Shown: positions 1 to 64,000, counted from the stretch's first letter. The stretch is 64,000 nucleotides of DNA from an uncultured Desulfobacter sp. (GCA_963665095.1 OY762069.1:544001-608000); one strand, 5' to 3'. Notes: generated by a model from the sequence alone, not told the origin. Numbers and translations are program-made.

Positions 1-81
1 GGCGCTGGCAGCGGTCAGGCAGATCAGTGTTGGAACAAGTAATACAGCAAGTTGAAGTGAAAATTGGTGTTTTGTATTCAT
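1..81 (-). CDS. 5' end of an exported protein (runs off window); last visible gene of the feo cluster
   Basis: Manual translation MNTKHQFSLQLAVLLVPTLICLTAASA looks like a signal peptide; AAGGAG upstream; start overlaps the stop of 78..269 (ATGA). Confidence 0.65.
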   Translation of the reverse strand, partial: MNTKHQFSLQLAVLLVPTLICLTAASA

Positions 82-269
82 TGGTTTCTCCTTTTGGGGG
101 TATTTTCCATGGAATTTAATATGTGGGTTTGGTGGTGCTTTTTATTGGTTGCGCAGGCACTGCATCCGGCGCATGAGGGGGAATCAGACGTCTTGGTCTT
201 TTTCCATTGCCGGTACAGGTAATACACGGCCCCGCCGACAGCTAAGCCTACAATAATGTTGCCAATCAT
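78..269 (-). CDS. FeoB-associated Cys-rich small membrane protein
   Basis: N-terminal TM helix followed by SCAGCSAC; lies in the feoAB operon. Confidence 0.8.
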   Translation of the reverse strand: MIGNIIVGLAVGGAVYYLYRQWKKTKTSDSPSCAGCSACATNKKHHQTHILNSMENTPKRRNQ

Positions 270-314
270 TTTTTATTCTCCTCTCTATTTTTGATAAAAT
301 TCTGATGAAAAAAA

Positions 315-1610
315 TCAGTCACTGACTGCTGCCACGCCCATGGCCGCAAGGCCGTAAATTCCGGTGATGGCCACCGTGATAATGCGTATGCCCCGGGGCC
401 ATACCCCTGTCACTGTTTTGGTGCCCATAATGAACAGCAGGGTGAAAATCCCTGATCCTGTAAGGGACCAGAGGGAACCGGGCGTAATTTGAACCGAAAC
501 ATATCGGGCTTCCGGTGTCGGGCCTGTTTTAAGGGTAAAGGGAAACACCATATCCCGGATACGGCCGGACAGGGTGGTTTTTACCCGGGACATCGTGTGA
601 ACAAAGGTTTTCACCGGCGTAAACGTTTTATCCATGGCCACGGCCCTAATGGTGGTGTCATCGGAATAAACCGCCGTGCAGTACAAAGAATTGAATATCA
701 ATTTCAGGTCCATGTGGTCCGGGTCATAATCCGTCAAAGGAAGAGGTATCAGCCGGTAGTTGTCATACCCTAAAATAAAGACACAGTTCTCTTGGGAAAG
801 TGCAAGGCCGTAATATTTTTTCTGACGGTTTTCACAGACCCTGATGGCCCGGATTTTCAAATCCGGTGAAATGGGGGTTTTTATGATCACAGGTTTATCA
901 TCCACCCGTTTAACGTGAAAAACCCGGTAATCGTGATCCACAATAAAAACCCCTTCATCAAAGGGCTTGAGTACGGTGAATGTACCGTTGACGGACCGTG
1001 CCGGAAATTTAAATCCCTTTTTTTTCAGGGTGAAGGTGTACATTTTTGTAAGGACACTGTCCAGGGTGTTGGTTTGGGCATATATAAACTCCATGGCTGT
1101 ATCGGTCATGCGGAACCGGTCCTCGGGAAAGACCAGCCGGGCCTGGCCCGGGTTGGATTCCAACAGGGGCCAAAAAGGCACTTCAGGGAACCTGCCCCAA
1201 AGATTTCGGGCGTTGAGTTCCATGACCCTTCGGCCCGCTTTGATACTGTTTTTATCAAAGGTGTGCCCGTCTATGGTGATGGGCAAAAGTCCCCAGATTT
1301 CCATATTTTTATAAAAGATAAAGGGCAGCAGTTTTTCAAAGGTTTTCCGCGGCACATAGGTGCCGTCGGCTTTGATGTAGGCAAGGTTGCTGTGATGGTC
1401 CTCGGCCATGCCCTGGGCAGCCCTGGGCACAGGTCCCACAATTTTTTCCTTTAAGATAAAATCGTGGCTCACAGGGCTGTAAAACAGATGAGTCTTCTCC
1501 ACCTCATCCATGAACAGTTTATCGTAGAGCATGGGCAGGTAGACGGCGCTGACCAGGATAACCAGCGAAAGGTATATGGCAAAGGCATATCGGTTCATTC
1601 CCTGATTCAT
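315..1610 (-). CDS. DUF4857-like membrane-anchored extracytoplasmic protein
   Basis: N- and C-terminal TMs; FYSPV, LLPFIFY and FDEGVF motifs recalled for this family; follows ABC ATPase and permease. Confidence 0.65.
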   Translation of the reverse strand: MNQGMNRYAFAIYLSLVILVSAVYLPMLYDKLFMDEVEKTHLFYSPVSHDFILKEKIVGPVPRAAQGMAEDHHSNLAYIKADGTYVPRKTFEKLLPFIFYKNMEIWGLLPITIDGHTFDKNSIKAGRRVMELNARNLWGRFPEVPFWPLLESNPGQARLVFPEDRFRMTDTAMEFIYAQTNTLDSVLTKMYTFTLKKKGFKFPARSVNGTFTVLKPFDEGVFIVDHDYRVFHVKRVDDKPVIIKTPISPDLKIRAIRVCENRQKKYYGLALSQENCVFILGYDNYRLIPLPLTDYDPDHMDLKLIFNSLYCTAVYSDDTTIRAVAMDKTFTPVKTFVHTMSRVKTTLSGRIRDMVFPFTLKTGPTPEARYVSVQITPGSLWSLTGSGIFTLLFIMGTKTVTGVWPRGIRIITVAITGIYGLAAMGVAAVSD

Positions 1611-2281
1611 TATCCAGCCCTCCTGTAACGAAACCGGAAAACCGGCACCAGGACTGCGGGCATCATGAGAACTATGGGCACAGTGAGCAGGAGCAGTACC
1701 GGGCCAAAAGCCCCGGGATCTGTGTCTATCAGGTATATACCGGCCACACCGCCCGTCAGTATCAGATTCACCGCTTTGAGCCGGAAATCAGGCTCAAGCA
1801 GGGTCAGGGCCATGCCAAGATACGCTGCAATGCCCGCCATGATCCAGGGAAGTGCGGTGACCAGGGCGACAATAATGCCCTGTCTGGGAAAATAGATCCC
1901 GGTGATCAGCCAGAGTCCGCCAAGATTAATGATCCCGATCAGGCCGCAGGCAAAAAGCCCTGCCAGCAGATGAACCATGGCCACAAATCCTGCCGGCACC
2001 GGCAGATGCAGGCTAAGCCTGAACCGCTCCCCCCACATCTCAGGCAGATACTGAAAACAGGCGATAAGGAGACCCGAAAGCAACGGGGCATATTTCAGGT
2101 GTCCGAAATGGATCTGCCCCAGGTGAAGCACCCGGTACCACACCACCTCGGCATGGTCCAGAACAAAGAGTTGCCGGGTGGAGACCCAGATGTATCCCAG
2201 CAGGCACACATTGGCCAGAAACACCAGCAGCCACAGGGTCCGGATTTTGAAAAACTCTTTTCTGAAAATGGCTGCAAGCAT
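1610..2281 (-). CDS. ABC-2-type permease-like membrane protein
   Basis: MLAAIFRKEFFK start, about 6 TMs, RLSLHLP motif; coupled to the ABC ATPase. Confidence 0.7.
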   Translation of the reverse strand: MLAAIFRKEFFKIRTLWLLVFLANVCLLGYIWVSTRQLFVLDHAEVVWYRVLHLGQIHFGHLKYAPLLSGLLIACFQYLPEMWGERFRLSLHLPVPAGFVAMVHLLAGLFACGLIGIINLGGLWLITGIYFPRQGIIVALVTALPWIMAGIAAYLGMALTLLEPDFRLKAVNLILTGGVAGIYLIDTDPGAFGPVLLLLTVPIVLMMPAVLVPVFRFRYRRAG

Positions 2282-3204
2282 TAATACCTCCCTGTATACC
2301 CGATAAAGGCATCTTCAAGGCGTAAGTCCACCGGTTCAAGCAGGTCGCCGGATATGCCTGCAGCTTCCAGTGCGTCAGCCAGTTCCTGTTTTGCCGCAAA
2401 GGTGAACAGCTCCCAGTAACCGGGATGAATTTCAATATTTTTAAGCATGGGGCAGGTTTCCAGCATGGTTTCCCGGGTCATCTTTTCCGGTACGCCCCGG
2501 CTTCCGTGAGGGGATCCCGCAGGCAGGCGGTAGCAGGAGAAGTGTTTCTTGAATTCGGCAAGGCCTGTGGTCATCAGCCCGCCTCCGCGTTCAAGGAAAA
2601 TTACCTCATCCACAAAGTCCTCCATGTCCTGGATCACATGGGAGGTTAAAAAAACGGTATGGCTGCCATTGGATGAATATTCCCGCATCTCATCCAGAAA
2701 CAGCCGTCGATATCCCGCATCCAGTCCAATGGAGTAGTCGTCCAGCAGCAACAGTTCCGGCTGCTGGGCCATGAGAAGCCCTAACACCACCTGGGAGCGC
2801 TGGCCGCAGGACATCTGCCGGATCAGATGGGAGGGCTCAAGATTGAGTTTTTCCACCATTCGGTAATAGATGTCCGCATCCCAGTGGGGATAGAACGGGG
2901 CATAAAATTTTTCAATCTGCCGAATGGACATGAATTCATAGGCCACATGGCCTTCAAACAAGAGACCGATGCGGGCCCGGGCTGAAGAGGTCAGGGCATG
3001 TGAATCTTCGCCAAACACCTTGCACCTGCCGGATACCGGCCGCAGAAATCCCATCAGAATTTTTATCAGCGTGGTTTTACCCACACCGTTTTTGCCCAGA
3101 AGGCCGTATATTTTTCCAGGCCCAAGGCAGAAATTTAAATCCTTATATATATAGCGCCTGCCGTAACGGTGGCACAGATGTTCAACTTCAATAACCGGGG
3201 TCAT
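2281..3204 (-). CDS. ABC transporter ATP-binding protein
   Basis: Walker A GKNGVGKT, signature MSCGQ, Walker B LLLDD, H-loop TSH; start trimmed to MTPVIE. Confidence 0.9.
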   Translation of the reverse strand: MTPVIEVEHLCHRYGRRYIYKDLNFCLGPGKIYGLLGKNGVGKTTLIKILMGFLRPVSGRCKVFGEDSHALTSSARARIGLLFEGHVAYEFMSIRQIEKFYAPFYPHWDADIYYRMVEKLNLEPSHLIRQMSCGQRSQVVLGLLMAQQPELLLLDDYSIGLDAGYRRLFLDEMREYSSNGSHTVFLTSHVIQDMEDFVDEVIFLERGGGLMTTGLAEFKKHFSCYRLPAGSPHGSRGVPEKMTRETMLETCPMLKNIEIHPGYWELFTFAAKQELADALEAAGISGDLLEPVDLRLEDAFIGYTGRY

Positions 3205-3346
3205 GCTCCCTCTCTGCAATCAGGGCGCCTAGTCCGCCCAAAAAGAATCCGGCACATGATGACCGCTTTATGCGAAAACCATATGCCGGGTGCAAACTGC
3301 CTGTCTGAACTATAGTGTTTTATTAGAAATCATATTTCCAGCTTTG

Positions 3347-4159
3347 TTACTTCATGTCTTTGGCCTGAATCCAGATCACGGCATCTCTTGAGCACTCTTT
3401 GCCTTTGAAAGAGCCTTCCGGGTCAAGACCGAGCGCTGCAAATCCCCACCATCCGGCCTTGGGAATGCCAAAGGTGAATACACCGTTGTCATCGGCAAAA
3501 ATGGTCTGCAGAACAAAGGATGCCTGGGGGGCTGTGGCGGCGGCTTCCTTGGCAAAGGCCTTCTGGTCCAGTAATGGCTTATGGTTCATGAATTCGATTT
3601 CGATCTCAGCACCGGCAACGGGTTTGCCCTTGAACAGCACCTTGCCCTGGAATACGTTGCCGGTCCAGCGGTCATAGGGTTTGCAAAGGGGAACGATTTC
3701 GCAGTCCAGACCAACCGGTTCGGACCAGGCACCGGGCTCACCACCCACATTGACAATCATCTTGGTGCTCTGCTGGATGTAGGCATCCTCTTCACCTTCG
3801 TAATAGGGAGCTGGTACCAGGCAGAAGATATGATCCCCGCCCCTGGCTGTATAGGATGTTTCATAGGCCGCGCCTGAGTTGGTCAGACTGGTCCATTTAA
3901 TGGACTTGAGGGTGGGAAGAAGGTCAGTTTTCTTCGGCTCGTTCTCTCCCCTGGATCGGGTGACAAAAAACTGTTCGGGGGTGCCCATATCCATGGTGTG
4001 CCCGGCTTCAAAGGGATGGGTGAATACGATGGCCAGAGGGATTTTTCCTCCTTTGTCCAACGCGCTTTCAGGTGTGTAGATCATCTGGAAATGGGCAAAG
4101 GCCGGTGCGGCCAGCGCCAGGATTCCCAGTGTGGAAATTGCGGCAATAATTTTATTCAT
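3347..4159 (-). CDS. DUF4198 (NikM-like) periplasmic metal-uptake protein
   Basis: Signal peptide ending AFA-H, FTHPFE, EIVPL, GWWGFAAL motifs. Confidence 0.8.
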   Translation of the reverse strand: MNKIIAAISTLGILALAAPAFAHFQMIYTPESALDKGGKIPLAIVFTHPFEAGHTMDMGTPEQFFVTRSRGENEPKKTDLLPTLKSIKWTSLTNSGAAYETSYTARGGDHIFCLVPAPYYEGEEDAYIQQSTKMIVNVGGEPGAWSEPVGLDCEIVPLCKPYDRWTGNVFQGKVLFKGKPVAGAEIEIEFMNHKPLLDQKAFAKEAAATAPQASFVLQTIFADDNGVFTFGIPKAGWWGFAALGLDPEGSFKGKECSRDAVIWIQAKDMK

Positions 4160-4231
4160 CTTGGAAAATTCTCCTTTTTTGGAAGTTAGAATACATTCAT
4201 TAAATCGTTGGCTGTTTTTTCGCGGAACCGG

Positions 4232-4555
4232 TTACTCGGTGATCTCTTTGCCTTCCACGGTGATTTTGTGGCCTTCTCCGGCATCGAACTGAACTTTGTA
4301 GTCTCCTTTGGGTTTGTCAAAAGTAAACTCACTGTCCTGGTCCATTTTACCGTTTACCAGCACCTTGCCGGCCCCGTCTTCAACACGCATCTGGACGCCT
4401 GCAGCAGAAGAACCATCAGAAAATCCGCCCTCGCAGGTCACAGTCCCGTCTCCGTTATCGTAGCAGGAGCATAGAGGCGTGTGCGCCTGGGCAGCAGTGA
4501 TAAAGAAACCAAAAAGCATGGCAGCAAAAATAAGTACGGACAATTTCAACTTCAT
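4232..4555 (-). CDS. Small secreted protein, NikL/CbiL-like accessory
   Basis: Signal peptide, mature N-terminal His (AQA-HTPLCSC), GGFSDGS and FDAGEGH motifs. Confidence 0.65.
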   Translation of the reverse strand: MKLKLSVLIFAAMLFGFFITAAQAHTPLCSCYDNGDGTVTCEGGFSDGSSAAGVQMRVEDGAGKVLVNGKMDQDSEFTFDKPKGDYKVQFDAGEGHKITVEGKEITE

Positions 4556-4600
4556 TTTTTTCTCCTTGTTCGTTTTCTATAAAGTCCGGGCAGACCATCG

Positions 4601-7096
4601 TCAGGCAATGGCTTCCCGGGTTGTTTCATATTCTGATTTTGTTTTAATAAACCCTGTTAAAATAGTGGTGAAAAGCATGATCCCGTAGAAGACCCCCATG
4701 GCCTGGAGGCCGGAAAGGCCAAGCAGCCGGCCGCCTGTGAAGATAAAAGTGGCCACGGTGATGCCAAGAATCATGGGATAAAACATGCCGAACAGCATCC
4801 ACTTGACAGATCCGGACTGCAGTTTAACGGCAATGGAGGTGGCCAGACACGGCGGGTAAAGCACCATGAACATCATCAGCGCCAGGGCATGCAGCGGGGT
4901 GAATCCATCTTCGCTTTTTGCCATGCGGGACTCAAGGGAGCCGTCACCACCGTCATCATCCTGTTCGTACAATGCCCCTAGGGTCGCCACAGAGCTCTCC
5001 TTGGCGGCAAACGCGGAAAGCAGTGCCACATTGACCCGCCAGTTGAATCCGGCAAACCGGGTCACAGGCTCCAGGGCTTTTCCCATTTTCCCCAGGAAAC
5101 TTGTGTCAATCCGCTCCTTACGCATTTCCCGCAACAGCCCCTTCCGGGTTTTGAAAAGCTTTTTAAAGGATTTGTTCACCTTTTTGGCCATCTTGTCACT
5201 GCCCGGCTGGGCCACCGCATAGAATTCAGGATTTTTTGCCTGATATTCCGCATTCAGCGCATCGCTCTGCGCGTCACCCTTTACCAGCATTTTTTTGTCT
5301 TTGTAGCTCTCCCAGAAAAGCACCATGGACATGAGCGCGTTATCATCGGCAAAGGTTTTAGCATAGGGGGTGGCAGCGATATCTTTCCTGAATTTGGCAA
5401 TGGCCCTGTCCTTCCGGGCATTGAAATCCGCCTGCCGTTCCGTGGATATCCCCGGGAACTGGAGCAGGATAAAGATGACCACAGCCAGGGCCACCACAAT
5501 GGATGTGATTTTTTTGATAAACATCCACACCCGTTCTATGGCCCGGCCGAAAACCCCTCTAAAGGTGGGCAGGTGGTAGGGCGGCATCTCCATGACAAAG
5601 GGGGCTGTCTCCTTGTCTTTAAGCACCGTGGTGGTTAAAAGCTTGGAGATGGGCAGCACCATCAAAAGGCTGATGGTGGATATGAAGAACATGGCCAACC
5701 CCTTGTGGGCCGCGAAATAGATATTGATGAGCAGGACATACAAAGGTACCTTGGCCAGGCAGTTGAGCAGAGGAATAATCAATATGGTGGTCAGGCGGGA
5801 ACGTTCATCCGGAATGCCTCTGCAGGACATGACCCCTGGTACGGCACAGCCGCCCACGTAAATACCGCCTAGTACCATGGGCAGGGTGGACTGGCCGTGC
5901 AGCCCGTATCGGCTGAAGAGCCGGTCCATGATAAAAGCCATCCTGGGCATGTACCCGCTGTCTTCCATCACCGCAATCAGGCCGAACAGAATAAAAAAGA
6001 TCGGGATGTAGTTGAGAAGCGCATTCACCGAATCAATGAGCCACAGGCAGAAAGAGGAGATCAGCGGCACATCAATGAATCCGGGATCCGGTACCACTGC
6101 CGCCACAAAATTTCTCAGCTTGGCCAGCAGGGGCCAGGTGTAGTTGGTCAGGTTGTAGCCCTGGACAATGGAGAGATAATAGAGCATCCAGATGACGCCC
6201 ACTAAAACCACAGGTCCCATGAATTTATGGCAGACCACGGCGTCAATACGGTCGGACATGGGTTTCTTCCGGACATCCGGCCGGGTCACGCATCCTTGCG
6301 TCACCTTTTCCGCGGCCATATACCGAAAACGGGCCACGGCGGCCTCCGCACTTTCATCATGTTCTTTTTCAAACCAGGCCCGCTGGTCGCTGGCCAGGGT
6401 CTGTATTCTTTCGCCCTGGCCTGCATTTTCCCGGACGAGCTTTTTTACTTCCTCATCTTCCTCCATCAGCTTGATGGCAAGCCACCGGTCCGGATAGTTG
6501 CCAAGGGAACCGCTGTCCTGGTTGATGAGGTCGCACAAGGCCTGTATGCAGGGTTCCATGGCCCCGTAATCCACGGTAAAGGGCGTCTGGATTGTTTTGC
6601 TTTCACCTGTTTCGGCAATGGTTTCAAGCAGCTGACTGCGTCCCCGGCCCTGTTTCATGGCTGTGGCCACCACAGGAATCCCTAATTTGTCTGACAGTGC
6701 TTTGACGTTAATTTCAACGCTTCTGTTTTCCGCCACATCCATCATGTTAAGGACCAGTACCACGGGCGTTTCCATCTCCATGACCTGGAATGTGAGGTAG
6801 AGGCAGCGTTTCAGGTTGGAGGCGTCCATGACATTGACGATCATGGTGGGCTTGTCATGGAGGATGAAATCTCTTGAAACACGTTCTTCAGGGGAGAAGG
6901 AGGTCAGCGAGTAGGTACCGGGCAGATCAACCACATCCACCCGGGTATTGTTGTGTTTATACCACCCGGACATCTTGTCCACGGTGACGCCGGGATAGTT
7001 GGCCACATGCTGTTTCGCACCGGTCAGGGCATTGAAAACCGTGGATTTTCCGCAGTTTGGCTGACCTGCCAGGGCGATTAATAACCTGTCATTCAT
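4601..7096 (-). CDS. feoB: Ferrous iron transporter B
   Basis: G1 GQPNCGKS, NYPGVTVD, DLPGTYSL, NMMD; gate motifs EDSGYMPR, MEMPPYH, LYPPC. Confidence 0.97.
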   Translation of the reverse strand: MNDRLLIALAGQPNCGKSTVFNALTGAKQHVANYPGVTVDKMSGWYKHNNTRVDVVDLPGTYSLTSFSPEERVSRDFILHDKPTMIVNVMDASNLKRCLYLTFQVMEMETPVVLVLNMMDVAENRSVEINVKALSDKLGIPVVATAMKQGRGRSQLLETIAETGESKTIQTPFTVDYGAMEPCIQALCDLINQDSGSLGNYPDRWLAIKLMEEDEEVKKLVRENAGQGERIQTLASDQRAWFEKEHDESAEAAVARFRYMAAEKVTQGCVTRPDVRKKPMSDRIDAVVCHKFMGPVVLVGVIWMLYYLSIVQGYNLTNYTWPLLAKLRNFVAAVVPDPGFIDVPLISSFCLWLIDSVNALLNYIPIFFILFGLIAVMEDSGYMPRMAFIMDRLFSRYGLHGQSTLPMVLGGIYVGGCAVPGVMSCRGIPDERSRLTTILIIPLLNCLAKVPLYVLLINIYFAAHKGLAMFFISTISLLMVLPISKLLTTTVLKDKETAPFVMEMPPYHLPTFRGVFGRAIERVWMFIKKITSIVVALAVVIFILLQFPGISTERQADFNARKDRAIAKFRKDIAATPYAKTFADDNALMSMVLFWESYKDKKMLVKGDAQSDALNAEYQAKNPEFYAVAQPGSDKMAKKVNKSFKKLFKTRKGLLREMRKERIDTSFLGKMGKALEPVTRFAGFNWRVNVALLSAFAAKESSVATLGALYEQDDDGGDGSLESRMAKSEDGFTPLHALALMMFMVLYPPCLATSIAVKLQSGSVKWMLFGMFYPMILGITVATFIFTGGRLLGLSGLQAMGVFYGIMLFTTILTGFIKTKSEYETTREAIA

Positions 7097-7317
7097 TGGG
7101 CGTCCACCTCAACAAACCGGGCCTCGTCGTGACGCAGGCTGATGAAGTACCCGTCGATTTCAACTTCCATGGGGTCTTCAAGGGGGGCATTGCGCACCAC
7201 ATTTAAGGTCAGACCGGGATAAATACCCATGTCCATCAGCCGCTGGCCGAGTTTGTCCCTGATGGACAGTTTTTTAATGATGCCGCTGTTGCCTGGTTTG
7301 AGTTCATCCAGAGTCAT
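7093..7317 (-). CDS. feoA: Ferrous iron transport protein A
   Basis: RLMDMG, RNAPLEDP, SLRHDEA; overlaps the feoB start. Confidence 0.95.
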   Translation of the reverse strand: MTLDELKPGNSGIIKKLSIRDKLGQRLMDMGIYPGLTLNVVRNAPLEDPMEVEIDGYFISLRHDEARFVEVDAQ

Positions 7318-7446
7318 AATTAGCCTCGCTCATTTATGTTTGCCGGCATCTTTGGCTGCATTTCCGTATTTTCGGTATATTAATTTTTGTATTGCAGTCA
7401 ATACAGGTTGAAGGTGTCGGCTATTTGTTAGTCTTTTCTAACCTGC

Positions 7447-7470
7447 AAATGAAAAACTTATTTTCCATTT
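7447..7470. promoter_or_regulatory. Imperfect AT-rich palindrome upstream of feoA, possible Fur-type site
   Basis: AAATGAAAAA-CTTA-TTTTCCATTT (9/10 inverted); arm spacing differs from a canonical Fur box. Confidence 0.3.
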
Positions 7471-7518
7471 TATAACTGTTTTGTCAATATTTTTTTAACT
7501 TGTAAGCTGAGGCTTTTT

Positions 7519-8574
7519 TTATTGATACTGAAGTGTTGTTAGGAGGAAGATGGTGGAGATGATGGCGAGCACTGCGCCTGCAAAGGCTTCCAGGATATCT
7601 GCAGCATGCTGGATAATTGCCGGATGCCGGGGGAGAATGTTCAGCAGGACAGATTTTCCGGCCATGGCTGCCAGCACCACGCAGGAGAGGGTTATGGCCA
7701 TGCCCAGGGTGATGGCTAAACCAAGGATCAACCCGAACCCGGTCATGCCCAGGGACAGGCAGAATAAAAGGGCCAGCACCACACCCGGGCACGGGATCAT
7801 GCCCATGAACACGGCTGGCGCAAGAGAGGGCTGTGTCATAGTTATATGTTTGTTTCCAGACACTGTGCATCCGGAACGTTGGGCTTTCCCAGTAGACTTT
7901 TTTCCCCACACCGGCAGTTTACGAAAAAAAAGAAACAGGCCCAGGATAATAATGAAGATATAACTGGTCATCTGGGTGGCCCGGGTGACCGACGCCAGAG
8001 AGCCTGAAATGGAGGTCTGCAAAATGAATTTTGCCGTAAAAACAAGCCCAATACCTGACAGCCCGTGGCTGGCGGCCAGGATGTTGCCAAAGGCCAGTGC
8101 CCGGACCAGGCCCGGCCGGACAGCTGCAATATAGGACAGGGCCACGGCCTTTCCGTGGCCGGGGCCTGCTGAATGCACCACCCCGTATACAAAGGCCGCG
8201 GCCAGCACCCACAGCAGCGGGCCAAAGCGTCCTGTCTCCTTTGCTTCACGGATCCGGGCGGTCATATTTTCCTTGATGGCCATCTGAAAGGAAATCATAC
8301 GTTCCATTACTCCCGGCTTTGCATCAGGCGGGTTGGGAGCGGTTTGAACTTCAGTGACTGTTTCAGGAACACTGTGGTTTTCCCGGGATGTTTTTTTCTG
8401 GGTGAACGGATTTGCAGTGCTTATATCCGCAACGGTAAAAAGTATGGCCGATATTACGGAAAAATAAAGGCCAATACGCAGGAATGCTTTTAAATTTAGG
8501 CGGCTGCAATATCGTTGTCCCGGGGCGTGTGAAGTCATAAATGGGCTTATAAGGGATGAAAAAGTTTTTTTCAA
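7519..8574 (-). CDS. RcnA/NicO-family nickel/cobalt transporter (true start uncertain)
   Basis: YGVVHSAGPGHGK and MIPCPG motifs, multiple TMs. Confidence 0.8.
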   Translation of the reverse strand: MKKTFSSLISPFMTSHAPGQRYCSRLNLKAFLRIGLYFSVISAILFTVADISTANPFTQKKTSRENHSVPETVTEVQTAPNPPDAKPGVMERMISFQMAIKENMTARIREAKETGRFGPLLWVLAAAFVYGVVHSAGPGHGKAVALSYIAAVRPGLVRALAFGNILAASHGLSGIGLVFTAKFILQTSISGSLASVTRATQMTSYIFIIILGLFLFFRKLPVWGKKSTGKAQRSGCTVSGNKHITMTQPSLAPAVFMGMIPCPGVVLALLFCLSLGMTGFGLILGLAITLGMAITLSCVVLAAMAGKSVLLNILPRHPAIIQHAADILEAFAGAVLAIISTIFLLTTLQYQ

Positions 8575-8722
8575 TATATTAAAATTTTCGTTTTATGTAA
8601 AAAGCCCATTGTCTGTTTTTATATCAGTATGTTATTAGAATCGGGTAAGTTTATGTGCCAGCGCACGGTCTGCCACTTTGTATAGGTTAGGATGGGCGGT
8701 TCCCATCGTTTAAATAATCAAT

Positions 8723-8750
8723 TAGTTAAGTTGAAATAGTTAAGTTGAAA
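8723..8750 (+). repeat. Perfect 14-bp tandem duplication
   Basis: TAGTTAAGTTGAAA x2, about 40 bp upstream of the 8789 ATG. Confidence 0.9.
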
Positions 8751-8788
8751 ACCCGTAAATCATTTAACAGAACAAATAAGGAGAGATT

Positions 8789-10699
8789 ATGGGACTCAAA
8801 GAAGAACTGGAAGAGAAAGCGGAAAGTTGTGATGCGCCGGAAGAGTACATTGGTGTAGCCAAAGAGATTGCTGAAGGCCTGGATGATAAAAACTGGGCCA
8901 TGGAGCTTATGGAAGAGGGAGCTGAATGGGCCCAGGCCTGGGATGAAGTCGTTGTGTATGCTGAGGCAGCCAAGGAATTCCTGGATGATGACGCCGCCAC
9001 CACTTTTCTGCAGAACGGCAAAATGCTGTGCATGAGTGCGGCTGATTTTATCGGTCTGGGGAGTGCTGCCGGAAAACTTGGCCTGGAAGATGTGGCCAAG
9101 GAGATGAACGAAGCAGCCATGGGTAAATGCACCAAGCTCACTGATTTCCTGAATCTGAGCAATGAACTGGCCAAAACTGATCCGGATATGGCCAAACAGG
9201 TCATGGATAAGGCCTTTGAAAAATGCACCAAGCCTGAAGATTTTGTCTCTTTTGCCAAATCCATCCTGGACAGCACCAAGGACAAGGACAAAGCCAAAGA
9301 GATCTATGAAAAGGGCATGGCTGCGGCCACAACTGCTGATGGATTTAATGCGCTGGCCGCAGGTGCCGTAAAAGATCTGGGAGATAAAGATCTGGCACGT
9401 GCCATTTTTGAAAAAGCCCTGGGTTCACTGGAAAAAGGGGATGAACTGCTCAAGTTTGCTGAAATTGTTAAAGCCCAGCTGGATGACGCTGATTTTGTTC
9501 TGTCCGTATATAAAAAGGCAGAGGCCCAGTACAAGGCGTTTGCTGATTACCTGAAACTGGCCAAAGCAAGTTTTGAAAATACCGGTGATAAAGCCTTTGC
9601 CTCCAGTATTTACCAGAAAGCTGCTGCCACCAATCCGGACTGTGCCCAGCTGGTATCACTGGCCCTTGCCATGGCAAAGGACCTTGGTGACACTGAAGCC
9701 GCTCTGCCCGTATTGAAACAGGCCCAGGCTGCTGTGAAAAACAACGAGGATTTCATTAAAACCGCAGATGCCATCCTTGAAGTGGCCAAGGACGACAAAG
9801 CATGGACAGAGGCCATTGCCTTCCAGAAAGCCAAACGTGAAGAGTTCGGCAAGCTGTACAATGATTTTGCCTTAAGGGAAAACGAATACAAAAATTGTTC
9901 TCCCATGCGTAAGCTTGCGGCTGAAGTGGTCCAGGAGACCGGAGATACCTATTATGCTGCCAAACTGTATAAAAAAGCCGAAAAGCTTACCATCAATTTC
10001 AGCGATTTTATCAAGCTGGCCTCTGCAATTCATGCAGACCTGAAAGACGCGGAGTGGATCAAGGAAATTTATACCGCACTGCTGGATAAATGCAAAAGTT
10101 ATGGCGACTACAACACGCTGACAACCGCTATCCAGGATACATTGGGTGACAGTGACTGGATCAGGGCAATCTACACAGATCTTGAAAAGAAAGCCTCGGG
10201 CAACGGTGATCTGATCAAGCTTGCCTCTGTGGCCGCTAAAAAGTTCAATGATATGGAATGGGCAAAGAAGCTGGTGGATGCCGCTGCTGCCAAGTGCAAG
10301 AACCTTTACGATTACACCTTTGTGGCAGGCGCTGCCTTAAATATCCTGAAAGACCGGGATCAGGCCCTGAAGCTCTATGAATCTGCCGAAGCCCTTTGCA
10401 ATGACAGACTGGAATATGCAAAGCTGGTGGAACTGGTCAAAAGCCAGGCCTCAGACAAGAGCATCCTCTCCTATCTGCTGAATCTGGCCCGTAAAAAGCT
10501 GACCGGGTTCAATGATCTGATTTTCCTGGCTGAAACCTGCCTGGTTGCAGCCGGCGATGCCCAGACCGCTGCGATTGTGTATGAGGAGGCAGAGCAGAAA
10601 GCCCTGACCAACGAAGCCTTGTCATGCCTGGGCACCAGTGTGGCAGGGCGTTTGAACGATGCTAAGTGGGCCTCCCGCATCCTGGCAAAGATTGGGTAA
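8789..10699 (+). CDS. Uncharacterised alpha-solenoid protein, ~18 repeats of ~34 aa (TPR-like period)
   Basis: Recurring D(F/Y)xxLAxxxxxxLxDxxWAxxIYxKAxxxC pattern; GGAGAG RBS; no signal peptide or TM. Confidence 0.85.
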   Translation: MGLKEELEEKAESCDAPEEYIGVAKEIAEGLDDKNWAMELMEEGAEWAQAWDEVVVYAEAAKEFLDDDAATTFLQNGKMLCMSAADFIGLGSAAGKLGLEDVAKEMNEAAMGKCTKLTDFLNLSNELAKTDPDMAKQVMDKAFEKCTKPEDFVSFAKSILDSTKDKDKAKEIYEKGMAAATTADGFNALAAGAVKDLGDKDLARAIFEKALGSLEKGDELLKFAEIVKAQLDDADFVLSVYKKAEAQYKAFADYLKLAKASFENTGDKAFASSIYQKAAATNPDCAQLVSLALAMAKDLGDTEAALPVLKQAQAAVKNNEDFIKTADAILEVAKDDKAWTEAIAFQKAKREEFGKLYNDFALRENEYKNCSPMRKLAAEVVQETGDTYYAAKLYKKAEKLTINFSDFIKLASAIHADLKDAEWIKEIYTALLDKCKSYGDYNTLTTAIQDTLGDSDWIRAIYTDLEKKASGNGDLIKLASVAAKKFNDMEWAKKLVDAAAAKCKNLYDYTFVAGAALNILKDRDQALKLYESAEALCNDRLEYAKLVELVKSQASDKSILSYLLNLARKKLTGFNDLIFLAETCLVAAGDAQTAAIVYEEAEQKALTNEALSCLGTSVAGRLNDAKWASRILAKIG

Positions 10700-10730
10700 A
10701 AATAAAAGTTATGTATATTAAACTTTTTTG

Positions 10731-10758
10731 TTGACATAAGATAAAATTATGGTAGGTT
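10731..10758 (+). promoter_or_regulatory. sigma70 promoter with no downstream CDS
   Basis: TTGACA-16 nt-TAGGTT with TGn extended -10. Confidence 0.6.
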
Positions 10759-10764
10759 GTCATT

Positions 10765-10863
10765 AACGCCACTTTTTGATTTTCAAAAACTGGCTGCATA
10801 ACCTCCTTATTATCCTTAAAAGATCAGCCGCCGGCCTTGCCACCTGGCGGCTGATCTTTTTTT
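10765..10863 (+). ncRNA. Candidate ~100-nt sRNA with anti-SD seed
   Basis: 5' hairpin GCCAcTTTTTGA-TTT-TCAAAAAcTGGC, unpaired ACCTCCTTA, then terminator AAAAGATCAGCCGCC...GGCGGCTGATCTTTTTTT. Confidence 0.55.
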
Positions 10864-10871
10864 GTTCCAGC

Positions 10872-10915
10872 AAAAAAATGCCCGTATCCTTTTATTCGGG
10901 GAATACGGGCATTTT
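10872..10915 (-). terminator. Intrinsic terminator for the DUF5320-like gene
   Basis: AAAATGCCCGTAT/ATACGGGCATTTT stem with T-run on the minus strand. Confidence 0.75.
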
Positions 10916-10964
10916 GGGTTCAGGTCCGTGGCAGGCATGCACGGGCCTGGGTTTTTAATCCATC

Positions 10965-11282
10965 TTAATCTGTGTCGTCCTGTGACCGGGCGTTGAGTTG
11001 GGCTTTAACTGTATTCAACTCGTCTTCCAGTATCCTGGCCCTGTCCTGGAGCTCCGCTTCCGTACTGGCGGCAGGGGCTGCGGCATATCCAAATTCGCGG
11101 CCCATACCTCGACCGCCGCCACCTCCTCCTCCGGCACCTCTGCGGCATCCTCTGCCGCCACGGCCCGCTGCAAATCCACCGCCGCCGCGCCCCTGGGTTA
11201 TGTTCGGGTTCTGGCAGACGCCCTGGCCCCGTCCGGTCATGGGTCCCTGTCCCTGAGGTCCTCTCTGGTTTAATCCTGGCAT
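10965..11282 (-). CDS. DUF5320-like Gly/Arg-rich small protein
   Basis: MPGLNQRGPQGQGPMTGRGQGVC start, GR-rich middle, C-terminal coiled coil; AGGAGG RBS sets the start at 11282. Confidence 0.85.
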   Translation of the reverse strand: MPGLNQRGPQGQGPMTGRGQGVCQNPNITQGRGGGGFAAGRGGRGCRRGAGGGGGGGRGMGREFGYAAAPAASTEAELQDRARILEDELNTVKAQLNARSQDDTD

Positions 11283-11302
11283 AATGTTCCTCCTTTGTGT
11301 TG

Positions 11303-11375
11303 TTTTGGTCATTTGATCAAAATATAGGGACGAGTCTTTATTGTGTCAAGAGTAATTTTGATCATTTGATCAAAA
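11303..11375 (-). promoter_or_regulatory. sigma70 promoter bracketed by two palindromic operators
   Basis: Minus-strand TTGACA(11349-11344)-17-TATATT(11326-11321); TTTTG(A/G)TCA-TT-TGATCAAAA at 11303-11322 and 11356-11375. Confidence 0.75.
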
Positions 11376-11636
11376 TTTTTTGCAATATATTGAAATTAAG
11401 ATTTTTTTTTAAGAGCGATAAATATCTTATTTTGGGCACTGTTCTCTGAGGGTCTGCCTGATATAGGGCCGAATCAAGTCGATCATATGCTGTCTTAAAC
11501 AGGGTGATATTTCTGAACCTTTCCTTGACAAGTGAGGTTTCATTATCCTAATTTGAAGGCGAAAAAATAAAAATTGGGGATTTTCGCAGTTAACTCTTTT
11601 AATTCTTTAAATTTGAAGCAAAAAAAGGAGATGAAA

Positions 11637-12614
11637 ATGAGAAAAGCTCTTGTTGCAATCATGGCCCTTGTCATTGGTGTTGGTTTTTCAGTAATAACCA
11701 CCCCGGCCCAGGCAAAAGTCACCTTTGTTACCATTGGCACCGGCGGTATTACCGGTGTGTACTACCCAACAGGTGGCGCCATCGCCAAAATGGTCAATGC
11801 CAAACGAAAAGAGTATGGAATTCGGGCAACCGTGGAGTCCACGGGTGGATCTGTGTTTAACATTAATGCCATCATGGCAGGCGACCTGGAATTCGGCGTG
11901 GCACAGTCTGACCGTCAGTATCAGGCCTGGAAAGGCATTGCAGACTGGAAAGACAAAGGTCCCCAAAAGGATTTAAGAGCTGTATTCTCAATCCATCCGG
12001 AAACCCTTGACCTGATCGCGGCAGTGGATGCCGGGATAAATACGCTCCAGGACCTCAAGGGCAAACGGGTAAACGTGGGCAACGTGGGATCCGGCTACAG
12101 GAAAAACGCCATTGATGCCCTGACTGCCAACGGTATTGATTTTGAAAAAGATTTTCATGCTGAAAGCCTGAAAGCTGCCGAAGCCCCCGGACTGATCCAG
12201 GACGGCCGGATTGATGCGGCATTTTATACGGTGGGCCATCCCAGCGGGTATTATAAGGAAGCCACCTCCGGCACCCGTAAGGTAAAATTTGTCCCCATCA
12301 CAGGCATTGACAGTCTGCTGGATAAATACCCCTATTATGCCAAAGCCGTTACCCAGGTAACCAAGTACTACCCTGGTGCTGCCAATACTGAGGATGTGGA
12401 AACCTTTGGCGTGAAAGCCACTTTTGTGACCTCAGCCAAAGTATCGGACGATGTGGTTTACGCCATTGTCAAAGAGGTGTTTGATAATTTTGAAACCTTT
12501 AAAAAACTGCATCCGGCTTACGGCGGCCTGACCAAGCAAAACATGCTTGAAGGCCTGTCTGCTCCCATTCATCCAGGCGCCATGAAGTACTACAAGGAAG
12601 CAGGCCTCAAATAA
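11637..12614 (+). CDS. TAXI-family TRAP transporter solute-binding protein
   Basis: Signal peptide; TIGTGGITGVYYPTG, STGGSVFN, QSD, PIHPGA motifs; start set by AAGGAG. Confidence 0.93.
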   Translation: MRKALVAIMALVIGVGFSVITTPAQAKVTFVTIGTGGITGVYYPTGGAIAKMVNAKRKEYGIRATVESTGGSVFNINAIMAGDLEFGVAQSDRQYQAWKGIADWKDKGPQKDLRAVFSIHPETLDLIAAVDAGINTLQDLKGKRVNVGNVGSGYRKNAIDALTANGIDFEKDFHAESLKAAEAPGLIQDGRIDAAFYTVGHPSGYYKEATSGTRKVKFVPITGIDSLLDKYPYYAKAVTQVTKYYPGAANTEDVETFGVKATFVTSAKVSDDVVYAIVKEVFDNFETFKKLHPAYGGLTKQNMLEGLSAPIHPGAMKYYKEAGLK

Positions 12615-12749
12615 ATCTGCTCAGTATTCTTTGACAGGCAGCGGGTCAATTACCGCCGCTGCCTGCTCCCAGTCCATCGCATTTGACGTATTCCGGCCCG
12701 GCGTCAGGGCTTAAACATCATTTCACAAATATCATATGGGACAGATATT

Positions 12750-14819
12750 ATGAGCCGAATTAAGATTGACGAACAGGACGACGGCCTGGAACTTGCCAGG
12801 CGGATGGCAGAGGAGGAAGAGGGTATCGGGCGCAGACCCCAAGGTCCTGCCCGGTGGGTTATTCCGTCAGTCTGTGTGGCATGGAGCGCCTTTCAGTTGT
12901 CCATTGCCAGCTGGCTGATGATGGATTCAACATTTATTCGTGCTATTCATCTATGCTTTGCGCTCCTGGTTGTTTATCTGAACTACCCCATGTTCAAGAA
13001 ACCTAAATTCGGCCTTAAGTTCCTGTCCAGAAGAAACCGGATTCCTGTCATTGATTATATCATTGCCGCAGTGGCAGCTTTTGCCGCCCTTTACATCGCC
13101 ATTGATTACGACGGGATGACATTAAGATACGGCGCCCCCATTTTTCGGGATCTGCTTTTAGGTGCGCTTCTGGTCGTGATGCTGCTGGAAGCCACCCGGC
13201 GTGTCATAGGGCCTGCTTTGCCGGTCATCGGCCTTGTCTTTATCTCCTACGCATTTCTTGGCCCCCATATGCCCGATCTGATTGCTTTTAAAGGGGTCTC
13301 TTTAAACCGGTTTGTGGGGCAGATGACCATGTCCACGGAAGGCATATACGGGATTCCCCTGGATGTCTCCGCCACCATTGTGTTTCTGTTTGTGCTGTTC
13401 GGCGCCATGCTGGACAAGGCCGGTGCCGGCCATTACTTTATCCAGCTGGCATTAAGTCTTTTGGGTGGATTTAAAGGCGGACCCGCCAAAGCGGCCATCC
13501 TGGGAAGCGGTTTGACAGGCCTTGTGTCCGGGTCCAGCATTGCAAATATCGTTACCACGGGAACCTTTACCATTCCTCTGATGAAAAAGGTCGGTTATCC
13601 GGCCAAAAAGGCGGCAGCCGTGGAGGTTGCGGCAAGTACGGATGGCCAGCTGGCACCGCCCATCATGGGGGCAGCCGCCTTTATCATTGCCGAATACGTA
13701 AATGTCCCCTATGTGGAGGTCATTAAGGCGGCAGCCATCCCTGCTTTTGCCTCTTATGCCGCTCTGTTTTACATCACCCATATTGAAGCGTCCAAGCTCG
13801 GGCTTAAGGGCATGCCAAGGGAAGAACTGCCCCCGTTTTTTAAAACCCTGATTTCAGGCGCCCATTATCTTTTGCCCCTGTTTCTGCTTTTGTATGAACT
13901 GATCGTTGTCCGACACTCTCCGGAGCTAGCCGCATTCCGGGCCATCTGCCTGATGTCCGTGGTCATGCTGCTTCAGCGTCCGGTCCGGGCCTGTTTGCGC
14001 AAAGAGGCCATGGGACCGGCGTTGCGAAAGAGTGTTGAAGATATTTTTGCAGCGCTTGCCGCCGGCGGCCGAAACATGGTGTCGGTGGCCCTTGCCACGG
14101 CAGCCGCCGGTATCATCGTCGGCGTTGTGGCCTTAGGGCTTGGGCAGTTGATCACTGCCATTATCGATACCCTTTCCGGCGGAAATATCTTTTTTATGCT
14201 GGTTATCACCGCTGTGGCCAGCCTGATTATCGGCATGGGGCTGCCCACCACAGCCACTTATATTGTCATGGCCTCATTAACTGCGCCGGCCATTGTTGAG
14301 ATCGGTGCCATGAACGACTTTATCGTGCCTTTGATGTCAGCCCATCTTTTCTGTTTTTATTTTGGGATACTGGCTGATGACACACCGCCGGTGGGACTTG
14401 CCGCATACGCAGCCGCAGCCATTGCCAAGTCGCCACCCATTCCAACGGGGATTCAGGGGTTTATGTACGATATCAGAACCGCCATTCTGCCATTCATGTT
14501 TATTTTTAATGCGGACCTGATTCTGGAGAACATTACCAGCTGGACCCAGGGCATTTTAATCTTTGTTATGGCCTGTGTGGGGAATTTTGCATTTGCCTCG
14601 GCCACCCAGGGATGGTTTGTGGCCAGAAACAAAATCTGGGAAATTCCGTTTTTCTTTTGTGTCACCATAAGCCTGATGCGGCCGGACCTGATTGCAACTT
14701 TAACCGGCATTCCCCAGAGCCAGCGGTACTGGACCTATCTCATCGGTCTGCTCATTTTCGGCCTGCTCTATGTAATCCAGCGGCCCCGGCGTCCCAGTGA
14801 TGACCAGGTGCCTGCCTAA
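12750..14819 (+). CDS. TRAP transporter fused 4TM/12TM permease
   Basis: EGIYGIP, GGPAK, SGSSIAN, PPIMGAAAF, GMGLPTTA, TPPVG motifs. Confidence 0.93.
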   Translation: MSRIKIDEQDDGLELARRMAEEEEGIGRRPQGPARWVIPSVCVAWSAFQLSIASWLMMDSTFIRAIHLCFALLVVYLNYPMFKKPKFGLKFLSRRNRIPVIDYIIAAVAAFAALYIAIDYDGMTLRYGAPIFRDLLLGALLVVMLLEATRRVIGPALPVIGLVFISYAFLGPHMPDLIAFKGVSLNRFVGQMTMSTEGIYGIPLDVSATIVFLFVLFGAMLDKAGAGHYFIQLALSLLGGFKGGPAKAAILGSGLTGLVSGSSIANIVTTGTFTIPLMKKVGYPAKKAAAVEVAASTDGQLAPPIMGAAAFIIAEYVNVPYVEVIKAAAIPAFASYAALFYITHIEASKLGLKGMPREELPPFFKTLISGAHYLLPLFLLLYELIVVRHSPELAAFRAICLMSVVMLLQRPVRACLRKEAMGPALRKSVEDIFAALAAGGRNMVSVALATAAAGIIVGVVALGLGQLITAIIDTLSGGNIFFMLVITAVASLIIGMGLPTTATYIVMASLTAPAIVEIGAMNDFIVPLMSAHLFCFYFGILADDTPPVGLAAYAAAAIAKSPPIPTGIQGFMYDIRTAILPFMFIFNADLILENITSWTQGILIFVMACVGNFAFASATQGWFVARNKIWEIPFFFCVTISLMRPDLIATLTGIPQSQRYWTYLIGLLIFGLLYVIQRPRRPSDDQVPA

Positions 14820-14839
14820 CCCCTAAAAGGAGTCCTTCA

Positions 14840-15337
14840 ATGACAGGGAGCATAAAAAGAATTCTGGTGGCCCTGGAGTTTTCAGATTACACCAGGGAAA
14901 CCTTTGACTATGCAGTGAGCCTTGCTGACAGTTTCGGGGCGGAACTGATCATTGGCAGCATTATCAGCGACAGGGATGTTGAGGCGGTGGGACTGATCTC
15001 CTCCATGGGCTATGAGGTGGATGGCGAACATTATATCAAGGAGGTCAAGGCCCAGCGGCGCGCCGAGCTTGAGACCATCCTGGAAACCTCCCCTTATACC
15101 CAAGACCATATCCGCCTGATTTTCAAGGTGGGCCATCCTGTGGAAAAACTGCTCAGGATGATTGTTCAGGAAAAGGTGGATCTCGTGGTCATGGGAATCA
15201 AGGGCAGGGGCAGCGCAAAAAACGTTATGATCGGATCGGTTGCAGAAAAGATATTCAGGAAATCACCGGTTCCTGTTGTCTCGTTCAGGGACCCGGGGAG
15301 TGCGGAGCAGTTGAAAAAGCGGATCAGGCTTGACTGA
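14840..15337 (+). CDS. Universal stress protein
   Basis: KRILVA, DLVVMGIKGRG, GSVAEKI, PVPV; third gene of the TAXI operon. Confidence 0.9.
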   Translation: MTGSIKRILVALEFSDYTRETFDYAVSLADSFGAELIIGSIISDRDVEAVGLISSMGYEVDGEHYIKEVKAQRRAELETILETSPYTQDHIRLIFKVGHPVEKLLRMIVQEKVDLVVMGIKGRGSAKNVMIGSVAEKIFRKSPVPVVSFRDPGSAEQLKKRIRLD

Positions 15338-15383
15338 TCCGCCAGCTTATCCTCCAGTTCTGGCACACTGAAACGGCTTTGGT

Positions 15384-16229
15384 TTAGATCATCTTAAGAA
15401 TTCGGTCTTTGTTCGCTTTCTCAAGATTGAGAATCTGCCGGGCTTCGTCCGGAGATGCAATATCCCTTCCCACCTTGTCTGCAATAGATACAACCGTTTC
15501 CACAAGTTTCATGTTGGAGGCCTTTGATCCGTCAGGCATGAAAAGGTTGTCTTCAAGGCCCACCCGCACATGTCCCCCCATGGCAATGGCTGCCGCAGCC
15601 AGAGGAATTTCGCTCTTGCCAATGCCTGACACGGTCCAGGTGGCATCGGCCGGAATGCTGTCGCACAAAAAACAAAGATTTCTCACACGGCCCGGCATGG
15701 CCCCGGGTGCCCCCAAAACAAAATTAAAATGAAGCGGTGCTGATAAATAGCCTTTCTTCAGAAGAAACAGGGCGTTGCTGATCATGCCGGCCTCAAAAAT
15801 TTCGATTTCCGGCGTTACCCCGGTCTGCTTAAACACCCCGGCCAGAAATTCTATAAACTTGGGAGAGTTTTCATAGATGATGCCGGGCAGGTTGTTGGAC
15901 CCGGTGGTAAATGATGCCATTTCAGGCAACAGCCGCACCGGACATGCCCTGTCCTCCCACTCCTTGCCCGCTCTGGCCCCTGTGGAGAGCTGGAGGATCA
16001 CATCCGGGCAGACCTTTTTAACCTGCCTTGCAATGGATTTGTACACCTCAATATCCAGGCAGGGCAGTTCCCTTTCATCCCTTGCATGGATATGAAACAG
16101 ACTGGCCCCGGCCCGGGCACAGGCCTCAACATCCCCGGCAATCTGTTCCGGCGTGACCGGCAGGGCCGGATTCATTTCCCGGGTGGGAACATTACCGGTT
16201 AAAGCAGTTGTAATGATAAGTTTTTCCAA
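15384..16229 (-). CDS. Beta-keto acid cleavage enzyme (BKACE/DUF849, Kce family)
   Basis: LIITTALTG, LPVTPEQI, Zn ligands HIH and RVGLEDN; TTG start. Confidence 0.9.
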   Translation of the reverse strand: MEKLIITTALTGNVPTREMNPALPVTPEQIAGDVEACARAGASLFHIHARDERELPCLDIEVYKSIARQVKKVCPDVILQLSTGARAGKEWEDRACPVRLLPEMASFTTGSNNLPGIIYENSPKFIEFLAGVFKQTGVTPEIEIFEAGMISNALFLLKKGYLSAPLHFNFVLGAPGAMPGRVRNLCFLCDSIPADATWTVSGIGKSEIPLAAAAIAMGGHVRVGLEDNLFMPDGSKASNMKLVETVVSIADKVGRDIASPDEARQILNLEKANKDRILKMI

Positions 16230-16279
16230 AAAATCACCTTTTTTGACGGCACCCTTTGTCCGCTTCTATAAACAGCAGG

Positions 16280-16326
16280 TGTAATGATTGTTAATTTTTA
16301 TTAGAAATAATGTAATGTCTGTTGCA
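16280..16326. promoter_or_regulatory. Two candidate RpiR-family operator copies in the divergent intergenic region
   Basis: TGTAATGATTGTTAAT (16280) and TGTAATGTCTGTTGCA (16311), 31 bp apart. Confidence 0.4.
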
Positions 16327-16386
16327 GGTCAAGTTTTATTTTGTTATATTCGGCCAATACAGGCCACCAGATAAAGATTACACACC

Positions 16387-17301
16387 ATGCTTAGCTCAGA
16401 TTTGCTTATTCCCAAGAAACCGCTTCCTCACCTGACCCCTGCCCAGGAGAAGATACTTGAGTACCTGCTTGACCGTCCTGACAAGGTTGCATATATGAGC
16501 AGCGCTGAACTTGCCCTTTCCCTGGATATCTCCAATGCCACTGTGATCCGGTTCTGCCAGCACATCGGATTCAAGGGGTATCTGGATCTGCAACGCCACA
16601 TCAGGGAACTGATCAAGGCCCGGCTCACGTTGCCCCAGCGTCTGCAAAAGCAATCCTCGAATATCAGGGAGACCGGTGATATTTTAAGGACCGTATTAAA
16701 AAGTGACCAGGCCAATCTTACCAATGCCATGAAAAATGTATCACCGGCACTGTTTGAGCAGGTGGTCAATGAAGTTCACCAGCGCCGGGAGCTTTGGGTG
16801 CTGGGGCTGCGCTCTTTTTTCGGTCCGGCCCACAGTTTTGCCACTACCCTGGGGGTTCTGGCCAGGAAGGCCAATTTGATCACCCTGGATGCCGGTACTG
16901 TGTGGGACTATATCCAGCCAGGACTTCATGAGGATACCCTTTTGATCTCCATCTCCTTTCCCCGTTATTGCAGACTGACCCTGGATATCACCCGGCAGTT
17001 TTTTGACAGCGGGGCCAAAGTTGTGGCCCTCACAGATTCACACGCCTCCCCGCTGGCCCGTACCAGCAGCATGGTCATTCCTCTGCCCTGCTGGATTGAT
17101 TCGTTTTTTGAATCCCAGGTGGCAGTGACCAGTTTTTTTAACGCAGTGCTGGCAGGCGTCTCTTTTCTGGACGGAGCCAAGACCATGTCAAGACTCCAGC
17201 ATCTGGAAGAGATCTGGACCGAAAAACAGGTCTTTCTTGACCCCGGTGCAGGATTTTCTCCATCCTGGGCCGACCAGTTTACAGACAACCCGGAATCGTA
17301 A
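16387..17301 (+). CDS. MurR/RpiR-family transcriptional regulator
   Basis: HTH SNATVIRFCQHIGFKGY plus SIS domain (ISFPRY, LTDSHASPLA). Confidence 0.93.
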   Translation: MLSSDLLIPKKPLPHLTPAQEKILEYLLDRPDKVAYMSSAELALSLDISNATVIRFCQHIGFKGYLDLQRHIRELIKARLTLPQRLQKQSSNIRETGDILRTVLKSDQANLTNAMKNVSPALFEQVVNEVHQRRELWVLGLRSFFGPAHSFATTLGVLARKANLITLDAGTVWDYIQPGLHEDTLLISISFPRYCRLTLDITRQFFDSGAKVVALTDSHASPLARTSSMVIPLPCWIDSFFESQVAVTSFFNAVLAGVSFLDGAKTMSRLQHLEEIWTEKQVFLDPGAGFSPSWADQFTDNPES

Positions 17302-17311
17302 GGAACAGGAA

Positions 17312-18682
17312 ATGGGAATCGGACGAACCATCCCCAGAAATTTTTTGGCAAACAACCCAAAGGCTGTGGAAGCCCACGGCATCTACATCTATGACGAACA
17401 TGGAAAAGATTATATTGACGGCTGCTCAGGTGCCCTGGTATCTAACCTGGGCCACGGCATGGATCAGATCATTGACGACATCACTTTCCAGATGAAACAT
17501 CTGGACTTTGCCCACCCCTCCCGGTGGAACCACAGCGCATGCCAGGATGCAGCAGACCAGATATGCGAACTGACCCCTGAAGGGATCAACTACTGCTGGT
17601 TTGTCTCCGGCGGTTCAGAGGCCGTGGAGTCTGCCGTTAAAATGGCCCGCCAGTATTTTGTGGAGCGGGACGGTAAAGACAGTTTAAAGCACAAGCTGAT
17701 CAGCCGGCACTGTTCCTACCATGGGGCCACCATCGGAACCATGTCCGTGGGCGGGATTTCCGGCAGAACAGAGGCGTTTCAGCCCCTGCTTAACCCTTCG
17801 GCCAAAATTCCGGCCACCTACACATACCGGAAACCGGATGGCATGACAACACAGGCGTTCAACCGGTTATGCATCTCATCCCTTGAGGAAAAAATTCTGG
17901 AGTTAGGCCCTGATCAGGTCATGGCCTTTATTGCTGAGCCCATTGTCGGATCTGCCGGAGGTGCCATTATGCCGGATGACGAATACTGGCCCGGTATCCG
18001 TAATATTTGTGATAAATACGATGTGCTGCTCATTGCCGACGAAGTCATGACAGGGTTCGGACGCACCGGTCGGGCCTTTGGTGTGGATCACTGGCAGGTG
18101 GTGCCCGATATCATTGCCTCTGCCAAGGGCATGGCGGCAGGGTATGTGCCCACCGGCGGCATCTTTGTCAAAGAGACCATTGTGGATGTGATCAGGCAGG
18201 GAAGCAGCCGCTTTATCCACGGTCACACCTACAATTCAAATCCTGTTTCCTGCCGGGCGGTTGCCAGTGTGCTGTCTTATATCAGAACCCATGACCTGAT
18301 TGAAAATGCAAGGATAAACGGGGCGCTTTTAGGAAAGGGGTTAAATGAAATTGCCCGGGAAAACCCCTATATCGGGGATGTCCGGGGGACAGGGTTCATG
18401 TGGGCCATGGAGATTGTTGCAGACAAGGAGAGCAAACAGCCTTTTGCCGTCTGTGAAAACGCAGGCGAACGGGCCTTGTCCGCCTGTCTTGATGCAGGCC
18501 TCATTGTTTACCCGGGCGGATGCCGCATCAACGGGGTGGACACCAGCATATTTCTGATCGCACCGCCGCTTGTGACCACTGCAGAAGAGGTTGATAAACT
18601 GTTAGATCGCCTGGGCACCGGGCTTAAGACCTTTTCAACCGATATGAGTGCCCTGCCGGTTCAGCGTTCCCGTGCTGTTTAA
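17312..18682 (+). CDS. Class III PLP-dependent aminotransferase
   Basis: SGGSEAVESA, SYHGAT, DEVMTGFGRTG, PDIIASAKG (PLP Lys), GHTY; start moved to ATG 17312. Confidence 0.93.
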   Translation: MGIGRTIPRNFLANNPKAVEAHGIYIYDEHGKDYIDGCSGALVSNLGHGMDQIIDDITFQMKHLDFAHPSRWNHSACQDAADQICELTPEGINYCWFVSGGSEAVESAVKMARQYFVERDGKDSLKHKLISRHCSYHGATIGTMSVGGISGRTEAFQPLLNPSAKIPATYTYRKPDGMTTQAFNRLCISSLEEKILELGPDQVMAFIAEPIVGSAGGAIMPDDEYWPGIRNICDKYDVLLIADEVMTGFGRTGRAFGVDHWQVVPDIIASAKGMAAGYVPTGGIFVKETIVDVIRQGSSRFIHGHTYNSNPVSCRAVASVLSYIRTHDLIENARINGALLGKGLNEIARENPYIGDVRGTGFMWAMEIVADKESKQPFAVCENAGERALSACLDAGLIVYPGGCRINGVDTSIFLIAPPLVTTAEEVDKLLDRLGTGLKTFSTDMSALPVQRSRAV

Positions 18683-18727
18683 GCTGAATCAGCCGGCCGT
18701 TGAACTGCCAGGTTCCTAATTTTATTT

Positions 18728-18764
18728 AGTGCCTGAACGCCCCTCCCGTGTTCGTTCAAACACT
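18728..18764. repeat. Minimal or degenerate copy of the GTGTTTG(G/A)ACG...CGTCCAAACAC hairpin repeat
   Basis: AGTGCCTGAACG...CGTTCAAACACT (10/12 inverted), same termini as the 54669 and 59267 elements. Confidence 0.45.
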
Positions 18765-18839
18765 GTTTATTTGCCGGGCCGTTTGCGGGTACACCGCAGG
18801 CGGTCCGGTTTTTTCGTTTGAATATCCGGGATATTGCTC

Positions 18840-18873
18840 TTGACAGCAATATAGTGGTTACTATAATAGTCAC
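18840..18873 (+). promoter_or_regulatory. azlC promoter with a palindromic operator over the -10
   Basis: TTGACA-16-TATAAT; GTTACTAT-A-ATAGTCAC at 18857-18873. Confidence 0.7.
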
Positions 18874-18898
18874 TAAATTGCATCTGGAGTGATAACGC

Positions 18899-19603
18899 AT
18901 GAAACAATCAGCCATCCGGGACGCCCTGAAAGCCGGTATCCCGATATTTATAGGTTATTTCCCCGCTGCGGTGGCCTTTGGCATTCTGGCCAAAACCACC
19001 GGGACCACACTGCTGGAAGCCATGTTGTTTTCCGTGGTGGTATTTGCCGGGGCCAGCCAGTTCATTGCCCTGAATCTTGTGGCCACGGGCATGGGGCCGG
19101 TGGGAATCATTCTTACCACCCTGCTGGTAAATTTCCGGCACTTTCTCATGAGTGCCTATCTGTCCACCCGGATAAAGGAAAAGGCAGTACGGTACTATTT
19201 TCCTATGGCGTTCGGGGTCACGGACGAAACCTTTTCCGTGCTTTCATTCACCCGGGGAGATCTGTCCAGGCAGTTTGTCATGGCCCTGGAACTCACCGCC
19301 TATTCCGGCTGGGTGTCAGGCACCCTGGCAGGGTATCTCATGGGCGGGTTCATGCCGGCCATTCTTACCCAGAGCATGGGCGTGGCCCTGTATGCCCTGC
19401 TCTTGGCCATTCTTATGCCCGAGCTGAAATCCTCTTTTCGTTCGCTGGTCCTAGGCCTGAGTTCCGGGCTTTTGAACTGGTTTCTGGTTACAGCAGATAT
19501 TCTGCCCAAAGGGTGGAGCATCATTGTCTGTATTCTGGTGGTGGCCTCACTGGGTGCCATGCTGACACAGGCCCCTTCCAACAAGGAGAACGTCCATGAA
19601 TAG
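18899..19603 (+). CDS. azlC: AzlC-family amino acid exporter permease
   Basis: VFAGASQF, LVNFRH, VTDETF motifs. Confidence 0.9.
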   Translation: MKQSAIRDALKAGIPIFIGYFPAAVAFGILAKTTGTTLLEAMLFSVVVFAGASQFIALNLVATGMGPVGIILTTLLVNFRHFLMSAYLSTRIKEKAVRYYFPMAFGVTDETFSVLSFTRGDLSRQFVMALELTAYSGWVSGTLAGYLMGGFMPAILTQSMGVALYALLLAILMPELKSSFRSLVLGLSSGLLNWFLVTADILPKGWSIIVCILVVASLGAMLTQAPSNKENVHE

Positions 19604-19901
19604 CTCGCTTGTTCCCTTAATTTTCGGCATGGCAGCCGTAACCTACGGTCCCCGGCTGATTCCCTTTCTTTTTTTCCGCAATGCTCAAATCCCCATGCGC
19701 CTGGATGCGTTTTTAAAATGTATTCCCGTGGCGGCCATCGGCGCTTTAATTATACCAAGTGCCTTTACTGCCACGCCGGACCTGCCCGTGGCCGGTGTTC
19801 TGGGAATGGGCTTTACCATGGTGTACGGCCTTTTTCGAGGCGGCATCATTGTGCCGGTGCTCGGGGCTGTGGGTGTCAGTTACCTTGTCATGAGCCTGTG
19901 A
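19596..19901 (+). CDS. azlD: AzlD-family membrane protein
   Basis: GMAAVTYGPRLIPF; overlaps azlC. Confidence 0.85.
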   Translation: MNSSLVPLIFGMAAVTYGPRLIPFLFFRNAQIPMRLDAFLKCIPVAAIGALIIPSAFTATPDLPVAGVLGMGFTMVYGLFRGGIIVPVLGAVGVSYLVMSL

Positions 19902-19932
19902 GTCCGGGTAGTGCATACCTGAAAGGCGTTTT

Positions 19933-20778
19933 ATGGAAAGATCCGATCACATCACCGAACATATGAAGGCTTTGGGGTTTTCAGTGTATGAATGCAAAGC
20001 CTATCTCGCGCTTCTCGAGGAGTTTCCCTTAAACGGGTATGCCCTGAGCAAGGCATCGGGTATTCCAAGATCCCGGATCTATGAGGTGCTGAAAAGTCTG
20101 ATCCAGAAACAGATGGTATTTGAACAGGATGACGGGAAAAATAAAACCTATACCCCCATGGATCCACAGATTTTCATCAAAAAATTAAAAGCGAAGTACA
20201 CCGGGATATTTGAGGATTTAACCGATTATGCCGGCACTCTGTACAGCGAACCCAAGCAGGATAACCGGCTGGTGGTGATTCAGGGCCGGGATAATATCAT
20301 CTCCTTTCTCAATGTCCTGATAAAAGGGGCAACACAGCGGGTGGCGGTCTCCATCTGGGACGAGGAGCTTGAGGAACTGACCGAGGAGCTGGATGCCGCC
20401 CTTTCAAGGGGGGTGAGGCTGCGCGGCATCTATTTCGGCAAAAAAAACGTATATAAGCACCTGGTGCCCCATCGCCGCATCCAGCGCTATATGGCGGAGA
20501 AAAAAGAGCGGTACCTCTCCGTGATAATTGACCGAACCCACGCCGTATCCGGCATTGTATCCAGGGGAGCACAGTCCAAAGCCACCTGGACCCGGGATGA
20601 AGGATTTATTGAGGTCAGCGAGGACTACATTGCCCACGACCTGGTGGTTAACCTCTACTCCGCCTCCCTGGACAGGGCTGCCTATGAAAAATTTGAGGCC
20701 TTTGCCGATAATGTCCATGATCAGTTTTTTCATTATTCCCAGAAGGAACGTGATATCTATTCAACACTGCTGGAATAG
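19933..20778 (+). CDS. TrmB-family transcriptional regulator
   Basis: LGFSVYECKAYLAL...SGIPRSRIYEVLKSL winged HTH. Confidence 0.9.
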   Translation: MERSDHITEHMKALGFSVYECKAYLALLEEFPLNGYALSKASGIPRSRIYEVLKSLIQKQMVFEQDDGKNKTYTPMDPQIFIKKLKAKYTGIFEDLTDYAGTLYSEPKQDNRLVVIQGRDNIISFLNVLIKGATQRVAVSIWDEELEELTEELDAALSRGVRLRGIYFGKKNVYKHLVPHRRIQRYMAEKKERYLSVIIDRTHAVSGIVSRGAQSKATWTRDEGFIEVSEDYIAHDLVVNLYSASLDRAAYEKFEAFADNVHDQFFHYSQKERDIYSTLLE

Positions 20779-20993
20779 TCAAAAAAAAGTTTTCAATCCT
20801 TTCGAATGATTTCAATCACGTATGTCTGTTTTATCTGTTGACAACAAATCATGAAGCATGATTATCTCCATCGCGCAGGTTGTGTTGCCCGGCCTGCGGC
20901 AATATTGCTGAAGACAGTTTTCCGGGGTGGGCAGGGCATGCATAGATCCCGGAACTGATGATGTCAACCTCCAATGCGTGGGACAGGTTATAA

Positions 20994-22583
20994 ATGAAGA
21001 TCGCTCTGGTTGCTCCGCCGTATCCGCTGGAAGAGGCACCGTCTCCGCCTCTGGGTATCTGCTATGTTGCTGCTGCCTGCCTCAGGGCAGGAGCGGATGT
21101 CAGGATTTTTGATTATATTGTCCGACAATACACCCCTGAAAATCTGGCCCGGGATATTGAGCAGTTTCAGCCCGATGTGCTGGGCACCACCGCTGTGACC
21201 ATGAATTACAAAAAAGCGGCTGACATCCTGGTCCAGGCCAAAAAAATCAAGCCGTCCCTGATCACCCTGTTCGGCGGTCCCCATGTCTCCTTTGATGTGG
21301 AAAACACATTGATGAATTATCCGGAAACTGATCTTGTGGTGATTGGCGAGGCGGAGAAAACTCTTGAAGAGCTGGTGCCCGTGCTTTTACAAAAAGCCTT
21401 GTGGCCAGCCATCCCCGGTATTGCCTTTTGCAGCAAAGGAAGTATCATCCGTACCGAACCAAGACCGCTCATTGAAAATCTTGATACGCTTCCCATGCCG
21501 GCCCGGCATCTTCTGCCCCTGTCCCGCTACCAGGCCTTAGGCTATCCCGTGAGCATCATCACCACCCGGGGATGCCCCAACAAATGCATCTTCTGTTTAG
21601 GACGTAAAATGGTGGGGTTCAAGGTCCGTCACCGGTCCATCCGGAAGGTGGTGGATGAGATTGAAAGCATCCTTGATTACGACATGCATTTTATTAATAT
21701 CGCCGACGACCTTTTTACAGTTAACAGAGCCCGGGTTCTTGAATTTTGCAACGAGGTGAAAAAACGGAACCTCTCCTTTTTCTGGAGTGTGTTTGCCAGG
21801 GTTAATACTGTGGATGCACAGATCCTCAATGCCATGAAGGCGGCTGGCTGTCATTCGGTCAGTTTCGGTATTGAATCAGGGAACAGCCAGATGCTGGCCC
21901 GGGTGCGCAAGGGCATCACCCTGGACCAGGCCCGGGCTGCGGTTGCAGCCTGCAAAGAGGCCGGCATCGTGGCCCATGGATCATTTCTGGCAGGCCTTCC
22001 CGGAGAGTCATGGGAAAGCCTGAACGATTCCAGACAGTTCAGTGAAGAGTTGAAAATTCAGTATGGATACCACTTTCTGGCACCGTTTCCCGGAACCACC
22101 ATTCGTGAAAATGCCCAGGCCTATGATATTGAAATCTTAAGCGATGACTGGGACCTGTACGATGCCGATCATGCCATTGTACAGACATCCCATCTTTCCG
22201 CACGTGATATTGAAAGTTTTGTCAACAATGCCGTGGCTCCCATCGTGAAAAGCTGGGAGGAGAAAGTGCAGCGGTTCCATGCGAAAGCGGTGAGCGGCGA
22301 AGAGTGGCTTCAGGTAGGCGGTCACTTCCGGACCCGGATGATTTTTGCCGTACTGAGCCGGGATCTGCTCGAAATCCATGGTGCCCATCCCGGGGATTTT
22401 GACCAGGCCCTTGACCGGCTTACAGCAAGAGTTGCGGAAGAATCGGAACTTGAATTCGGTTTTGTCCGGGAACAGCTTGCCGACCTGATCCGTAAAAATT
22501 ATATCCAGTCCAGGTCCCGTGACGGAAGCATCTCTTTCTTTTGGGGACATAACAATAAGACCGCTGTTTTTTTTGATTATTGA
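20994..22583 (+). CDS. B12-binding-domain radical SAM protein
   Basis: PPLGICYVAA, GGPHVS, VVIGEAE, TRGCPNKCIFC, FGIESG. Confidence 0.92.
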   Translation: MKIALVAPPYPLEEAPSPPLGICYVAAACLRAGADVRIFDYIVRQYTPENLARDIEQFQPDVLGTTAVTMNYKKAADILVQAKKIKPSLITLFGGPHVSFDVENTLMNYPETDLVVIGEAEKTLEELVPVLLQKALWPAIPGIAFCSKGSIIRTEPRPLIENLDTLPMPARHLLPLSRYQALGYPVSIITTRGCPNKCIFCLGRKMVGFKVRHRSIRKVVDEIESILDYDMHFINIADDLFTVNRARVLEFCNEVKKRNLSFFWSVFARVNTVDAQILNAMKAAGCHSVSFGIESGNSQMLARVRKGITLDQARAAVAACKEAGIVAHGSFLAGLPGESWESLNDSRQFSEELKIQYGYHFLAPFPGTTIRENAQAYDIEILSDDWDLYDADHAIVQTSHLSARDIESFVNNAVAPIVKSWEEKVQRFHAKAVSGEEWLQVGGHFRTRMIFAVLSRDLLEIHGAHPGDFDQALDRLTARVAEESELEFGFVREQLADLIRKNYIQSRSRDGSISFFWGHNNKTAVFFDY

Positions 22584-22723
22584 TTTTTCCAGACCAGAAT
22601 GGTTATCTCCCAAATGGTTTGTATTTTGAATTGATATGGTCCGCCCGGTTTGTGGCTTTATATGAAACATCGTCAATAAAGAGAGGCGGGAATTGTGACC
22701 GGGATGGATCAGGGGGAATGTAG

Positions 22724-23530
22724 GTGGAAAACAAGATGAGTCAGAAAGTCTGCATGGAGAATGTTGCTATTGTGCTCCATGATACCCGGGTCCCGGAGAA
22801 TATTGGCGCCGCAGCCCGGGCTGCTGCCAATATGGGGGTAGGGCAGCTGGTCCTTTCCGCCCCCAGAACGCTTGACATGGCGCGTATCCTCAAAGTGGCC
22901 ACCCACACCGCTTCAGGTCTGGTGGAGACCATGATGGTGTGCAATACACTTCCCGAGGCCCTCGGGCAGTTCACCTGGGTTGCCGGAACCACTGCCAGGC
23001 TTGGCGGTACGCGCCAGGTAAATGCCTCACCCGCTGAACTGGCAGAAAAGCTGATCCCCATTTCCCTGGAAAACCGGGTGGCCATTCTTTTCGGCCCTGA
23101 GGACCGGGGTCTGACCAATGAAAATCTGCGCCTCTGTCACGATCTTGTAACTATCCCCACTGCCGGGTTCTCTTCCCTCAATCTGGCCCAGGCTGTCATG
23201 GTCATGTGCTATGAACTGTTCAAAGCCCGCACCCGGGCACCGGAATACCACATCCCGCGCCTGGCCTGCCGGCATGAGCTGGAGAATATGTATAAAGAGC
23301 TGGAAGAGATCCTTGCCCGGATCCACTACATTAACCCGGAAAATCCGGAACACCGGCTTGACAAGGCCCGTGATTTTTTAAGCCGCTATCAGCTCAGATC
23401 CAGGGAGGTAAGTATTATCCGGGGAATCTGTCGCCAGGTGGCACAGTATGGCAGCGGGTGCTACCAGGATGGTGTAGCTGCGGGCGCTGCTCAGATGACT
23501 GACACCGGTTCACAGGAAAAGGATAATTAA
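22724..23530 (+). CDS. TrmJ/TrmH-family SPOUT RNA methyltransferase
   Basis: PENIGAAARA, LFGPEDRGLTNE, SLNLAQAV. Confidence 0.9.
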   Translation: MENKMSQKVCMENVAIVLHDTRVPENIGAAARAAANMGVGQLVLSAPRTLDMARILKVATHTASGLVETMMVCNTLPEALGQFTWVAGTTARLGGTRQVNASPAELAEKLIPISLENRVAILFGPEDRGLTNENLRLCHDLVTIPTAGFSSLNLAQAVMVMCYELFKARTRAPEYHIPRLACRHELENMYKELEEILARIHYINPENPEHRLDKARDFLSRYQLRSREVSIIRGICRQVAQYGSGCYQDGVAAGAAQMTDTGSQEKDN

Positions 23531-23577
23531 GTTGTAAACCAGGTTTGAGAATTTTGTGGCAGCTTACGAAAGGGCTT

Positions 23578-24750
23578 TTAACTAAGCGGTAGTAGCAGAT
23601 TTTTTTCCTTTGCCGGCCTCTTTGCATGGGATTTGATCTGCAGGGATTTGGGCCATTGGATTTCTACTTGTGTCAGGTCCTGGTCATCCGAAGTGACAAG
23701 ATTAATAAACCCGCGATGGGCCCTGACGGTGAGCATGGCCGAGTAGGTACCGATCCCTGTGCCGTTTTTTTTGCCCTCTGTTACAAATTTTTCAAAAAAG
23801 CGATCCTGGATGCTTTCGAACACAGAGCCCCGGTTCTCGATTACTATTAAAGGCTCTTTGTGACTGTTTAATCGCACTATAACAGGTTCCTGTCTGGGTG
23901 ATGCTTCCAGGGCATTGGTCACCAGGTTGCTCATCATGGTGTAAAAAAGCATCTGATCACAGAGGATCATAAATTTATCACCTTCACATCGTGGATGATC
24001 GTTAATAATGATCTGGACATCAAGTGCCATGCTCTGCATCAACTCATTATTTCCTAAAAGGATTTGATCCAGGATAGGCAGGATGTCGGTCTCCTCAATC
24101 TTAAGAGGATATGAACCGTTTTCCAGTTTATACAGGTTCAAAGACTGATTAAGCATGTTGAGCATGGTGTAGCAGATTTTTATCTGTTTATCTGCCATGG
24201 CCTTACGCTTTTCAAAGTCCATGACCGGATGAAGGGTCATCAACTGTGCCGTTGCCAGGATGACCTGAAGGGGATTTTTCAGGTCGTGCCGGGTTATCTG
24301 TTCCACCTGCGCTCTTAATCTAAGGTTTTCGCAAAGCACATCGTTCTGGCGTTTAAGCTCCTCTCTGGCCTGTGCAAGTTCCAGGTGGGTCTTTACCCGG
24401 GCTCTCACTACAGCAGGGCTGAAGGGCTTGGTGATATAGTCAACCGCGCCAAGTTCAAATCCGAGGGTTTCATCACATTCATCTGTCAGGCTGGTTACAA
24501 AAAGAATCAGGATATCCTTTAAACTGGGATCCCTTCTAATCCTCCTGCAGACTTCGTAACCGTCCATTTGCGGCATCAGGATATCCAGGATCACAAGGTC
24601 CGGCTTTTCTCTGTTGATTTCCTCAAGTGCCTGGATGCCCTCTGTGGCAACACTGATAAGGTAGGTATCTCCAAGGGCCTTTATAAGAATATCGATATTG
24701 GCTGGTGCATCGTCCACCACCAGTATTCGCTTTTCAGACAGGGGTGACAT
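23578..24750 (-). CDS. Cytoplasmic hybrid receiver-histidine kinase
   Basis: REC (ILVVDD, LDILMP, DYITKPF), H-box RHDLKNPL, N-box NLVTNALEAS, GTGIG. Confidence 0.9.
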   Translation of the reverse strand: MSPLSEKRILVVDDAPANIDILIKALGDTYLISVATEGIQALEEINREKPDLVILDILMPQMDGYEVCRRIRRDPSLKDILILFVTSLTDECDETLGFELGAVDYITKPFSPAVVRARVKTHLELAQAREELKRQNDVLCENLRLRAQVEQITRHDLKNPLQVILATAQLMTLHPVMDFEKRKAMADKQIKICYTMLNMLNQSLNLYKLENGSYPLKIEETDILPILDQILLGNNELMQSMALDVQIIINDHPRCEGDKFMILCDQMLFYTMMSNLVTNALEASPRQEPVIVRLNSHKEPLIVIENRGSVFESIQDRFFEKFVTEGKKNGTGIGTYSAMLTVRAHRGFINLVTSDDQDLTQVEIQWPKSLQIKSHAKRPAKEKNLLLPLS

Positions 24751-25143
24751 CTTATCTCCTGTTCGCAAATCCAGTTTTAATAGAATTTTTAATGAAATTT
24801 TCTTTAATGCATTGGAATGATGTTTATTTTGTTATATGCGAAGTTCTTGGCTAAATCAAGCTTTCTCCACAGACAGATACCATATATAACTGCGCTGACC
24901 AGTTGCATGAGCTGGAATCTACAGGTTGTGTAGCGCATTACAAATTTCATGTCCTGATTGCAGGAACCAAACATATGTAGTTTCGGATAGAAATGCTATC
25001 CACGTGGGACGCTGATGTCTTGACGATATATTTTACAATGCTGTTGACAATTTTGATTCTCTGGTAATACAACTTAACAGTTGTTTGACACGTCCTGTAG
25101 CGGGAAAAACAAAAAAATAATTTTCTGGTAAGGAGGAAAAACA

Positions 25144-25326
25144 ATGAGTACACCGCAGCATTGCCCTGGTTTTGAACAATTCAAAGATCTTAAATCCTTT
25201 AAATGTAGCTGTCCGAAATGCAACGCAGAAAAGGAGATTTTTTCGGACGAGTTCCAAAAGACCCATAAGTGTGATGCATGTGGGGAAGAGATTGATTTCA
25301 CCTCTTGCACCTACGAAGCTGGATAA
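25144..25326 (+). CDS. Small Cys-rich zinc-ribbon-like protein
   Basis: AAGGAGG RBS; CPG...CPKC...EIFSDE...CDACG. Confidence 0.8.
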   Translation: MSTPQHCPGFEQFKDLKSFKCSCPKCNAEKEIFSDEFQKTHKCDACGEEIDFTSCTYEAG

Positions 25327-25375
25327 CTTTTATGTGTGCCCCGGCGGCCAAGCTGCCGGGGCACAGCCTGAACCT

Positions 25376-25680
25376 GCCTGATTCCCATGATCAGAAGGCC
25401 TGCGTCTTCCTCATCAACCACCTTTAAAAGTTCCTTGAACGGAACACCGATTCTGAATTTGAGCTTGTAGCCGGCAGACGCGAGATTCAGGGTATTAAGT
25501 ATTTTGCTAAAATCATCTATACGGCACTCTTTTGTCTCTTTGACATATCTTTCCACGGTAATCTTTTCGGTATAGTGCCCGACCTCTCCCACCAGTTTCA
25601 GAACCCGCTGATTGATCACGTTGACAAATATCAATTTCGCGTTCAGTCCCCGGGAAAGTTCCAGGGCCGTCTGAACGGCG
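25376..25680 (-). pseudogene. Universal stress protein fragment lacking both ends
   Basis: ALELSRGLNAKLIFVNVINQR...RIGVPFKELLKVVDEEDAGLLIMG, then similarity stops; no start or RBS. Confidence 0.65.
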
Positions 25681-25979
25681 CCGGTTGTATAAGGTGACAG
25701 GCCGCATCCAACTTAAATGGTATTGATATTCATCAAGAAACTCCTTTATCAAAAGCGGTGAAAATAGCAGTCCCAAAGTGGATTGTTTCGTGTTAATTGT
25801 CAACGCAAACGCATGGGGTTGGAATAAAAAATTTGCAAAAGGTTATCTGCTTTATTCAGGATCGTAACGGGTTTGTTTTTCTGCTGTCTGAAGACCGGTA
25901 TGGACCGGGAGAATGAGCCATGTCTGTATTGGTTGGGCGGTTACCACGCTGTTTGTCAAAAGCATCTTAGCTTTTTTTC

Positions 25980-26370
25980 CGGGGGGACATCCGTGAGATT
26001 ATTGGAACCCGGGACAAGGAGGTGGTCATTGAAGCGGTGATCAGTGCCGGCTGGACCAAGAACCCTGTTTTCACCCGCAATCTGTTCTCCTTTCTGGGTC
26101 GGCGGAGCCTTTACCGGAATGGCAGCGGTCCAGGGGCTTATCAGCTACGGCCCTCAGGTGCCTGACGCCCTGGATGAGGCATTGTCCAATCTTTATCTCT
26201 CCTATCCCATCCGAAAGCAGCTGCCCGAGGTGATTGCCGCCTTCAACAACCAGAAGGCCGTGGATGTCCTCTCCCGGCATCGGGTGGATACCGATATTGG
26301 CATGCGCTACGAGGTGATCCGATCATTGAACAGGCTTAGGATCAGGTCCGGAGCCCTGATGTTTTATAAA
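25980..26370 (+). pseudogene. Frameshifted HEAT-repeat protein fragment
   Basis: DKEVVIEAVISAG in one frame, then AAVQGLISYG...IRKQLPEVI...MRYEVIRSLNRLR in another. Confidence 0.5.
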
Positions 26371-26571
26371 ACCGGCTTGCAAAAAATCAATGAAGATGGT
26401 TTATCTCCAATAAAGCAGAATTTTAAATTCAACCAACATTATTAAAAAACTGAACAGGTCAAACAAAGCATTGATAAAAATAAAAAAAGGAATTCCTCAC
26501 AGATTGGGAACAAAGACTTTGCAGATTCATAGTAAACATGCAACAAGAATATAAAGGTTCGGGGAAAAAGC

Positions 26572-27208
26572 ATGTACATTTCAAGAGTAAAACTGCGAAA
26601 TTGGCGGAACTTTACTAATGTTGATATCGACCTCAAAGAAACGGTCTATGTTATCGGTCCTAACGCTTCGGGTAAATCTAACCTGTTGGATATTTTCCGG
26701 TTCATGAGAGATATCGTTAATCCGAAAGGTGGCGGCCTTCAGCAGGCAATCGACACTCGAGGCGGGCTGAAAAAAATACGAAGTTTAGCAGCCCGTAAAC
26801 CGCCGTGGGTAGAATTGGAGTTTGAATTTCGAGAGGATTTGCAGACCATCGAAGGACCCTCAGAATGGCGCTATTTGCTTTTATCTGCACCTCGTACCTC
26901 AGCTTCTGAAATTCAGCGACCAGCTTTCTTTAAAACATATGGAATCAGATCCCTTTGGACAAGGACTTTTAGAGGAAATTTCAAAAACACAAAAGCGGAC
27001 ACGTGACTTTCGTCTTCGTTCAATTGAAAACATTCTTCTTAAAGTAATTCCAAATCTTGAACAGCTACGTTTTATAAAGGACGAGGCAACAGGAAGACCG
27101 CATCTTGAGATGCTAAATAATCACTGGCGGCCGAATGCAGGGTGGCAACGAGAAGACCAGTTTTCAGATGTTACATTAAGGCTCTTTGAAGCTGCACGCA
27201 ATGCATAA
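26572..27208 (+). pseudogene. AAA_21/ABC-type ATPase with internal deletion/frameshift and C-terminal truncation
   Basis: KLRNWRNF, Walker A GPNASGKSN; frame change near 26880 into YLHLVPQLL...FSDVTLRL (signature); no Walker B. Confidence 0.75.
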
Positions 27209-27748
27209 ATGGAGCACTCCCTGGTTTTCCGAAGCGGATTCCCTGCAGTAATGGGAGGATATGGTGATATCAAAAGTAAATGCGAAGCGTTTTTGGATAT
27301 GGCGAAGGGTGGTATTCATTCGTTTATATTGACGGATCTTGATACTGCCGAATGTGCTTGTTCACTAATACGAAGCTGGTTTTCAATCCCGAAAAATGAG
27401 GAAGTGATTCTTCCTCTCCAGTTTATTTTCAGAGTAGCTGTAAGAGAGATAGAGTCTTGGATAATTGCAGATCATGAAGCATGGGCTGCATTTATTGGAA
27501 TTCCTGCGTCCAATTTTTCGCAGCAGCCAGATCAACTGGATGATCCAAAGAGACACCTCTTGAATGTGATCAGGAAAAAAGGCCGGAAGAAGATACATCG
27601 CGAGATGTTACCCCAAGGGGCAGCTCAAATCGGTCCAAGATATAATGAAATCTTATGTGACTTTGTGGATAGATTATGGGAACCGGAACGTGCAGCGAAG
27701 AGGTCCCCACGTCTGGACCGCGCGCTTAAAGCTTTAATGAAGATCTGA
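27209..27748 (+). CDS. DUF4276-like (TOPRIM-fold) protein, probably N-terminally truncated
   Basis: LTDLD, RVAVREIESW, DPK and RSPRL motifs; directly follows the ATPase remnant; AT-rich. Confidence 0.6.
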   Translation: MEHSLVFRSGFPAVMGGYGDIKSKCEAFLDMAKGGIHSFILTDLDTAECACSLIRSWFSIPKNEEVILPLQFIFRVAVREIESWIIADHEAWAAFIGIPASNFSQQPDQLDDPKRHLLNVIRKKGRKKIHREMLPQGAAQIGPRYNEILCDFVDRLWEPERAAKRSPRLDRALKALMKI

Positions 27749-27793
27749 AAGATGAATTTGAAAAAGCTGGGTGGCTATTCAGATGGTTGCTGA

Positions 27794-29494
27794 ATGATAC
27801 AACATAAATCGGGAGGGGTCAGATTTAAAATTTTACAGGGCATCCTGCCCATCCGGCGGCAGCAGATTCCCGGAGAGATCATCGCCGGAATCACCCTGGC
27901 CGCACTGGCGTCCCGGAAGTCATGGGCTATACCAAAATAGCCGGCACGCCGGTGATTACCAGGCTTTACACCATGCTGCTGCCCTTAGGGCTGTTTGCCC
28001 TGTTCGGTTCCTCCCGCCATCTGGTGGTGGGGGCGGATTCCGCCACTGCGGCAATGCTGGCCGTGGGCCTGGCAGGTCTTGCCCCTTCGGGATCGTCAGA
28101 CTATGTTGCCCTGGCCGAAGTCCTGTGTCTGATGGTCTCAGGCTTTCTGTTCATGGCCGTATCTTTAAACTGGGGCTTCTGGCAAATTTTCTCTCCCGGA
28201 CAGTGCTGGTGGGGTTTTTGACCGGCATCGGCATCCAGATCTCCTTAGAACAGATCCCCGGAGTGCTTGGTTTCAGCTATTCGGGGCATGGCCCGGTTAT
28301 AAGACTTTTTGAAAACTGGCAGCCGTTCTCGCATGTTAACCCCTGGGCACTGACGGTGTCCGCCGGGGTGCTCATCATTATCATTGCCTCGAAACGACTG
28401 TCAAAGAAGATCCCCGGTCCGTTGATCACGGTGATCTGTGCCATTGCCGTCACCTGGGCATTTGACCTGGAATAAAAAGGAGCTGCCGTAATCGGCGCCA
28501 TTCCGGGGGGCCTGCCTGGAATCAGCCTGCCCGGGTAGCCTTTGACTGGGACGTTTTCCAGAAACTTCTGTCCATCTCCTTTGGCATGTCCATTGTCATT
28601 TTGGCGCAAAGTGCGGCTACATCCCGGGCCTACGCCGACCGCCACGACGAGTCGTTCGACCAGGATACCGATCTTATCGGCCTTGGCATGGCCAATCTCG
28701 GCGCAGCCCTGTCCGGTGCCTTTGTTGTCAACGGCAGCCCCGCCAAAACCCAGATGGTGGACAGTGCCGGAGGAAAAAGCCAGCTGGCCCAGGTCACCTC
28801 CGCCCTGGTGGTAGTGATGGTGCTGCTTTTTTTCACTGCACCCCTGTCTCACATGCCCGAGGCAGGCCTGTGTGCCGTGGTTTTTCTGATCGGCGTTGAG
28901 CTGGTGGATATCAGGGGTATGCGCCAGATCCTGGCCGAACGGCCCTGGGAGTTCTGGGTGGCGTTGGTCACCGCCCTGGTTGTTGTTTTCTGGGGTGTGG
29001 AGCAAAGCATCCTCATGGCCGTCCTTCTCTCTTTGATTGCCCATACCCGCCACGGCTACCGGCCCCGGAACGCTGTGGTGACCATGACCGAAACAGGGAC
29101 ATGGAGAGCACTTCCCGTCAGCCAGCCGGGACAGGTGGCGCCCGGCCTGATGATCTACCGTTTTAACCACAGTATGTACTATGCCAACAGTGCCCAGCTG
29201 TCACGGGAGGTTCAGGCCCTGGTCAGGGTGGCGGGTCCTGACCTGAAGTGGTTCTGCATCGACTGCATTGCCGATGACATTGATTTCTCCGCAGCCAGAA
29301 CCCTTTGCTTTCTCCACTCTTTCTTAAAGGCGCACAATATTCGTCTCGTTCTGTCGTTTGTATCGGATGACGTGAAAAAGGAGCTGGACCGTTCCGGGGT
29401 GTCCCTGCAGATGGATAAGGATGCATACGCACCATTCATCGGTGATGTTGTGGCAGCTTATGCCCTGTTGACAGACGGACAACAAGGGCAATGA
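27794..29494 (+). pseudogene. SulP-family anion permease with STAS domain, multiply disrupted
   Basis: IIAGITLAALA/PEVMGY, FGSSRHLVVG, FLSRTVLVGF, VVNGS and STAS lie in different frames; breaks near 27910, 28155, 28473 (TAA) and 28540. Confidence 0.85.
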
Positions 29495-29550
29495 TTCGGG
29501 TTGGTTGGTGGTGTATGACGTTCCGGCTTTTTTAACCCGGCCTGATCGGA

Positions 29551-30114
29551 TTATTTCCTTTTTGAAACGCTTCGCCAGCCGCCAAGGGGGGTGTGCACCG
29601 GTCGAAGGGTTTTGCTGATGGCCCTGGCCTGCTCAATGACATAGAAGATCTCCTTGTCCATTTTTGTCACCTCCGGCAGAATCCATTTCAGATCCCTTCG
29701 GCGGCAGGCAATGTACAGTTCACTGACCGGGCCCTTCATGCCTTCGCCCATAAAAACCGTTACAGCCTGGCCCTGTTCCCTGAGGTAGTCGGCAATCTGT
29801 TTGCCGGCATTCCGTGTTAAAAGCTTTAAGATAATCACCCCGAAGGCCAGTTTTTTTTCAACCAGAATTCCCACCACATTTCCCGTGGCATAGCCAAACG
29901 CATAAAAAATGACCAGAAGCGGTTTGTCATGGACCTGGTTGATGACGGTACTGGCCACAAGCACCCAGATGGTGATCTCAAAAAGGGCCAGAATAAAGGA
30001 GATAACAGTCCTGCCCTGGACCGTCATGATGGTTCGCATGGTTCCGATGGATACGTCGCATACTCTTGCGGCAAAGACAAACAGGCCGGTGATGAGAATG
30101 TTTTGTTCTAACAT
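29551..30114 (-). CDS. DUF2179/DUF5698-type membrane protein
   Basis: ARVCDVSIGTMR, YAFGYATGNVVG, C-terminal GEG domain. Confidence 0.8.
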   Translation of the reverse strand: MLEQNILITGLFVFAARVCDVSIGTMRTIMTVQGRTVISFILALFEITIWVLVASTVINQVHDKPLLVIFYAFGYATGNVVGILVEKKLAFGVIILKLLTRNAGKQIADYLREQGQAVTVFMGEGMKGPVSELYIACRRRDLKWILPEVTKMDKEIFYVIEQARAISKTLRPVHTPLGGWRSVSKRK

Positions 30115-30181
30115 AAGCTGGAGTTCCTTTTATTACTGCTAAGGCTGGATAATACAAGTCCTAGTTATTTTAACATGGGGT

Positions 30182-30697
30182 TTATTTTTTTTTACGGTTT
30201 TTTATTGTTTGAATTTTCTTTTTTGTTTTTTCTTTCTGGCGCTGCAATTTGAGTTTTATTGTTCCCTGGTATCGTTCAACCGCCGAAAAACTGATCAGAT
30301 AGCCTGCCCATGCTATGGGCAGACCGATGATAACACCCCCGATCGTCAGGGCCAGTATGATTCCAGGCGCTTTTTCCAGCATATTTAAAAGATTGCCGAT
30401 ATCAAAGACATTATGCCAGGCAAATGGTTTTTCCAACCCGATGACCCTGGCACCGATCAGATAGGTAAAGCTGTATATAAAGGGAGCTGTAATGGGATTG
30501 GTCACCTGTACCCCGACAGCGGCCGCGATTTTGTTCCATTTCAGAAGTGCGGCAATGAAGATCCCCAGAGCCATCTGAAAACCCATGGTGGGGGAGAAGC
30601 CGATGAACAGTCCCAGGCCGAATCCAAGTGCAATTTCCCGGGGGGTCCCCCTGATTCGGATGAAGCGACTGTATAATTTGTTGAAAAACTGTTTCAT
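30182..30697 (-). CDS. DUF2062-type membrane protein
   Basis: TPREIALGFGLGLFIG, VTNPITAP. Confidence 0.8.
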   Translation of the reverse strand: MKQFFNKLYSRFIRIRGTPREIALGFGLGLFIGFSPTMGFQMALGIFIAALLKWNKIAAAVGVQVTNPITAPFIYSFTYLIGARVIGLEKPFAWHNVFDIGNLLNMLEKAPGIILALTIGGVIIGLPIAWAGYLISFSAVERYQGTIKLKLQRQKEKTKKKIQTIKNRKKK

Positions 30698-30851
30698 TCT
30701 TATATCATTTAGTTTTGTTTTTTACGTGGTCAGGAGGCTTTCAATTTTCGGGCGACGGTCAGAGACGCCCTTCACTTTGTTTGGGTACTTCTGACAAAAA
30801 ACATATCACGCCTGCCTGCTGTTTTTCCAGGATTCCCCTCTTGATCGGGTT

Positions 30852-31832
30852 TTATGTCCCGCCCGCAGATCTGCGTATCAGATAAAGGGTGTAGACGGTA
30901 TAGGATAGAAGCAGTGCAAGACCTTCCCAGCGGTTAATCCGGCCTGGCCTGCCTTGAAATCCGTAGCACAGGATAAAAAGGGAAATCGTCAAAAGCCCCA
31001 TGACCGGCAGGTCCCGGTACAGGATGCCGGGCGGCACGGCAAGGGGGTGAATGACCCCGGCTACTCCCACCACGGCCAGGGTGTTGAACAGGTTGGAGCC
31101 CAGCACATTGCCCACGGCAATGTCATGCTCGCCTCTGCGGGCCGCAATAACTGAAGATACAAGTTCGGGCAGAGAGGTGCCAACAGCCACAACGGTCAGG
31201 CCGATGACAAGATCGCTGATGCCTAGAAACCGGCTGATACCCACGGCGCCCCAGACGGTTGTCCGGGAACCTGCAATGAGCAGCACAAGGCCTGCGACAA
31301 GTCGGAACATGGCAGGGGCAAAGGCTTTTGTCTCCCGGGGGATTGCCTGCTCAGCCTCTTTTGCCAGGGAATCCTCCCCTTCCTTAAACCCTTTCCGGAT
31401 CGACCATGACATCAGCACCAGAAAAAGTGCCAGCAGGACCAGGGCATCCATAAAGGAGACCTCTTTGTCAAAAGCCTGGACAGTGGCCAGAGCCGTAACA
31501 AGGGCGAGGAGGGGAAGCTCGCTTCTTAGAACCCTTGAGTGGACCGCAACCGGGCTGATCAATGCCGTGACGCCCAGAATCAGTCCGATATTGGCTATAT
31601 TTGAGCCATAAGCGTTTCCCAGGGCAATCCCCGGGCTGTTCTGTGACGCGGATATACCGGATACAAGTATCTCCGGCATTGAGGTGCCGAAACCCACAAC
31701 AATCATGCCGATCAAAAGGGGAGGCATGCCCACATGTTTTGCCACGGCCGCCGATCCTTCAATAAACCAGCCGGCGCTCCAGACCATCAGCAAAAGCCCT
31801 GCGGCCATAACGGAAGCAAAAAGAATCATCAC
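30852..31832 (-). CDS. Calcium/sodium antiporter (YrbG/CaCA family)
   Basis: Alpha-repeats GTSMPE/GNAYGSN and GTSLPE/GNVLGSN. Confidence 0.92.
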   Translation of the reverse strand: MMILFASVMAAGLLLMVWSAGWFIEGSAAVAKHVGMPPLLIGMIVVGFGTSMPEILVSGISASQNSPGIALGNAYGSNIANIGLILGVTALISPVAVHSRVLRSELPLLALVTALATVQAFDKEVSFMDALVLLALFLVLMSWSIRKGFKEGEDSLAKEAEQAIPRETKAFAPAMFRLVAGLVLLIAGSRTTVWGAVGISRFLGISDLVIGLTVVAVGTSLPELVSSVIAARRGEHDIAVGNVLGSNLFNTLAVVGVAGVIHPLAVPPGILYRDLPVMGLLTISLFILCYGFQGRPGRINRWEGLALLLSYTVYTLYLIRRSAGGT

Positions 31833-32094
31833 CGCTCCTTAATGACAAAAACAAGTTGTAAACTTTAATAAAGGGTGTTGAAACCATCCAAATTTTCATA
31901 AAGTTTATGGGTTGCCTATATTTTCGATGGCATTTTTCCAGCAGTCCTATTGCCTAAAATGGTCGTATTATGATCTGATTTTTGTTTTTAACCGTTTCAA
32001 ACAACGTTGAATCTGGTTCATTCTGTAATTCAGATTCACATAGACACATTCCTATCAATAGGCGTGAAAAAAATTCAACCTATCATTTTAAATT

Positions 32095-33594
32095 TTATCC
32101 GGTGGCCGCGAATAACTCCTTTTGTCCATCATCTTTTTTCTTCGGGTTATGCCTGGTTCCAGCCATTTCAATCAACAATGTGACGATCGTTGTAAATGCA
32201 GATCGAACAACGACCCCATGCTGGCTTCTCACCCTTGTTTGTTCAAGTCCTTCTCTTTTCTTCATCAAATTGAAAGGACGTTCACAGTTCTTCCGAATGT
32301 CGATTGCTTTTTTGGAATGATAATGAAAAGTTGGCATTGGCTGAAAATGGCCGTTGTCAAAACCAATAATTCTTGATTTGGGACAAGTTGATTCAAATAT
32401 GCATTCACCAGGATTGGCAGCACACCCGAACTCATGGCCTTCCGGTGTGGCACCTATAAATTCCATTGGAATTTCGCAAGAGTCATCACAGGTGACTCTC
32501 AACGGAGAGTCCAAAACATTATCAGGAAGTTTTGCTTTTTCAGATGCCGGGGCCACAACATAAACACCGGTTTCCTTCAGGACAGAACCGTTACTGTCGT
32601 GATAAGCCTGGTCGGCGGTTATTAATTTCATATCAATACCCAGTGCCTGTGCAAGCTTAATCAATGGTTTTAAAAACAGGCTGTCGTGATGATTTGCTGC
32701 GCCCACAACAGAGACCAAAGGAAAACTATGGCCCGTTTCGGGGTTTATTGCAGTTAAAGTGTGGAGTCTGTATCCGATAACATAAAATGACTTATCCCTT
32801 TTGTTTCTGCGTTTTCCACAGTCAGAATCCAGATCGGAATAAATGCGTATTTTCTTTCCCTTAACTTTGATTGTGCAAAGAGGATAATTGATTTCGGACG
32901 GCAACTCGGATGAATCAACACCATGAATAACAGTATTCTCCAGACAGCCTGATTTATAAAAATAATGGAGGAAATACACCAGGACATTCATCAACTGAAC
33001 AAATCGCAGCCCATTCCGGAAATGACACAGTTCGGTATGATCAACCTGGTTTTTGGTGTTTAGAGCTAATCCTACAAAACGCCTGTTTTGTTTTCGTTCT
33101 CTGCCGAAATATTCATCACTGCAAAATTTTCTGTAGCTGATTTCAGGGTATTTGATGATTTTCAAAAGCTCCATCCGAAATAGCTGATAGGGTTGGATAT
33201 CTCTGTGTGGAGCAGAATACCCTTCTGGGGCAATCAGGCTGTTGATAATTTGGTTATCTAAAAGCTGGTCAACAAACTGCAGTTCTTCATCCACAATTTC
33301 AGGATATGGTTTTCTTAGCCGGTCGAAATCAAACAGGTTATCAGAATGGAAGTTATCAATATACATAGCCATTTCCTGAAGATTGCGAATTCCCCCAGAC
33401 GGGCTTTGATCTTCAATGCCCGTAAGCTTTTCGATGGGAAGACCCAATTCTTGGGAGTAATCATAATTATCCACAACCTCAATCATGATTTCTCTGGTCA
33501 GTTCTTTCTTGGACTTCCTGGTCATATTTTTCCAGTTCGGAAAATCTTTTTTCAATTGATTTGTAATGATTCGCCTGATATTTTTCTCGTGCAT
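32095..33594 (-). CDS. DDE transposase with Cys-rich insertion domain
   Basis: VDSS, GYRLH, ANHHDS, TADQAY, RKNCERPF; start trimmed to MHEKNI. Confidence 0.85.
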   Translation of the reverse strand: MHEKNIRRIITNQLKKDFPNWKNMTRKSKKELTREIMIEVVDNYDYSQELGLPIEKLTGIEDQSPSGGIRNLQEMAMYIDNFHSDNLFDFDRLRKPYPEIVDEELQFVDQLLDNQIINSLIAPEGYSAPHRDIQPYQLFRMELLKIIKYPEISYRKFCSDEYFGRERKQNRRFVGLALNTKNQVDHTELCHFRNGLRFVQLMNVLVYFLHYFYKSGCLENTVIHGVDSSELPSEINYPLCTIKVKGKKIRIYSDLDSDCGKRRNKRDKSFYVIGYRLHTLTAINPETGHSFPLVSVVGAANHHDSLFLKPLIKLAQALGIDMKLITADQAYHDSNGSVLKETGVYVVAPASEKAKLPDNVLDSPLRVTCDDSCEIPMEFIGATPEGHEFGCAANPGECIFESTCPKSRIIGFDNGHFQPMPTFHYHSKKAIDIRKNCERPFNLMKKREGLEQTRVRSQHGVVVRSAFTTIVTLLIEMAGTRHNPKKKDDGQKELFAATG

Positions 33595-33719
33595 AATGCC
33601 TCTGTTTTTGTGTTTTGTTTTCTGAATTAAGCAGCTTAAAATAATACACTTAAACAGAGGTTTATTCAATCTTTAACTGATTGAATTTTAAATAAATTTT
33701 GCTAATTAATTGTCCTTAG

Positions 33720-34346
33720 GTAAACCCCCGGCTCTGCCGGGGGACTCACCAAAGTTTGACATTTGCGGGGAAAAATGAAAGCCCATCCAAAAGTGAACCG
33801 CTCAAATTCACAAAGGAAAGGCTTTCATGAACAACGAATTAAGTTTATCCCACAGCCGTTGGGAATGCAAATACCATGTTGTGTGGATACCGAAGTACCG
33901 CAGAAAGACACTGTACGGCCAACTTAGGAAATACCTTGGGCAAGTTTTCAAGGATTTAGCAAGATGTAAGGAAAGCGAGGTTTTAGAGGGGCATATGATG
34001 CCCGACCATGTCCATATGCTGATCTCGATCCCTCCAAAGTACTCGGTGGCACAAGTTGTCGGATTTATCAAAGGTAAAAGTGCCATCCACATCGCTCGGA
34101 ATTATCTGGGCCATAGAAAAAATTATACAGGTCAGCAGTTTTGGGCCAGAGGTTATCACGTTTCAACTGTTGGGAGAGATGAAGATGTCGTTAGAGAATA
34201 CATCAGAACCCAGGAGAAAGAGGATCAGCGCTTAGAACAACTGACTTTATTCAGGTAATGTATTGCCACCTTTGAGGTGGCCATTAAATAACCGCTTTGA
34301 GCGGTTCACAAAATCAAGCCTCCGGCTTTGCCGGAGGTATATGACT
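33720..34346 (+). mobile_element. IS200/IS605-family element, tnpA only
   Basis: Subterminal hairpins CCCCCGGC-TCT-GCCGGGGG and CCTCCGGC-TTT-GCCGGAGG flank tnpA; exact ends approximate. Confidence 0.88.
33827..34258 (+). CDS. tnpA: IS200 HUH (Y1) transposase
   Basis: YHVVWIPKYRR, DHVHML, FIKGKSA, FWARGY, EYIRTQ. Confidence 0.96.
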   Translation: MNNELSLSHSRWECKYHVVWIPKYRRKTLYGQLRKYLGQVFKDLARCKESEVLEGHMMPDHVHMLISIPPKYSVAQVVGFIKGKSAIHIARNYLGHRKNYTGQQFWARGYHVSTVGRDEDVVREYIRTQEKEDQRLEQLTLFR

Positions 34347-34708
34347 TCTCGCTATCGATTTCAACACCCTTTAATAGACATTGGAAGCGTCTTTGAGAAG
34401 TTTCGATCTTAGATTCTCCCTGCTTGCTGTGATTTTCTTCACTATAAATACAGATGAAAAAATCAGACGTTGCATGTCCGGAAAATCAAAGGGCCTTATG
34501 CCATATTCGGACATCAGGCGTCCCTTTTTGAAATAGGGATTAGTTTTTGTCCTCCTTAAGCCGGGTCGGATACGCCTTCTTTCAGGCATTGACCGAATGC
34601 CGGTTTCGCCTTTTATGTGTTGGCATTTTTATTGCTGATTTCTGCTTAAAACCATTTGGTTTAAAATTATTTGGGCAATGGATACCTAAATAAGGCAAGG
34701 GAGGCCTG

Positions 34709-35110
34709 ATGAACCTAGAAATTAGAAACCATGACCATGAGACACCAATGATGACACCCCTGAATTTGGCCTGTTTTGAAAAATTGTTGAATGATGCACT
34801 TGATGACCTGCAGCGCCAGGCCGGCTCTGCTGTATCGGAAATGACCCAGGAGCAGGCCAGGGAATCAGACCTCATTGATTCAACTATGGTTGAAATGAAC
34901 CAAAGCCTGAATTTCAGGCTTCATACCCGGAAAAGCTACTTGATTAAAAAAATCAGGGATGCCCTCAAGCGGATTGAAGACGGAAGCTATGGATATTGTG
35001 AGACCTGTGGGGAACCCATTGCCCTCAAACGGCTTTACGCAAGACCTGTGACATCCAAGTGTGTGGAATGCAAGGAAGCTGAAGAACGGATGGAAGCCCT
35101 GGTGTCTTAA
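34709..35110 (+). CDS. DksA/TraR C4 zinc-finger protein
   Basis: ALKRIEDGSYGYCETCGEPI...RLYARP...CVECK; coiled-coil tip DLIDST. Confidence 0.88.
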   Translation: MNLEIRNHDHETPMMTPLNLACFEKLLNDALDDLQRQAGSAVSEMTQEQARESDLIDSTMVEMNQSLNFRLHTRKSYLIKKIRDALKRIEDGSYGYCETCGEPIALKRLYARPVTSKCVECKEAEERMEALVS

Positions 35111-35266
35111 ATAAACCTGGAGCGGCACGCTAAAATATTTTTTCGGGGGGAAGGGCCGGCATATTTCGTGACACTGCCCGTCATCTATAGGCGGGATTCT
35201 TTCGGGCCCTTCCCCCTTTCTTATTTCTTTATAAGGGATTATCCCGCAGTATCGGATCTAAGAGAC

Positions 35267-35312
35267 AAGCCCTGCCTCTTTACCTCACACGGTAAAGAGG
35301 CAGGGCTTTTTT
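35267..35312. terminator. Strong terminator between convergent dksA-like and SLC13 genes
   Basis: 18-bp perfect stem AAGCCCTGCCTCTTTACC/GGTAAAGAGGCAGGGCTT plus T-run. Confidence 0.85.
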
Positions 35313-35360
35313 GCGCCCTTATCCGGACAGGTGTCCAGGCTTAGGGCCTTTCTTCAGTCA

Positions 35361-36854
35361 CTACTTGCTTTGGGAAAGTTCATATCCCGTCACTGTCAGT
35401 TTTGCAGGGGTTTTCATGTTGTCAATGTTGCCCGGCATCTTAACCAGGGGATACCACAGGGACATGCACAGGCAAAGGACAAGGATGCCCAGGATCGACC
35501 GGAACACCAGGATTTTGAACGCCTCCCACTGGGAAAAGTACCCGAAGCCATAGGCAATCAGGGTGGGAGGGCAGCCGATGACCAGCAGGACAAAGGTTGT
35601 GGCTAAAGGTACGGCCATGGCAATGGGCGCCGCGGGCGTTCCAGCCATGTCTGCCATGGGCACCACCACAGGCACCAGCAATGCCGTGGCTGCAGCATTG
35701 GCCATGAAGCTTGTGATCACTGCACTCAATGCAGAGGCGCCTGCTGCCACAACCGGCCAGGGCGAGTTGGTGAATATCGGGAAAATCTGGGTTGCAATCC
35801 AGTTGCCGGCTCCTGTGTCAAGCATGGCCACGCCCAGGGAGAAACCCGCGCCGAAAACCATGATGGGGTTCCAGGGGTACTCATCCAGGCAACGCTTCCA
35901 GTCCACCACGTTAAAGACCATGCACACCACGATAAACAGGCCGCCAATGGCTGAGACGTGAATTTTGGTAATGTCCGTCAAAAACCAGAGCACAAAGGTA
36001 CCGGCAAGAATCCAGGCCAGCTGCTTCTCTTTTTTTTCCATGGGCGGCATTTTTTCAATTGCCAGTTCCATGGGAAGCTCCTTGATTTTTGGCGGATAGA
36101 TGATCCACACCGCAAGCCAGGTGGCAAGTCCCAGGGCCAGGGAGGGGACGAACTGGTACAACATGTACTCCATGAAACCGATGTTGTAGCCGGTAATCTT
36201 GTACAGCAGTTCGGCGGAAGCAGGGGAGCGGCCGGAACCCAGGAAGGTGGCACCACCGCCGCAGGCGGCACCCAGGGGGATCATAAACATGAAATGCTTG
36301 GTAAAGCTGTTGCTCTTGTCAGGTGTCAGCCCCATTTTCAGGAACATGGGCATCATGGCATAGAGCAGGATAATGGTGATGGTGGCATCGTGGGTCCACG
36401 CCGCAAGAAAGGTGGCGCCCATGCACAGCGTAAAGCTTAAGCGCTTGACATTTCTGCCGCCGACTTTGAGAATATAGGCCATCAACCGGTTGGGTATGGT
36501 GGTCTGCCCGAGCATGACCCCGAGCATGATGATGAAAAAGACAAAAACCACTGTTCTGTTGGCATAGGGTTCCCAGGCAGCCTTGGCGGATTGAATCTTA
36601 AAAATAATCAACCCGCAGCCCACCCCGATGGAGGTGACGCCGATGGGAATGGCCTCGGATGTCCACAGCAGCACAACTGTGGCCAAAAGCGATAGAAATG
36701 CATGTCCCCGCACGCCTAAAGCCTCGGGGGTGGGAAGCAGCCAGATCAAAAATCCTGCGGCAATGGAAATGGCGATCCATTTAAGGGTAGACTTCCGGCC
36801 TTTTTCCTGTCCGCTTTCAGTTTGGGTCGCAGCAATATTCAGTTCGTGACTCAT
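35361..36854 (-). CDS. SLC13/DASS-family anion:sodium symporter
   Basis: LWTSEAIP, FMANAAATAL, LVIGCPP, many TMs; GGAG RBS before MSHELN. Confidence 0.85.
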   Translation of the reverse strand: MSHELNIAATQTESGQEKGRKSTLKWIAISIAAGFLIWLLPTPEALGVRGHAFLSLLATVVLLWTSEAIPIGVTSIGVGCGLIIFKIQSAKAAWEPYANRTVVFVFFIIMLGVMLGQTTIPNRLMAYILKVGGRNVKRLSFTLCMGATFLAAWTHDATITIILLYAMMPMFLKMGLTPDKSNSFTKHFMFMIPLGAACGGGATFLGSGRSPASAELLYKITGYNIGFMEYMLYQFVPSLALGLATWLAVWIIYPPKIKELPMELAIEKMPPMEKKEKQLAWILAGTFVLWFLTDITKIHVSAIGGLFIVVCMVFNVVDWKRCLDEYPWNPIMVFGAGFSLGVAMLDTGAGNWIATQIFPIFTNSPWPVVAAGASALSAVITSFMANAAATALLVPVVVPMADMAGTPAAPIAMAVPLATTFVLLVIGCPPTLIAYGFGYFSQWEAFKILVFRSILGILVLCLCMSLWYPLVKMPGNIDNMKTPAKLTVTGYELSQSK

Positions 36855-36871
36855 GTGATCCTCCAATCCGC

Positions 36872-37786
36872 TCATCTGGTGACGATGTTTACGATTTCAA
36901 AGAAAAGGTCCTGCTCCCTGAGAATCCCCACAACTTTTTTGCCTGATGTGACAATCAGGCGGGTCCTCTGGGTTTTGAACAGCAGGTCCGCCACCTCCAT
37001 GAGATTGGCGTTTTCATCGATCATGGGCGGGGAGTCCAGGGTAAGCTCGCCGATTTTCTTTTCGGCCAGGGCCTTCATCTGGATGGTGAAAAGTCCGTCC
37101 CACCCGTCGGTGAATACGTGGGAGAATCGCACGCTGTCCGCCTTGGAGGATTCCAGGACAGACAGATACCCAGGTCTTACTTCCCGGATCAGGTCTTTTA
37201 CCCGGAGCAATCCGGCATAGTTGCCGTCTTGGTCAAACACGATCAAAGAGCGGTGGCCCGCTTCCCGGATCATGTTCCCGGATACCTGCCGGTTCAAGGA
37301 TGCCATGAGTTTGTCCACCGCCTCCCTGATGGTGGTCTCCACGGTGACCGTGGTGTAGTTATCCACGGACGTCATGATATCCTTTACCTTTTTTTCCGTT
37401 TTGGCCGCATGGGTGTGGGCCACGGCATAGGCCTCATTGATTTTTGCTGCAAGGATGTCGATGTCACAGGGCTTGGTCAGATAATCAAAGGCGGCGAGCT
37501 TGCGGGAGTTTGCGGCAGAATCCTGCGTCCCGAACCCTGTGAGCATGATCACCTGGGTTTCAGGGGCAATTTTTTTAATTCTTGAAAGGGCTTCATGCCC
37601 GTCCATGCCCGTCATCTGTACATCGAGCACCACCACGTCAAAGGGGGTTTCCCCAAGGATTTGGAGGGCCTGTTCACCAGACCCGGCTATGGTGGTGTCA
37701 AATCCTTTTTTTGTTAAGAGCATTGATGCGGTTTTACGAAATCTTTCCTCGTCATCAACCATCATCACTTTTATTTTTTGTGTCAT
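36872..37786 (-). CDS. Response regulator with C-terminal CBS pair
   Basis: REC (MVDDEE, LDVQM, DYLTKP) plus CBS (VKDIMT, VVGILREQD). Confidence 0.9.
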   Translation of the reverse strand: MTQKIKVMMVDDEERFRKTASMLLTKKGFDTTIAGSGEQALQILGETPFDVVVLDVQMTGMDGHEALSRIKKIAPETQVIMLTGFGTQDSAANSRKLAAFDYLTKPCDIDILAAKINEAYAVAHTHAAKTEKKVKDIMTSVDNYTTVTVETTIREAVDKLMASLNRQVSGNMIREAGHRSLIVFDQDGNYAGLLRVKDLIREVRPGYLSVLESSKADSVRFSHVFTDGWDGLFTIQMKALAEKKIGELTLDSPPMIDENANLMEVADLLFKTQRTRLIVTSGKKVVGILREQDLFFEIVNIVTR

Positions 37787-38002
37787 GTTTCAGTTCTCCT
37801 CAAAACATGTTCAAGTGTTGGCGGCCCATCATGATGCGATATCATGCCGGTCCGGGTTATGCCTTTCAGGGTCTGACCGTGTGGAATTTACTTATGCTCT
37901 TAGTTGTTCAATGATTTTTTACTGGGGGGATGCCACCTCCGTTGTTAGATTGCCGGATACCCCCGCCTTTCTGGATGTGAAGATGCGGGGTGATGGGGGT
38001 GT

Positions 38003-38018
38003 AGCAACTTGCATACCA
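38003..38018 (-). promoter_or_regulatory. sigma54 -24/-12 promoter for the RR-CBS/SLC13 operon
   Basis: TGGTAT-GCAAG-TTGCT on the minus strand. Confidence 0.7.
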
Positions 38019-38316
38019 CTGAAAAAAGCGCACAATGAAATTGTTAACATATTGAATTTAAATGATAAAAAATAAACAGGGGCAGCCAGGATCAGATGGA
38101 ATCCTGTCAGGAATTTTTCCAGGTTGATACTTTTTTATGCAGGCGGGACAGCGCCTGAAACTCCATCGAGTTTGCGCTTGACATCCCGCAGGATCTGGCT
38201 TAATTCCTTAAAAATTTGAATCCGAGACACCTTATTAATCAGGAGCGCAGACAAAACCTTGAACGCATCACCCCATTTGTTAATCACCTGGCGGATAAGC
38301 CTTTTTGGAGCTTTAG

Positions 38317-39705
38317 ATGAAAGAGATATTGGTTTTAACCCATTCCGAAGATGAGTGGCTCCTGATTTCAAGTGCTCTGTCCCATGTCGGCACCACCCGC
38401 CGGGCCCCCGATCTCAATACCGCGCTTACACTTCATACCCACTCTCCGTTTGATTTGATCCTGGCCGATATTGATCTATTGGCAGCCCATGAGGATATGT
38501 CTGCCTTCAAATCCGTGAATCCGTTTGTTCAGTTTATTGTCCTTTGCACACGATCCAATACCTTTCAAGCCATTGAAGCTGTGAAAAGCGGTGCGGTGGG
38601 ATATCTGCAGTCTCCGGTCAGCGAACGGGATATCCAGTTGCTGCTCCCGGCCTTGAAACGTTCCCGTCACAGGGATTTTGAACTGGATTACCTGCGGGAC
38701 AAATTCTGGAAAACCGAATGGCAGGATACCATACGGTCTAAAAATGAAGGCATGAAAAAGATCTTCAAAAATATCCGGTCCGTTGCCCCCACCATTGCCA
38801 CCGTCCTGCTGCTCGGGGAAACAGGTACGGGGAAAAGCACCCTGGCCAGGCTGATCCACTGGCACAGCCGGCGTTCCGAAAAGCCTTTTATCTCCATCAA
38901 TTGTGGTGCCATCCCTGACACCCTCATTGAAAGTGAGCTCTTCGGACATGAAAAAGGGGCCTTCACCGGGGCCATCCGTAAAAAACCGGGCCGGTTTGAA
39001 ATGGCGGAAACCGGCACCATATTTCTGGATGAGATCGGCACCATCTCCCCTGCCGCCCAGGTTAAGCTGCTTCAGGTGCTTCAGGACGGCACCTTCAGCA
39101 GAGTCGGCGGCGATGTCGTTCTCAAGGCGGATGTACGGATCATTGCCGCCACCAATTCAGACCTGGAAGAGGCTGTGGACAACGGCTTATTTCGAAAAGA
39201 CCTGTTTTACCGCCTCAACGTGTTTCCCATTGAGATACCGCCTCTCAAGGAACGCAGGGAAGATCTGGAAAGTCTGGTGGATCAATTTTTGAAAAAATTA
39301 AACATCAAGTATGCGAAAAACATTCAAACGGTACTGCCGTCAGTTTTGGAAGGATTCAACAATTATGACTGGCCCGGCAATATCCGGGAGCTTGAGAATA
39401 TCCTTGAACGTGCCTACATTCTTGAAACGTCCACTGTGCTGACCCCCGATAATTTACCCATCGAAACCCAGGCCGCCATTGCCCGGGATATCCCCGCGCC
39501 CGACACCGGTCAGACCCTGGCCCAGGCACGCCGGTATGCGGTTGATGCCTGTGAAGTTTCCTATCTATCCAGGCTGCTTTTGCAAACAAACGGCCGAATA
39601 AGTGAAACAGCACGAAAGGCCGGCATTACGACCCGGCAGATTAATCGCCTTTTGACCCGGCACGGACTGGATAAAAAACAATTCAAATCCCCCAAAGGCG
39701 CCTGA
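38317..39705 (+). CDS. sigma54-dependent enhancer-binding protein (Fis HTH) with atypical receiver domain
   Basis: GETGTGKS, ESELFGHEKGAFTGA, FLDEIG, WPGNIRELEN. Confidence 0.95.
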   Translation: MKEILVLTHSEDEWLLISSALSHVGTTRRAPDLNTALTLHTHSPFDLILADIDLLAAHEDMSAFKSVNPFVQFIVLCTRSNTFQAIEAVKSGAVGYLQSPVSERDIQLLLPALKRSRHRDFELDYLRDKFWKTEWQDTIRSKNEGMKKIFKNIRSVAPTIATVLLLGETGTGKSTLARLIHWHSRRSEKPFISINCGAIPDTLIESELFGHEKGAFTGAIRKKPGRFEMAETGTIFLDEIGTISPAAQVKLLQVLQDGTFSRVGGDVVLKADVRIIAATNSDLEEAVDNGLFRKDLFYRLNVFPIEIPPLKERREDLESLVDQFLKKLNIKYAKNIQTVLPSVLEGFNNYDWPGNIRELENILERAYILETSTVLTPDNLPIETQAAIARDIPAPDTGQTLAQARRYAVDACEVSYLSRLLLQTNGRISETARKAGITTRQINRLLTRHGLDKKQFKSPKGA

Positions 39706-39764
39706 TCTCATCACCCAGGGGCTGTTCCGGAAAAATGCAAAGGGCCTGCACAATACAGTCAACC

Positions 39765-39900
39765 GGGACACAAATAGGACAAGAATCGTCCGATTTTGTG
39801 TCCCCGGGATATTTTATGTCCTGTTTTTTTCAAACAATACCGATTCTGTGCGTGTTTCCTTTATGGTTGGACCGCAAATGGATATGGCACGCTAATTGCT
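39765..39900 (+). promoter_or_regulatory. sigma54 promoter with upstream activator sites
   Basis: TGGCAC-GCTAA-TTGCT at 39885-39900; GGAC-N7-GTCC at 39777 and GGAT-N7-GTCC at 39807. Confidence 0.8.
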
Positions 39901-39996
39901 TGCCGTTCATAGAGCGGATAAACGCTTCGGATAGTCAATATCCGGTTGTAACAACTACAAGGTTCTATGGTCAGGTAAAACTGACGAGGAGGCATT

Positions 39997-40149
39997 ATGG
40001 CGGAAAAAGGGGAACAGAACAGAAACAAACGCGAGGGCCGGAAAACCGGGCAACTGAGCCTGAAAGAAAAGCGTAAAAAGAAAAAAGAAAAAGAGCTCTC
40101 CAGGGATGACCTGTTCCGGAAGATTAAAAAAACCGGAACTCAGAATTAA
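39997..40149 (+). CDS. Unannotated 50-aa highly basic protein
   Basis: GAGGAGG RBS; MAEKGEQNRNKREGRKTGQLSLKEKRKKKKEKELSRDDLFRKIKKTGTQN; lies between the sigma54 promoter and a hairpin. Confidence 0.72.
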   Translation: MAEKGEQNRNKREGRKTGQLSLKEKRKKKKEKELSRDDLFRKIKKTGTQN

Positions 40150-40161
40150 ATATAATGGCCA

Positions 40162-40200
40162 TGGGCTGTGTCCGGCATATCATCTGCCGGGCACAGCCCA
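40162..40200. terminator. Hairpin between the convergent small ORF and ppk2
   Basis: TGGGCTGTGTCCGGCA/TGCCGGGCACAGCCCA stem; no clear T-run. Confidence 0.55.
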
Positions 40201-40260
40201 CGACAACGCAACTAAAAATTCATCTGCTTACCGGTAACTTTCTTTTAAGATTTCTGCATC

Positions 40261-41190
40261 TTAGTATCGTTTTGGCACATACAGTTCAGGTGGAAGCACT
40301 GCTCTCTCATAGTCAGGATTATGTTTTCGCTCCGGCAGTGTGAGAGGGTCATAGGAGACTTCCTCGTAGGGAATCTGATCCAGCAGGTGATGAATGCAGT
40401 TCAGGCGCGCCCATTTTTTATCATTGGCTTCGACGATAAACCAGGGGGCCTCGGGTATATTAGTACGGGCAAAGGTCGCTTCCTTGGCTTTGGTGTAATC
40501 CTCCCAGCGGACTCGGGACTGTAAATCCATATCGCTTAATTTCCACTGTTTGAGAGGATCATGAATACGCATGAGAAAGCGTAAATGTTGTTCTTGATCT
40601 GTGATGGAAAACCAGTATTTGATCAGGCGGATACCGGAGCGAACCAGCATTCGTTCAAATTCAGGCACATCCTTGAGGAACTGTTCAACCTGTTCCGGGG
40701 TCGCAAATCCCATGACCCGTTCCACGCCGGACCGGTTATACCAGGATCTGTCAAACAGGACTATTTCTCCGGCAGAAGGCAGATGCGGGACATATCTTTG
40801 GAAGTACCATTGTGACTGCTCTTTGTTTGTGGGTTTGTTCAGGGCAACTACCCTGCAAACTCTGGGATTCAGCCGCTGGGTAATCCGTTTGATCACGCCT
40901 CCCTTCCCGGCGGAATCGCGTCCTTCGAAAATAACGGCAATTTTTTCACCGGTATGTTGGACCCAGTTCATCATCTTGATCAGTTCCGCCTGGAGCATTA
41001 GCAGGGACTTGAAATATTTGCTTCCCTCAAGGGTTGGAGAATGTTGTTCCCTGTAAATCTTTTTTAATTCAGTTGACAGTTCCGATCCGGACAACTCAAG
41101 CTCGTAATCTTCATCAAAGGTGTCCTGGAGCTCTTCATCAAGCCAGTCAAGCACTCCTTGCTTGATCCTTTTTTTTGTTTTTTTATCCAT
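40261..41190 (-). CDS. ppk2: Polyphosphate kinase 2
   Basis: FEGRDSAGKGG, QWYFQRY, FDRSWYNR, KQWKLS. Confidence 0.96.
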   Translation of the reverse strand: MDKKTKKRIKQGVLDWLDEELQDTFDEDYELELSGSELSTELKKIYREQHSPTLEGSKYFKSLLMLQAELIKMMNWVQHTGEKIAVIFEGRDSAGKGGVIKRITQRLNPRVCRVVALNKPTNKEQSQWYFQRYVPHLPSAGEIVLFDRSWYNRSGVERVMGFATPEQVEQFLKDVPEFERMLVRSGIRLIKYWFSITDQEQHLRFLMRIHDPLKQWKLSDMDLQSRVRWEDYTKAKEATFARTNIPEAPWFIVEANDKKWARLNCIHHLLDQIPYEEVSYDPLTLPERKHNPDYERAVLPPELYVPKRY

Positions 41191-41478
41191 GTTGGAACCC
41201 TCCCCGGTAAGAGAAAAAAAAGAGCGTACCTATATGAAGTATGTCTTCAAAGGTGGAAAACCGTTAAATTCAATGGCGCTGTAACTGCTGGTATATGCGC
41301 CCGTGGAGAGCCAGTAAAGCCGGTCTCCCATGGACAGGTTCAAGGGCCTTAAAACTATTGGCGCAGCTTTATGAACTAAAATTCGTCCATCGTCAAGAAA
41401 AATATATTCAACCTGTTCTGTTTTGTCATACCCTCTGCGTTTTTAAAGGCGTACCACGAAGTTGCTTTATATTCTGGG

Positions 41479-42480
41479 TTAAGAAAGGACCTCGTTCATT
41501 CGAGCCATGTCTTCCTGTTTGCCGACGGAGACAATAACATCTCCGGCTTCTATGACAGCGTTTGGGCCCGGATTAAAAACCATGCTGTTTGATGATTTTT
41601 TTATCGCAACAATCATGATTCCGAAATCACGTCTTAAATGACTGTTAATAAGGCTTTTCCCAACAAGTTCAGAACCCGGCATCACAGTTGCTTCTTCAAG
41701 CGTTAGACCAAGGGATCCGCTCATCATGGTGCTATCTATAAAATCAACGACAGTTGGCTTTTTTAAAATTTGGGCCATGCGCAACCCTCCCATGTTAAAA
41801 GGACATACCACCCGTGAGGCCCCGGCGCGTATCAATTTTGTTTCATTTTTAGCATCCGAGGCTCGGGAGAGAACAAAAATATCCGGCCGCAAGCCTTTGG
41901 CGGTAAGGGTTATAAAAACATTATCAGAATCGTTTGAAACCACCGTAGCAATTCCCTTAGCACTTTTTAAACCGGCTTGAAGCAAAATATCATCATCAGT
42001 CGCATCCCCTTTGAGATACAGATATTGTTCTTTTTCCAGGATATCAAATCGGTCTAAATCTTTTTCAATGACGACGAATGGAATATTTTCTTCTGCCAGT
42101 TCGGCACAGAGAACTTCTCCGATCCTTCCAAAACCGCAGATAATATAATGATCCACAATCGATGCTATTTTTTTTTCCAACTTTCTTCTCCCCAAGAGTT
42201 CGCGAAGCTCTCCTTCAATGAATATTTTGGCACCCTGTCCCAGGGTATAGGTTAACAGTGAAATCCCTGAAATGATAATAATCACCGTAATGATTCTTCC
42301 TGGTCGTGTCAGGGGCATAATTTCAGAAAATCCAACGGTACTGATGGTAATCAGAGTCATGTAGAAAGAGTCAAACGGTGTCATTCCTTCGATAACTGAG
42401 TAGCTGACTGTTCCGAAAACAACTATTAATAATAGAAGGAGCACTGAAACGCGTAATTTGTCTGATTCCAATCTACCCAT
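41479..42480 (-). CDS. Potassium channel protein with TrkA-N/TrkA-C (RCK) domains
   Basis: Two TMs plus pore TISTVGFS; HYIICGFGRIG; GDAT; FNPGP. Confidence 0.9.
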   Translation of the reverse strand: MGRLESDKLRVSVLLLLLIVVFGTVSYSVIEGMTPFDSFYMTLITISTVGFSEIMPLTRPGRIITVIIIISGISLLTYTLGQGAKIFIEGELRELLGRRKLEKKIASIVDHYIICGFGRIGEVLCAELAEENIPFVVIEKDLDRFDILEKEQYLYLKGDATDDDILLQAGLKSAKGIATVVSNDSDNVFITLTAKGLRPDIFVLSRASDAKNETKLIRAGASRVVCPFNMGGLRMAQILKKPTVVDFIDSTMMSGSLGLTLEEATVMPGSELVGKSLINSHLRRDFGIMIVAIKKSSNSMVFNPGPNAVIEAGDVIVSVGKQEDMARMNEVLS

Positions 42481-42748
42481 AGTTTCTATACTAAGTCCTC
42501 AACTTTAAGGTTTAAAAATTGGGGGGTTAACAGCTTTGACAGATGCAGATATTCTTTCAGTGCCATAAGTTCGACGGCCCTACGCCTTGAGATGTCCGTG
42601 CCGACCCCCTTCACCGGACAGAACCCGTTAATTCCCCGGTAGGGGCCTTTGGGGGCTTGTTTCAGGCTGTCGAGTTTTCCTGCAGGATCGGAATCCCACA
42701 GGTTTTCCGCACCTGCTGCACTGACGGTGCAACAAGAGATGGATATCA

Positions 42749-43321
42749 TCACTCAGGTTTGCTTGTTCGAAGCGCAAATAAGTTTTGACCTATTCTATAA
42801 ATTGCATAGAGATGTTTATTATCGGTTCCAAGGGCGTAATGGCTTTTCATAAGGCCCTTGAACCCGGTATAGCCCTTGCTTAACCGGACCTCTTCACATG
42901 CTTCATGGATTGAAATTTTTTTGTCGCGCAGATGCTTTTCTTGGACAGGAAGAGATAAGAGCTGTTTGCGGTATATATCAAAATCGGAAAACCCCATCTC
43001 TGAGAGTGCGGATCTTGCAGATAAAAAACCCTTTCCGGAAAAGCCGATCAATAAATCCACGATTTGGGAATAGTATGGAGATTCAGTGAAGGCTGATCTG
43101 TTCTTCATGTAAAAAACCAATAAGGTCAGAATAATTGCCCTGATGATATTTTTTACCTGATCATCCTTTTGGGGTTTTGCTGAATACTCCATCCCTAACT
43201 CAAGAATTATTATAATTGCTTCGGGATCTATGTTGTAAATTTCAAGGGCTTTTTGTTCTGCCTCCTCTTTATTCTCCCTGACCTGCATGGTTGCAAGCCG
43301 GTTTTTTATTTCATGTTTCAT
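42749..43321 (-). CDS. Hypothetical protein
   Basis: About 190-aa ORF downstream of the sensor kinase; no motif recognised. Confidence 0.6.
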   Translation of the reverse strand: MKHEIKNRLATMQVRENKEEAEQKALEIYNIDPEAIIIILELGMEYSAKPQKDDQVKNIIRAIILTLLVFYMKNRSAFTESPYYSQIVDLLIGFSGKGFLSARSALSEMGFSDFDIYRKQLLSLPVQEKHLRDKKISIHEACEEVRLSKGYTGFKGLMKSHYALGTDNKHLYAIYRIGQNLFALRTSKPE

Positions 43322-43402
43322 TCCCGCCCTCACATTTAAATTTTATTTGCAGGCTGCTTCAGGTAAAGATTGCGCAACCGCCAGGATACCGCTATCCGCC
43401 GC

Positions 43403-45541
43403 TCATAAGGCTGCATCTGTTTCGTCTGCTGCCAAAGATGTCTGGTGTACCGGAAACAGGAGTGTAAATTTGCAGCCCTTGCCCGGTTTGCTGTCAACGC
43501 GTATGACGCCACCATGGTCCAGAACGGTGCCGTGGACGATGGCAAGTCCCATGCCCGTGCCTTTGCCCACCCCCTTGGTGGTAAAGTAAGGCTCAAAAAT
43601 TCGATCCTGTATGGCCGGGTCAATCCCCGTTCCTGTATCTTCAATGGTTATCCGGACAACGCGGTCTGTCTGATATTTTTCAATGCCGGGAAATCCTGCT
43701 GTTTTCGCATCCACCATTCCAAGACATATGGTCAGGGTGCCGCCGTCGGACTCCATGGCATGGCCGGCATTGGTGCACAGGTTGATGACCGCCTGCTGGA
43801 TCTGCGCGGGGTTGGCCTTTATCTGTACCATGGGTGCCATATACCTGCACTGGATAGTAATGGCAGGGGGCATGGATGCCCGTAGCAATGTGATGGTCTC
43901 TTCCATGAGTTTTGCCGGATCAACCGGGTACTTCTCCAGGTCTGTCTGACGGCTGAAGCTAAGCAGCTGAAGCACCACCTCCTTGGCTCTCAGACAGGCA
44001 GTCTGTATCTTGTTGATCTGCCGGCGGGCCGGCGAATCTTTTGGCAGGTCCATCAGTGTGAGATCCGCGTTACCCAGGATGATCCCCAGAATATTGTTAA
44101 AATCGTGAGCAATGCCCCCGGCCAGGGTTCCCACAGCTTCCATCTTGGCTGCCTGGAAAAGCTTCACCCGCAGGTCCTCCCCTTCCTTCTCTGCTTTTTC
44201 CCGTTGGGTAATATCGGTCAAAGATCCCACAATGGCCACGGTTTGTCCATTCTCAACCACCGGGTTTTCCCTGACTTCCACAGTAATAACTCGTCCCTTT
44301 TTCCCTTTAAGCTCGAGCTCATACGGGGGCTGGCGGACACCGGTGCGGATCGCTTTTTCGGTATGCTGTACCCCTTTGTCATTTATGGGGTTGTCTGTAA
44401 GGAACTCAGTCCAGTCCCTTAAGGCCTCCTGGGGGGAGCACTGGAGATATTCCCGGCACTGGGGGCTGATATAGGTCAGGTGGTGATCAGGCGTGTGTGC
44501 ATAGTACATGTTCGTGGTGTTCTCCAGGATATCCCTGAGTTTTTCCTCACTGTCTCGCAGGGCATTTTCCATGGCTTTTCTCTCAAGGGTCTCTTTTTTC
44601 AGACGCCGGTTCCAGAACAGGACAACACTTAAAATACCAAGGCAGACAAGAAGTATCAGTGAGATATAAAGCAATACATGCCGGGGACTGACACCGTATT
44701 CGTACTTGACGGAGAGCCAGTGGCTGCGGATTTTCATTGCCTGTTGAGGGGATACGGCATCCAGGGCCTTATTGATGATGCTTAAGAGTTCCTTCTGACC
44801 TTTCTGGACCGCCATATACAGTTCATATTTATGGTAGGGTGTGGGGGCGGCTATTTTCAGGTTTGCCAGGCCGTTTTTTTGAATCATATAGGTGGCTGCG
44901 GCCAGGTTTTCAATGGTGGCGTCAGCCTTTCCAAGGGATATGGCCTCAAGCCCCTCTAAAGGGGAGTTTACGAAAACAGAGATAAAGTCAACCCCGTCCC
45001 GGGCAAGCCACTCCAGGGTCAGTATTTTGGGCACCACAGCCAGTTTTTTCCCCTGAAGGTCCTCAATGCCACCGATAAATGGTACGTCCTCCCTGCTGAC
45101 GATTATCAGAGGGAATGCCATATACGCAATAGTATAGTCAAGATAGGTTTCCCGTTCAGGGGTTCTGGCAATGCAGAGGATTAAATCAATGTCGCCTTGG
45201 CGGGTTTTCTCAAGCACATCCGGCCAGGGAAGCTCCGGCCGGACCTGAAGCGCTATGTTTAGCAGTCTGGCTATTTCGGATATATAGTCAGCTGAGATTC
45301 CTTTGAGCTGGCCCTTGTCATAATAGTGGAACGGCGGGAAGGCGCGGGGACCGGCAATGGTAATAACCGGATGGTTGCCAATCCATCTTTGTTCAGCCGG
45401 TGACAGTTGAATTGCGTCAACTGTCCGGGCTTTGGATGATGGGCTTTCGACAATTGGGGGCTCAGATGCCGCAAAGGCTGCTGAAGTGAATCCCACAATG
45501 AGAAACAGCAACCGGCTCAGTAAGGCAGATGGAACAGCCAT
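43403..45541 (-). CDS. Sensor histidine kinase: periplasmic SBP-like domain, TM, PAS, HisKA, HATPase
   Basis: FPPFHY, GIAHDFNNIL, NLCTNAGHAM, FEPYFTTK, GTGMGL. Confidence 0.92.
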   Translation of the reverse strand: MAVPSALLSRLLFLIVGFTSAAFAASEPPIVESPSSKARTVDAIQLSPAEQRWIGNHPVITIAGPRAFPPFHYYDKGQLKGISADYISEIARLLNIALQVRPELPWPDVLEKTRQGDIDLILCIARTPERETYLDYTIAYMAFPLIIVSREDVPFIGGIEDLQGKKLAVVPKILTLEWLARDGVDFISVFVNSPLEGLEAISLGKADATIENLAAATYMIQKNGLANLKIAAPTPYHKYELYMAVQKGQKELLSIINKALDAVSPQQAMKIRSHWLSVKYEYGVSPRHVLLYISLILLVCLGILSVVLFWNRRLKKETLERKAMENALRDSEEKLRDILENTTNMYYAHTPDHHLTYISPQCREYLQCSPQEALRDWTEFLTDNPINDKGVQHTEKAIRTGVRQPPYELELKGKKGRVITVEVRENPVVENGQTVAIVGSLTDITQREKAEKEGEDLRVKLFQAAKMEAVGTLAGGIAHDFNNILGIILGNADLTLMDLPKDSPARRQINKIQTACLRAKEVVLQLLSFSRQTDLEKYPVDPAKLMEETITLLRASMPPAITIQCRYMAPMVQIKANPAQIQQAVINLCTNAGHAMESDGGTLTICLGMVDAKTAGFPGIEKYQTDRVVRITIEDTGTGIDPAIQDRIFEPYFTTKGVGKGTGMGLAIVHGTVLDHGGVIRVDSKPGKGCKFTLLFPVHQTSLAADETDAAL

Positions 45542-45854
45542 CCGCTTCAGCCGGTTGACAGTTGTCTGATTTGTTATTTTGTCATACCACAAAGTCTTGC
45601 CACCTGAATTTCCGGCCAAGATTGTCCTGGCCAGCCTGCATAATGTAAAAAAAGGGGAACACCTTCATTTTATACCCAAAACAGCTCTGAATATACCCTT
45701 TGCCGGAAATTTTGGAAATTAAAAAAATGCCCTGGAGACAGGCCGGCATCTGAAGCCCACAGCCCTGAAAATTATTTGTTTACATTTTATGCCTGGATGG
45801 GTATCTGTTTGATTTTTATTCATCGGGTACCGGAAATATGATACACCAGAGGGT

Positions 45855-48836
45855 ATGCAGCAGGTAAAAAACGTGAAGAGAATATTGAGAAACAAGCGGG
45901 AGGAGAATAGCGTCCTGGGTTTACCAATGGTACGTGTGCTGAAAATTGTTGTTTTCTTTTTGCTGCTAAGCATGCTGGTCTGTGTTTATGCTGCAGGGCA
46001 GGATAATCTGCTGACACCGGAAGAACTTGCATACATCCGGGCCAAAAAGCGTATCAGCATCGGCATCATCGATAACGAGCCTCCCTATTCGTTCTATTCC
46101 CATGGAAAAATTAACGGGTTTTCCATTGATCTGCTGCATATTCTTGAACAGGAGTCGGGCCTGAAATTTGAATTTATGCCTGGTTCCTGGTTTGATGTGT
46201 ACGCTTCTTTCAAAAAAGGGAATCTGGACGTCATTGATCAGATATCCTTTACTGATGAACGCAGCCAATGGATGCTTTTTACCCCGGCCTACCGGGTCAA
46301 AAAAAATGTCCTTTTTATGCGGACCGGAGATATCCCGTCCCCGTTTCTGGGGATCAAAAGCCTTGAGGGAAAACGGGTCGGCATTATTAAGGATATTTAC
46401 TATGAAGATGCCCTTAGGCAGAGAAGCCGTGTCGAAGTGGTTGAGTATGACGACTATATTTCTTTGATGAAAGCGCTCTCTTTTGGCTGGATTGATGCCG
46501 TGGTATCCAGTGACCTGATCGGGCGTTTCATTGCCCGGGACAATAACCTTTCCGGCCTTGGCCTGGCAGGACCTTTAAATATGGCAGGTATTGAGGAAGA
46601 AGATTACCGGCTTGGTGTCCTGAAAGAGGCAGGCATGCTTCATTCGATTCTTGTAAAAATATTGAATGCCGTCCCGGCACAGCGCCTTGAAAAACTGACG
46701 CAAAAATGGAGTCAGTATCCATATATAGACAATGCTTCCGATCTTTTATTTAACCATGAAGAGGCGGACTTTATTGCAAATCACCCGGTGGTGACCATGG
46801 GGATGCTGTCGGATTTTTCCCCTTTCAGTTTTGTCAGTCAGGGCCGCCAGGTGGGCTATACTGCCTCTCTTCTGGATATCATTTCTGAAAGAACCGGGTT
46901 GAAGTTTTCCTATGTTGTGGATGACTGGCCCAACGTGTTTTATCAGTTTAAAACCGGGCAGCTCGATGCTGTGGCAAATATCTCTTACACCAGAGAGCGG
47001 ACAAAATTTACCCGGTATACAGATGTATACCATATGATTCCCACGGTGGTGTTTGTCCGGAACGATTTCAGAGACTACAAGGATGCCGGAAGTCTGAAAA
47101 ACAGGATTGTGGGGATGACCAAGGATGTGTTTTATAAAAAAGAACTCAAAGCGGTTGTGGGGAGCAGTCTGCGTGAATTTTATGACCATTCGGCCATGAT
47201 GAAGGCACTTTCTTTTGGGGAGCTGGATGCTGTGGTGGCGCCCCTTAATACCGGTACCCACTACATCCGGAAACTGGGGCTGGTTAATCTGACTGTTGCC
47301 GGGGAGTTTATTTGTGAGGGTGGCAAGGCCGAAGACCTGCATTTTGGTATCCGTCCGGATCTGGCTCCCCTGGATGATATCCTGAATAAAGCCTTAAGAT
47401 CCCTGTCCGCGTCTGACTGGCAGATGCTTGAAACCGCATGGCTTTCACCTGAAACCAGCTCTTCAGTGGATAAGATGCTGCGGTTTTCTGAAAAGGAGAC
47501 CGCGTATCTGAAACAAAAGAGAAAACTGGTGCTCTGCATGGCTTCCGACCGGCTGCCCTTTGGTAAAATGGACAGGGATGGCCATTACATTGGCATTGAT
47601 GCTGATTTTTTGGATTTTTTAACCAAAAAGCTGCCTGTTCCCATAACCATTTCAGAGAAAATTAACTGGGCCGGTCTGTTTCAATCTGTCAAAGAGGGTC
47701 AGTGTGATTTTTGCATGGGGGCGATGAAAACACCGAAAAGTCAGCAGGATCTGGATATCACAGATCCTTATCTGGTGATTCCCAATGTCATTGCCACTTC
47801 TGTGAATGCACCGTTCATTGATGACTTTCGAAAGTTCCTGGCGCATCCCATGGGGGTGGTCACCGGATCTGCCATATCTGAAACCCTTAGATCCACGTAC
47901 CCAGACGTGCCACTTGTGACTGTGGAAACTGTTTTGGATGGCATATACAAAGTCCAGCGGGGAGAGCTGTTTGGCTTTATCGGAACCATGACCAGTATTG
48001 GGTATCACCTGCGGCAGGAGAAAATCGTTGATATTAAAATTGCCGGTAAAATGCCCTATGACTGGCAGCCCGGTATCGGCACCCGGAAAGACGAACCCAT
48101 GCTTGGGGAAATATTTCAGAAACTTATCATGTCTGTGTCCGAGCAGGAAAAATCGCGGTTGCTGGATCAATGGCTCAGTGTAAAAGTGGAGCAGAAGTTT
48201 GACTATTCCCCTTTCTGGAAAGTGCTGGGAGGTGTCGTGATTCTGATACTTCTGTCTCTTTTCTGGATACACAAGGTGCGCAAACTCAACCGAAAGCTCA
48301 TTGAAGCCAATCGCGCTTTAAAGGAGCTGAGCCGTACAGACGGTCTTACCGGACTTTTTAACCGCCGTATTTTTGATGAAGAATTTAATCGTGTTTTTAA
48401 TATCTGCAAACGCGGTTCAATCCTTTTTGCCGTTGTCATACTTGACATAGATCATTTCAAACAGATCAATGACACTTATGGCCATCCGGCCGGAGATGAA
48501 TGTCTGAAGCGGTTCAGTGCTGCCCTTACAAAACATTTTCAGCGTATCTCAGACATTGTCTGCCGGTTTGGCGGCGAGGAGTTTGGTATTATCTGCACCG
48601 GCAGAGAGGCCAGGAAGGTGAACGCATATGTCAATAATCTGCGAAAATACATCGAACGTCTCCCTGTTGATTATGACTCAAAGCGCATCTCATTTACTAT
48701 CAGTGCAGGGGTATATGCCGACATCCCTGCTAAAGATGCCAAGCCTGAGACCTATTTGAACATGGCGGATCAGGCCCTTTATGAAGCAAAAAACAGCGGA
48801 CGTAACCGGGTGGTTGATTTTTCCGGTATGTCCTGA
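45855..48836 (+). CDS. Diguanylate cyclase with three periplasmic SBP-like domains
   Basis: Three PBP repeats, TM, DGLTGLFNRR, DIDHFKQINDTYGH, RFGGEEF; start may be a downstream Met. Confidence 0.92.
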   Translation: MQQVKNVKRILRNKREENSVLGLPMVRVLKIVVFFLLLSMLVCVYAAGQDNLLTPEELAYIRAKKRISIGIIDNEPPYSFYSHGKINGFSIDLLHILEQESGLKFEFMPGSWFDVYASFKKGNLDVIDQISFTDERSQWMLFTPAYRVKKNVLFMRTGDIPSPFLGIKSLEGKRVGIIKDIYYEDALRQRSRVEVVEYDDYISLMKALSFGWIDAVVSSDLIGRFIARDNNLSGLGLAGPLNMAGIEEEDYRLGVLKEAGMLHSILVKILNAVPAQRLEKLTQKWSQYPYIDNASDLLFNHEEADFIANHPVVTMGMLSDFSPFSFVSQGRQVGYTASLLDIISERTGLKFSYVVDDWPNVFYQFKTGQLDAVANISYTRERTKFTRYTDVYHMIPTVVFVRNDFRDYKDAGSLKNRIVGMTKDVFYKKELKAVVGSSLREFYDHSAMMKALSFGELDAVVAPLNTGTHYIRKLGLVNLTVAGEFICEGGKAEDLHFGIRPDLAPLDDILNKALRSLSASDWQMLETAWLSPETSSSVDKMLRFSEKETAYLKQKRKLVLCMASDRLPFGKMDRDGHYIGIDADFLDFLTKKLPVPITISEKINWAGLFQSVKEGQCDFCMGAMKTPKSQQDLDITDPYLVIPNVIATSVNAPFIDDFRKFLAHPMGVVTGSAISETLRSTYPDVPLVTVETVLDGIYKVQRGELFGFIGTMTSIGYHLRQEKIVDIKIAGKMPYDWQPGIGTRKDEPMLGEIFQKLIMSVSEQEKSRLLDQWLSVKVEQKFDYSPFWKVLGGVVILILLSLFWIHKVRKLNRKLIEANRALKELSRTDGLTGLFNRRIFDEEFNRVFNICKRGSILFAVVILDIDHFKQINDTYGHPAGDECLKRFSAALTKHFQRISDIVCRFGGEEFGIICTGREARKVNAYVNNLRKYIERLPVDYDSKRISFTISAGVYADIPAKDAKPETYLNMADQALYEAKNSGRNRVVDFSGMS

Positions 48837-49238
48837 TGGTATCGGCGAATAAGTATATCGTAATTTGGACAGAGGGTTACTGTCGTCAGATGTCTTTTTA
48901 TTTTGCTTGGCCTAGAAGAAAAGTTTTGCTAATATCCCGATATTTGTTGTAGCTGGCAATGGGCGGCATTTTGCCTTGAAAACCAGGAATGACAAGCAAT
49001 AATCCATTATAAAAAAAGGAACAGTCTGCTGAATCGGCGAAAAAGAACGGCGAATTTTTTTTCCTTAAAATTGTGGGTGAGCTGAGGAAATGGTCTGGGC
49101 TCTCCGGCAGAGAAGTACTTTTGACCACGATAAAGAATACTTGCAAAGTTTTCCGGATCCGGGTAATGCTTCCCCTGGTCCTGCAGCTGTGGTGAAACGA
49201 GGCGTTAACTCAATTCAAAAGGAAAGAGGGTATAAATC

Positions 49239-51617
49239 ATGTTCAAAAAATTTAATATCAGAACAAGGCTGATTGGCGGTTTCAGTGCCGTCCTTTTGAT
49301 TACTGTCGCGGTCGGGGGAATAGGGTATGTCTCTTTGAAAAGAGTGATGCATGCATCCCACCATCAGACGGGTATTGCAAACCTTGAAAAGGATTTCAGC
49401 AATCTCCTGGTTGATCAGGAACAATATTTAAGAACTGGTGAAAATGAAGACTTTATTAAAATTCAGGAAGGCGTTGATATCGTGGTCAAGCGGTTTGGCA
49501 GGATTGAATGGGATGCCATAGATGCCTCGGTGCTTGCCGCCTTTGAAAACAGTGCAAAGGAATACATAAGCCTTCTTAATGATCTTAAAAACCGCACAGA
49601 TACAAACAAGGTGCTGCTGAGTGACCTGCAGAATGTATCCGGTCGAATGAGTGCTATTTTTAAGGAGAGCATTGAAAAAGCACAAAAAGATATTCAGCAT
49701 GAGATCCTTGAGGCCAGCCACACCTATTTAAAAGAAAATGCCTATAAAGGAATTAAAAATATTCTCGAGGTCGGGTTGGCTGCAATTCAACACAGTTATA
49801 AAAGTGGCAGGACAAAAGAGGACGCCCTGGATATCCTGCGGCATCTTAAGTTTGACAAGACCAATTACTATTTTGCGGTGGACAGCCGTTATATGCTGCT
49901 TGCCCACGGTGCCAATGCCAAACTTGAGGGGATGGATTTTTCTGTCATCAAAGACAAGAAAACCGGTAAGACCTTTATGGTGGAGCTGGTGGATAATGCC
50001 GTGAAGGACGGGCAATCTTTAACTGAATATTTCTGGACCAAACCGGGGCATGGTGATGCAGTGTTCCCAAAGGTCACGGCAGCCTACTATTATAAACCCT
50101 GGGACGTCGTTATCTGTGCCGGGGTTTACCTGGATGATGTGGATGAGGCCAATGCCCGGATGGATAAAATTGTTTCAAAGGGGATTGGGGATATCAACAG
50201 CCTCAATAGTCTGGATATGGCCATGGTCAATGCCCGGCTGGCAAGTCTGTACCATATGAAATTTAATGCAGGGAAACAAAAAACCCTGGACCTTCTGGGA
50301 CAGGTCGTACAGGCACCCAATGCCCCCAGTGAGTTGAAAAAGTCTGCGTCCGCATATATGGCCAGCTGGGAAAAATATGCTGAGAATCTTGAAAAGGTTC
50401 AGGCCGTTGCAAATGCGGCCACGACCAATGTTGAATCCAGCGTTAAGACAGTGGGAAAGACCGGTAATGCCGTGGGCAAGATGATGGCTGACACGGAAAA
50501 ACAGGCTACATTTATCATTATGGTATTTATTATCGTCGGTATTGCCATCGGGGTTGTCATGGCCTTTATCCTGATCAGCTCCATTCTGGTTCCCATTCAC
50601 CGGACCAATGCCATGATCAAGGATATTGCCCAGGGCGAAGGAGACCTGACCAAACGCCTGGCCGTGGATTCCAAAGATGAGGTGGGAGAGCTTGCCGGAT
50701 GGATAGATATTTTTATTGAACGGCTTCAGAAAATGATCCGGGATATCGGCGCTGGTGTTGAAACCTTGTCAACGGCGTCCGGAAACATGTCCCAGGTGGC
50801 AGACGAAATTTCAGGCAATTCCGATCACACCGCGCATAAGGCCGCCACGGTGGCAGCATCCTCCGAGGAGATGAGCAGCAATCTGAACGGAGTGGCCGCA
50901 GCCTCTGAGCAGGCCACGTCAAATATCCAGACCATTGTGGCTGCCATTGAGCAGATGCGTACCACTATCCAGGAGATTTCAGAGAATATGGTTCGTGGCA
51001 GCACCACCACCCAGAACGCGGTCTCCCAGGCAAGGGAGGTTTCTGGCAAGGTGGATGAACTGGGCAGGGCAGCCGCTGAAATCAACAAGGTGACCGAAAC
51101 CATTGCTGATATTTCAGAACAGACCAACCTTCTGGCCCTGAACGCCACCATTGAGGCGGCAAGGGCCGGAGAAGCCGGCAAGGGCTTTGCCGTTGTGGCA
51201 GGGGAGATTAAGGATCTTGCCCATCAGACCGCCATGGCAACCCATGAGATCAGCTCCCAGATATCAAAGGTCCAGGATTCCACAAGGGAGTCTGTGGCTG
51301 TGATTGAGCAGGTGGTCGGGGTAATTAACGATATCAACGGTATTGTGACTGGAGTGGCTGCAGCCATGGAAGAGCAGTCCTCCGCCACCCTTGAAATTTC
51401 TGAGAATGTGGGACAGGCAGCCAAAGGTATTGCCGACGTCAATGATAATGTCAGTCAGATATCCACTGTGGCCGGCGGGGTCTCCCATGATGTGGCCGAG
51501 GTCAGTCATGCTGCAGAACAGATCAACTCCGGCTCCACCGTGGTAAAGGAAAATGCCGTTTCCATGGACAAACTGGCCGCCACCCTTCAGGAGATGGTGC
51601 ACCGGTTTAAAGTGTGA
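49239..51617 (+). CDS. Methyl-accepting chemotaxis protein with Cache domain
   Basis: TM, Cache (YFWTKPG...[11 protein letters not shown]), [31 protein letters not shown]. Confidence 0.95.
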
Positions 51618-51754
51618 TCATTGGAAGCTGGTGGTTTGGCACAGCATTACTTGCAATACAAAACATCGTATGGTATTAGGCTCATGACCCAAAAGAGGTC
51701 ATGGGCCTACACTTGTTTTGACTCTTTTCTGTTTTAACATATTGTCTGTATAAC

Positions 51755-52372
51755 ATGGTGAAAATGAAGGACACATCAACAAAGAAAAAACTGGATGCAG
51801 CCACTAAAGCCAAGCTTGAGGAGGTAGTTAAGGCGCTTTTCAGTCAGCAGGATTTCCATCAGGTTCAGATGCGCAGTATTGCAAAGAAAACCGGCATCGG
51901 GCTTAATACCATTTACCTGCATTATGAAAGCAAGGAGCGGCTGCTCTTTTCTTTTATCGGTGACTGGATTCAGGCGCTTGATGACCGGGTGGTTGAGCAT
52001 CTGCAGGGGCTGGAGGACGTAAAGGAAAAGATCCGTAAAATAATCTGGGTCCTCCTTGATTTTTACGACAGAAATCCCGATATAGGCCAGATTCTTTTAT
52101 TTACGGTCCCTTTTAAAACCTGGAGTACGGATAAAACCTTCAGCCACAAGGATCTTTCAAGCCGGATCATTGCCATTTTAAGGGAGGGGCAGGCAAAGGG
52201 CGCCCTGGATACAACCATACCGGCTGAGTTCATGTTTGACGTCCTTTATGGTGTGATCCACCGCTCTGTTTATATCTCCTTTTTTAAAGGTGATCAGGAA
52301 CCGCTGACCTCCCGTATTGATTTGTTCCACAGTGTTTTATGGCGGGCTATCGAAGCCCGGGCCGACCTGTAA
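51755..52372 (+). CDS. TetR/AcrR-family regulator
   Basis: MRSIAKKTGIGLNTIYLHYESKERLL. Confidence 0.92.
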   Translation: MVKMKDTSTKKKLDAATKAKLEEVVKALFSQQDFHQVQMRSIAKKTGIGLNTIYLHYESKERLLFSFIGDWIQALDDRVVEHLQGLEDVKEKIRKIIWVLLDFYDRNPDIGQILLFTVPFKTWSTDKTFSHKDLSSRIIAILREGQAKGALDTTIPAEFMFDVLYGVIHRSVYISFFKGDQEPLTSRIDLFHSVLWRAIEARADL

Positions 52373-52557
52373 GATTTCTGGGGCCTGCGAATTTCGTTTG
52401 CAGGCCTTTTTCTGCATAACACCACTTCTCTTACACCCACCCCGGGTTATTCCCGATAAACATCCCGGTTTTTCTTTATTTGATGGCACGTTGATTTGAT
52501 CATGCGCCTTGTCTGGCGGTTTGGTTTTCTAATCATTAAACCAGAGTTCAACATCTG

Positions 52558-52691
52558 AAAACATCGTTTTTTATGGCGACAACTGGCGCAGCTATGATGC
52601 AGCCTGTTAAATAATGTATTTTAAGAATATATAAGGAATTTCTTGACAAACATAAAACCCTATTATATTGCTAATTAAAAAACATTGTTTT
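52558..52691 (+). promoter_or_regulatory. Operon promoter region with two palindromic operator candidates
   Basis: AAAAC-ATC-GTTTT (52558) and AAAAC-ATT-GTTTT (52679) flank TTGACA at 52643. Confidence 0.45.
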
Positions 52692-52853
52692 CCATTTATT
52701 TAAAAGGTATTATGCTCATTAAATTATATATTAAAAAACATTATTATCGATAATGAATATCTGGGTTGCCTGACGGGTCAAGTCAAGTTCCCTTAAACGC
52801 TCTTGACTCAAGGATGCCGGCCAGCGTTACCAATTACATTTAAAGGAGAAATA

Positions 52854-54665
52854 ATGGCTCAACAATTAGCAGACAGGCGGGATCAGGATTTTGTTGTCTG
52901 GGAACAGTTCGACAATGAGGCTCTTATTGAAAGCGAGCATTACGATGGATTTGATAAAAAAACCTGCCAGATGATCATCACCGAAGGCCGGAAAATAGCC
53001 ATCAAAGAGATCCTGCCCACCATTCGCGAGGGAGATCTTGAAGGCGCCCGGTTTGAGAACGGTGAGGTGTTTACGCCGAAATCCTTTAAACGGGTCTACG
53101 ATCTGTTACGGGAGAATGACTGGCAAAACCTGATGGAACCCGTGGAAATGGGCGGTCAGGGTGCGCCCCGGTTTGTGGATACCTGTGTCCGGGAATATAT
53201 GTTTACAAATTTTCCTTTGATGGCGTACCTGTGCACGGGTGCCGGCACTTCGCATATGATTTACAAGTACGGCACCCAGGAGCAGATTGACAGATATATG
53301 CCAAAGCTGATGTCTGCTCAGTGGGGCGGTACCATGCTGATGACCGAATCCCAGGCCGGGTCCGATATCGGTGCCATTGAAACGGTTGCCAAAAGAAATG
53401 ACGACGGCACGTTTTCAATCACCGGCAGCAAAATTTTTATCACCTCAGGTGAATCCGATCTGGTTGAAAATATTATCCATCCGGTTCTGGCCAGAATCGA
53501 AGGGGCACCGGCAGGCACCAAGGGCATCTCCATTTTTATTGTTCCCAAATATTTTGTAAACGACGACGGCTCCCTGGGAGACAGAAACGATGTGTGGTGT
53601 ACCGGTCTTGAACACAAACACGGCATTAAGGCAAGTGCCACATGCAGCATGACCATGGGCGCCAAAGGCGAGTGCAAAGGATTCCTTCTGGGCAAAGAAA
53701 ACCAGGGGGTCTCCATCATGTTCAATATGATGAACAGTGCCAGGATGGATACAGGGCTTCAGGCCCTGGCCTATGGGTCCGCCTGTTATCTTCTGGCGGT
53801 GAATTATGCCCGTGAGCGCGTTCAGTCCAGGGAGATCGGCCAGCCGCCAACAGCTCCGCCTGTGGCCATTATCAACCATCCGGACGTGCGCCGGAACCTG
53901 TTGTGGATGAAGTCATACATTTGCGGTTTAAGAAGCTTTTATCAGTTTACAAATCTATGTGCGGAAAAAGCCAGGCTGGCGCCATCACAAGAAGAGCGGC
54001 AGCTGAACAACGATCTCTACGAGCTGTTAACCCCCCTGATCAAAAGCTATACCGCCAACAGGGGCTATGAGGTCTGCGTCCAGGCCATGCAGGTATACGG
54101 CGGTGCCGGCTACACCCAGGATTACCTGGTGGAGCAGTTTGTCAGGGATTGTAAAATCGTCTCAATTTATGAAGGCACCTGCGGTATCCAGGCGGCCGAC
54201 CTGCTTGGCAGGAAAATTCCCATGAACAAGGCCAGGGGCTTTACGGCATTGATCAATGCCATGCTCAATACCGTGAGTGAGGCAAAGGATATTGACGGGC
54301 TGCAGGCCATGCCCGTCCAGGCTGAGGCCCAGGTGACAAAGCTTAAAGAGGTTGTCATGACCGTTGCCATGAGTGCGGCCGATCCCAAGGTGTTCAAGAC
54401 CGCCTTTGCCCACTCCTTGCCCCTGCTCGATGTTGTCGGCGATACCATCATGACCTGGATGCTGTTGTGGCGGGCGGTGACCGCCACAAAAAAGCTGGCC
54501 CTGAAACCCAAGGGAAAAGATGTGGTCTTCTATAACGGTCAGATTGTAACCGCCAGATTTTTTATTGAAACCATTTCCCCGGCCAGTATCGGTAAAATGA
54601 AGGGGATACAGTCATTGAGCACGGCGGCCATGGATATGGAGGACGATGCCTACGGCAGTCTGTAG
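52854..54665 (+). CDS. Acyl-CoA dehydrogenase (~600-aa type with C-terminal extension)
   Basis: MLMTESQAGSD, GSKIFIT, EHKHGIKAS, QVYGGAGY, IYEGT; AAGGAG RBS before MAQQL. Confidence 0.93.
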   Translation: MAQQLADRRDQDFVVWEQFDNEALIESEHYDGFDKKTCQMIITEGRKIAIKEILPTIREGDLEGARFENGEVFTPKSFKRVYDLLRENDWQNLMEPVEMGGQGAPRFVDTCVREYMFTNFPLMAYLCTGAGTSHMIYKYGTQEQIDRYMPKLMSAQWGGTMLMTESQAGSDIGAIETVAKRNDDGTFSITGSKIFITSGESDLVENIIHPVLARIEGAPAGTKGISIFIVPKYFVNDDGSLGDRNDVWCTGLEHKHGIKASATCSMTMGAKGECKGFLLGKENQGVSIMFNMMNSARMDTGLQALAYGSACYLLAVNYARERVQSREIGQPPTAPPVAIINHPDVRRNLLWMKSYICGLRSFYQFTNLCAEKARLAPSQEERQLNNDLYELLTPLIKSYTANRGYEVCVQAMQVYGGAGYTQDYLVEQFVRDCKIVSIYEGTCGIQAADLLGRKIPMNKARGFTALINAMLNTVSEAKDIDGLQAMPVQAEAQVTKLKEVVMTVAMSAADPKVFKTAFAHSLPLLDVVGDTIMTWMLLWRAVTATKKLALKPKGKDVVFYNGQIVTARFFIETISPASIGKMKGIQSLSTAAMDMEDDAYGSL

Positions 54666-54668
54666 TTA

Positions 54669-54856
54669 GTGTTAGTACGGCTCGAAGAGGAGCTTCAGCT
54701 CACAAAGCCACCCACCTGCGGCGTTGCTGCACAAAGCTGCCAAAACATATAATCGGGTCTCACGTACTGGAGTACGCTTGCGGTTGCAGCTTTGCTTGCG
54801 CCTTGTATCTGGGCAACTTTGTGGGCATGCGCCCCTCTTGCGAGCCGTCCAAACAC
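54669..54856. repeat. 188-bp long-hairpin intergenic repeat (REP/MITE-like)
   Basis: GTGTTAGTACGGCTCG/CGAGCCGTCCAAACAC termini; internal CTGCGGCGTTG, CTCAC and GCCTTGTATCTGGGCAACT shared with the 59267 copy. Confidence 0.8.
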
Positions 54857-54874
54857 CAAACACGGGGTTTTCCA

Positions 54875-54907
54875 AGATGCCAGATTTTAGATGCCAGATT
54901 TTAGATG
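54875..54907 (+). repeat. 14-bp tandem repeat (2.4 copies)
   Basis: AGATGCCAGATTTT x2 plus AGATG. Confidence 0.85.
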
Positions 54908-54981
54908 TCGAATGCACATTATGTTCCTGATGTATTTACGTGTTAACGCCAATAATTTTTTTAAAAAAGGAGTGTTACATC

Positions 54982-56676
54982 ATGCCAATACCTGAAAAAA
55001 TCCTGGATCGTGCAAACAAACTTTTAGCCGATGTCGTTCCAAACTGTGCCGACTACATTGCCCAATATGCGGAAGAAAAACCGGAAACCACCGCATTTAT
55101 CATGTATGCCACAGGCAAACAGGTCACCTGGCAGCAATTTAATGATGCCGTGGACATCTATGCCGCAGCACTGCTTTCCAAAGGATTAAAAAAAGGCGAT
55201 ATCGTTGGCACGATTCTCACGCTCTCAGAGGAACACATCTTTCTGATGTATGCCTGTTTCCGGATCGGCGTGATTATTGCCCCTATGGATATCAGGCTCA
55301 AGGAGACGGAAGTTCTGTACTCCATAGGAAAGATCAATCCAAAGGCTGTCTTTTTCCTCGGAAAAACACCTGTCACTGATTTCAGGCCCATGATCGCCGA
55401 TGTCATGAAAGACGTGCCTTCCGTCAGCCTGTGGGTGCAGATTCAAAAAAGTGATGACAGCGTGATTGACGGGGCTGAAAGCCTCAAAGATTTTCTGGGT
55501 GATCCGACACCCGATGCCATCGCGGCAGTTAAAAACGCCAATGCCCTGACTGAAAAACGAGACCCCTGCCTGATTACCTTTACAACAGGTTCCACAGGTT
55601 CTCCGAAGGCCGCACTTCTCTGCCATGAAAACATTTTGATGCAGAATATCTCATTTGCATGCCTCTCCATGATTGACTCAGATACGGTTTTTCTGGATAA
55701 CCTGCCGCCTTCCCATGTGGCCTGCACCACAGAGGTCATGTACACCACATTTTTTGCCGGGGGAACGCTGGTGATCATGGATTTTGATCCCAAACAGTGC
55801 TTTGAGGCCATTGAGAAACACAAGATTAATCATATCTTGGGCATTCCGGCCATGTTCAGCATGATGTGGCAGTTCCCCGACTATGACAAGTACGATAAAT
55901 CCTCACTGAACGTGGCTGTATTCGGCGGCCAGCAGGTGCAGCGGCCCTGGGTGGAGAAACTGCAGGCCATGGTTCCCAATATTTGCACAGGCCTTGGCAT
56001 CACCGAATGTGCCGGTGCCACCACCAGCAACTGTATTCCGTGTACCGTGGATGATGTCATGGACGGCATCGGTCTGTGCATGCCGCACTGCCCACTCACC
56101 GTACGGGAGCCCATGAATTTTGACGGAACTGCCGGGGTGGAAATGGCTCCCGGTGAGATCGGTGAGATCTGCTTTGAGGGCCCACAGGTATTTCTCGGGT
56201 ATCTGAATGACCCAAAGAAAACGGCTGAGACCATTTCAAAGGAAGGCATTTTGTACACCGGGGATGTGGGAAGCTATGATGAAAAGGGGCTTCATCTGGC
56301 AGGTCGCAGGAAATTCATCATAAAACCCAAGGGCTTTCAGGTATTTCCCGGGGATGTGGAGGAGCATATCGCCCAGGCCCTGAAGGGACGGGTCGGGACT
56401 GTGGCGGTGGTGGGTGTCGAGCACGAGATATTTACCGACGGTGTCATGGCCTTTGTCGAGGTGCCGGAAGACCAGAATGTGACGGCTGAAGATGTCTACA
56501 ACGCCTGCCGGAGTATCTCCTCCTATTCGCGTCCCTCCCATGTGGAGATAATTAAAGTAGGAGAGTTTCCCCTTACCCGGACGGCAAAGATAGATTATAT
56601 GCGCCTGAAAGCACTGGCCCAGGACGTGGTGGATAAACTCAGAGCTGAAGGAAAATGGGACAGAGCGCAGATGTAA
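54982..56676 (+). CDS. Acyl-CoA synthetase (class I adenylate-forming)
   Basis: FTTGSTGSPKA, GLGITE, GEIC..GPQVFLGY, YTGDVG, GRRK; AAGGAG RBS before MPIPEK. Confidence 0.92.
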   Translation: MPIPEKILDRANKLLADVVPNCADYIAQYAEEKPETTAFIMYATGKQVTWQQFNDAVDIYAAALLSKGLKKGDIVGTILTLSEEHIFLMYACFRIGVIIAPMDIRLKETEVLYSIGKINPKAVFFLGKTPVTDFRPMIADVMKDVPSVSLWVQIQKSDDSVIDGAESLKDFLGDPTPDAIAAVKNANALTEKRDPCLITFTTGSTGSPKAALLCHENILMQNISFACLSMIDSDTVFLDNLPPSHVACTTEVMYTTFFAGGTLVIMDFDPKQCFEAIEKHKINHILGIPAMFSMMWQFPDYDKYDKSSLNVAVFGGQQVQRPWVEKLQAMVPNICTGLGITECAGATTSNCIPCTVDDVMDGIGLCMPHCPLTVREPMNFDGTAGVEMAPGEIGEICFEGPQVFLGYLNDPKKTAETISKEGILYTGDVGSYDEKGLHLAGRRKFIIKPKGFQVFPGDVEEHIAQALKGRVGTVAVVGVEHEIFTDGVMAFVEVPEDQNVTAEDVYNACRSISSYSRPSHVEIIKVGEFPLTRTAKIDYMRLKALAQDVVDKLRAEGKWDRAQM

Positions 56677-56705
56677 CGCGGCAGGTAAAAAAGCGGTTTC
56701 ATGTC

Positions 56706-56745
56706 CCGGCAACTAAACGGTCCGGCAACTAAATGGCCCGGCAAC
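56706..56745 (+). repeat. 16-bp-period direct repeat just upstream of the GRE RBS
   Basis: CCGGCAAC(TAAA) at 56706, 56722 and 56738. Confidence 0.85.
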
Positions 56746-56764
56746 AGATAAAGGAGATATAGGC

Positions 56765-59266
56765 ATGTTACAGACAGCAGAGCACAAATATTCAATAAAA
56801 CCCTCCCCAAAGGTGGAAAAACTTCGGGCCACATACATCGAAGCGGCCAAGCGTGAGGAGCCCTCCTACAACATCTGCTCTGACCGGGCCATTACGCGGG
56901 TGATGAAAGAGACAGAAGGTGAACCCATGGCCCTGAGACGGGGTAAAGCCTTTGCCGCTGTCCTCAAAGAGGTGCCGGTGGACATTTTCCCTGATGAACC
57001 GTTTGTGGGCTGGGTGGGCGGTGATCCGCTCTCCGCACAGATCAGCGCTGAACAGCGGGGGGCAAGAATGGAAACCGAACTGGATTATTTCAAACTCAGT
57101 AATGAAGAAGACAGACAAATTATCCGGGATGAAATCATCCCTTACTGGAAGGGCGACGGGAACTGGAAACGCCACTGGTTTGCCCGGGCCTATCAGATGC
57201 TGCCGGAGGAGACGCGGTATCTGCTGTATGGCGACCCTGACCCTGAATTGGCAAAAATCGGGATCCTGACAAATTCCAATGCACCGGCCCAGCCCCAGAT
57301 CAAGGTGCCTGCCCAGCCCAAACGGCTTGGCATGGGGATTATCATAGAGATCATGAGCCGTCATCATATCGGTCACAGCAGTTTCGGCTATGAGAAAGTG
57401 TTGAAAAAGGGGTTCCTGGGTATCCGGCAGGATGCGGAAGAACGCCTGGCGCGCATTGATGAAAACGACCCCGGGGAGATGAAGAAAAAGCCCTTCCTTA
57501 AGGGTGTCATTCTTGCCATGGACGCGGCAGCCGGCATTGGCAAACGGTTTGCAGAAAAAGCCCGCAAGATGGCTGAAGCGCAGAAGGACCCGGTAAGAAA
57601 ACAGGAACTGCTGGTGATTGCCGATACCTGCGAACAGGTCCCGGCAAACCCTGCCACAACTTTCCGGGAGGCCCTGCAGTCGGTCTGGTTCACCCAGATC
57701 ATGAACTGGTGGGAGACCCCTCTTGTTCTGGCCGTATCACCGGGGAAGGTGGACCAGTATCTTTATCCCTATTTTAAAGCGGATATGGCAGCCGGCCGCC
57801 TGTCAAAAGAGGAGGCCCAGGAACTCATCGACTGCTGGCTGATGCGGTTTGCGCAAGGGGTGGCCCCCTATGTGCCGCAATCCGGTGCCGCCTTTCACCT
57901 GGATGTGGGGGGATTGAAAGCGGACGGGAGCGATGCCACCAATGAACTCTCCTTCATGTTCATCGAAGGGATGATGCATACCCGGATGATTGAACCGAAC
58001 ATGGGGGTTTTAGTTCACAGCAAGACACCGGACGATTTTCTGATCAAGGCATGTGAGCTCTGTTCCCTGGGGCTGGGACATCCCATGTTCTTAAACAATG
58101 ATGTCATGGTTGAAAATATGCTCTCCCGGGGAACATTGGGCGGGCCTCCGGTTCCCATTGAACTGGCCCGCACCAGCGGCTGCATCGGATGCAACGAGCC
58201 CCATGTCACCAATTATGATTCAGAGTTTAATATCGGGGCGGTTTTTCAGATGCCCACAGCCCTGGAGCTGGCGCTTTTCAATGGTGTAAGCCGGACCTTT
58301 AAAACAAAAATGGGGCTTGAAACCGGTGATGCCAGCCAGTTTGAGACCTTTGAAGCGCTTAAGGCCGCCTTTGAAAAACAGTTAAAGTTTATCATCACCC
58401 AGTGCGGCATTGCCATCAGGACCTTTGAAACCGCTATGGCAGAGGTGTATCCCACGGTATACCAGTCCGCCTTGATCGAAGACTGCATTGAAAATGGCAT
58501 CGCCCGTGAAGCGGGCGGGGCCCGGTTTAACTTTGGTCCGGCTGTCGCCACCCTGGGTGCTACGGATGTGGGCAACTCTCTGGCCGCCGTTAAAAAACTG
58601 GTATTTGATGAAAAGCAGATGAGCATGGGCCAGTTGCTGGAAATGCTGGACAGTAACTTCAAGGACCAGGATGTCATGCGCCAGCGGCTGCTGAATGCAC
58701 CGAAATTCGGTAATGATGATGACTATGTGGATCAGGAAGTGGCATGGGTTATGGATACATTTAACAAAGAGGTCATCAAACATAAAAATACAAGGGGCGG
58801 ATATCTGCTGCCCTATCAGAATCCTTTGTCCGGATATGTGGGAATGGGCCGCCTCATGGGGGCACTTCCTTCAGGCCGGAAAGCCGGAGAACCCCTTTCC
58901 GACGGGATATCACCCACCTGTGGCTCAGATGTCAATGGCCCTACTGCGGTGCTGAACTCAGCCGGCAAACTGGATAATGCCTCCATTTTCTTAGGCCAGA
59001 CACTGAATATGCGCCTGGACGGCGAGATGTTTGGCTCGGATGAGGGGGTTTACCGGATGGCAGCACTTTTGCGGACATTTGTAGATCTTAAGATCCATCA
59101 CATCCAGTTTAACCTGGTCTCCTCTGATACACTAAGGGCTGCCCAGGAAAATCCTGCGGAGTACCAGGACCTGATGGTGAGGGTTGCAGGCTATGTGGCC
59201 TATTTTGTCAACCTGAGCAGGGGGCTGCAGGATAGTATTATCCAGCGTACTGAACACCGCATTTAA
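56765..59266 (+). CDS. Glycyl radical enzyme of unassigned class (PFL2/eliminase-like)
   Basis: RVAGY (Gly809), GCIGCNEP (Cys476), EQVPANPA, PKFGNDD, GRKAGEPLSDGISP, HIQFN. Confidence 0.95.
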   Translation: MLQTAEHKYSIKPSPKVEKLRATYIEAAKREEPSYNICSDRAITRVMKETEGEPMALRRGKAFAAVLKEVPVDIFPDEPFVGWVGGDPLSAQISAEQRGARMETELDYFKLSNEEDRQIIRDEIIPYWKGDGNWKRHWFARAYQMLPEETRYLLYGDPDPELAKIGILTNSNAPAQPQIKVPAQPKRLGMGIIIEIMSRHHIGHSSFGYEKVLKKGFLGIRQDAEERLARIDENDPGEMKKKPFLKGVILAMDAAAGIGKRFAEKARKMAEAQKDPVRKQELLVIADTCEQVPANPATTFREALQSVWFTQIMNWWETPLVLAVSPGKVDQYLYPYFKADMAAGRLSKEEAQELIDCWLMRFAQGVAPYVPQSGAAFHLDVGGLKADGSDATNELSFMFIEGMMHTRMIEPNMGVLVHSKTPDDFLIKACELCSLGLGHPMFLNNDVMVENMLSRGTLGGPPVPIELARTSGCIGCNEPHVTNYDSEFNIGAVFQMPTALELALFNGVSRTFKTKMGLETGDASQFETFEALKAAFEKQLKFIITQCGIAIRTFETAMAEVYPTVYQSALIEDCIENGIAREAGGARFNFGPAVATLGATDVGNSLAAVKKLVFDEKQMSMGQLLEMLDSNFKDQDVMRQRLLNAPKFGNDDDYVDQEVAWVMDTFNKEVIKHKNTRGGYLLPYQNPLSGYVGMGRLMGALPSGRKAGEPLSDGISPTCGSDVNGPTAVLNSAGKLDNASIFLGQTLNMRLDGEMFGSDEGVYRMAALLRTFVDLKIHHIQFNLVSSDTLRAAQENPAEYQDLMVRVAGYVAYFVNLSRGLQDSIIQRTEHRI

Positions 59267-59392
59267 GTGTTTGAACGGGCAGTCACCCCCTCTGCGGCGT
59301 TGCAGGGTAATTTGCAGTCCTCACAACCAAAAGGTTGCTCCGGTTGCAAATTACCCTGGGCCTTGCATCTGGGCAACTGTTCGTCCAAACAC
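59267..59392. repeat. 126-bp long-hairpin intergenic repeat (same family as 54669)
   Basis: GTGTTTGAACGGGCAGT/ACTGTTCGTCCAAACAC termini; perfect 14-bp inner stem CAGGGTAATTTGCA/TGCAAATTACCCTG. Confidence 0.85.
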
Positions 59393-59426
59393 CGCCATTG
59401 AGCCATAAACCATAATGTAAAGGAAC

Positions 59427-60332
59427 GTGACTATCAAACCGGAACAGGGGTTAGTTTATAATATTGAAAAATTTGCCGTGAATGATGGGCCCGGCATCAG
59501 GACACTGGTTTTTATGAAGGGATGCCCCTTAAGATGTCTGTGGTGCTCATCCCCCCAGACCCAGCAGCATTCCATAGAGATGTTGTATGATCCTGACCTG
59601 TGTCAGCAATGCCTGACCTGCCGGAATATCTGCGAAAATAACGCCATAGAATTTACCACAGATCATCAGTTGAATTTTAAGGTCCGGCAATGTGATATGT
59701 GCAAACGTTGTGTTGATGCCTGTCCGGAAAAAGCACTTGAAATGGCAGGCAGATATATGACGGTGGATGAACTTTTCAGCCAGGTCGTCAAGGACGCTTC
59801 TTTTTTCAGAAGGTCCCAGGGGGGGGTAACGGTGGGGGGCGGTGAGCCCACCATGCAGCATGGATTTGTGGCCGCATTTCTGAAAAAATGTAAATCCCGG
59901 TATATCCATACTGCCATTGAAACCTGCGGCCACTGCACCTGGGATAAAATGGCGGCAATTCTTGAATACACGGACATGGTATTTATGGATATCAAGCATC
60001 TTAATGATGAGCAGCATCAAAGGATAACAGGCGTCTCCAATCGTCTTATCCTGGAAAATGCACGCAAAATTGCCGAGATAAAACCATTGACCATCCGGAT
60101 TCCCATTGTCCCGGGTTGTAATGATTCAGAACAGAATATCAGGGACACGGCCCGATTCGCCGCTCAGCTGGGAGAAAAACTGCAGAAAATCGAACTGCTG
60201 CCCTACCATGAACTGGGGGTGGACACCTACAGACGGCTGGGCATGACCTATCCGCTTAAAGGCATAAAACCGCCGGACCCAGAAACCATGAACCGGCTGC
60301 AGGAGATCGCTGATTTCTGCTTTACTGAATAA
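59427..60332 (+). CDS. Glycyl-radical enzyme activating protein with ferredoxin insert
   Basis: DGPGIRT, GCPLRCLWC, CQQCLTCRNIC, CDMCKRCVDAC, GGGEP, LLPYH. Confidence 0.95.
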   Translation: MTIKPEQGLVYNIEKFAVNDGPGIRTLVFMKGCPLRCLWCSSPQTQQHSIEMLYDPDLCQQCLTCRNICENNAIEFTTDHQLNFKVRQCDMCKRCVDACPEKALEMAGRYMTVDELFSQVVKDASFFRRSQGGVTVGGGEPTMQHGFVAAFLKKCKSRYIHTAIETCGHCTWDKMAAILEYTDMVFMDIKHLNDEQHQRITGVSNRLILENARKIAEIKPLTIRIPIVPGCNDSEQNIRDTARFAAQLGEKLQKIELLPYHELGVDTYRRLGMTYPLKGIKPPDPETMNRLQEIADFCFTE

Positions 60333-60491
60333 ATGCAAAAAATCAATTCCCTTGCCTGTGCCTTCGGGGCGGCCACATTTTGTGCTGTCGCCCTGTCATA
60401 CAATAGCAGCCATGGGCTGACCTGGTGTATCAACACCCAGACTTTTGACGGATACTATGACAAGCAGATGATATCAATACAAAGGAGCTGA
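60333..60491 (+). CDS. Possible 52-aa ORF filling the activase-thiolase gap
   Basis: ATG directly after the activase TAA; ends 2 nt before the thiolase ATG; no clear RBS. Confidence 0.3.
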   Translation: MQKINSLACAFGAATFCAVALSYNSSHGLTWCINTQTFDGYYDKQMISIQRS

Positions 60492-60493
60492 AA

Positions 60494-61702
60494 ATGAGTA
60501 CAAAAGAAGTTGTATTTGTGGCGGGAGTCCGCACGGCATTTGGCCGGATGGGCGGTTCCATACGAGACGTTTATGCTACCAAACTTGCCGGGATTACCAT
60601 TGAGGGATTGCTGGACAAAACAAATATTCATGAAAAGGCCCACGTGGATTGCGTGTTCCTGGGCTCTGCCACCCATTGTTCCGTGGCCCTGAATCCGGCC
60701 CGGTTTGCAGTGCTCTCCACCCGGCTGCCCAAAACCACCTCTGCCTCCTATGTGGAGATGCAGTGCGGGTCCGCCATAGATTCCATCAACCATGCCGCCT
60801 GGAAAATCCTGGCCGGCCAGGCAGACATCATCATTGCCGGCGGTATGGAATCCTACAGCCAGATGGCTTTTAAGGTGCCTACCTCCACCCCTCCCTACCG
60901 GATGAACCCGCCCATGCCCGTTATACCGACGCTGTCACCTTTGGAAGAGGAGTGTATCGGCATGGGGCTGACCGCGGAAAATCTGGCTGAAAAATACGAA
61001 ATTCCCAGGGAAGCCTCAGACGAGTTTGCCTATAACAGCCAGATGAGAGCCAAGGCTGCCATGGAGGCCGGCTATTTTGATGAGGAGATCATTCCGGTGC
61101 CATTTGCCGCTACCCGCAAGACCCCGGCCTGGCAGTTTGACAAGGATGAACATCCCCGGCCTGAATCCACCCTTGAGGGGATGGCCAAGCTGCCGCCGGT
61201 GTTCAAAAAGGGGGGAACGGTGACGGCCGGCAACTCCTCGGGCCAGAACGACGGGGCTGCCTTTGTCCTGATGATGAGTGCGGAAAAGGCCGGTGAGCTG
61301 GGATATACCCCCATGGCCAGGTGGCTCTCCGGGGCAGATGTGGGCTGCGATCCCAGGATCATGGGGATCGGTCCGGCCGCAGCCATGCCCATGGCGGTCA
61401 GCCGGGCAGGATTGAGAATGTCGAATATGGATGTGATGGAGTGCAACGAGGCCTTTGCCGTCCAGAACCTGGCCGTGATCAAGGATATTGAACAAAATAC
61501 CGGGGAAACCATCGACATGGCCAAGTGGAATCCTTACGGCGGCGCCATTGCCTTTGGCCATCCCAACGGGGCCAGCGGCGCCAGGATCTGTATGTTCGCC
61601 ATGCGCCATATGATACGCAACGGCGGACGGTATGGCATCTTTGCCTCCTGCTGCGGCGGGGGCCTGGGCGTGGCCACGGTCATTGAGAATCTGCAAAGAT
61701 AA
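60494..61702 (+). CDS. Thiolase (acetyl-CoA C-acyltransferase)
   Basis: QCGS, VTAGNSS, NEAFA, GHPNGASG, CCGGG. Confidence 0.95.
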   Translation: MSTKEVVFVAGVRTAFGRMGGSIRDVYATKLAGITIEGLLDKTNIHEKAHVDCVFLGSATHCSVALNPARFAVLSTRLPKTTSASYVEMQCGSAIDSINHAAWKILAGQADIIIAGGMESYSQMAFKVPTSTPPYRMNPPMPVIPTLSPLEEECIGMGLTAENLAEKYEIPREASDEFAYNSQMRAKAAMEAGYFDEEIIPVPFAATRKTPAWQFDKDEHPRPESTLEGMAKLPPVFKKGGTVTAGNSSGQNDGAAFVLMMSAEKAGELGYTPMARWLSGADVGCDPRIMGIGPAAAMPMAVSRAGLRMSNMDVMECNEAFAVQNLAVIKDIEQNTGETIDMAKWNPYGGAIAFGHPNGASGARICMFAMRHMIRNGGRYGIFASCCGGGLGVATVIENLQR

Positions 61703-61824
61703 TTTTTTTATCGTTTTTTTATTGGACATGCCCGGATAATCCGGCGCTAATCTTATGGATTGCAGTGACCCGGACCCGGTCCTGATCTAACGGGGACGGT
61801 CACCGTTATTAGGAGAACAAACCC

Positions 61825-62604
61825 ATGAATTTGAACAAGATGATATTTGAAAAAAAAGATGGGCTGGGGTGGGCCCGGTTCAACCGGCCTGAAAAACTCA
61901 ATGCCCTGAACAGTGAGGTATTTGAGGATATCGGCACCATTGTCCAGGCCTGTGAGAGGGATGACGAGGTAAAAGTTCTGGTTATTACAGGGTCGGACAA
62001 GGTGTTTGCCGCCGGTGCCGACATTGACACCATGGCAAATGGCAGTATCAGGGATGCCCTTGCCCTGACAGACCAGTGCATGTTTGTCACCGAGCGCCTG
62101 GCAGACCTGGCCAAACCCACCATCGCCGCCATCTCAGGCTATGCTCTGGGCGGCGGTCTTGAGGTGGCGCTCAGCTGTGACTTCAGAATCGGGGATGACA
62201 CGGCCATGGTGGGACTGCCTGAAATCACCCTGGGAATCATTCCGGGTGGTGGGGGCACCCAGCGTCTGCCCCGACTGATCAACCCCAGCAAAGCACTGGA
62301 AATGATTATGACAGGAGAGATCGTAGACGCCCAGAAGGCCCTTGACTTGGGGATACTCAATCACAAGGCGGCAAAAGGAGAACTGGAAGCTGCCGTGACA
62401 ACCCTTGCCAAAAAACTGATGGCCAAACCGGCCATGGGGATCCGTGCCGCGAAATCCGCTGTGCGTAAAGGGTTGAACACCTCTTTGAAAGACGGCATTA
62501 TCATTGAACAGCACCTCTTCGGCATGTTGTTTGGTACCCTTGACCAGAAAGAAGGCATGGCGGCATTTCTTGAAAAACGGCGGCCTGAATTCAAGGGCTG
62601 CTGA
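61825..62604 (+). CDS. Enoyl-CoA hydratase/crotonase
   Basis: FAAGADI, ALGGGLEVA, LPEITLGIIPGGGGTQRLPR (both catalytic Glu). Confidence 0.94.
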   Translation: MNLNKMIFEKKDGLGWARFNRPEKLNALNSEVFEDIGTIVQACERDDEVKVLVITGSDKVFAAGADIDTMANGSIRDALALTDQCMFVTERLADLAKPTIAAISGYALGGGLEVALSCDFRIGDDTAMVGLPEITLGIIPGGGGTQRLPRLINPSKALEMIMTGEIVDAQKALDLGILNHKAAKGELEAAVTTLAKKLMAKPAMGIRAAKSAVRKGLNTSLKDGIIIEQHLFGMLFGTLDQKEGMAAFLEKRRPEFKGC

Positions 62605-62629
62605 AAGCGCCTGACACCTCAAAAAAAGC

Positions 62630-62660
62630 AAAACAGGGCTGTTTCCGGCCCTGTTTTATT
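62630..62660 (+). terminator. Intrinsic terminator ending the GRE/beta-oxidation operon
   Basis: AAAACAGGGC/GCCCTGTTTT stem plus T-rich tail. Confidence 0.75.
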
Positions 62661-62831
62661 CCTTTCTTCCCTTTTTTAGTTTAATGATTAGTGGTACTAT
62701 TGAATTAAGTATACCAATCTCTTAACAACAATTCTATCGCTTAAGATCCATTGCACAGGAGCGCTGCATTTTTCCCATGCGCTCCAGGATGGTCATAAAA
62801 GCTTCGATTCAGAGGAATGGCGGGAGGATAA

Positions 62832-64000
<1,169 letters not shown>

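Follow-up and report, generated by a model that had tools for sequence, protein, structure and literature searches.

Which reaction does a glycyl radical enzyme (GRE) catalyse when it is encoded among genes of beta-oxidation? The question is raised by a gene block (52854..62660) in a window of 64,000 nt, the whole stretch of DNA analysed here, from an uncultured Desulfobacter sp. (GCA_963665095.1 OY762069.1:544001-608000). An earlier note on this DNA had described an unassigned GRE in an operon devoid of 3-hydroxyacyl-CoA dehydrogenase (HADH) and had proposed a radical elimination that unblocks a substituted acid or its CoA ester, possibly supplying a 3-oxoacyl compound directly to the thiolase.

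Composition and origin of the gene block

The gene set listed in that note is indeed present, with all seven genes on the + strand and matched by Pfam/NCBIfam profiles. A terminator-like hairpin of 13 pairs (51677..51709, +) closes an upstream chemoreceptor gene and is followed by a TetR-family regulator (51755..52372), an acyl-CoA dehydrogenase of 603 aa with YEG at 439-441 (52854..54665), an AMP-forming CoA ligase of 564 aa (54982..56676), the GRE of 833 aa (56765..59266), a GRE activating enzyme of 301 aa, which is a radical SAM protein with a ferredoxin insert (59427..60332), a thiolase of 402 aa with Cys90, His356 and SCCGG at 385 (60494..61702) and an enoyl-CoA hydratase of 259 aa in which both catalytic glutamates, Glu113 and Glu133, are present (61825..62604). 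A second terminator-like hairpin, of 12 pairs with a T-rich tail on both strands, ends the series (62630..62657). The regulator gene lies 481 bp upstream of the others and the intervening spacer is AT-rich, with four copies of an 18-bp motif, two per strand, forming a candidate operator array (52556..52749); tetR is therefore probably transcribed separately from the six downstream genes. The latter are separated by spacers of 88-316 bp on the same strand and form a single putative transcript. A matrix built from the four spacer sites revealed no similar motif cluster at the sister cassette described below. TetR paralogues with 33-38% identity are encoded in the genome, two of them adjoining CoA ligases.

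Two spacers of the block are interrupted by dispersed repeats, one present in about 48 genomic copies (54663..54872), the other a long hairpin between the GRE and activase genes (59267..59393; z -6.5, about 46 copies). None of the five small + strand spacer ORFs matches Pfam, and two of them coincide in part with a repeat that occurs 46-48 times in the genome, in agreement with the statement that small subunits of the BssB/BssC type are not evident; relatives of a 52-aa spacer ORF are absent from the fetched loci. Shell proteins and aldehyde or alcohol dehydrogenases are also missing from the block, as previously noticed.

The reported lack of an HADH was confirmed, none of the 30 other ORFs scanned in the window encoding this enzyme. 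The complete beta-oxidation set (dehydrogenase, hydratase, HADH, thiolase) is thus not found in the block, and HADH occurs instead in a sister cassette with the order tetR, 4-hydroxybutyryl-CoA dehydratase, dehydrogenase, thiolase, HADH, hydratase, whose dehydratase matches the 4-hydroxybutyryl-CoA dehydratase structure 1U8V (E 4.5e-206). The window thiolase is 92% identical to that of the sister cassette (G000:C1:4182175-4183380) and the hydratase 86%, with 38% of fourfold sites differing between the two copies. The window pair is a recent duplicate of the thiolase-HADH-hydratase block elsewhere in the genome. A contig of run X9 spans the thiolase-hydratase junction. The 122-bp spacer between the two genes (61703..61824) occupies the position of the 289-aa HADH of the sister cassette, and no HADH remnant could be detected in it (236 of 500 shuffles score as well). 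The dehydrogenase (54% identical to that of the sister cassette), the regulator and the ligase are not orthologues of their sister-cassette counterparts. The ligase belongs to a family common in Syntrophales/Smithellaceae and accompanies the GRE in its 96%, 87% and 86% relatives, apparently on the same contigs to judge from their matching lengths.

Class and active site of the glycyl radical enzyme

The protein combines a PFL-like domain (PF02901, 570 bits) with a C-terminal glycyl radical domain (PF01228, 95 bits), whose RVAG motif at 806-809 contains the presumptive radical site Gly809, and the adjacent activase, with its SAM motif and two ferredoxin motifs, scores 353 bits against TIGR02494 (cut-off 174); it thus belongs to the PFL-like GRE superfamily. 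In keeping with the label unassigned in the earlier note, it fits no curated class. Compared with the NCBIfam families HypD, CutC, HpfG, HpsG, IAD and HPAD, it stays below every cut-off (best score/cut-off pairs 547/1000, 526/1100, 495/1050, 448/1000, 407/1100 and 304/1150), and the same holds for all nine relatives scanned. Formate lyases (PFL, TdcE) were rejected, as the GRE has no Cys-Cys and scores 98 bits against TIGR01255, versus a cut-off of 994; the position of Cys473 is occupied by alanine in 33 of 38 core sequences.

The view that the enzyme differs from formate lyases and from fumarate-adding enzymes and carries the loop of eliminases was also supported. The GCNE motif at 475-478 contains Cys476-Asn-Glu478, with both Cys and Glu conserved in 38/38 core sequences. 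According to section 5.6 of PMC13450708, Cys-X-Glu on the Cys loop is a class feature of GRE 1,2-eliminases, and that source also mentions it in eliminases that cleave C-N or C-S bonds, in isomerases and in certain decarboxylases. His204, Cys476 and Glu478 align with His164, Cys433 and Glu435 of glycerol dehydratase, the catalytic roles of which are given in section 5.6.1 of the same review. The three residues are invariant in the 38 core and the 55 extended-clade sequences. His204 is also found in 26 of 28 distant GREs and is therefore not specific to diols. At the positions of His281, Tyr339, Asp447 and Tyr640, which we take to be the substrate-pocket residues of glycerol dehydratase, the GRE has Leu322, Ala376, Ile490 and Asn686, these equivalences being drawn from an alignment that is gapped in the Tyr339 region. 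The non-catalytic pocket positions thus appear to be changed, mostly to small or greasy residues. The clade has a signature of its own (Q97, H201, H378, D380, H480, Y684, N686). In C-S eliminases (IslA, IseG, HpsG), two arginines and a glutamine anchor the sulfonate; the strand 684-688 of the GRE is devoid of Arg.

The clade, its neighbours and the possible substrates

The GRE clade is rare and distinct, with members in Desulfobacterales, Desulfomonile, Syntrophales, Syntrophomonadales and Lokiarchaeia; the GRE was found in none of 24 congeners and in 1 of 160 other genomes of the family. Nineteen dereplicated core loci (GRE at least 57% identical, at least 5.5 kb of flank) were compared for neighbours within 6 kb. 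In support of the earlier note, acyl-CoA genes were found in 14 of them versus 2 of 10 distant GRE loci, leaving five core loci without acyl genes nearby. CoA ligases are present in 6/19 core loci, epoxide-hydrolase-like genes in 4/19, FabK/NMO-family flavoproteins in 3/19 and thiolases in 2/19; ligase, hydrolase or thiolase genes occur at 0/10 distant loci. The neighbour classes were picked after the loci had been seen and the loci are kin. Within these limits, Fisher tests after dereplication at 97% give p = 0.016 when any acyl gene is counted and 0.068 when ligases are; at 85% the values are 0.070 and 0.014, respectively. Such genes are also plentiful in the hosts, which degrade fatty acids; the present genome has 29 matches to ligases, 15 to dehydrogenases and 10 to thiolases.

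The ligases of the core loci fall into four groups with 20-30% mutual identity and the hydrolases into three with 25-32%, so both gene types were recruited repeatedly. In one case, the gene directly behind the GRE encodes a hydrolase matching the epoxide hydrolase EphA (5CW2, E 6.5e-71), and genes for an acyl-CoA dehydrogenase and an SDR come next. Epoxide hydrolases produce vicinal diols. For a second hydrolase type, dehalogenase-like structures score equally with epoxide hydrolases. At loci L107 and L109, a thiolase directly behind the GRE is only 35% similar to that of the window; thiolases joined the clade three times, from different branches.

Because relatives adjoin unrelated CoA ligases, epoxide-hydrolase-like genes and a different thiolase, we tentatively favour a hydrophobic vicinal diol as the substrate, which the GRE would dehydrate to a ketone or aldehyde for degradation by the neighbouring beta-oxidation enzymes, with HADH provided from elsewhere. 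Dihydroxy fatty acids and long-chain 1,2-diols are the candidates, either free or as CoA esters. This reading also draws on the thiolase subfamily of the window, which clusters with 4-hydroxybutyryl-CoA dehydratase-family genes (6/15 loci) and APH-family kinases (4/15), gene types that serve 4-hydroxy acids according to PMC11342911. The activase would generate the Gly809 radical, and a Cys476 thiyl radical would abstract the hydrogen at the carbinol carbon. By analogy with glycerol dehydratase, Glu478 would deprotonate the hydroxyl of that carbinol while His204 protonates the adjacent departing hydroxyl, the alkyl chain being housed in the roomier pocket. The product could then pass to the CoA ligase, dehydrogenase, hydratase and thiolase, HADH likely coming from another genomic locus.

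It is possible, albeit unlikely, that the block is a loose assembly in which a small mobile unit made up of GRE and ligase acts on an unrelated substrate (an amino alcohol, an arylacetate or other), the beta-oxidation genes having accumulated around it in a region of lipid catabolism with no part in its pathway. The chimeric make-up of the block, its repeat-bearing spacers, the patchy occurrence of the GRE and the five core loci without acyl genes are all consistent with this. However, the 96% relative keeps a frameshifted dehydrogenase, the ligase, the GRE and the hydratase, apparently on one contig, the 86% lineage has independently collected thiolase, dehydrogenase and HADH-hydratase, and unrelated ligases, thiolases and hydrolases were recruited again and again.

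An ether lyase or ring-opening isomerase, acting for instance on alkyl glyceryl ethers or hydroxylated cyclic ethers, seems quite unlikely. Hydrogen would be taken from a carbinol beside the ether and an alkoxide expelled, the alcohol then being oxidised and entering beta-oxidation via the ligase. Identical catalytic residues would suffice, and YbiW and PflD, described in PMC13450708 as cleaving C-O ether bonds by such radical chemistry, provide a precedent. SDRs, a PQQ dehydrogenase with cytochrome, molybdenum enzymes, F420-type oxidoreductases and ThDP enzymes are encoded next to GREs of the clade, a set compatible with products that are alcohols, aldehydes or hydroxyketones. Against this, a lipid-ether gene was identified near none of the loci, alcohol and aldehyde dehydrogenases are absent from the window block, and a diol accounts better for the epoxide-hydrolase-like neighbours. 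A gene for processing an aldehyde or ketone is absent from the block as well, which counts against the diol reading.

The missing HADH and comparison with known systems

The sharpest form of the earlier proposal is a special case of diol dehydration on CoA esters that would bypass HADH: the ligase forms a 4-hydroxyacyl-CoA, dehydrogenase and hydratase convert it to 3,4-dihydroxyacyl-CoA, the GRE eliminates the 4-hydroxyl to yield 3-oxoacyl-CoA and the thiolase cleaves it. Every enzyme of the block would be employed, and the missing genes are exactly the dehydratase and HADH that a GRE would replace; from 4-hydroxyacyl-CoA to 3-oxoacyl-CoA, dehydratase, hydratase and HADH would be redox-equivalent to dehydrogenase, hydratase and GRE. 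The three separate acquisitions of thiolases also fit, as do dehydratase-family genes in the vicinity of two GREs of greater distance (L039, L049).

Nevertheless, the thiolase subfamily of the window is found without adjacent HADH in 3 of 15 GRE-free loci, and no CoA ester is among the substrates listed for eliminases and isomerases in the respective sections of the 2026 review (PMC13450708). HADH is matched at full length nine times in the genome, once in the parent cassette; HADH-hydratase fusions are apparently on the same contigs as the 86%-identical GRE, given their shared lengths (4/4 full-length members of this GRE cluster); and the dehydrogenase-thiolase-hydratase set occurs in 0/19 more distant core loci, though their active-site signature is the same. 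Since, in addition, the sister block keeps its HADH, the gap is a lineage-specific loss from a duplicated gene block and not proof of a bypass. What stands of the radical-elimination pathway is an unassigned eliminase-type GRE beside acyl-CoA genes, whereas the absence of HADH is weakened as an argument; direct supply of 3-oxoacyl-CoA is conceivable and is favoured by the redox bookkeeping relative to the sister cassette, but should not be taken as the default. The bypass is very unlikely in our view. It would make this enzyme the first eliminase of the glycyl radical type with a CoA thioester as substrate, and by replacing both 4-hydroxyacyl-CoA dehydratase and HADH it would open a third way of degrading 4-hydroxy fatty acids. 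The wider clade would then enable syntrophs, Asgard archaea and the sulfate reducers of sediments to break down epoxy- and dihydroxy-lipids anoxically, a scenario that we consider just as improbable.

A fumarate-adding enzyme akin to alkyl- or benzylsuccinate synthase, with a succinylated product degraded by the adjacent genes, is suggested by a beta-oxidation context resembling bbs/ass clusters and by the ferredoxin insert of the activase, but is extremely improbable given the invariant Cys-X-Glu, the lower scores of solved synthases (4PKC 258, 9O8U 315 bits) versus eliminases (456-467), Gly491 at what is presumably the position of the fumarate-binding Arg, the lack of small subunits among the spacer ORFs and an activase score of 223 bits versus a BssD cut-off of 496. 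It could also draw on Asgard GREs 29-33% identical to AssA, labelled as such enzymes on this low identity in PMC8163825. Dehydration of hydrophobic diols would offer an alternative to the label of hydrocarbon activation, sometimes put on Asgard GREs, and would suggest a route for the breakdown of oxidised plant or membrane lipids in anoxic sediments and digesters. To our knowledge, the substrates of characterised GRE eliminases are small and polar, and the enzymes mostly come from gut bacteria. A clade that is associated with CoA ligases, thiolases and epoxide hydrolases, and whose own invariant active-site signature is common to sulfate reducers, Lokiarchaeia and syntrophs that oxidise fatty acids, would carry this chemistry over to lipid-like substrates, and its cultured carriers, Desulfomonile tiedjei (GRE 76%) and Desulfatitalea tepidiphila (64%), make it experimentally accessible.

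Among known systems, benzyl- and alkylsuccinate synthases with bbs genes likewise place a GRE and its activase next to CoA-dependent beta-oxidation genes, but the window GRE differs by its Cys-X-Glu loop, the absence of small subunits and far lower similarity. The route via the 4-hydroxybutyryl-CoA dehydratase AbfD (1U8V) and the LvaA/LvaC or ACAD10/11 route for 4-hydroxy acids solve the same type of problem, an oxygen blocking beta-oxidation, and the window thiolase and hydratase descend from a cassette with an AbfD homologue; instead of GREs, these routes employ flavin/iron-sulfur or kinase chemistry, which acts on CoA esters before HADH takes over. The isomerases YbiW, PflD and HplG, which cleave C-O or C-N beside a carbinol, share Cys-X-Glu, yet score lower (316-340 bits), and the GRE has no sugar-phosphate or proline catabolic genes nearby. 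HypD, HpfG/HpsG, CutC and IslA also have this loop (NCBIfam scores 448-547 bits), whereas the GRE reaches about half of the curated cut-offs (1000-1100), lacks Arg in strand 684-688 and has other neighbours. The B12-independent glycerol dehydratase (PDB 1R8W/1R9D) and propanediol dehydratase (5I2A), against which the GRE scores 455 and 410 bits, share with it the ten-stranded PFL-like family, the Gly loop, Cys-X-Glu and the lack of a small subunit, and their His164 and Glu435 pair is matched in the alignment by His204 and Glu478. The GRE differs from them by Leu/Ala/Ile/Asn at the His281/Tyr339/Asp447/Tyr640 positions, by the added invariant H201, H378 and D380, by two inserts, one rich in proline near 155-190 and one with the sequence RGTLGG ahead of the Cys loop, and by its acyl-CoA neighbours, where these dehydratases have alcohol dehydrogenase or microcompartment genes.

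The gene block and its sister cassette

ORF calls, Pfam and NCBIfam searches and a hairpin scan recovered the seven genes, order and strand claimed in the earlier note: tetR, acyl-CoA dehydrogenase, CoA ligase, glycyl radical enzyme (GRE; 56765-59266), activase, thiolase and enoyl-CoA hydratase on the plus strand, closed by a hairpin. The 833-aa GRE carries GCNE (475-478) and RVAG (806-809), and nowhere in its sequence are two cysteines adjacent. The activase contains a SAM motif and two ferredoxin motifs, and catalytic motifs are kept in the thiolase, hydratase and dehydrogenase. The block indeed lacks genes for 3-hydroxyacyl-CoA dehydrogenase (HADH), shell proteins and aldehyde/alcohol dehydrogenase, and none of these was detected among the 30 other window ORFs scanned. 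We tentatively favour a reading, whose substrate class, reaction and order of steps we infer, in which the GRE would be a C-O eliminase acting on a hydrophobic vicinal diol; the resulting oxo compound would then be CoA-activated and beta-oxidised, with the HADH step served in trans.

Five small ORFs in the spacers of the block have no Pfam match and are not credible as subunits; one of them, of 52 aa, is not conserved in the loci fetched from other genomes. The 481-bp gap between tetR and the dehydrogenase gene is AT-rich and carries four copies of one motif. A matrix built from these sites gave 124 matches; they include the four sites themselves and two pairs of weak hits, and none lies at the sister cassette (a related gene block elsewhere in the genome), so that shared regulation is not supported. 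Scans of the window for sigma-70 promoters (21 vs 14.4) and terminators (19 vs 16.6) were near chance overall. Two block spacers carry dispersed, MITE- or REP-like repeats with about 46-48 genomic copies each (59267-59393 and 54663-54872); they are related, measure about 120-200 bp and have matches genus-wide, and the copy between GRE and activase (59267-59393) folds into a long hairpin (z -6.5). Elsewhere in the window, a TRAP transporter, a beta-keto acid cleavage enzyme, an RpiR regulator, a class III aminotransferase and AzlC (11574-19603) form a possible amino-acid catabolism cluster unrelated to the GRE block, and a B12-binding radical SAM protein lies behind a TrmB-type regulator (20994-22583).

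The sister cassette (G000:C1:4187836-4176791 in the window's genome, also L103:6792-17837) has the order tetR, 4-hydroxybutyryl-CoA dehydratase homologue (matching 1U8V, E 4.5e-206), dehydrogenase, thiolase, HADH, hydratase, MaoC, iron-sulfur protein and a CoA ligase split in two frames. Its dehydrogenase, thiolase and hydratase are 54%, 92% and 86% identical to those of the window, and 38% of the fourfold sites differ in the thiolase and likewise in the hydratase. In a tree of 39 thiolases, the window protein is sister to the cassette paralogue (100/99). This relationship indicates that the window thiolase and hydratase are duplicates from a block with HADH between them, the HADH gene having since been dropped. 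No HADH remnant was found in the 122-bp thiolase-hydratase spacer, and contigs from four sequencing runs show the same junction in a close strain (run X9) alone. The window's genome contains nine full-length HADH matches.

Among 15 other loci of the thiolase subfamily, HADH occurs in the same run at 11 and probably at one more, where it is masked by the ORF filter; three are without it. Dehydratase-family genes are present in six of these 15 loci and APH-family kinases in four; the route for 4-hydroxy acids is described in the available portion of PMC11342911 as a kinase plus dehydrogenase-family enzymes. Related clusters in the family have as many as three genes of the dehydratase family, along with APH kinases, SDRs and carboxyltransferases; together with the sister cassette they suggest that sulfate reducers have an as yet undescribed pathway for 4-hydroxy/4-oxo acids.

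For relatives with GREs of 76-96% identity (D. tiedjei included), linkage is read from contigs of equal size only. On this basis, the partners of the 96% GRE would be a frameshifted dehydrogenase, a ligase and a hydratase, and that of the 87% GRE the ligase. The 86% GRE would be linked to a ligase, a dehydrogenase, a fused HADH-hydratase and a thiolase from a different branch. Among the matches listed, none was a thiolase of the window's subfamily for the 55,801- or 71,715-bp contigs. The missing HADH pointed out earlier thus holds for the block itself but not as a conserved trait.

Distribution and neighbours of the GRE clade

GRE homologues range from 96% identity down, through Desulfomonile tiedjei (76%; AFM24839.1) and Syntrophomonadales, Syntrophales, Desulfatitalea tepidiphila and Lokiarchaeia (64-71%), and the series ends at about 50%. 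With a profile built from 31 close members, four 50%-cluster representatives scored 816-1046 bits and the next 677. A tree of 71 sequences, made by a quick method and unsure in its long outgroup branches, places the window GRE in a 40-row group (SH-aLRT 99) within a larger clade. This clade is rare: it occurs in none of 24 congeners, one of 160 other genomes of the family, 2/400 genomes of the order, 9/201 of the class around a Syntrophaceae genome and 2/125 of that around a Syntrophomonadales genome. A phylum-wide sample at 1e-200 contained the window GRE in none of 400 other genomes. Such patchy presence suggests that the GRE may have spread by lateral transfer. No paper on the clade was found in the literature covered, which excludes most subscription journals and supplements. 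The window's genome encodes six further GREs, 29-34% identical to the window's (G000:C1, near 340100, 461300, 2874500, 3009000, 5863400 and 6326000): one has a HypD-like Cys loop and adjoins a peptide ABC transporter, another, about 1040 aa long, is next to an aldehyde dehydrogenase-like gene, and one without adjacent activase adjoins CoA-transferase-like genes.

Neighbours were counted after merging GREs at 97% identity, at loci flanked by 5.5 kb or more; shorter loci were dropped. Within 6 kb of the GRE, the 19 core loci (at least 57% identity) have a CoA ligase in six cases, an epoxide-hydrolase-like gene in four, a FabK/NMO-family flavoprotein in three and a thiolase in two. Some acyl gene is near the GRE in 14 and none in five; the corresponding count is 7/21 at 43-57% identity, where many Lokiarchaeia loci have F420-type and molybdenum enzymes, and 2/10 at distant loci, none of which has a ligase. 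Fisher p values for core vs distant counts are 0.014-0.070, for counts that involve kin and gene classes picked after inspecting the loci. The complete dehydrogenase-thiolase-hydratase set is found at none of the 19 core loci, and the neighbouring CoA ligases fall into four groups (20-30% mutual identity) and the epoxide-hydrolase-like proteins into three (25-32%). That the genes of the block are loosely assembled around an unrelated reaction seems unlikely to us.

At L104, the hydrolase directly 3' of the GRE matches EphA (E 6.5e-71) and is followed by an acyl-CoA dehydrogenase and an SDR; the type at L108 and L023 is ambiguous by structure matches between epoxide hydrolase and dehalogenase. 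In two Syntrophia-class genomes (L107:3802-12572 and L109:3606-12542), a thiolase unrelated to the window's lies directly 3' of the GRE, in one run with a sigma-54 activator, a three-subunit molybdopterin oxidoreductase (DmsC anchor) and the activase. At L004:5203-19583, the surroundings of a clade GRE include another GRE, four binding proteins of the branched-chain type, a PQQ dehydrogenase and a cytochrome c. At L026 and L051 (contig LAZR01000216.1), four to five GRE paralogues stand in tandem; they are 47-56% identical to the window's and vary in Cys-loop and pocket residues. In three records from two genomes, clade GREs are split by frameshifts, genuine or assembly-derived (L002:9880-12379, L023:9974-12426, L086:10797-13255). 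Distant GREs at L011 and L013 have Cys-Met-Arg in place of Cys-X-Glu, the latter adjoining FabK/NMO and acyl-CoA genes.

Active site and family of the enzyme

His480 and Tyr684 define a core group of 38 among 121 aligned GRE sequences, in which Gln97, His201, His204, His378, Asp380, Cys476, Glu478, Gly491, Asn686 and Leu688 are invariant. These ten residues suggest that the core GREs share one function; His204 is also present in 26 of 28 distant GREs and is therefore weak evidence on its own. In the available part of PMC13450708, Cys-X-Glu is listed for all GRE eliminases and isomerases, with no fatty-acid or CoA-ester substrate named for them. We regard it as quite unlikely that the window enzyme is an ether lyase or isomerase. 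A special case of the diol reading, from 4-hydroxyacyl-CoA via 4-hydroxyenoyl-CoA and 3,4-dihydroxyacyl-CoA to 3-oxoacyl-CoA, would employ every gene of the block, would be redox-equivalent to the dehydratase-hydratase-HADH route of the sister cassette, and would render redundant precisely the two genes that the block lacks. As a function of the clade it is opposed by the HADH fusion linked with the 86% GRE and by distant members without the dehydrogenase-thiolase-hydratase set, and we consider this bypass distinctly improbable.

As the earlier note had it, the GRE is unassigned: it scores below every NCBIfam cut-off (at best 556/678, with a broad PFL2/dehydratase model; with HpsG, HypD, CutC and HpfG its scores reach roughly half the required value), as do nine of nine relatives. 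ESM Atlas returned only generic PFL-like clusters. Motifs and scores led us to reject a formate lyase and also a fumarate-adding enzyme, which is scarcely credible; in the portions available, PMC8163825 shows how fumarate-addition labels arose, and PMC12583861 concerns a true synthase, not this clade.

The best-matching solved structures for the enzyme are CutC, glycerol dehydratase and HypD (446-467 bits), against 258-315 bits for succinate synthases. Sequence alignment places Leu322, Ala376, Ile490 and Asn686 at the positions of His281, Tyr339, Asp447 and Tyr640 of glycerol dehydratase, which we take to be its substrate-pocket residues. In the same alignment, His204, Cys476 and Glu478 correspond to glycerol dehydratase His164, Cys433 and Glu435, of which Glu435 is the base and His164 the acid (PMC13450708, available part). 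The window enzyme is a member of the GRE superfamily that belongs to no characterised family and would work like a GRE 1,2-eliminase.
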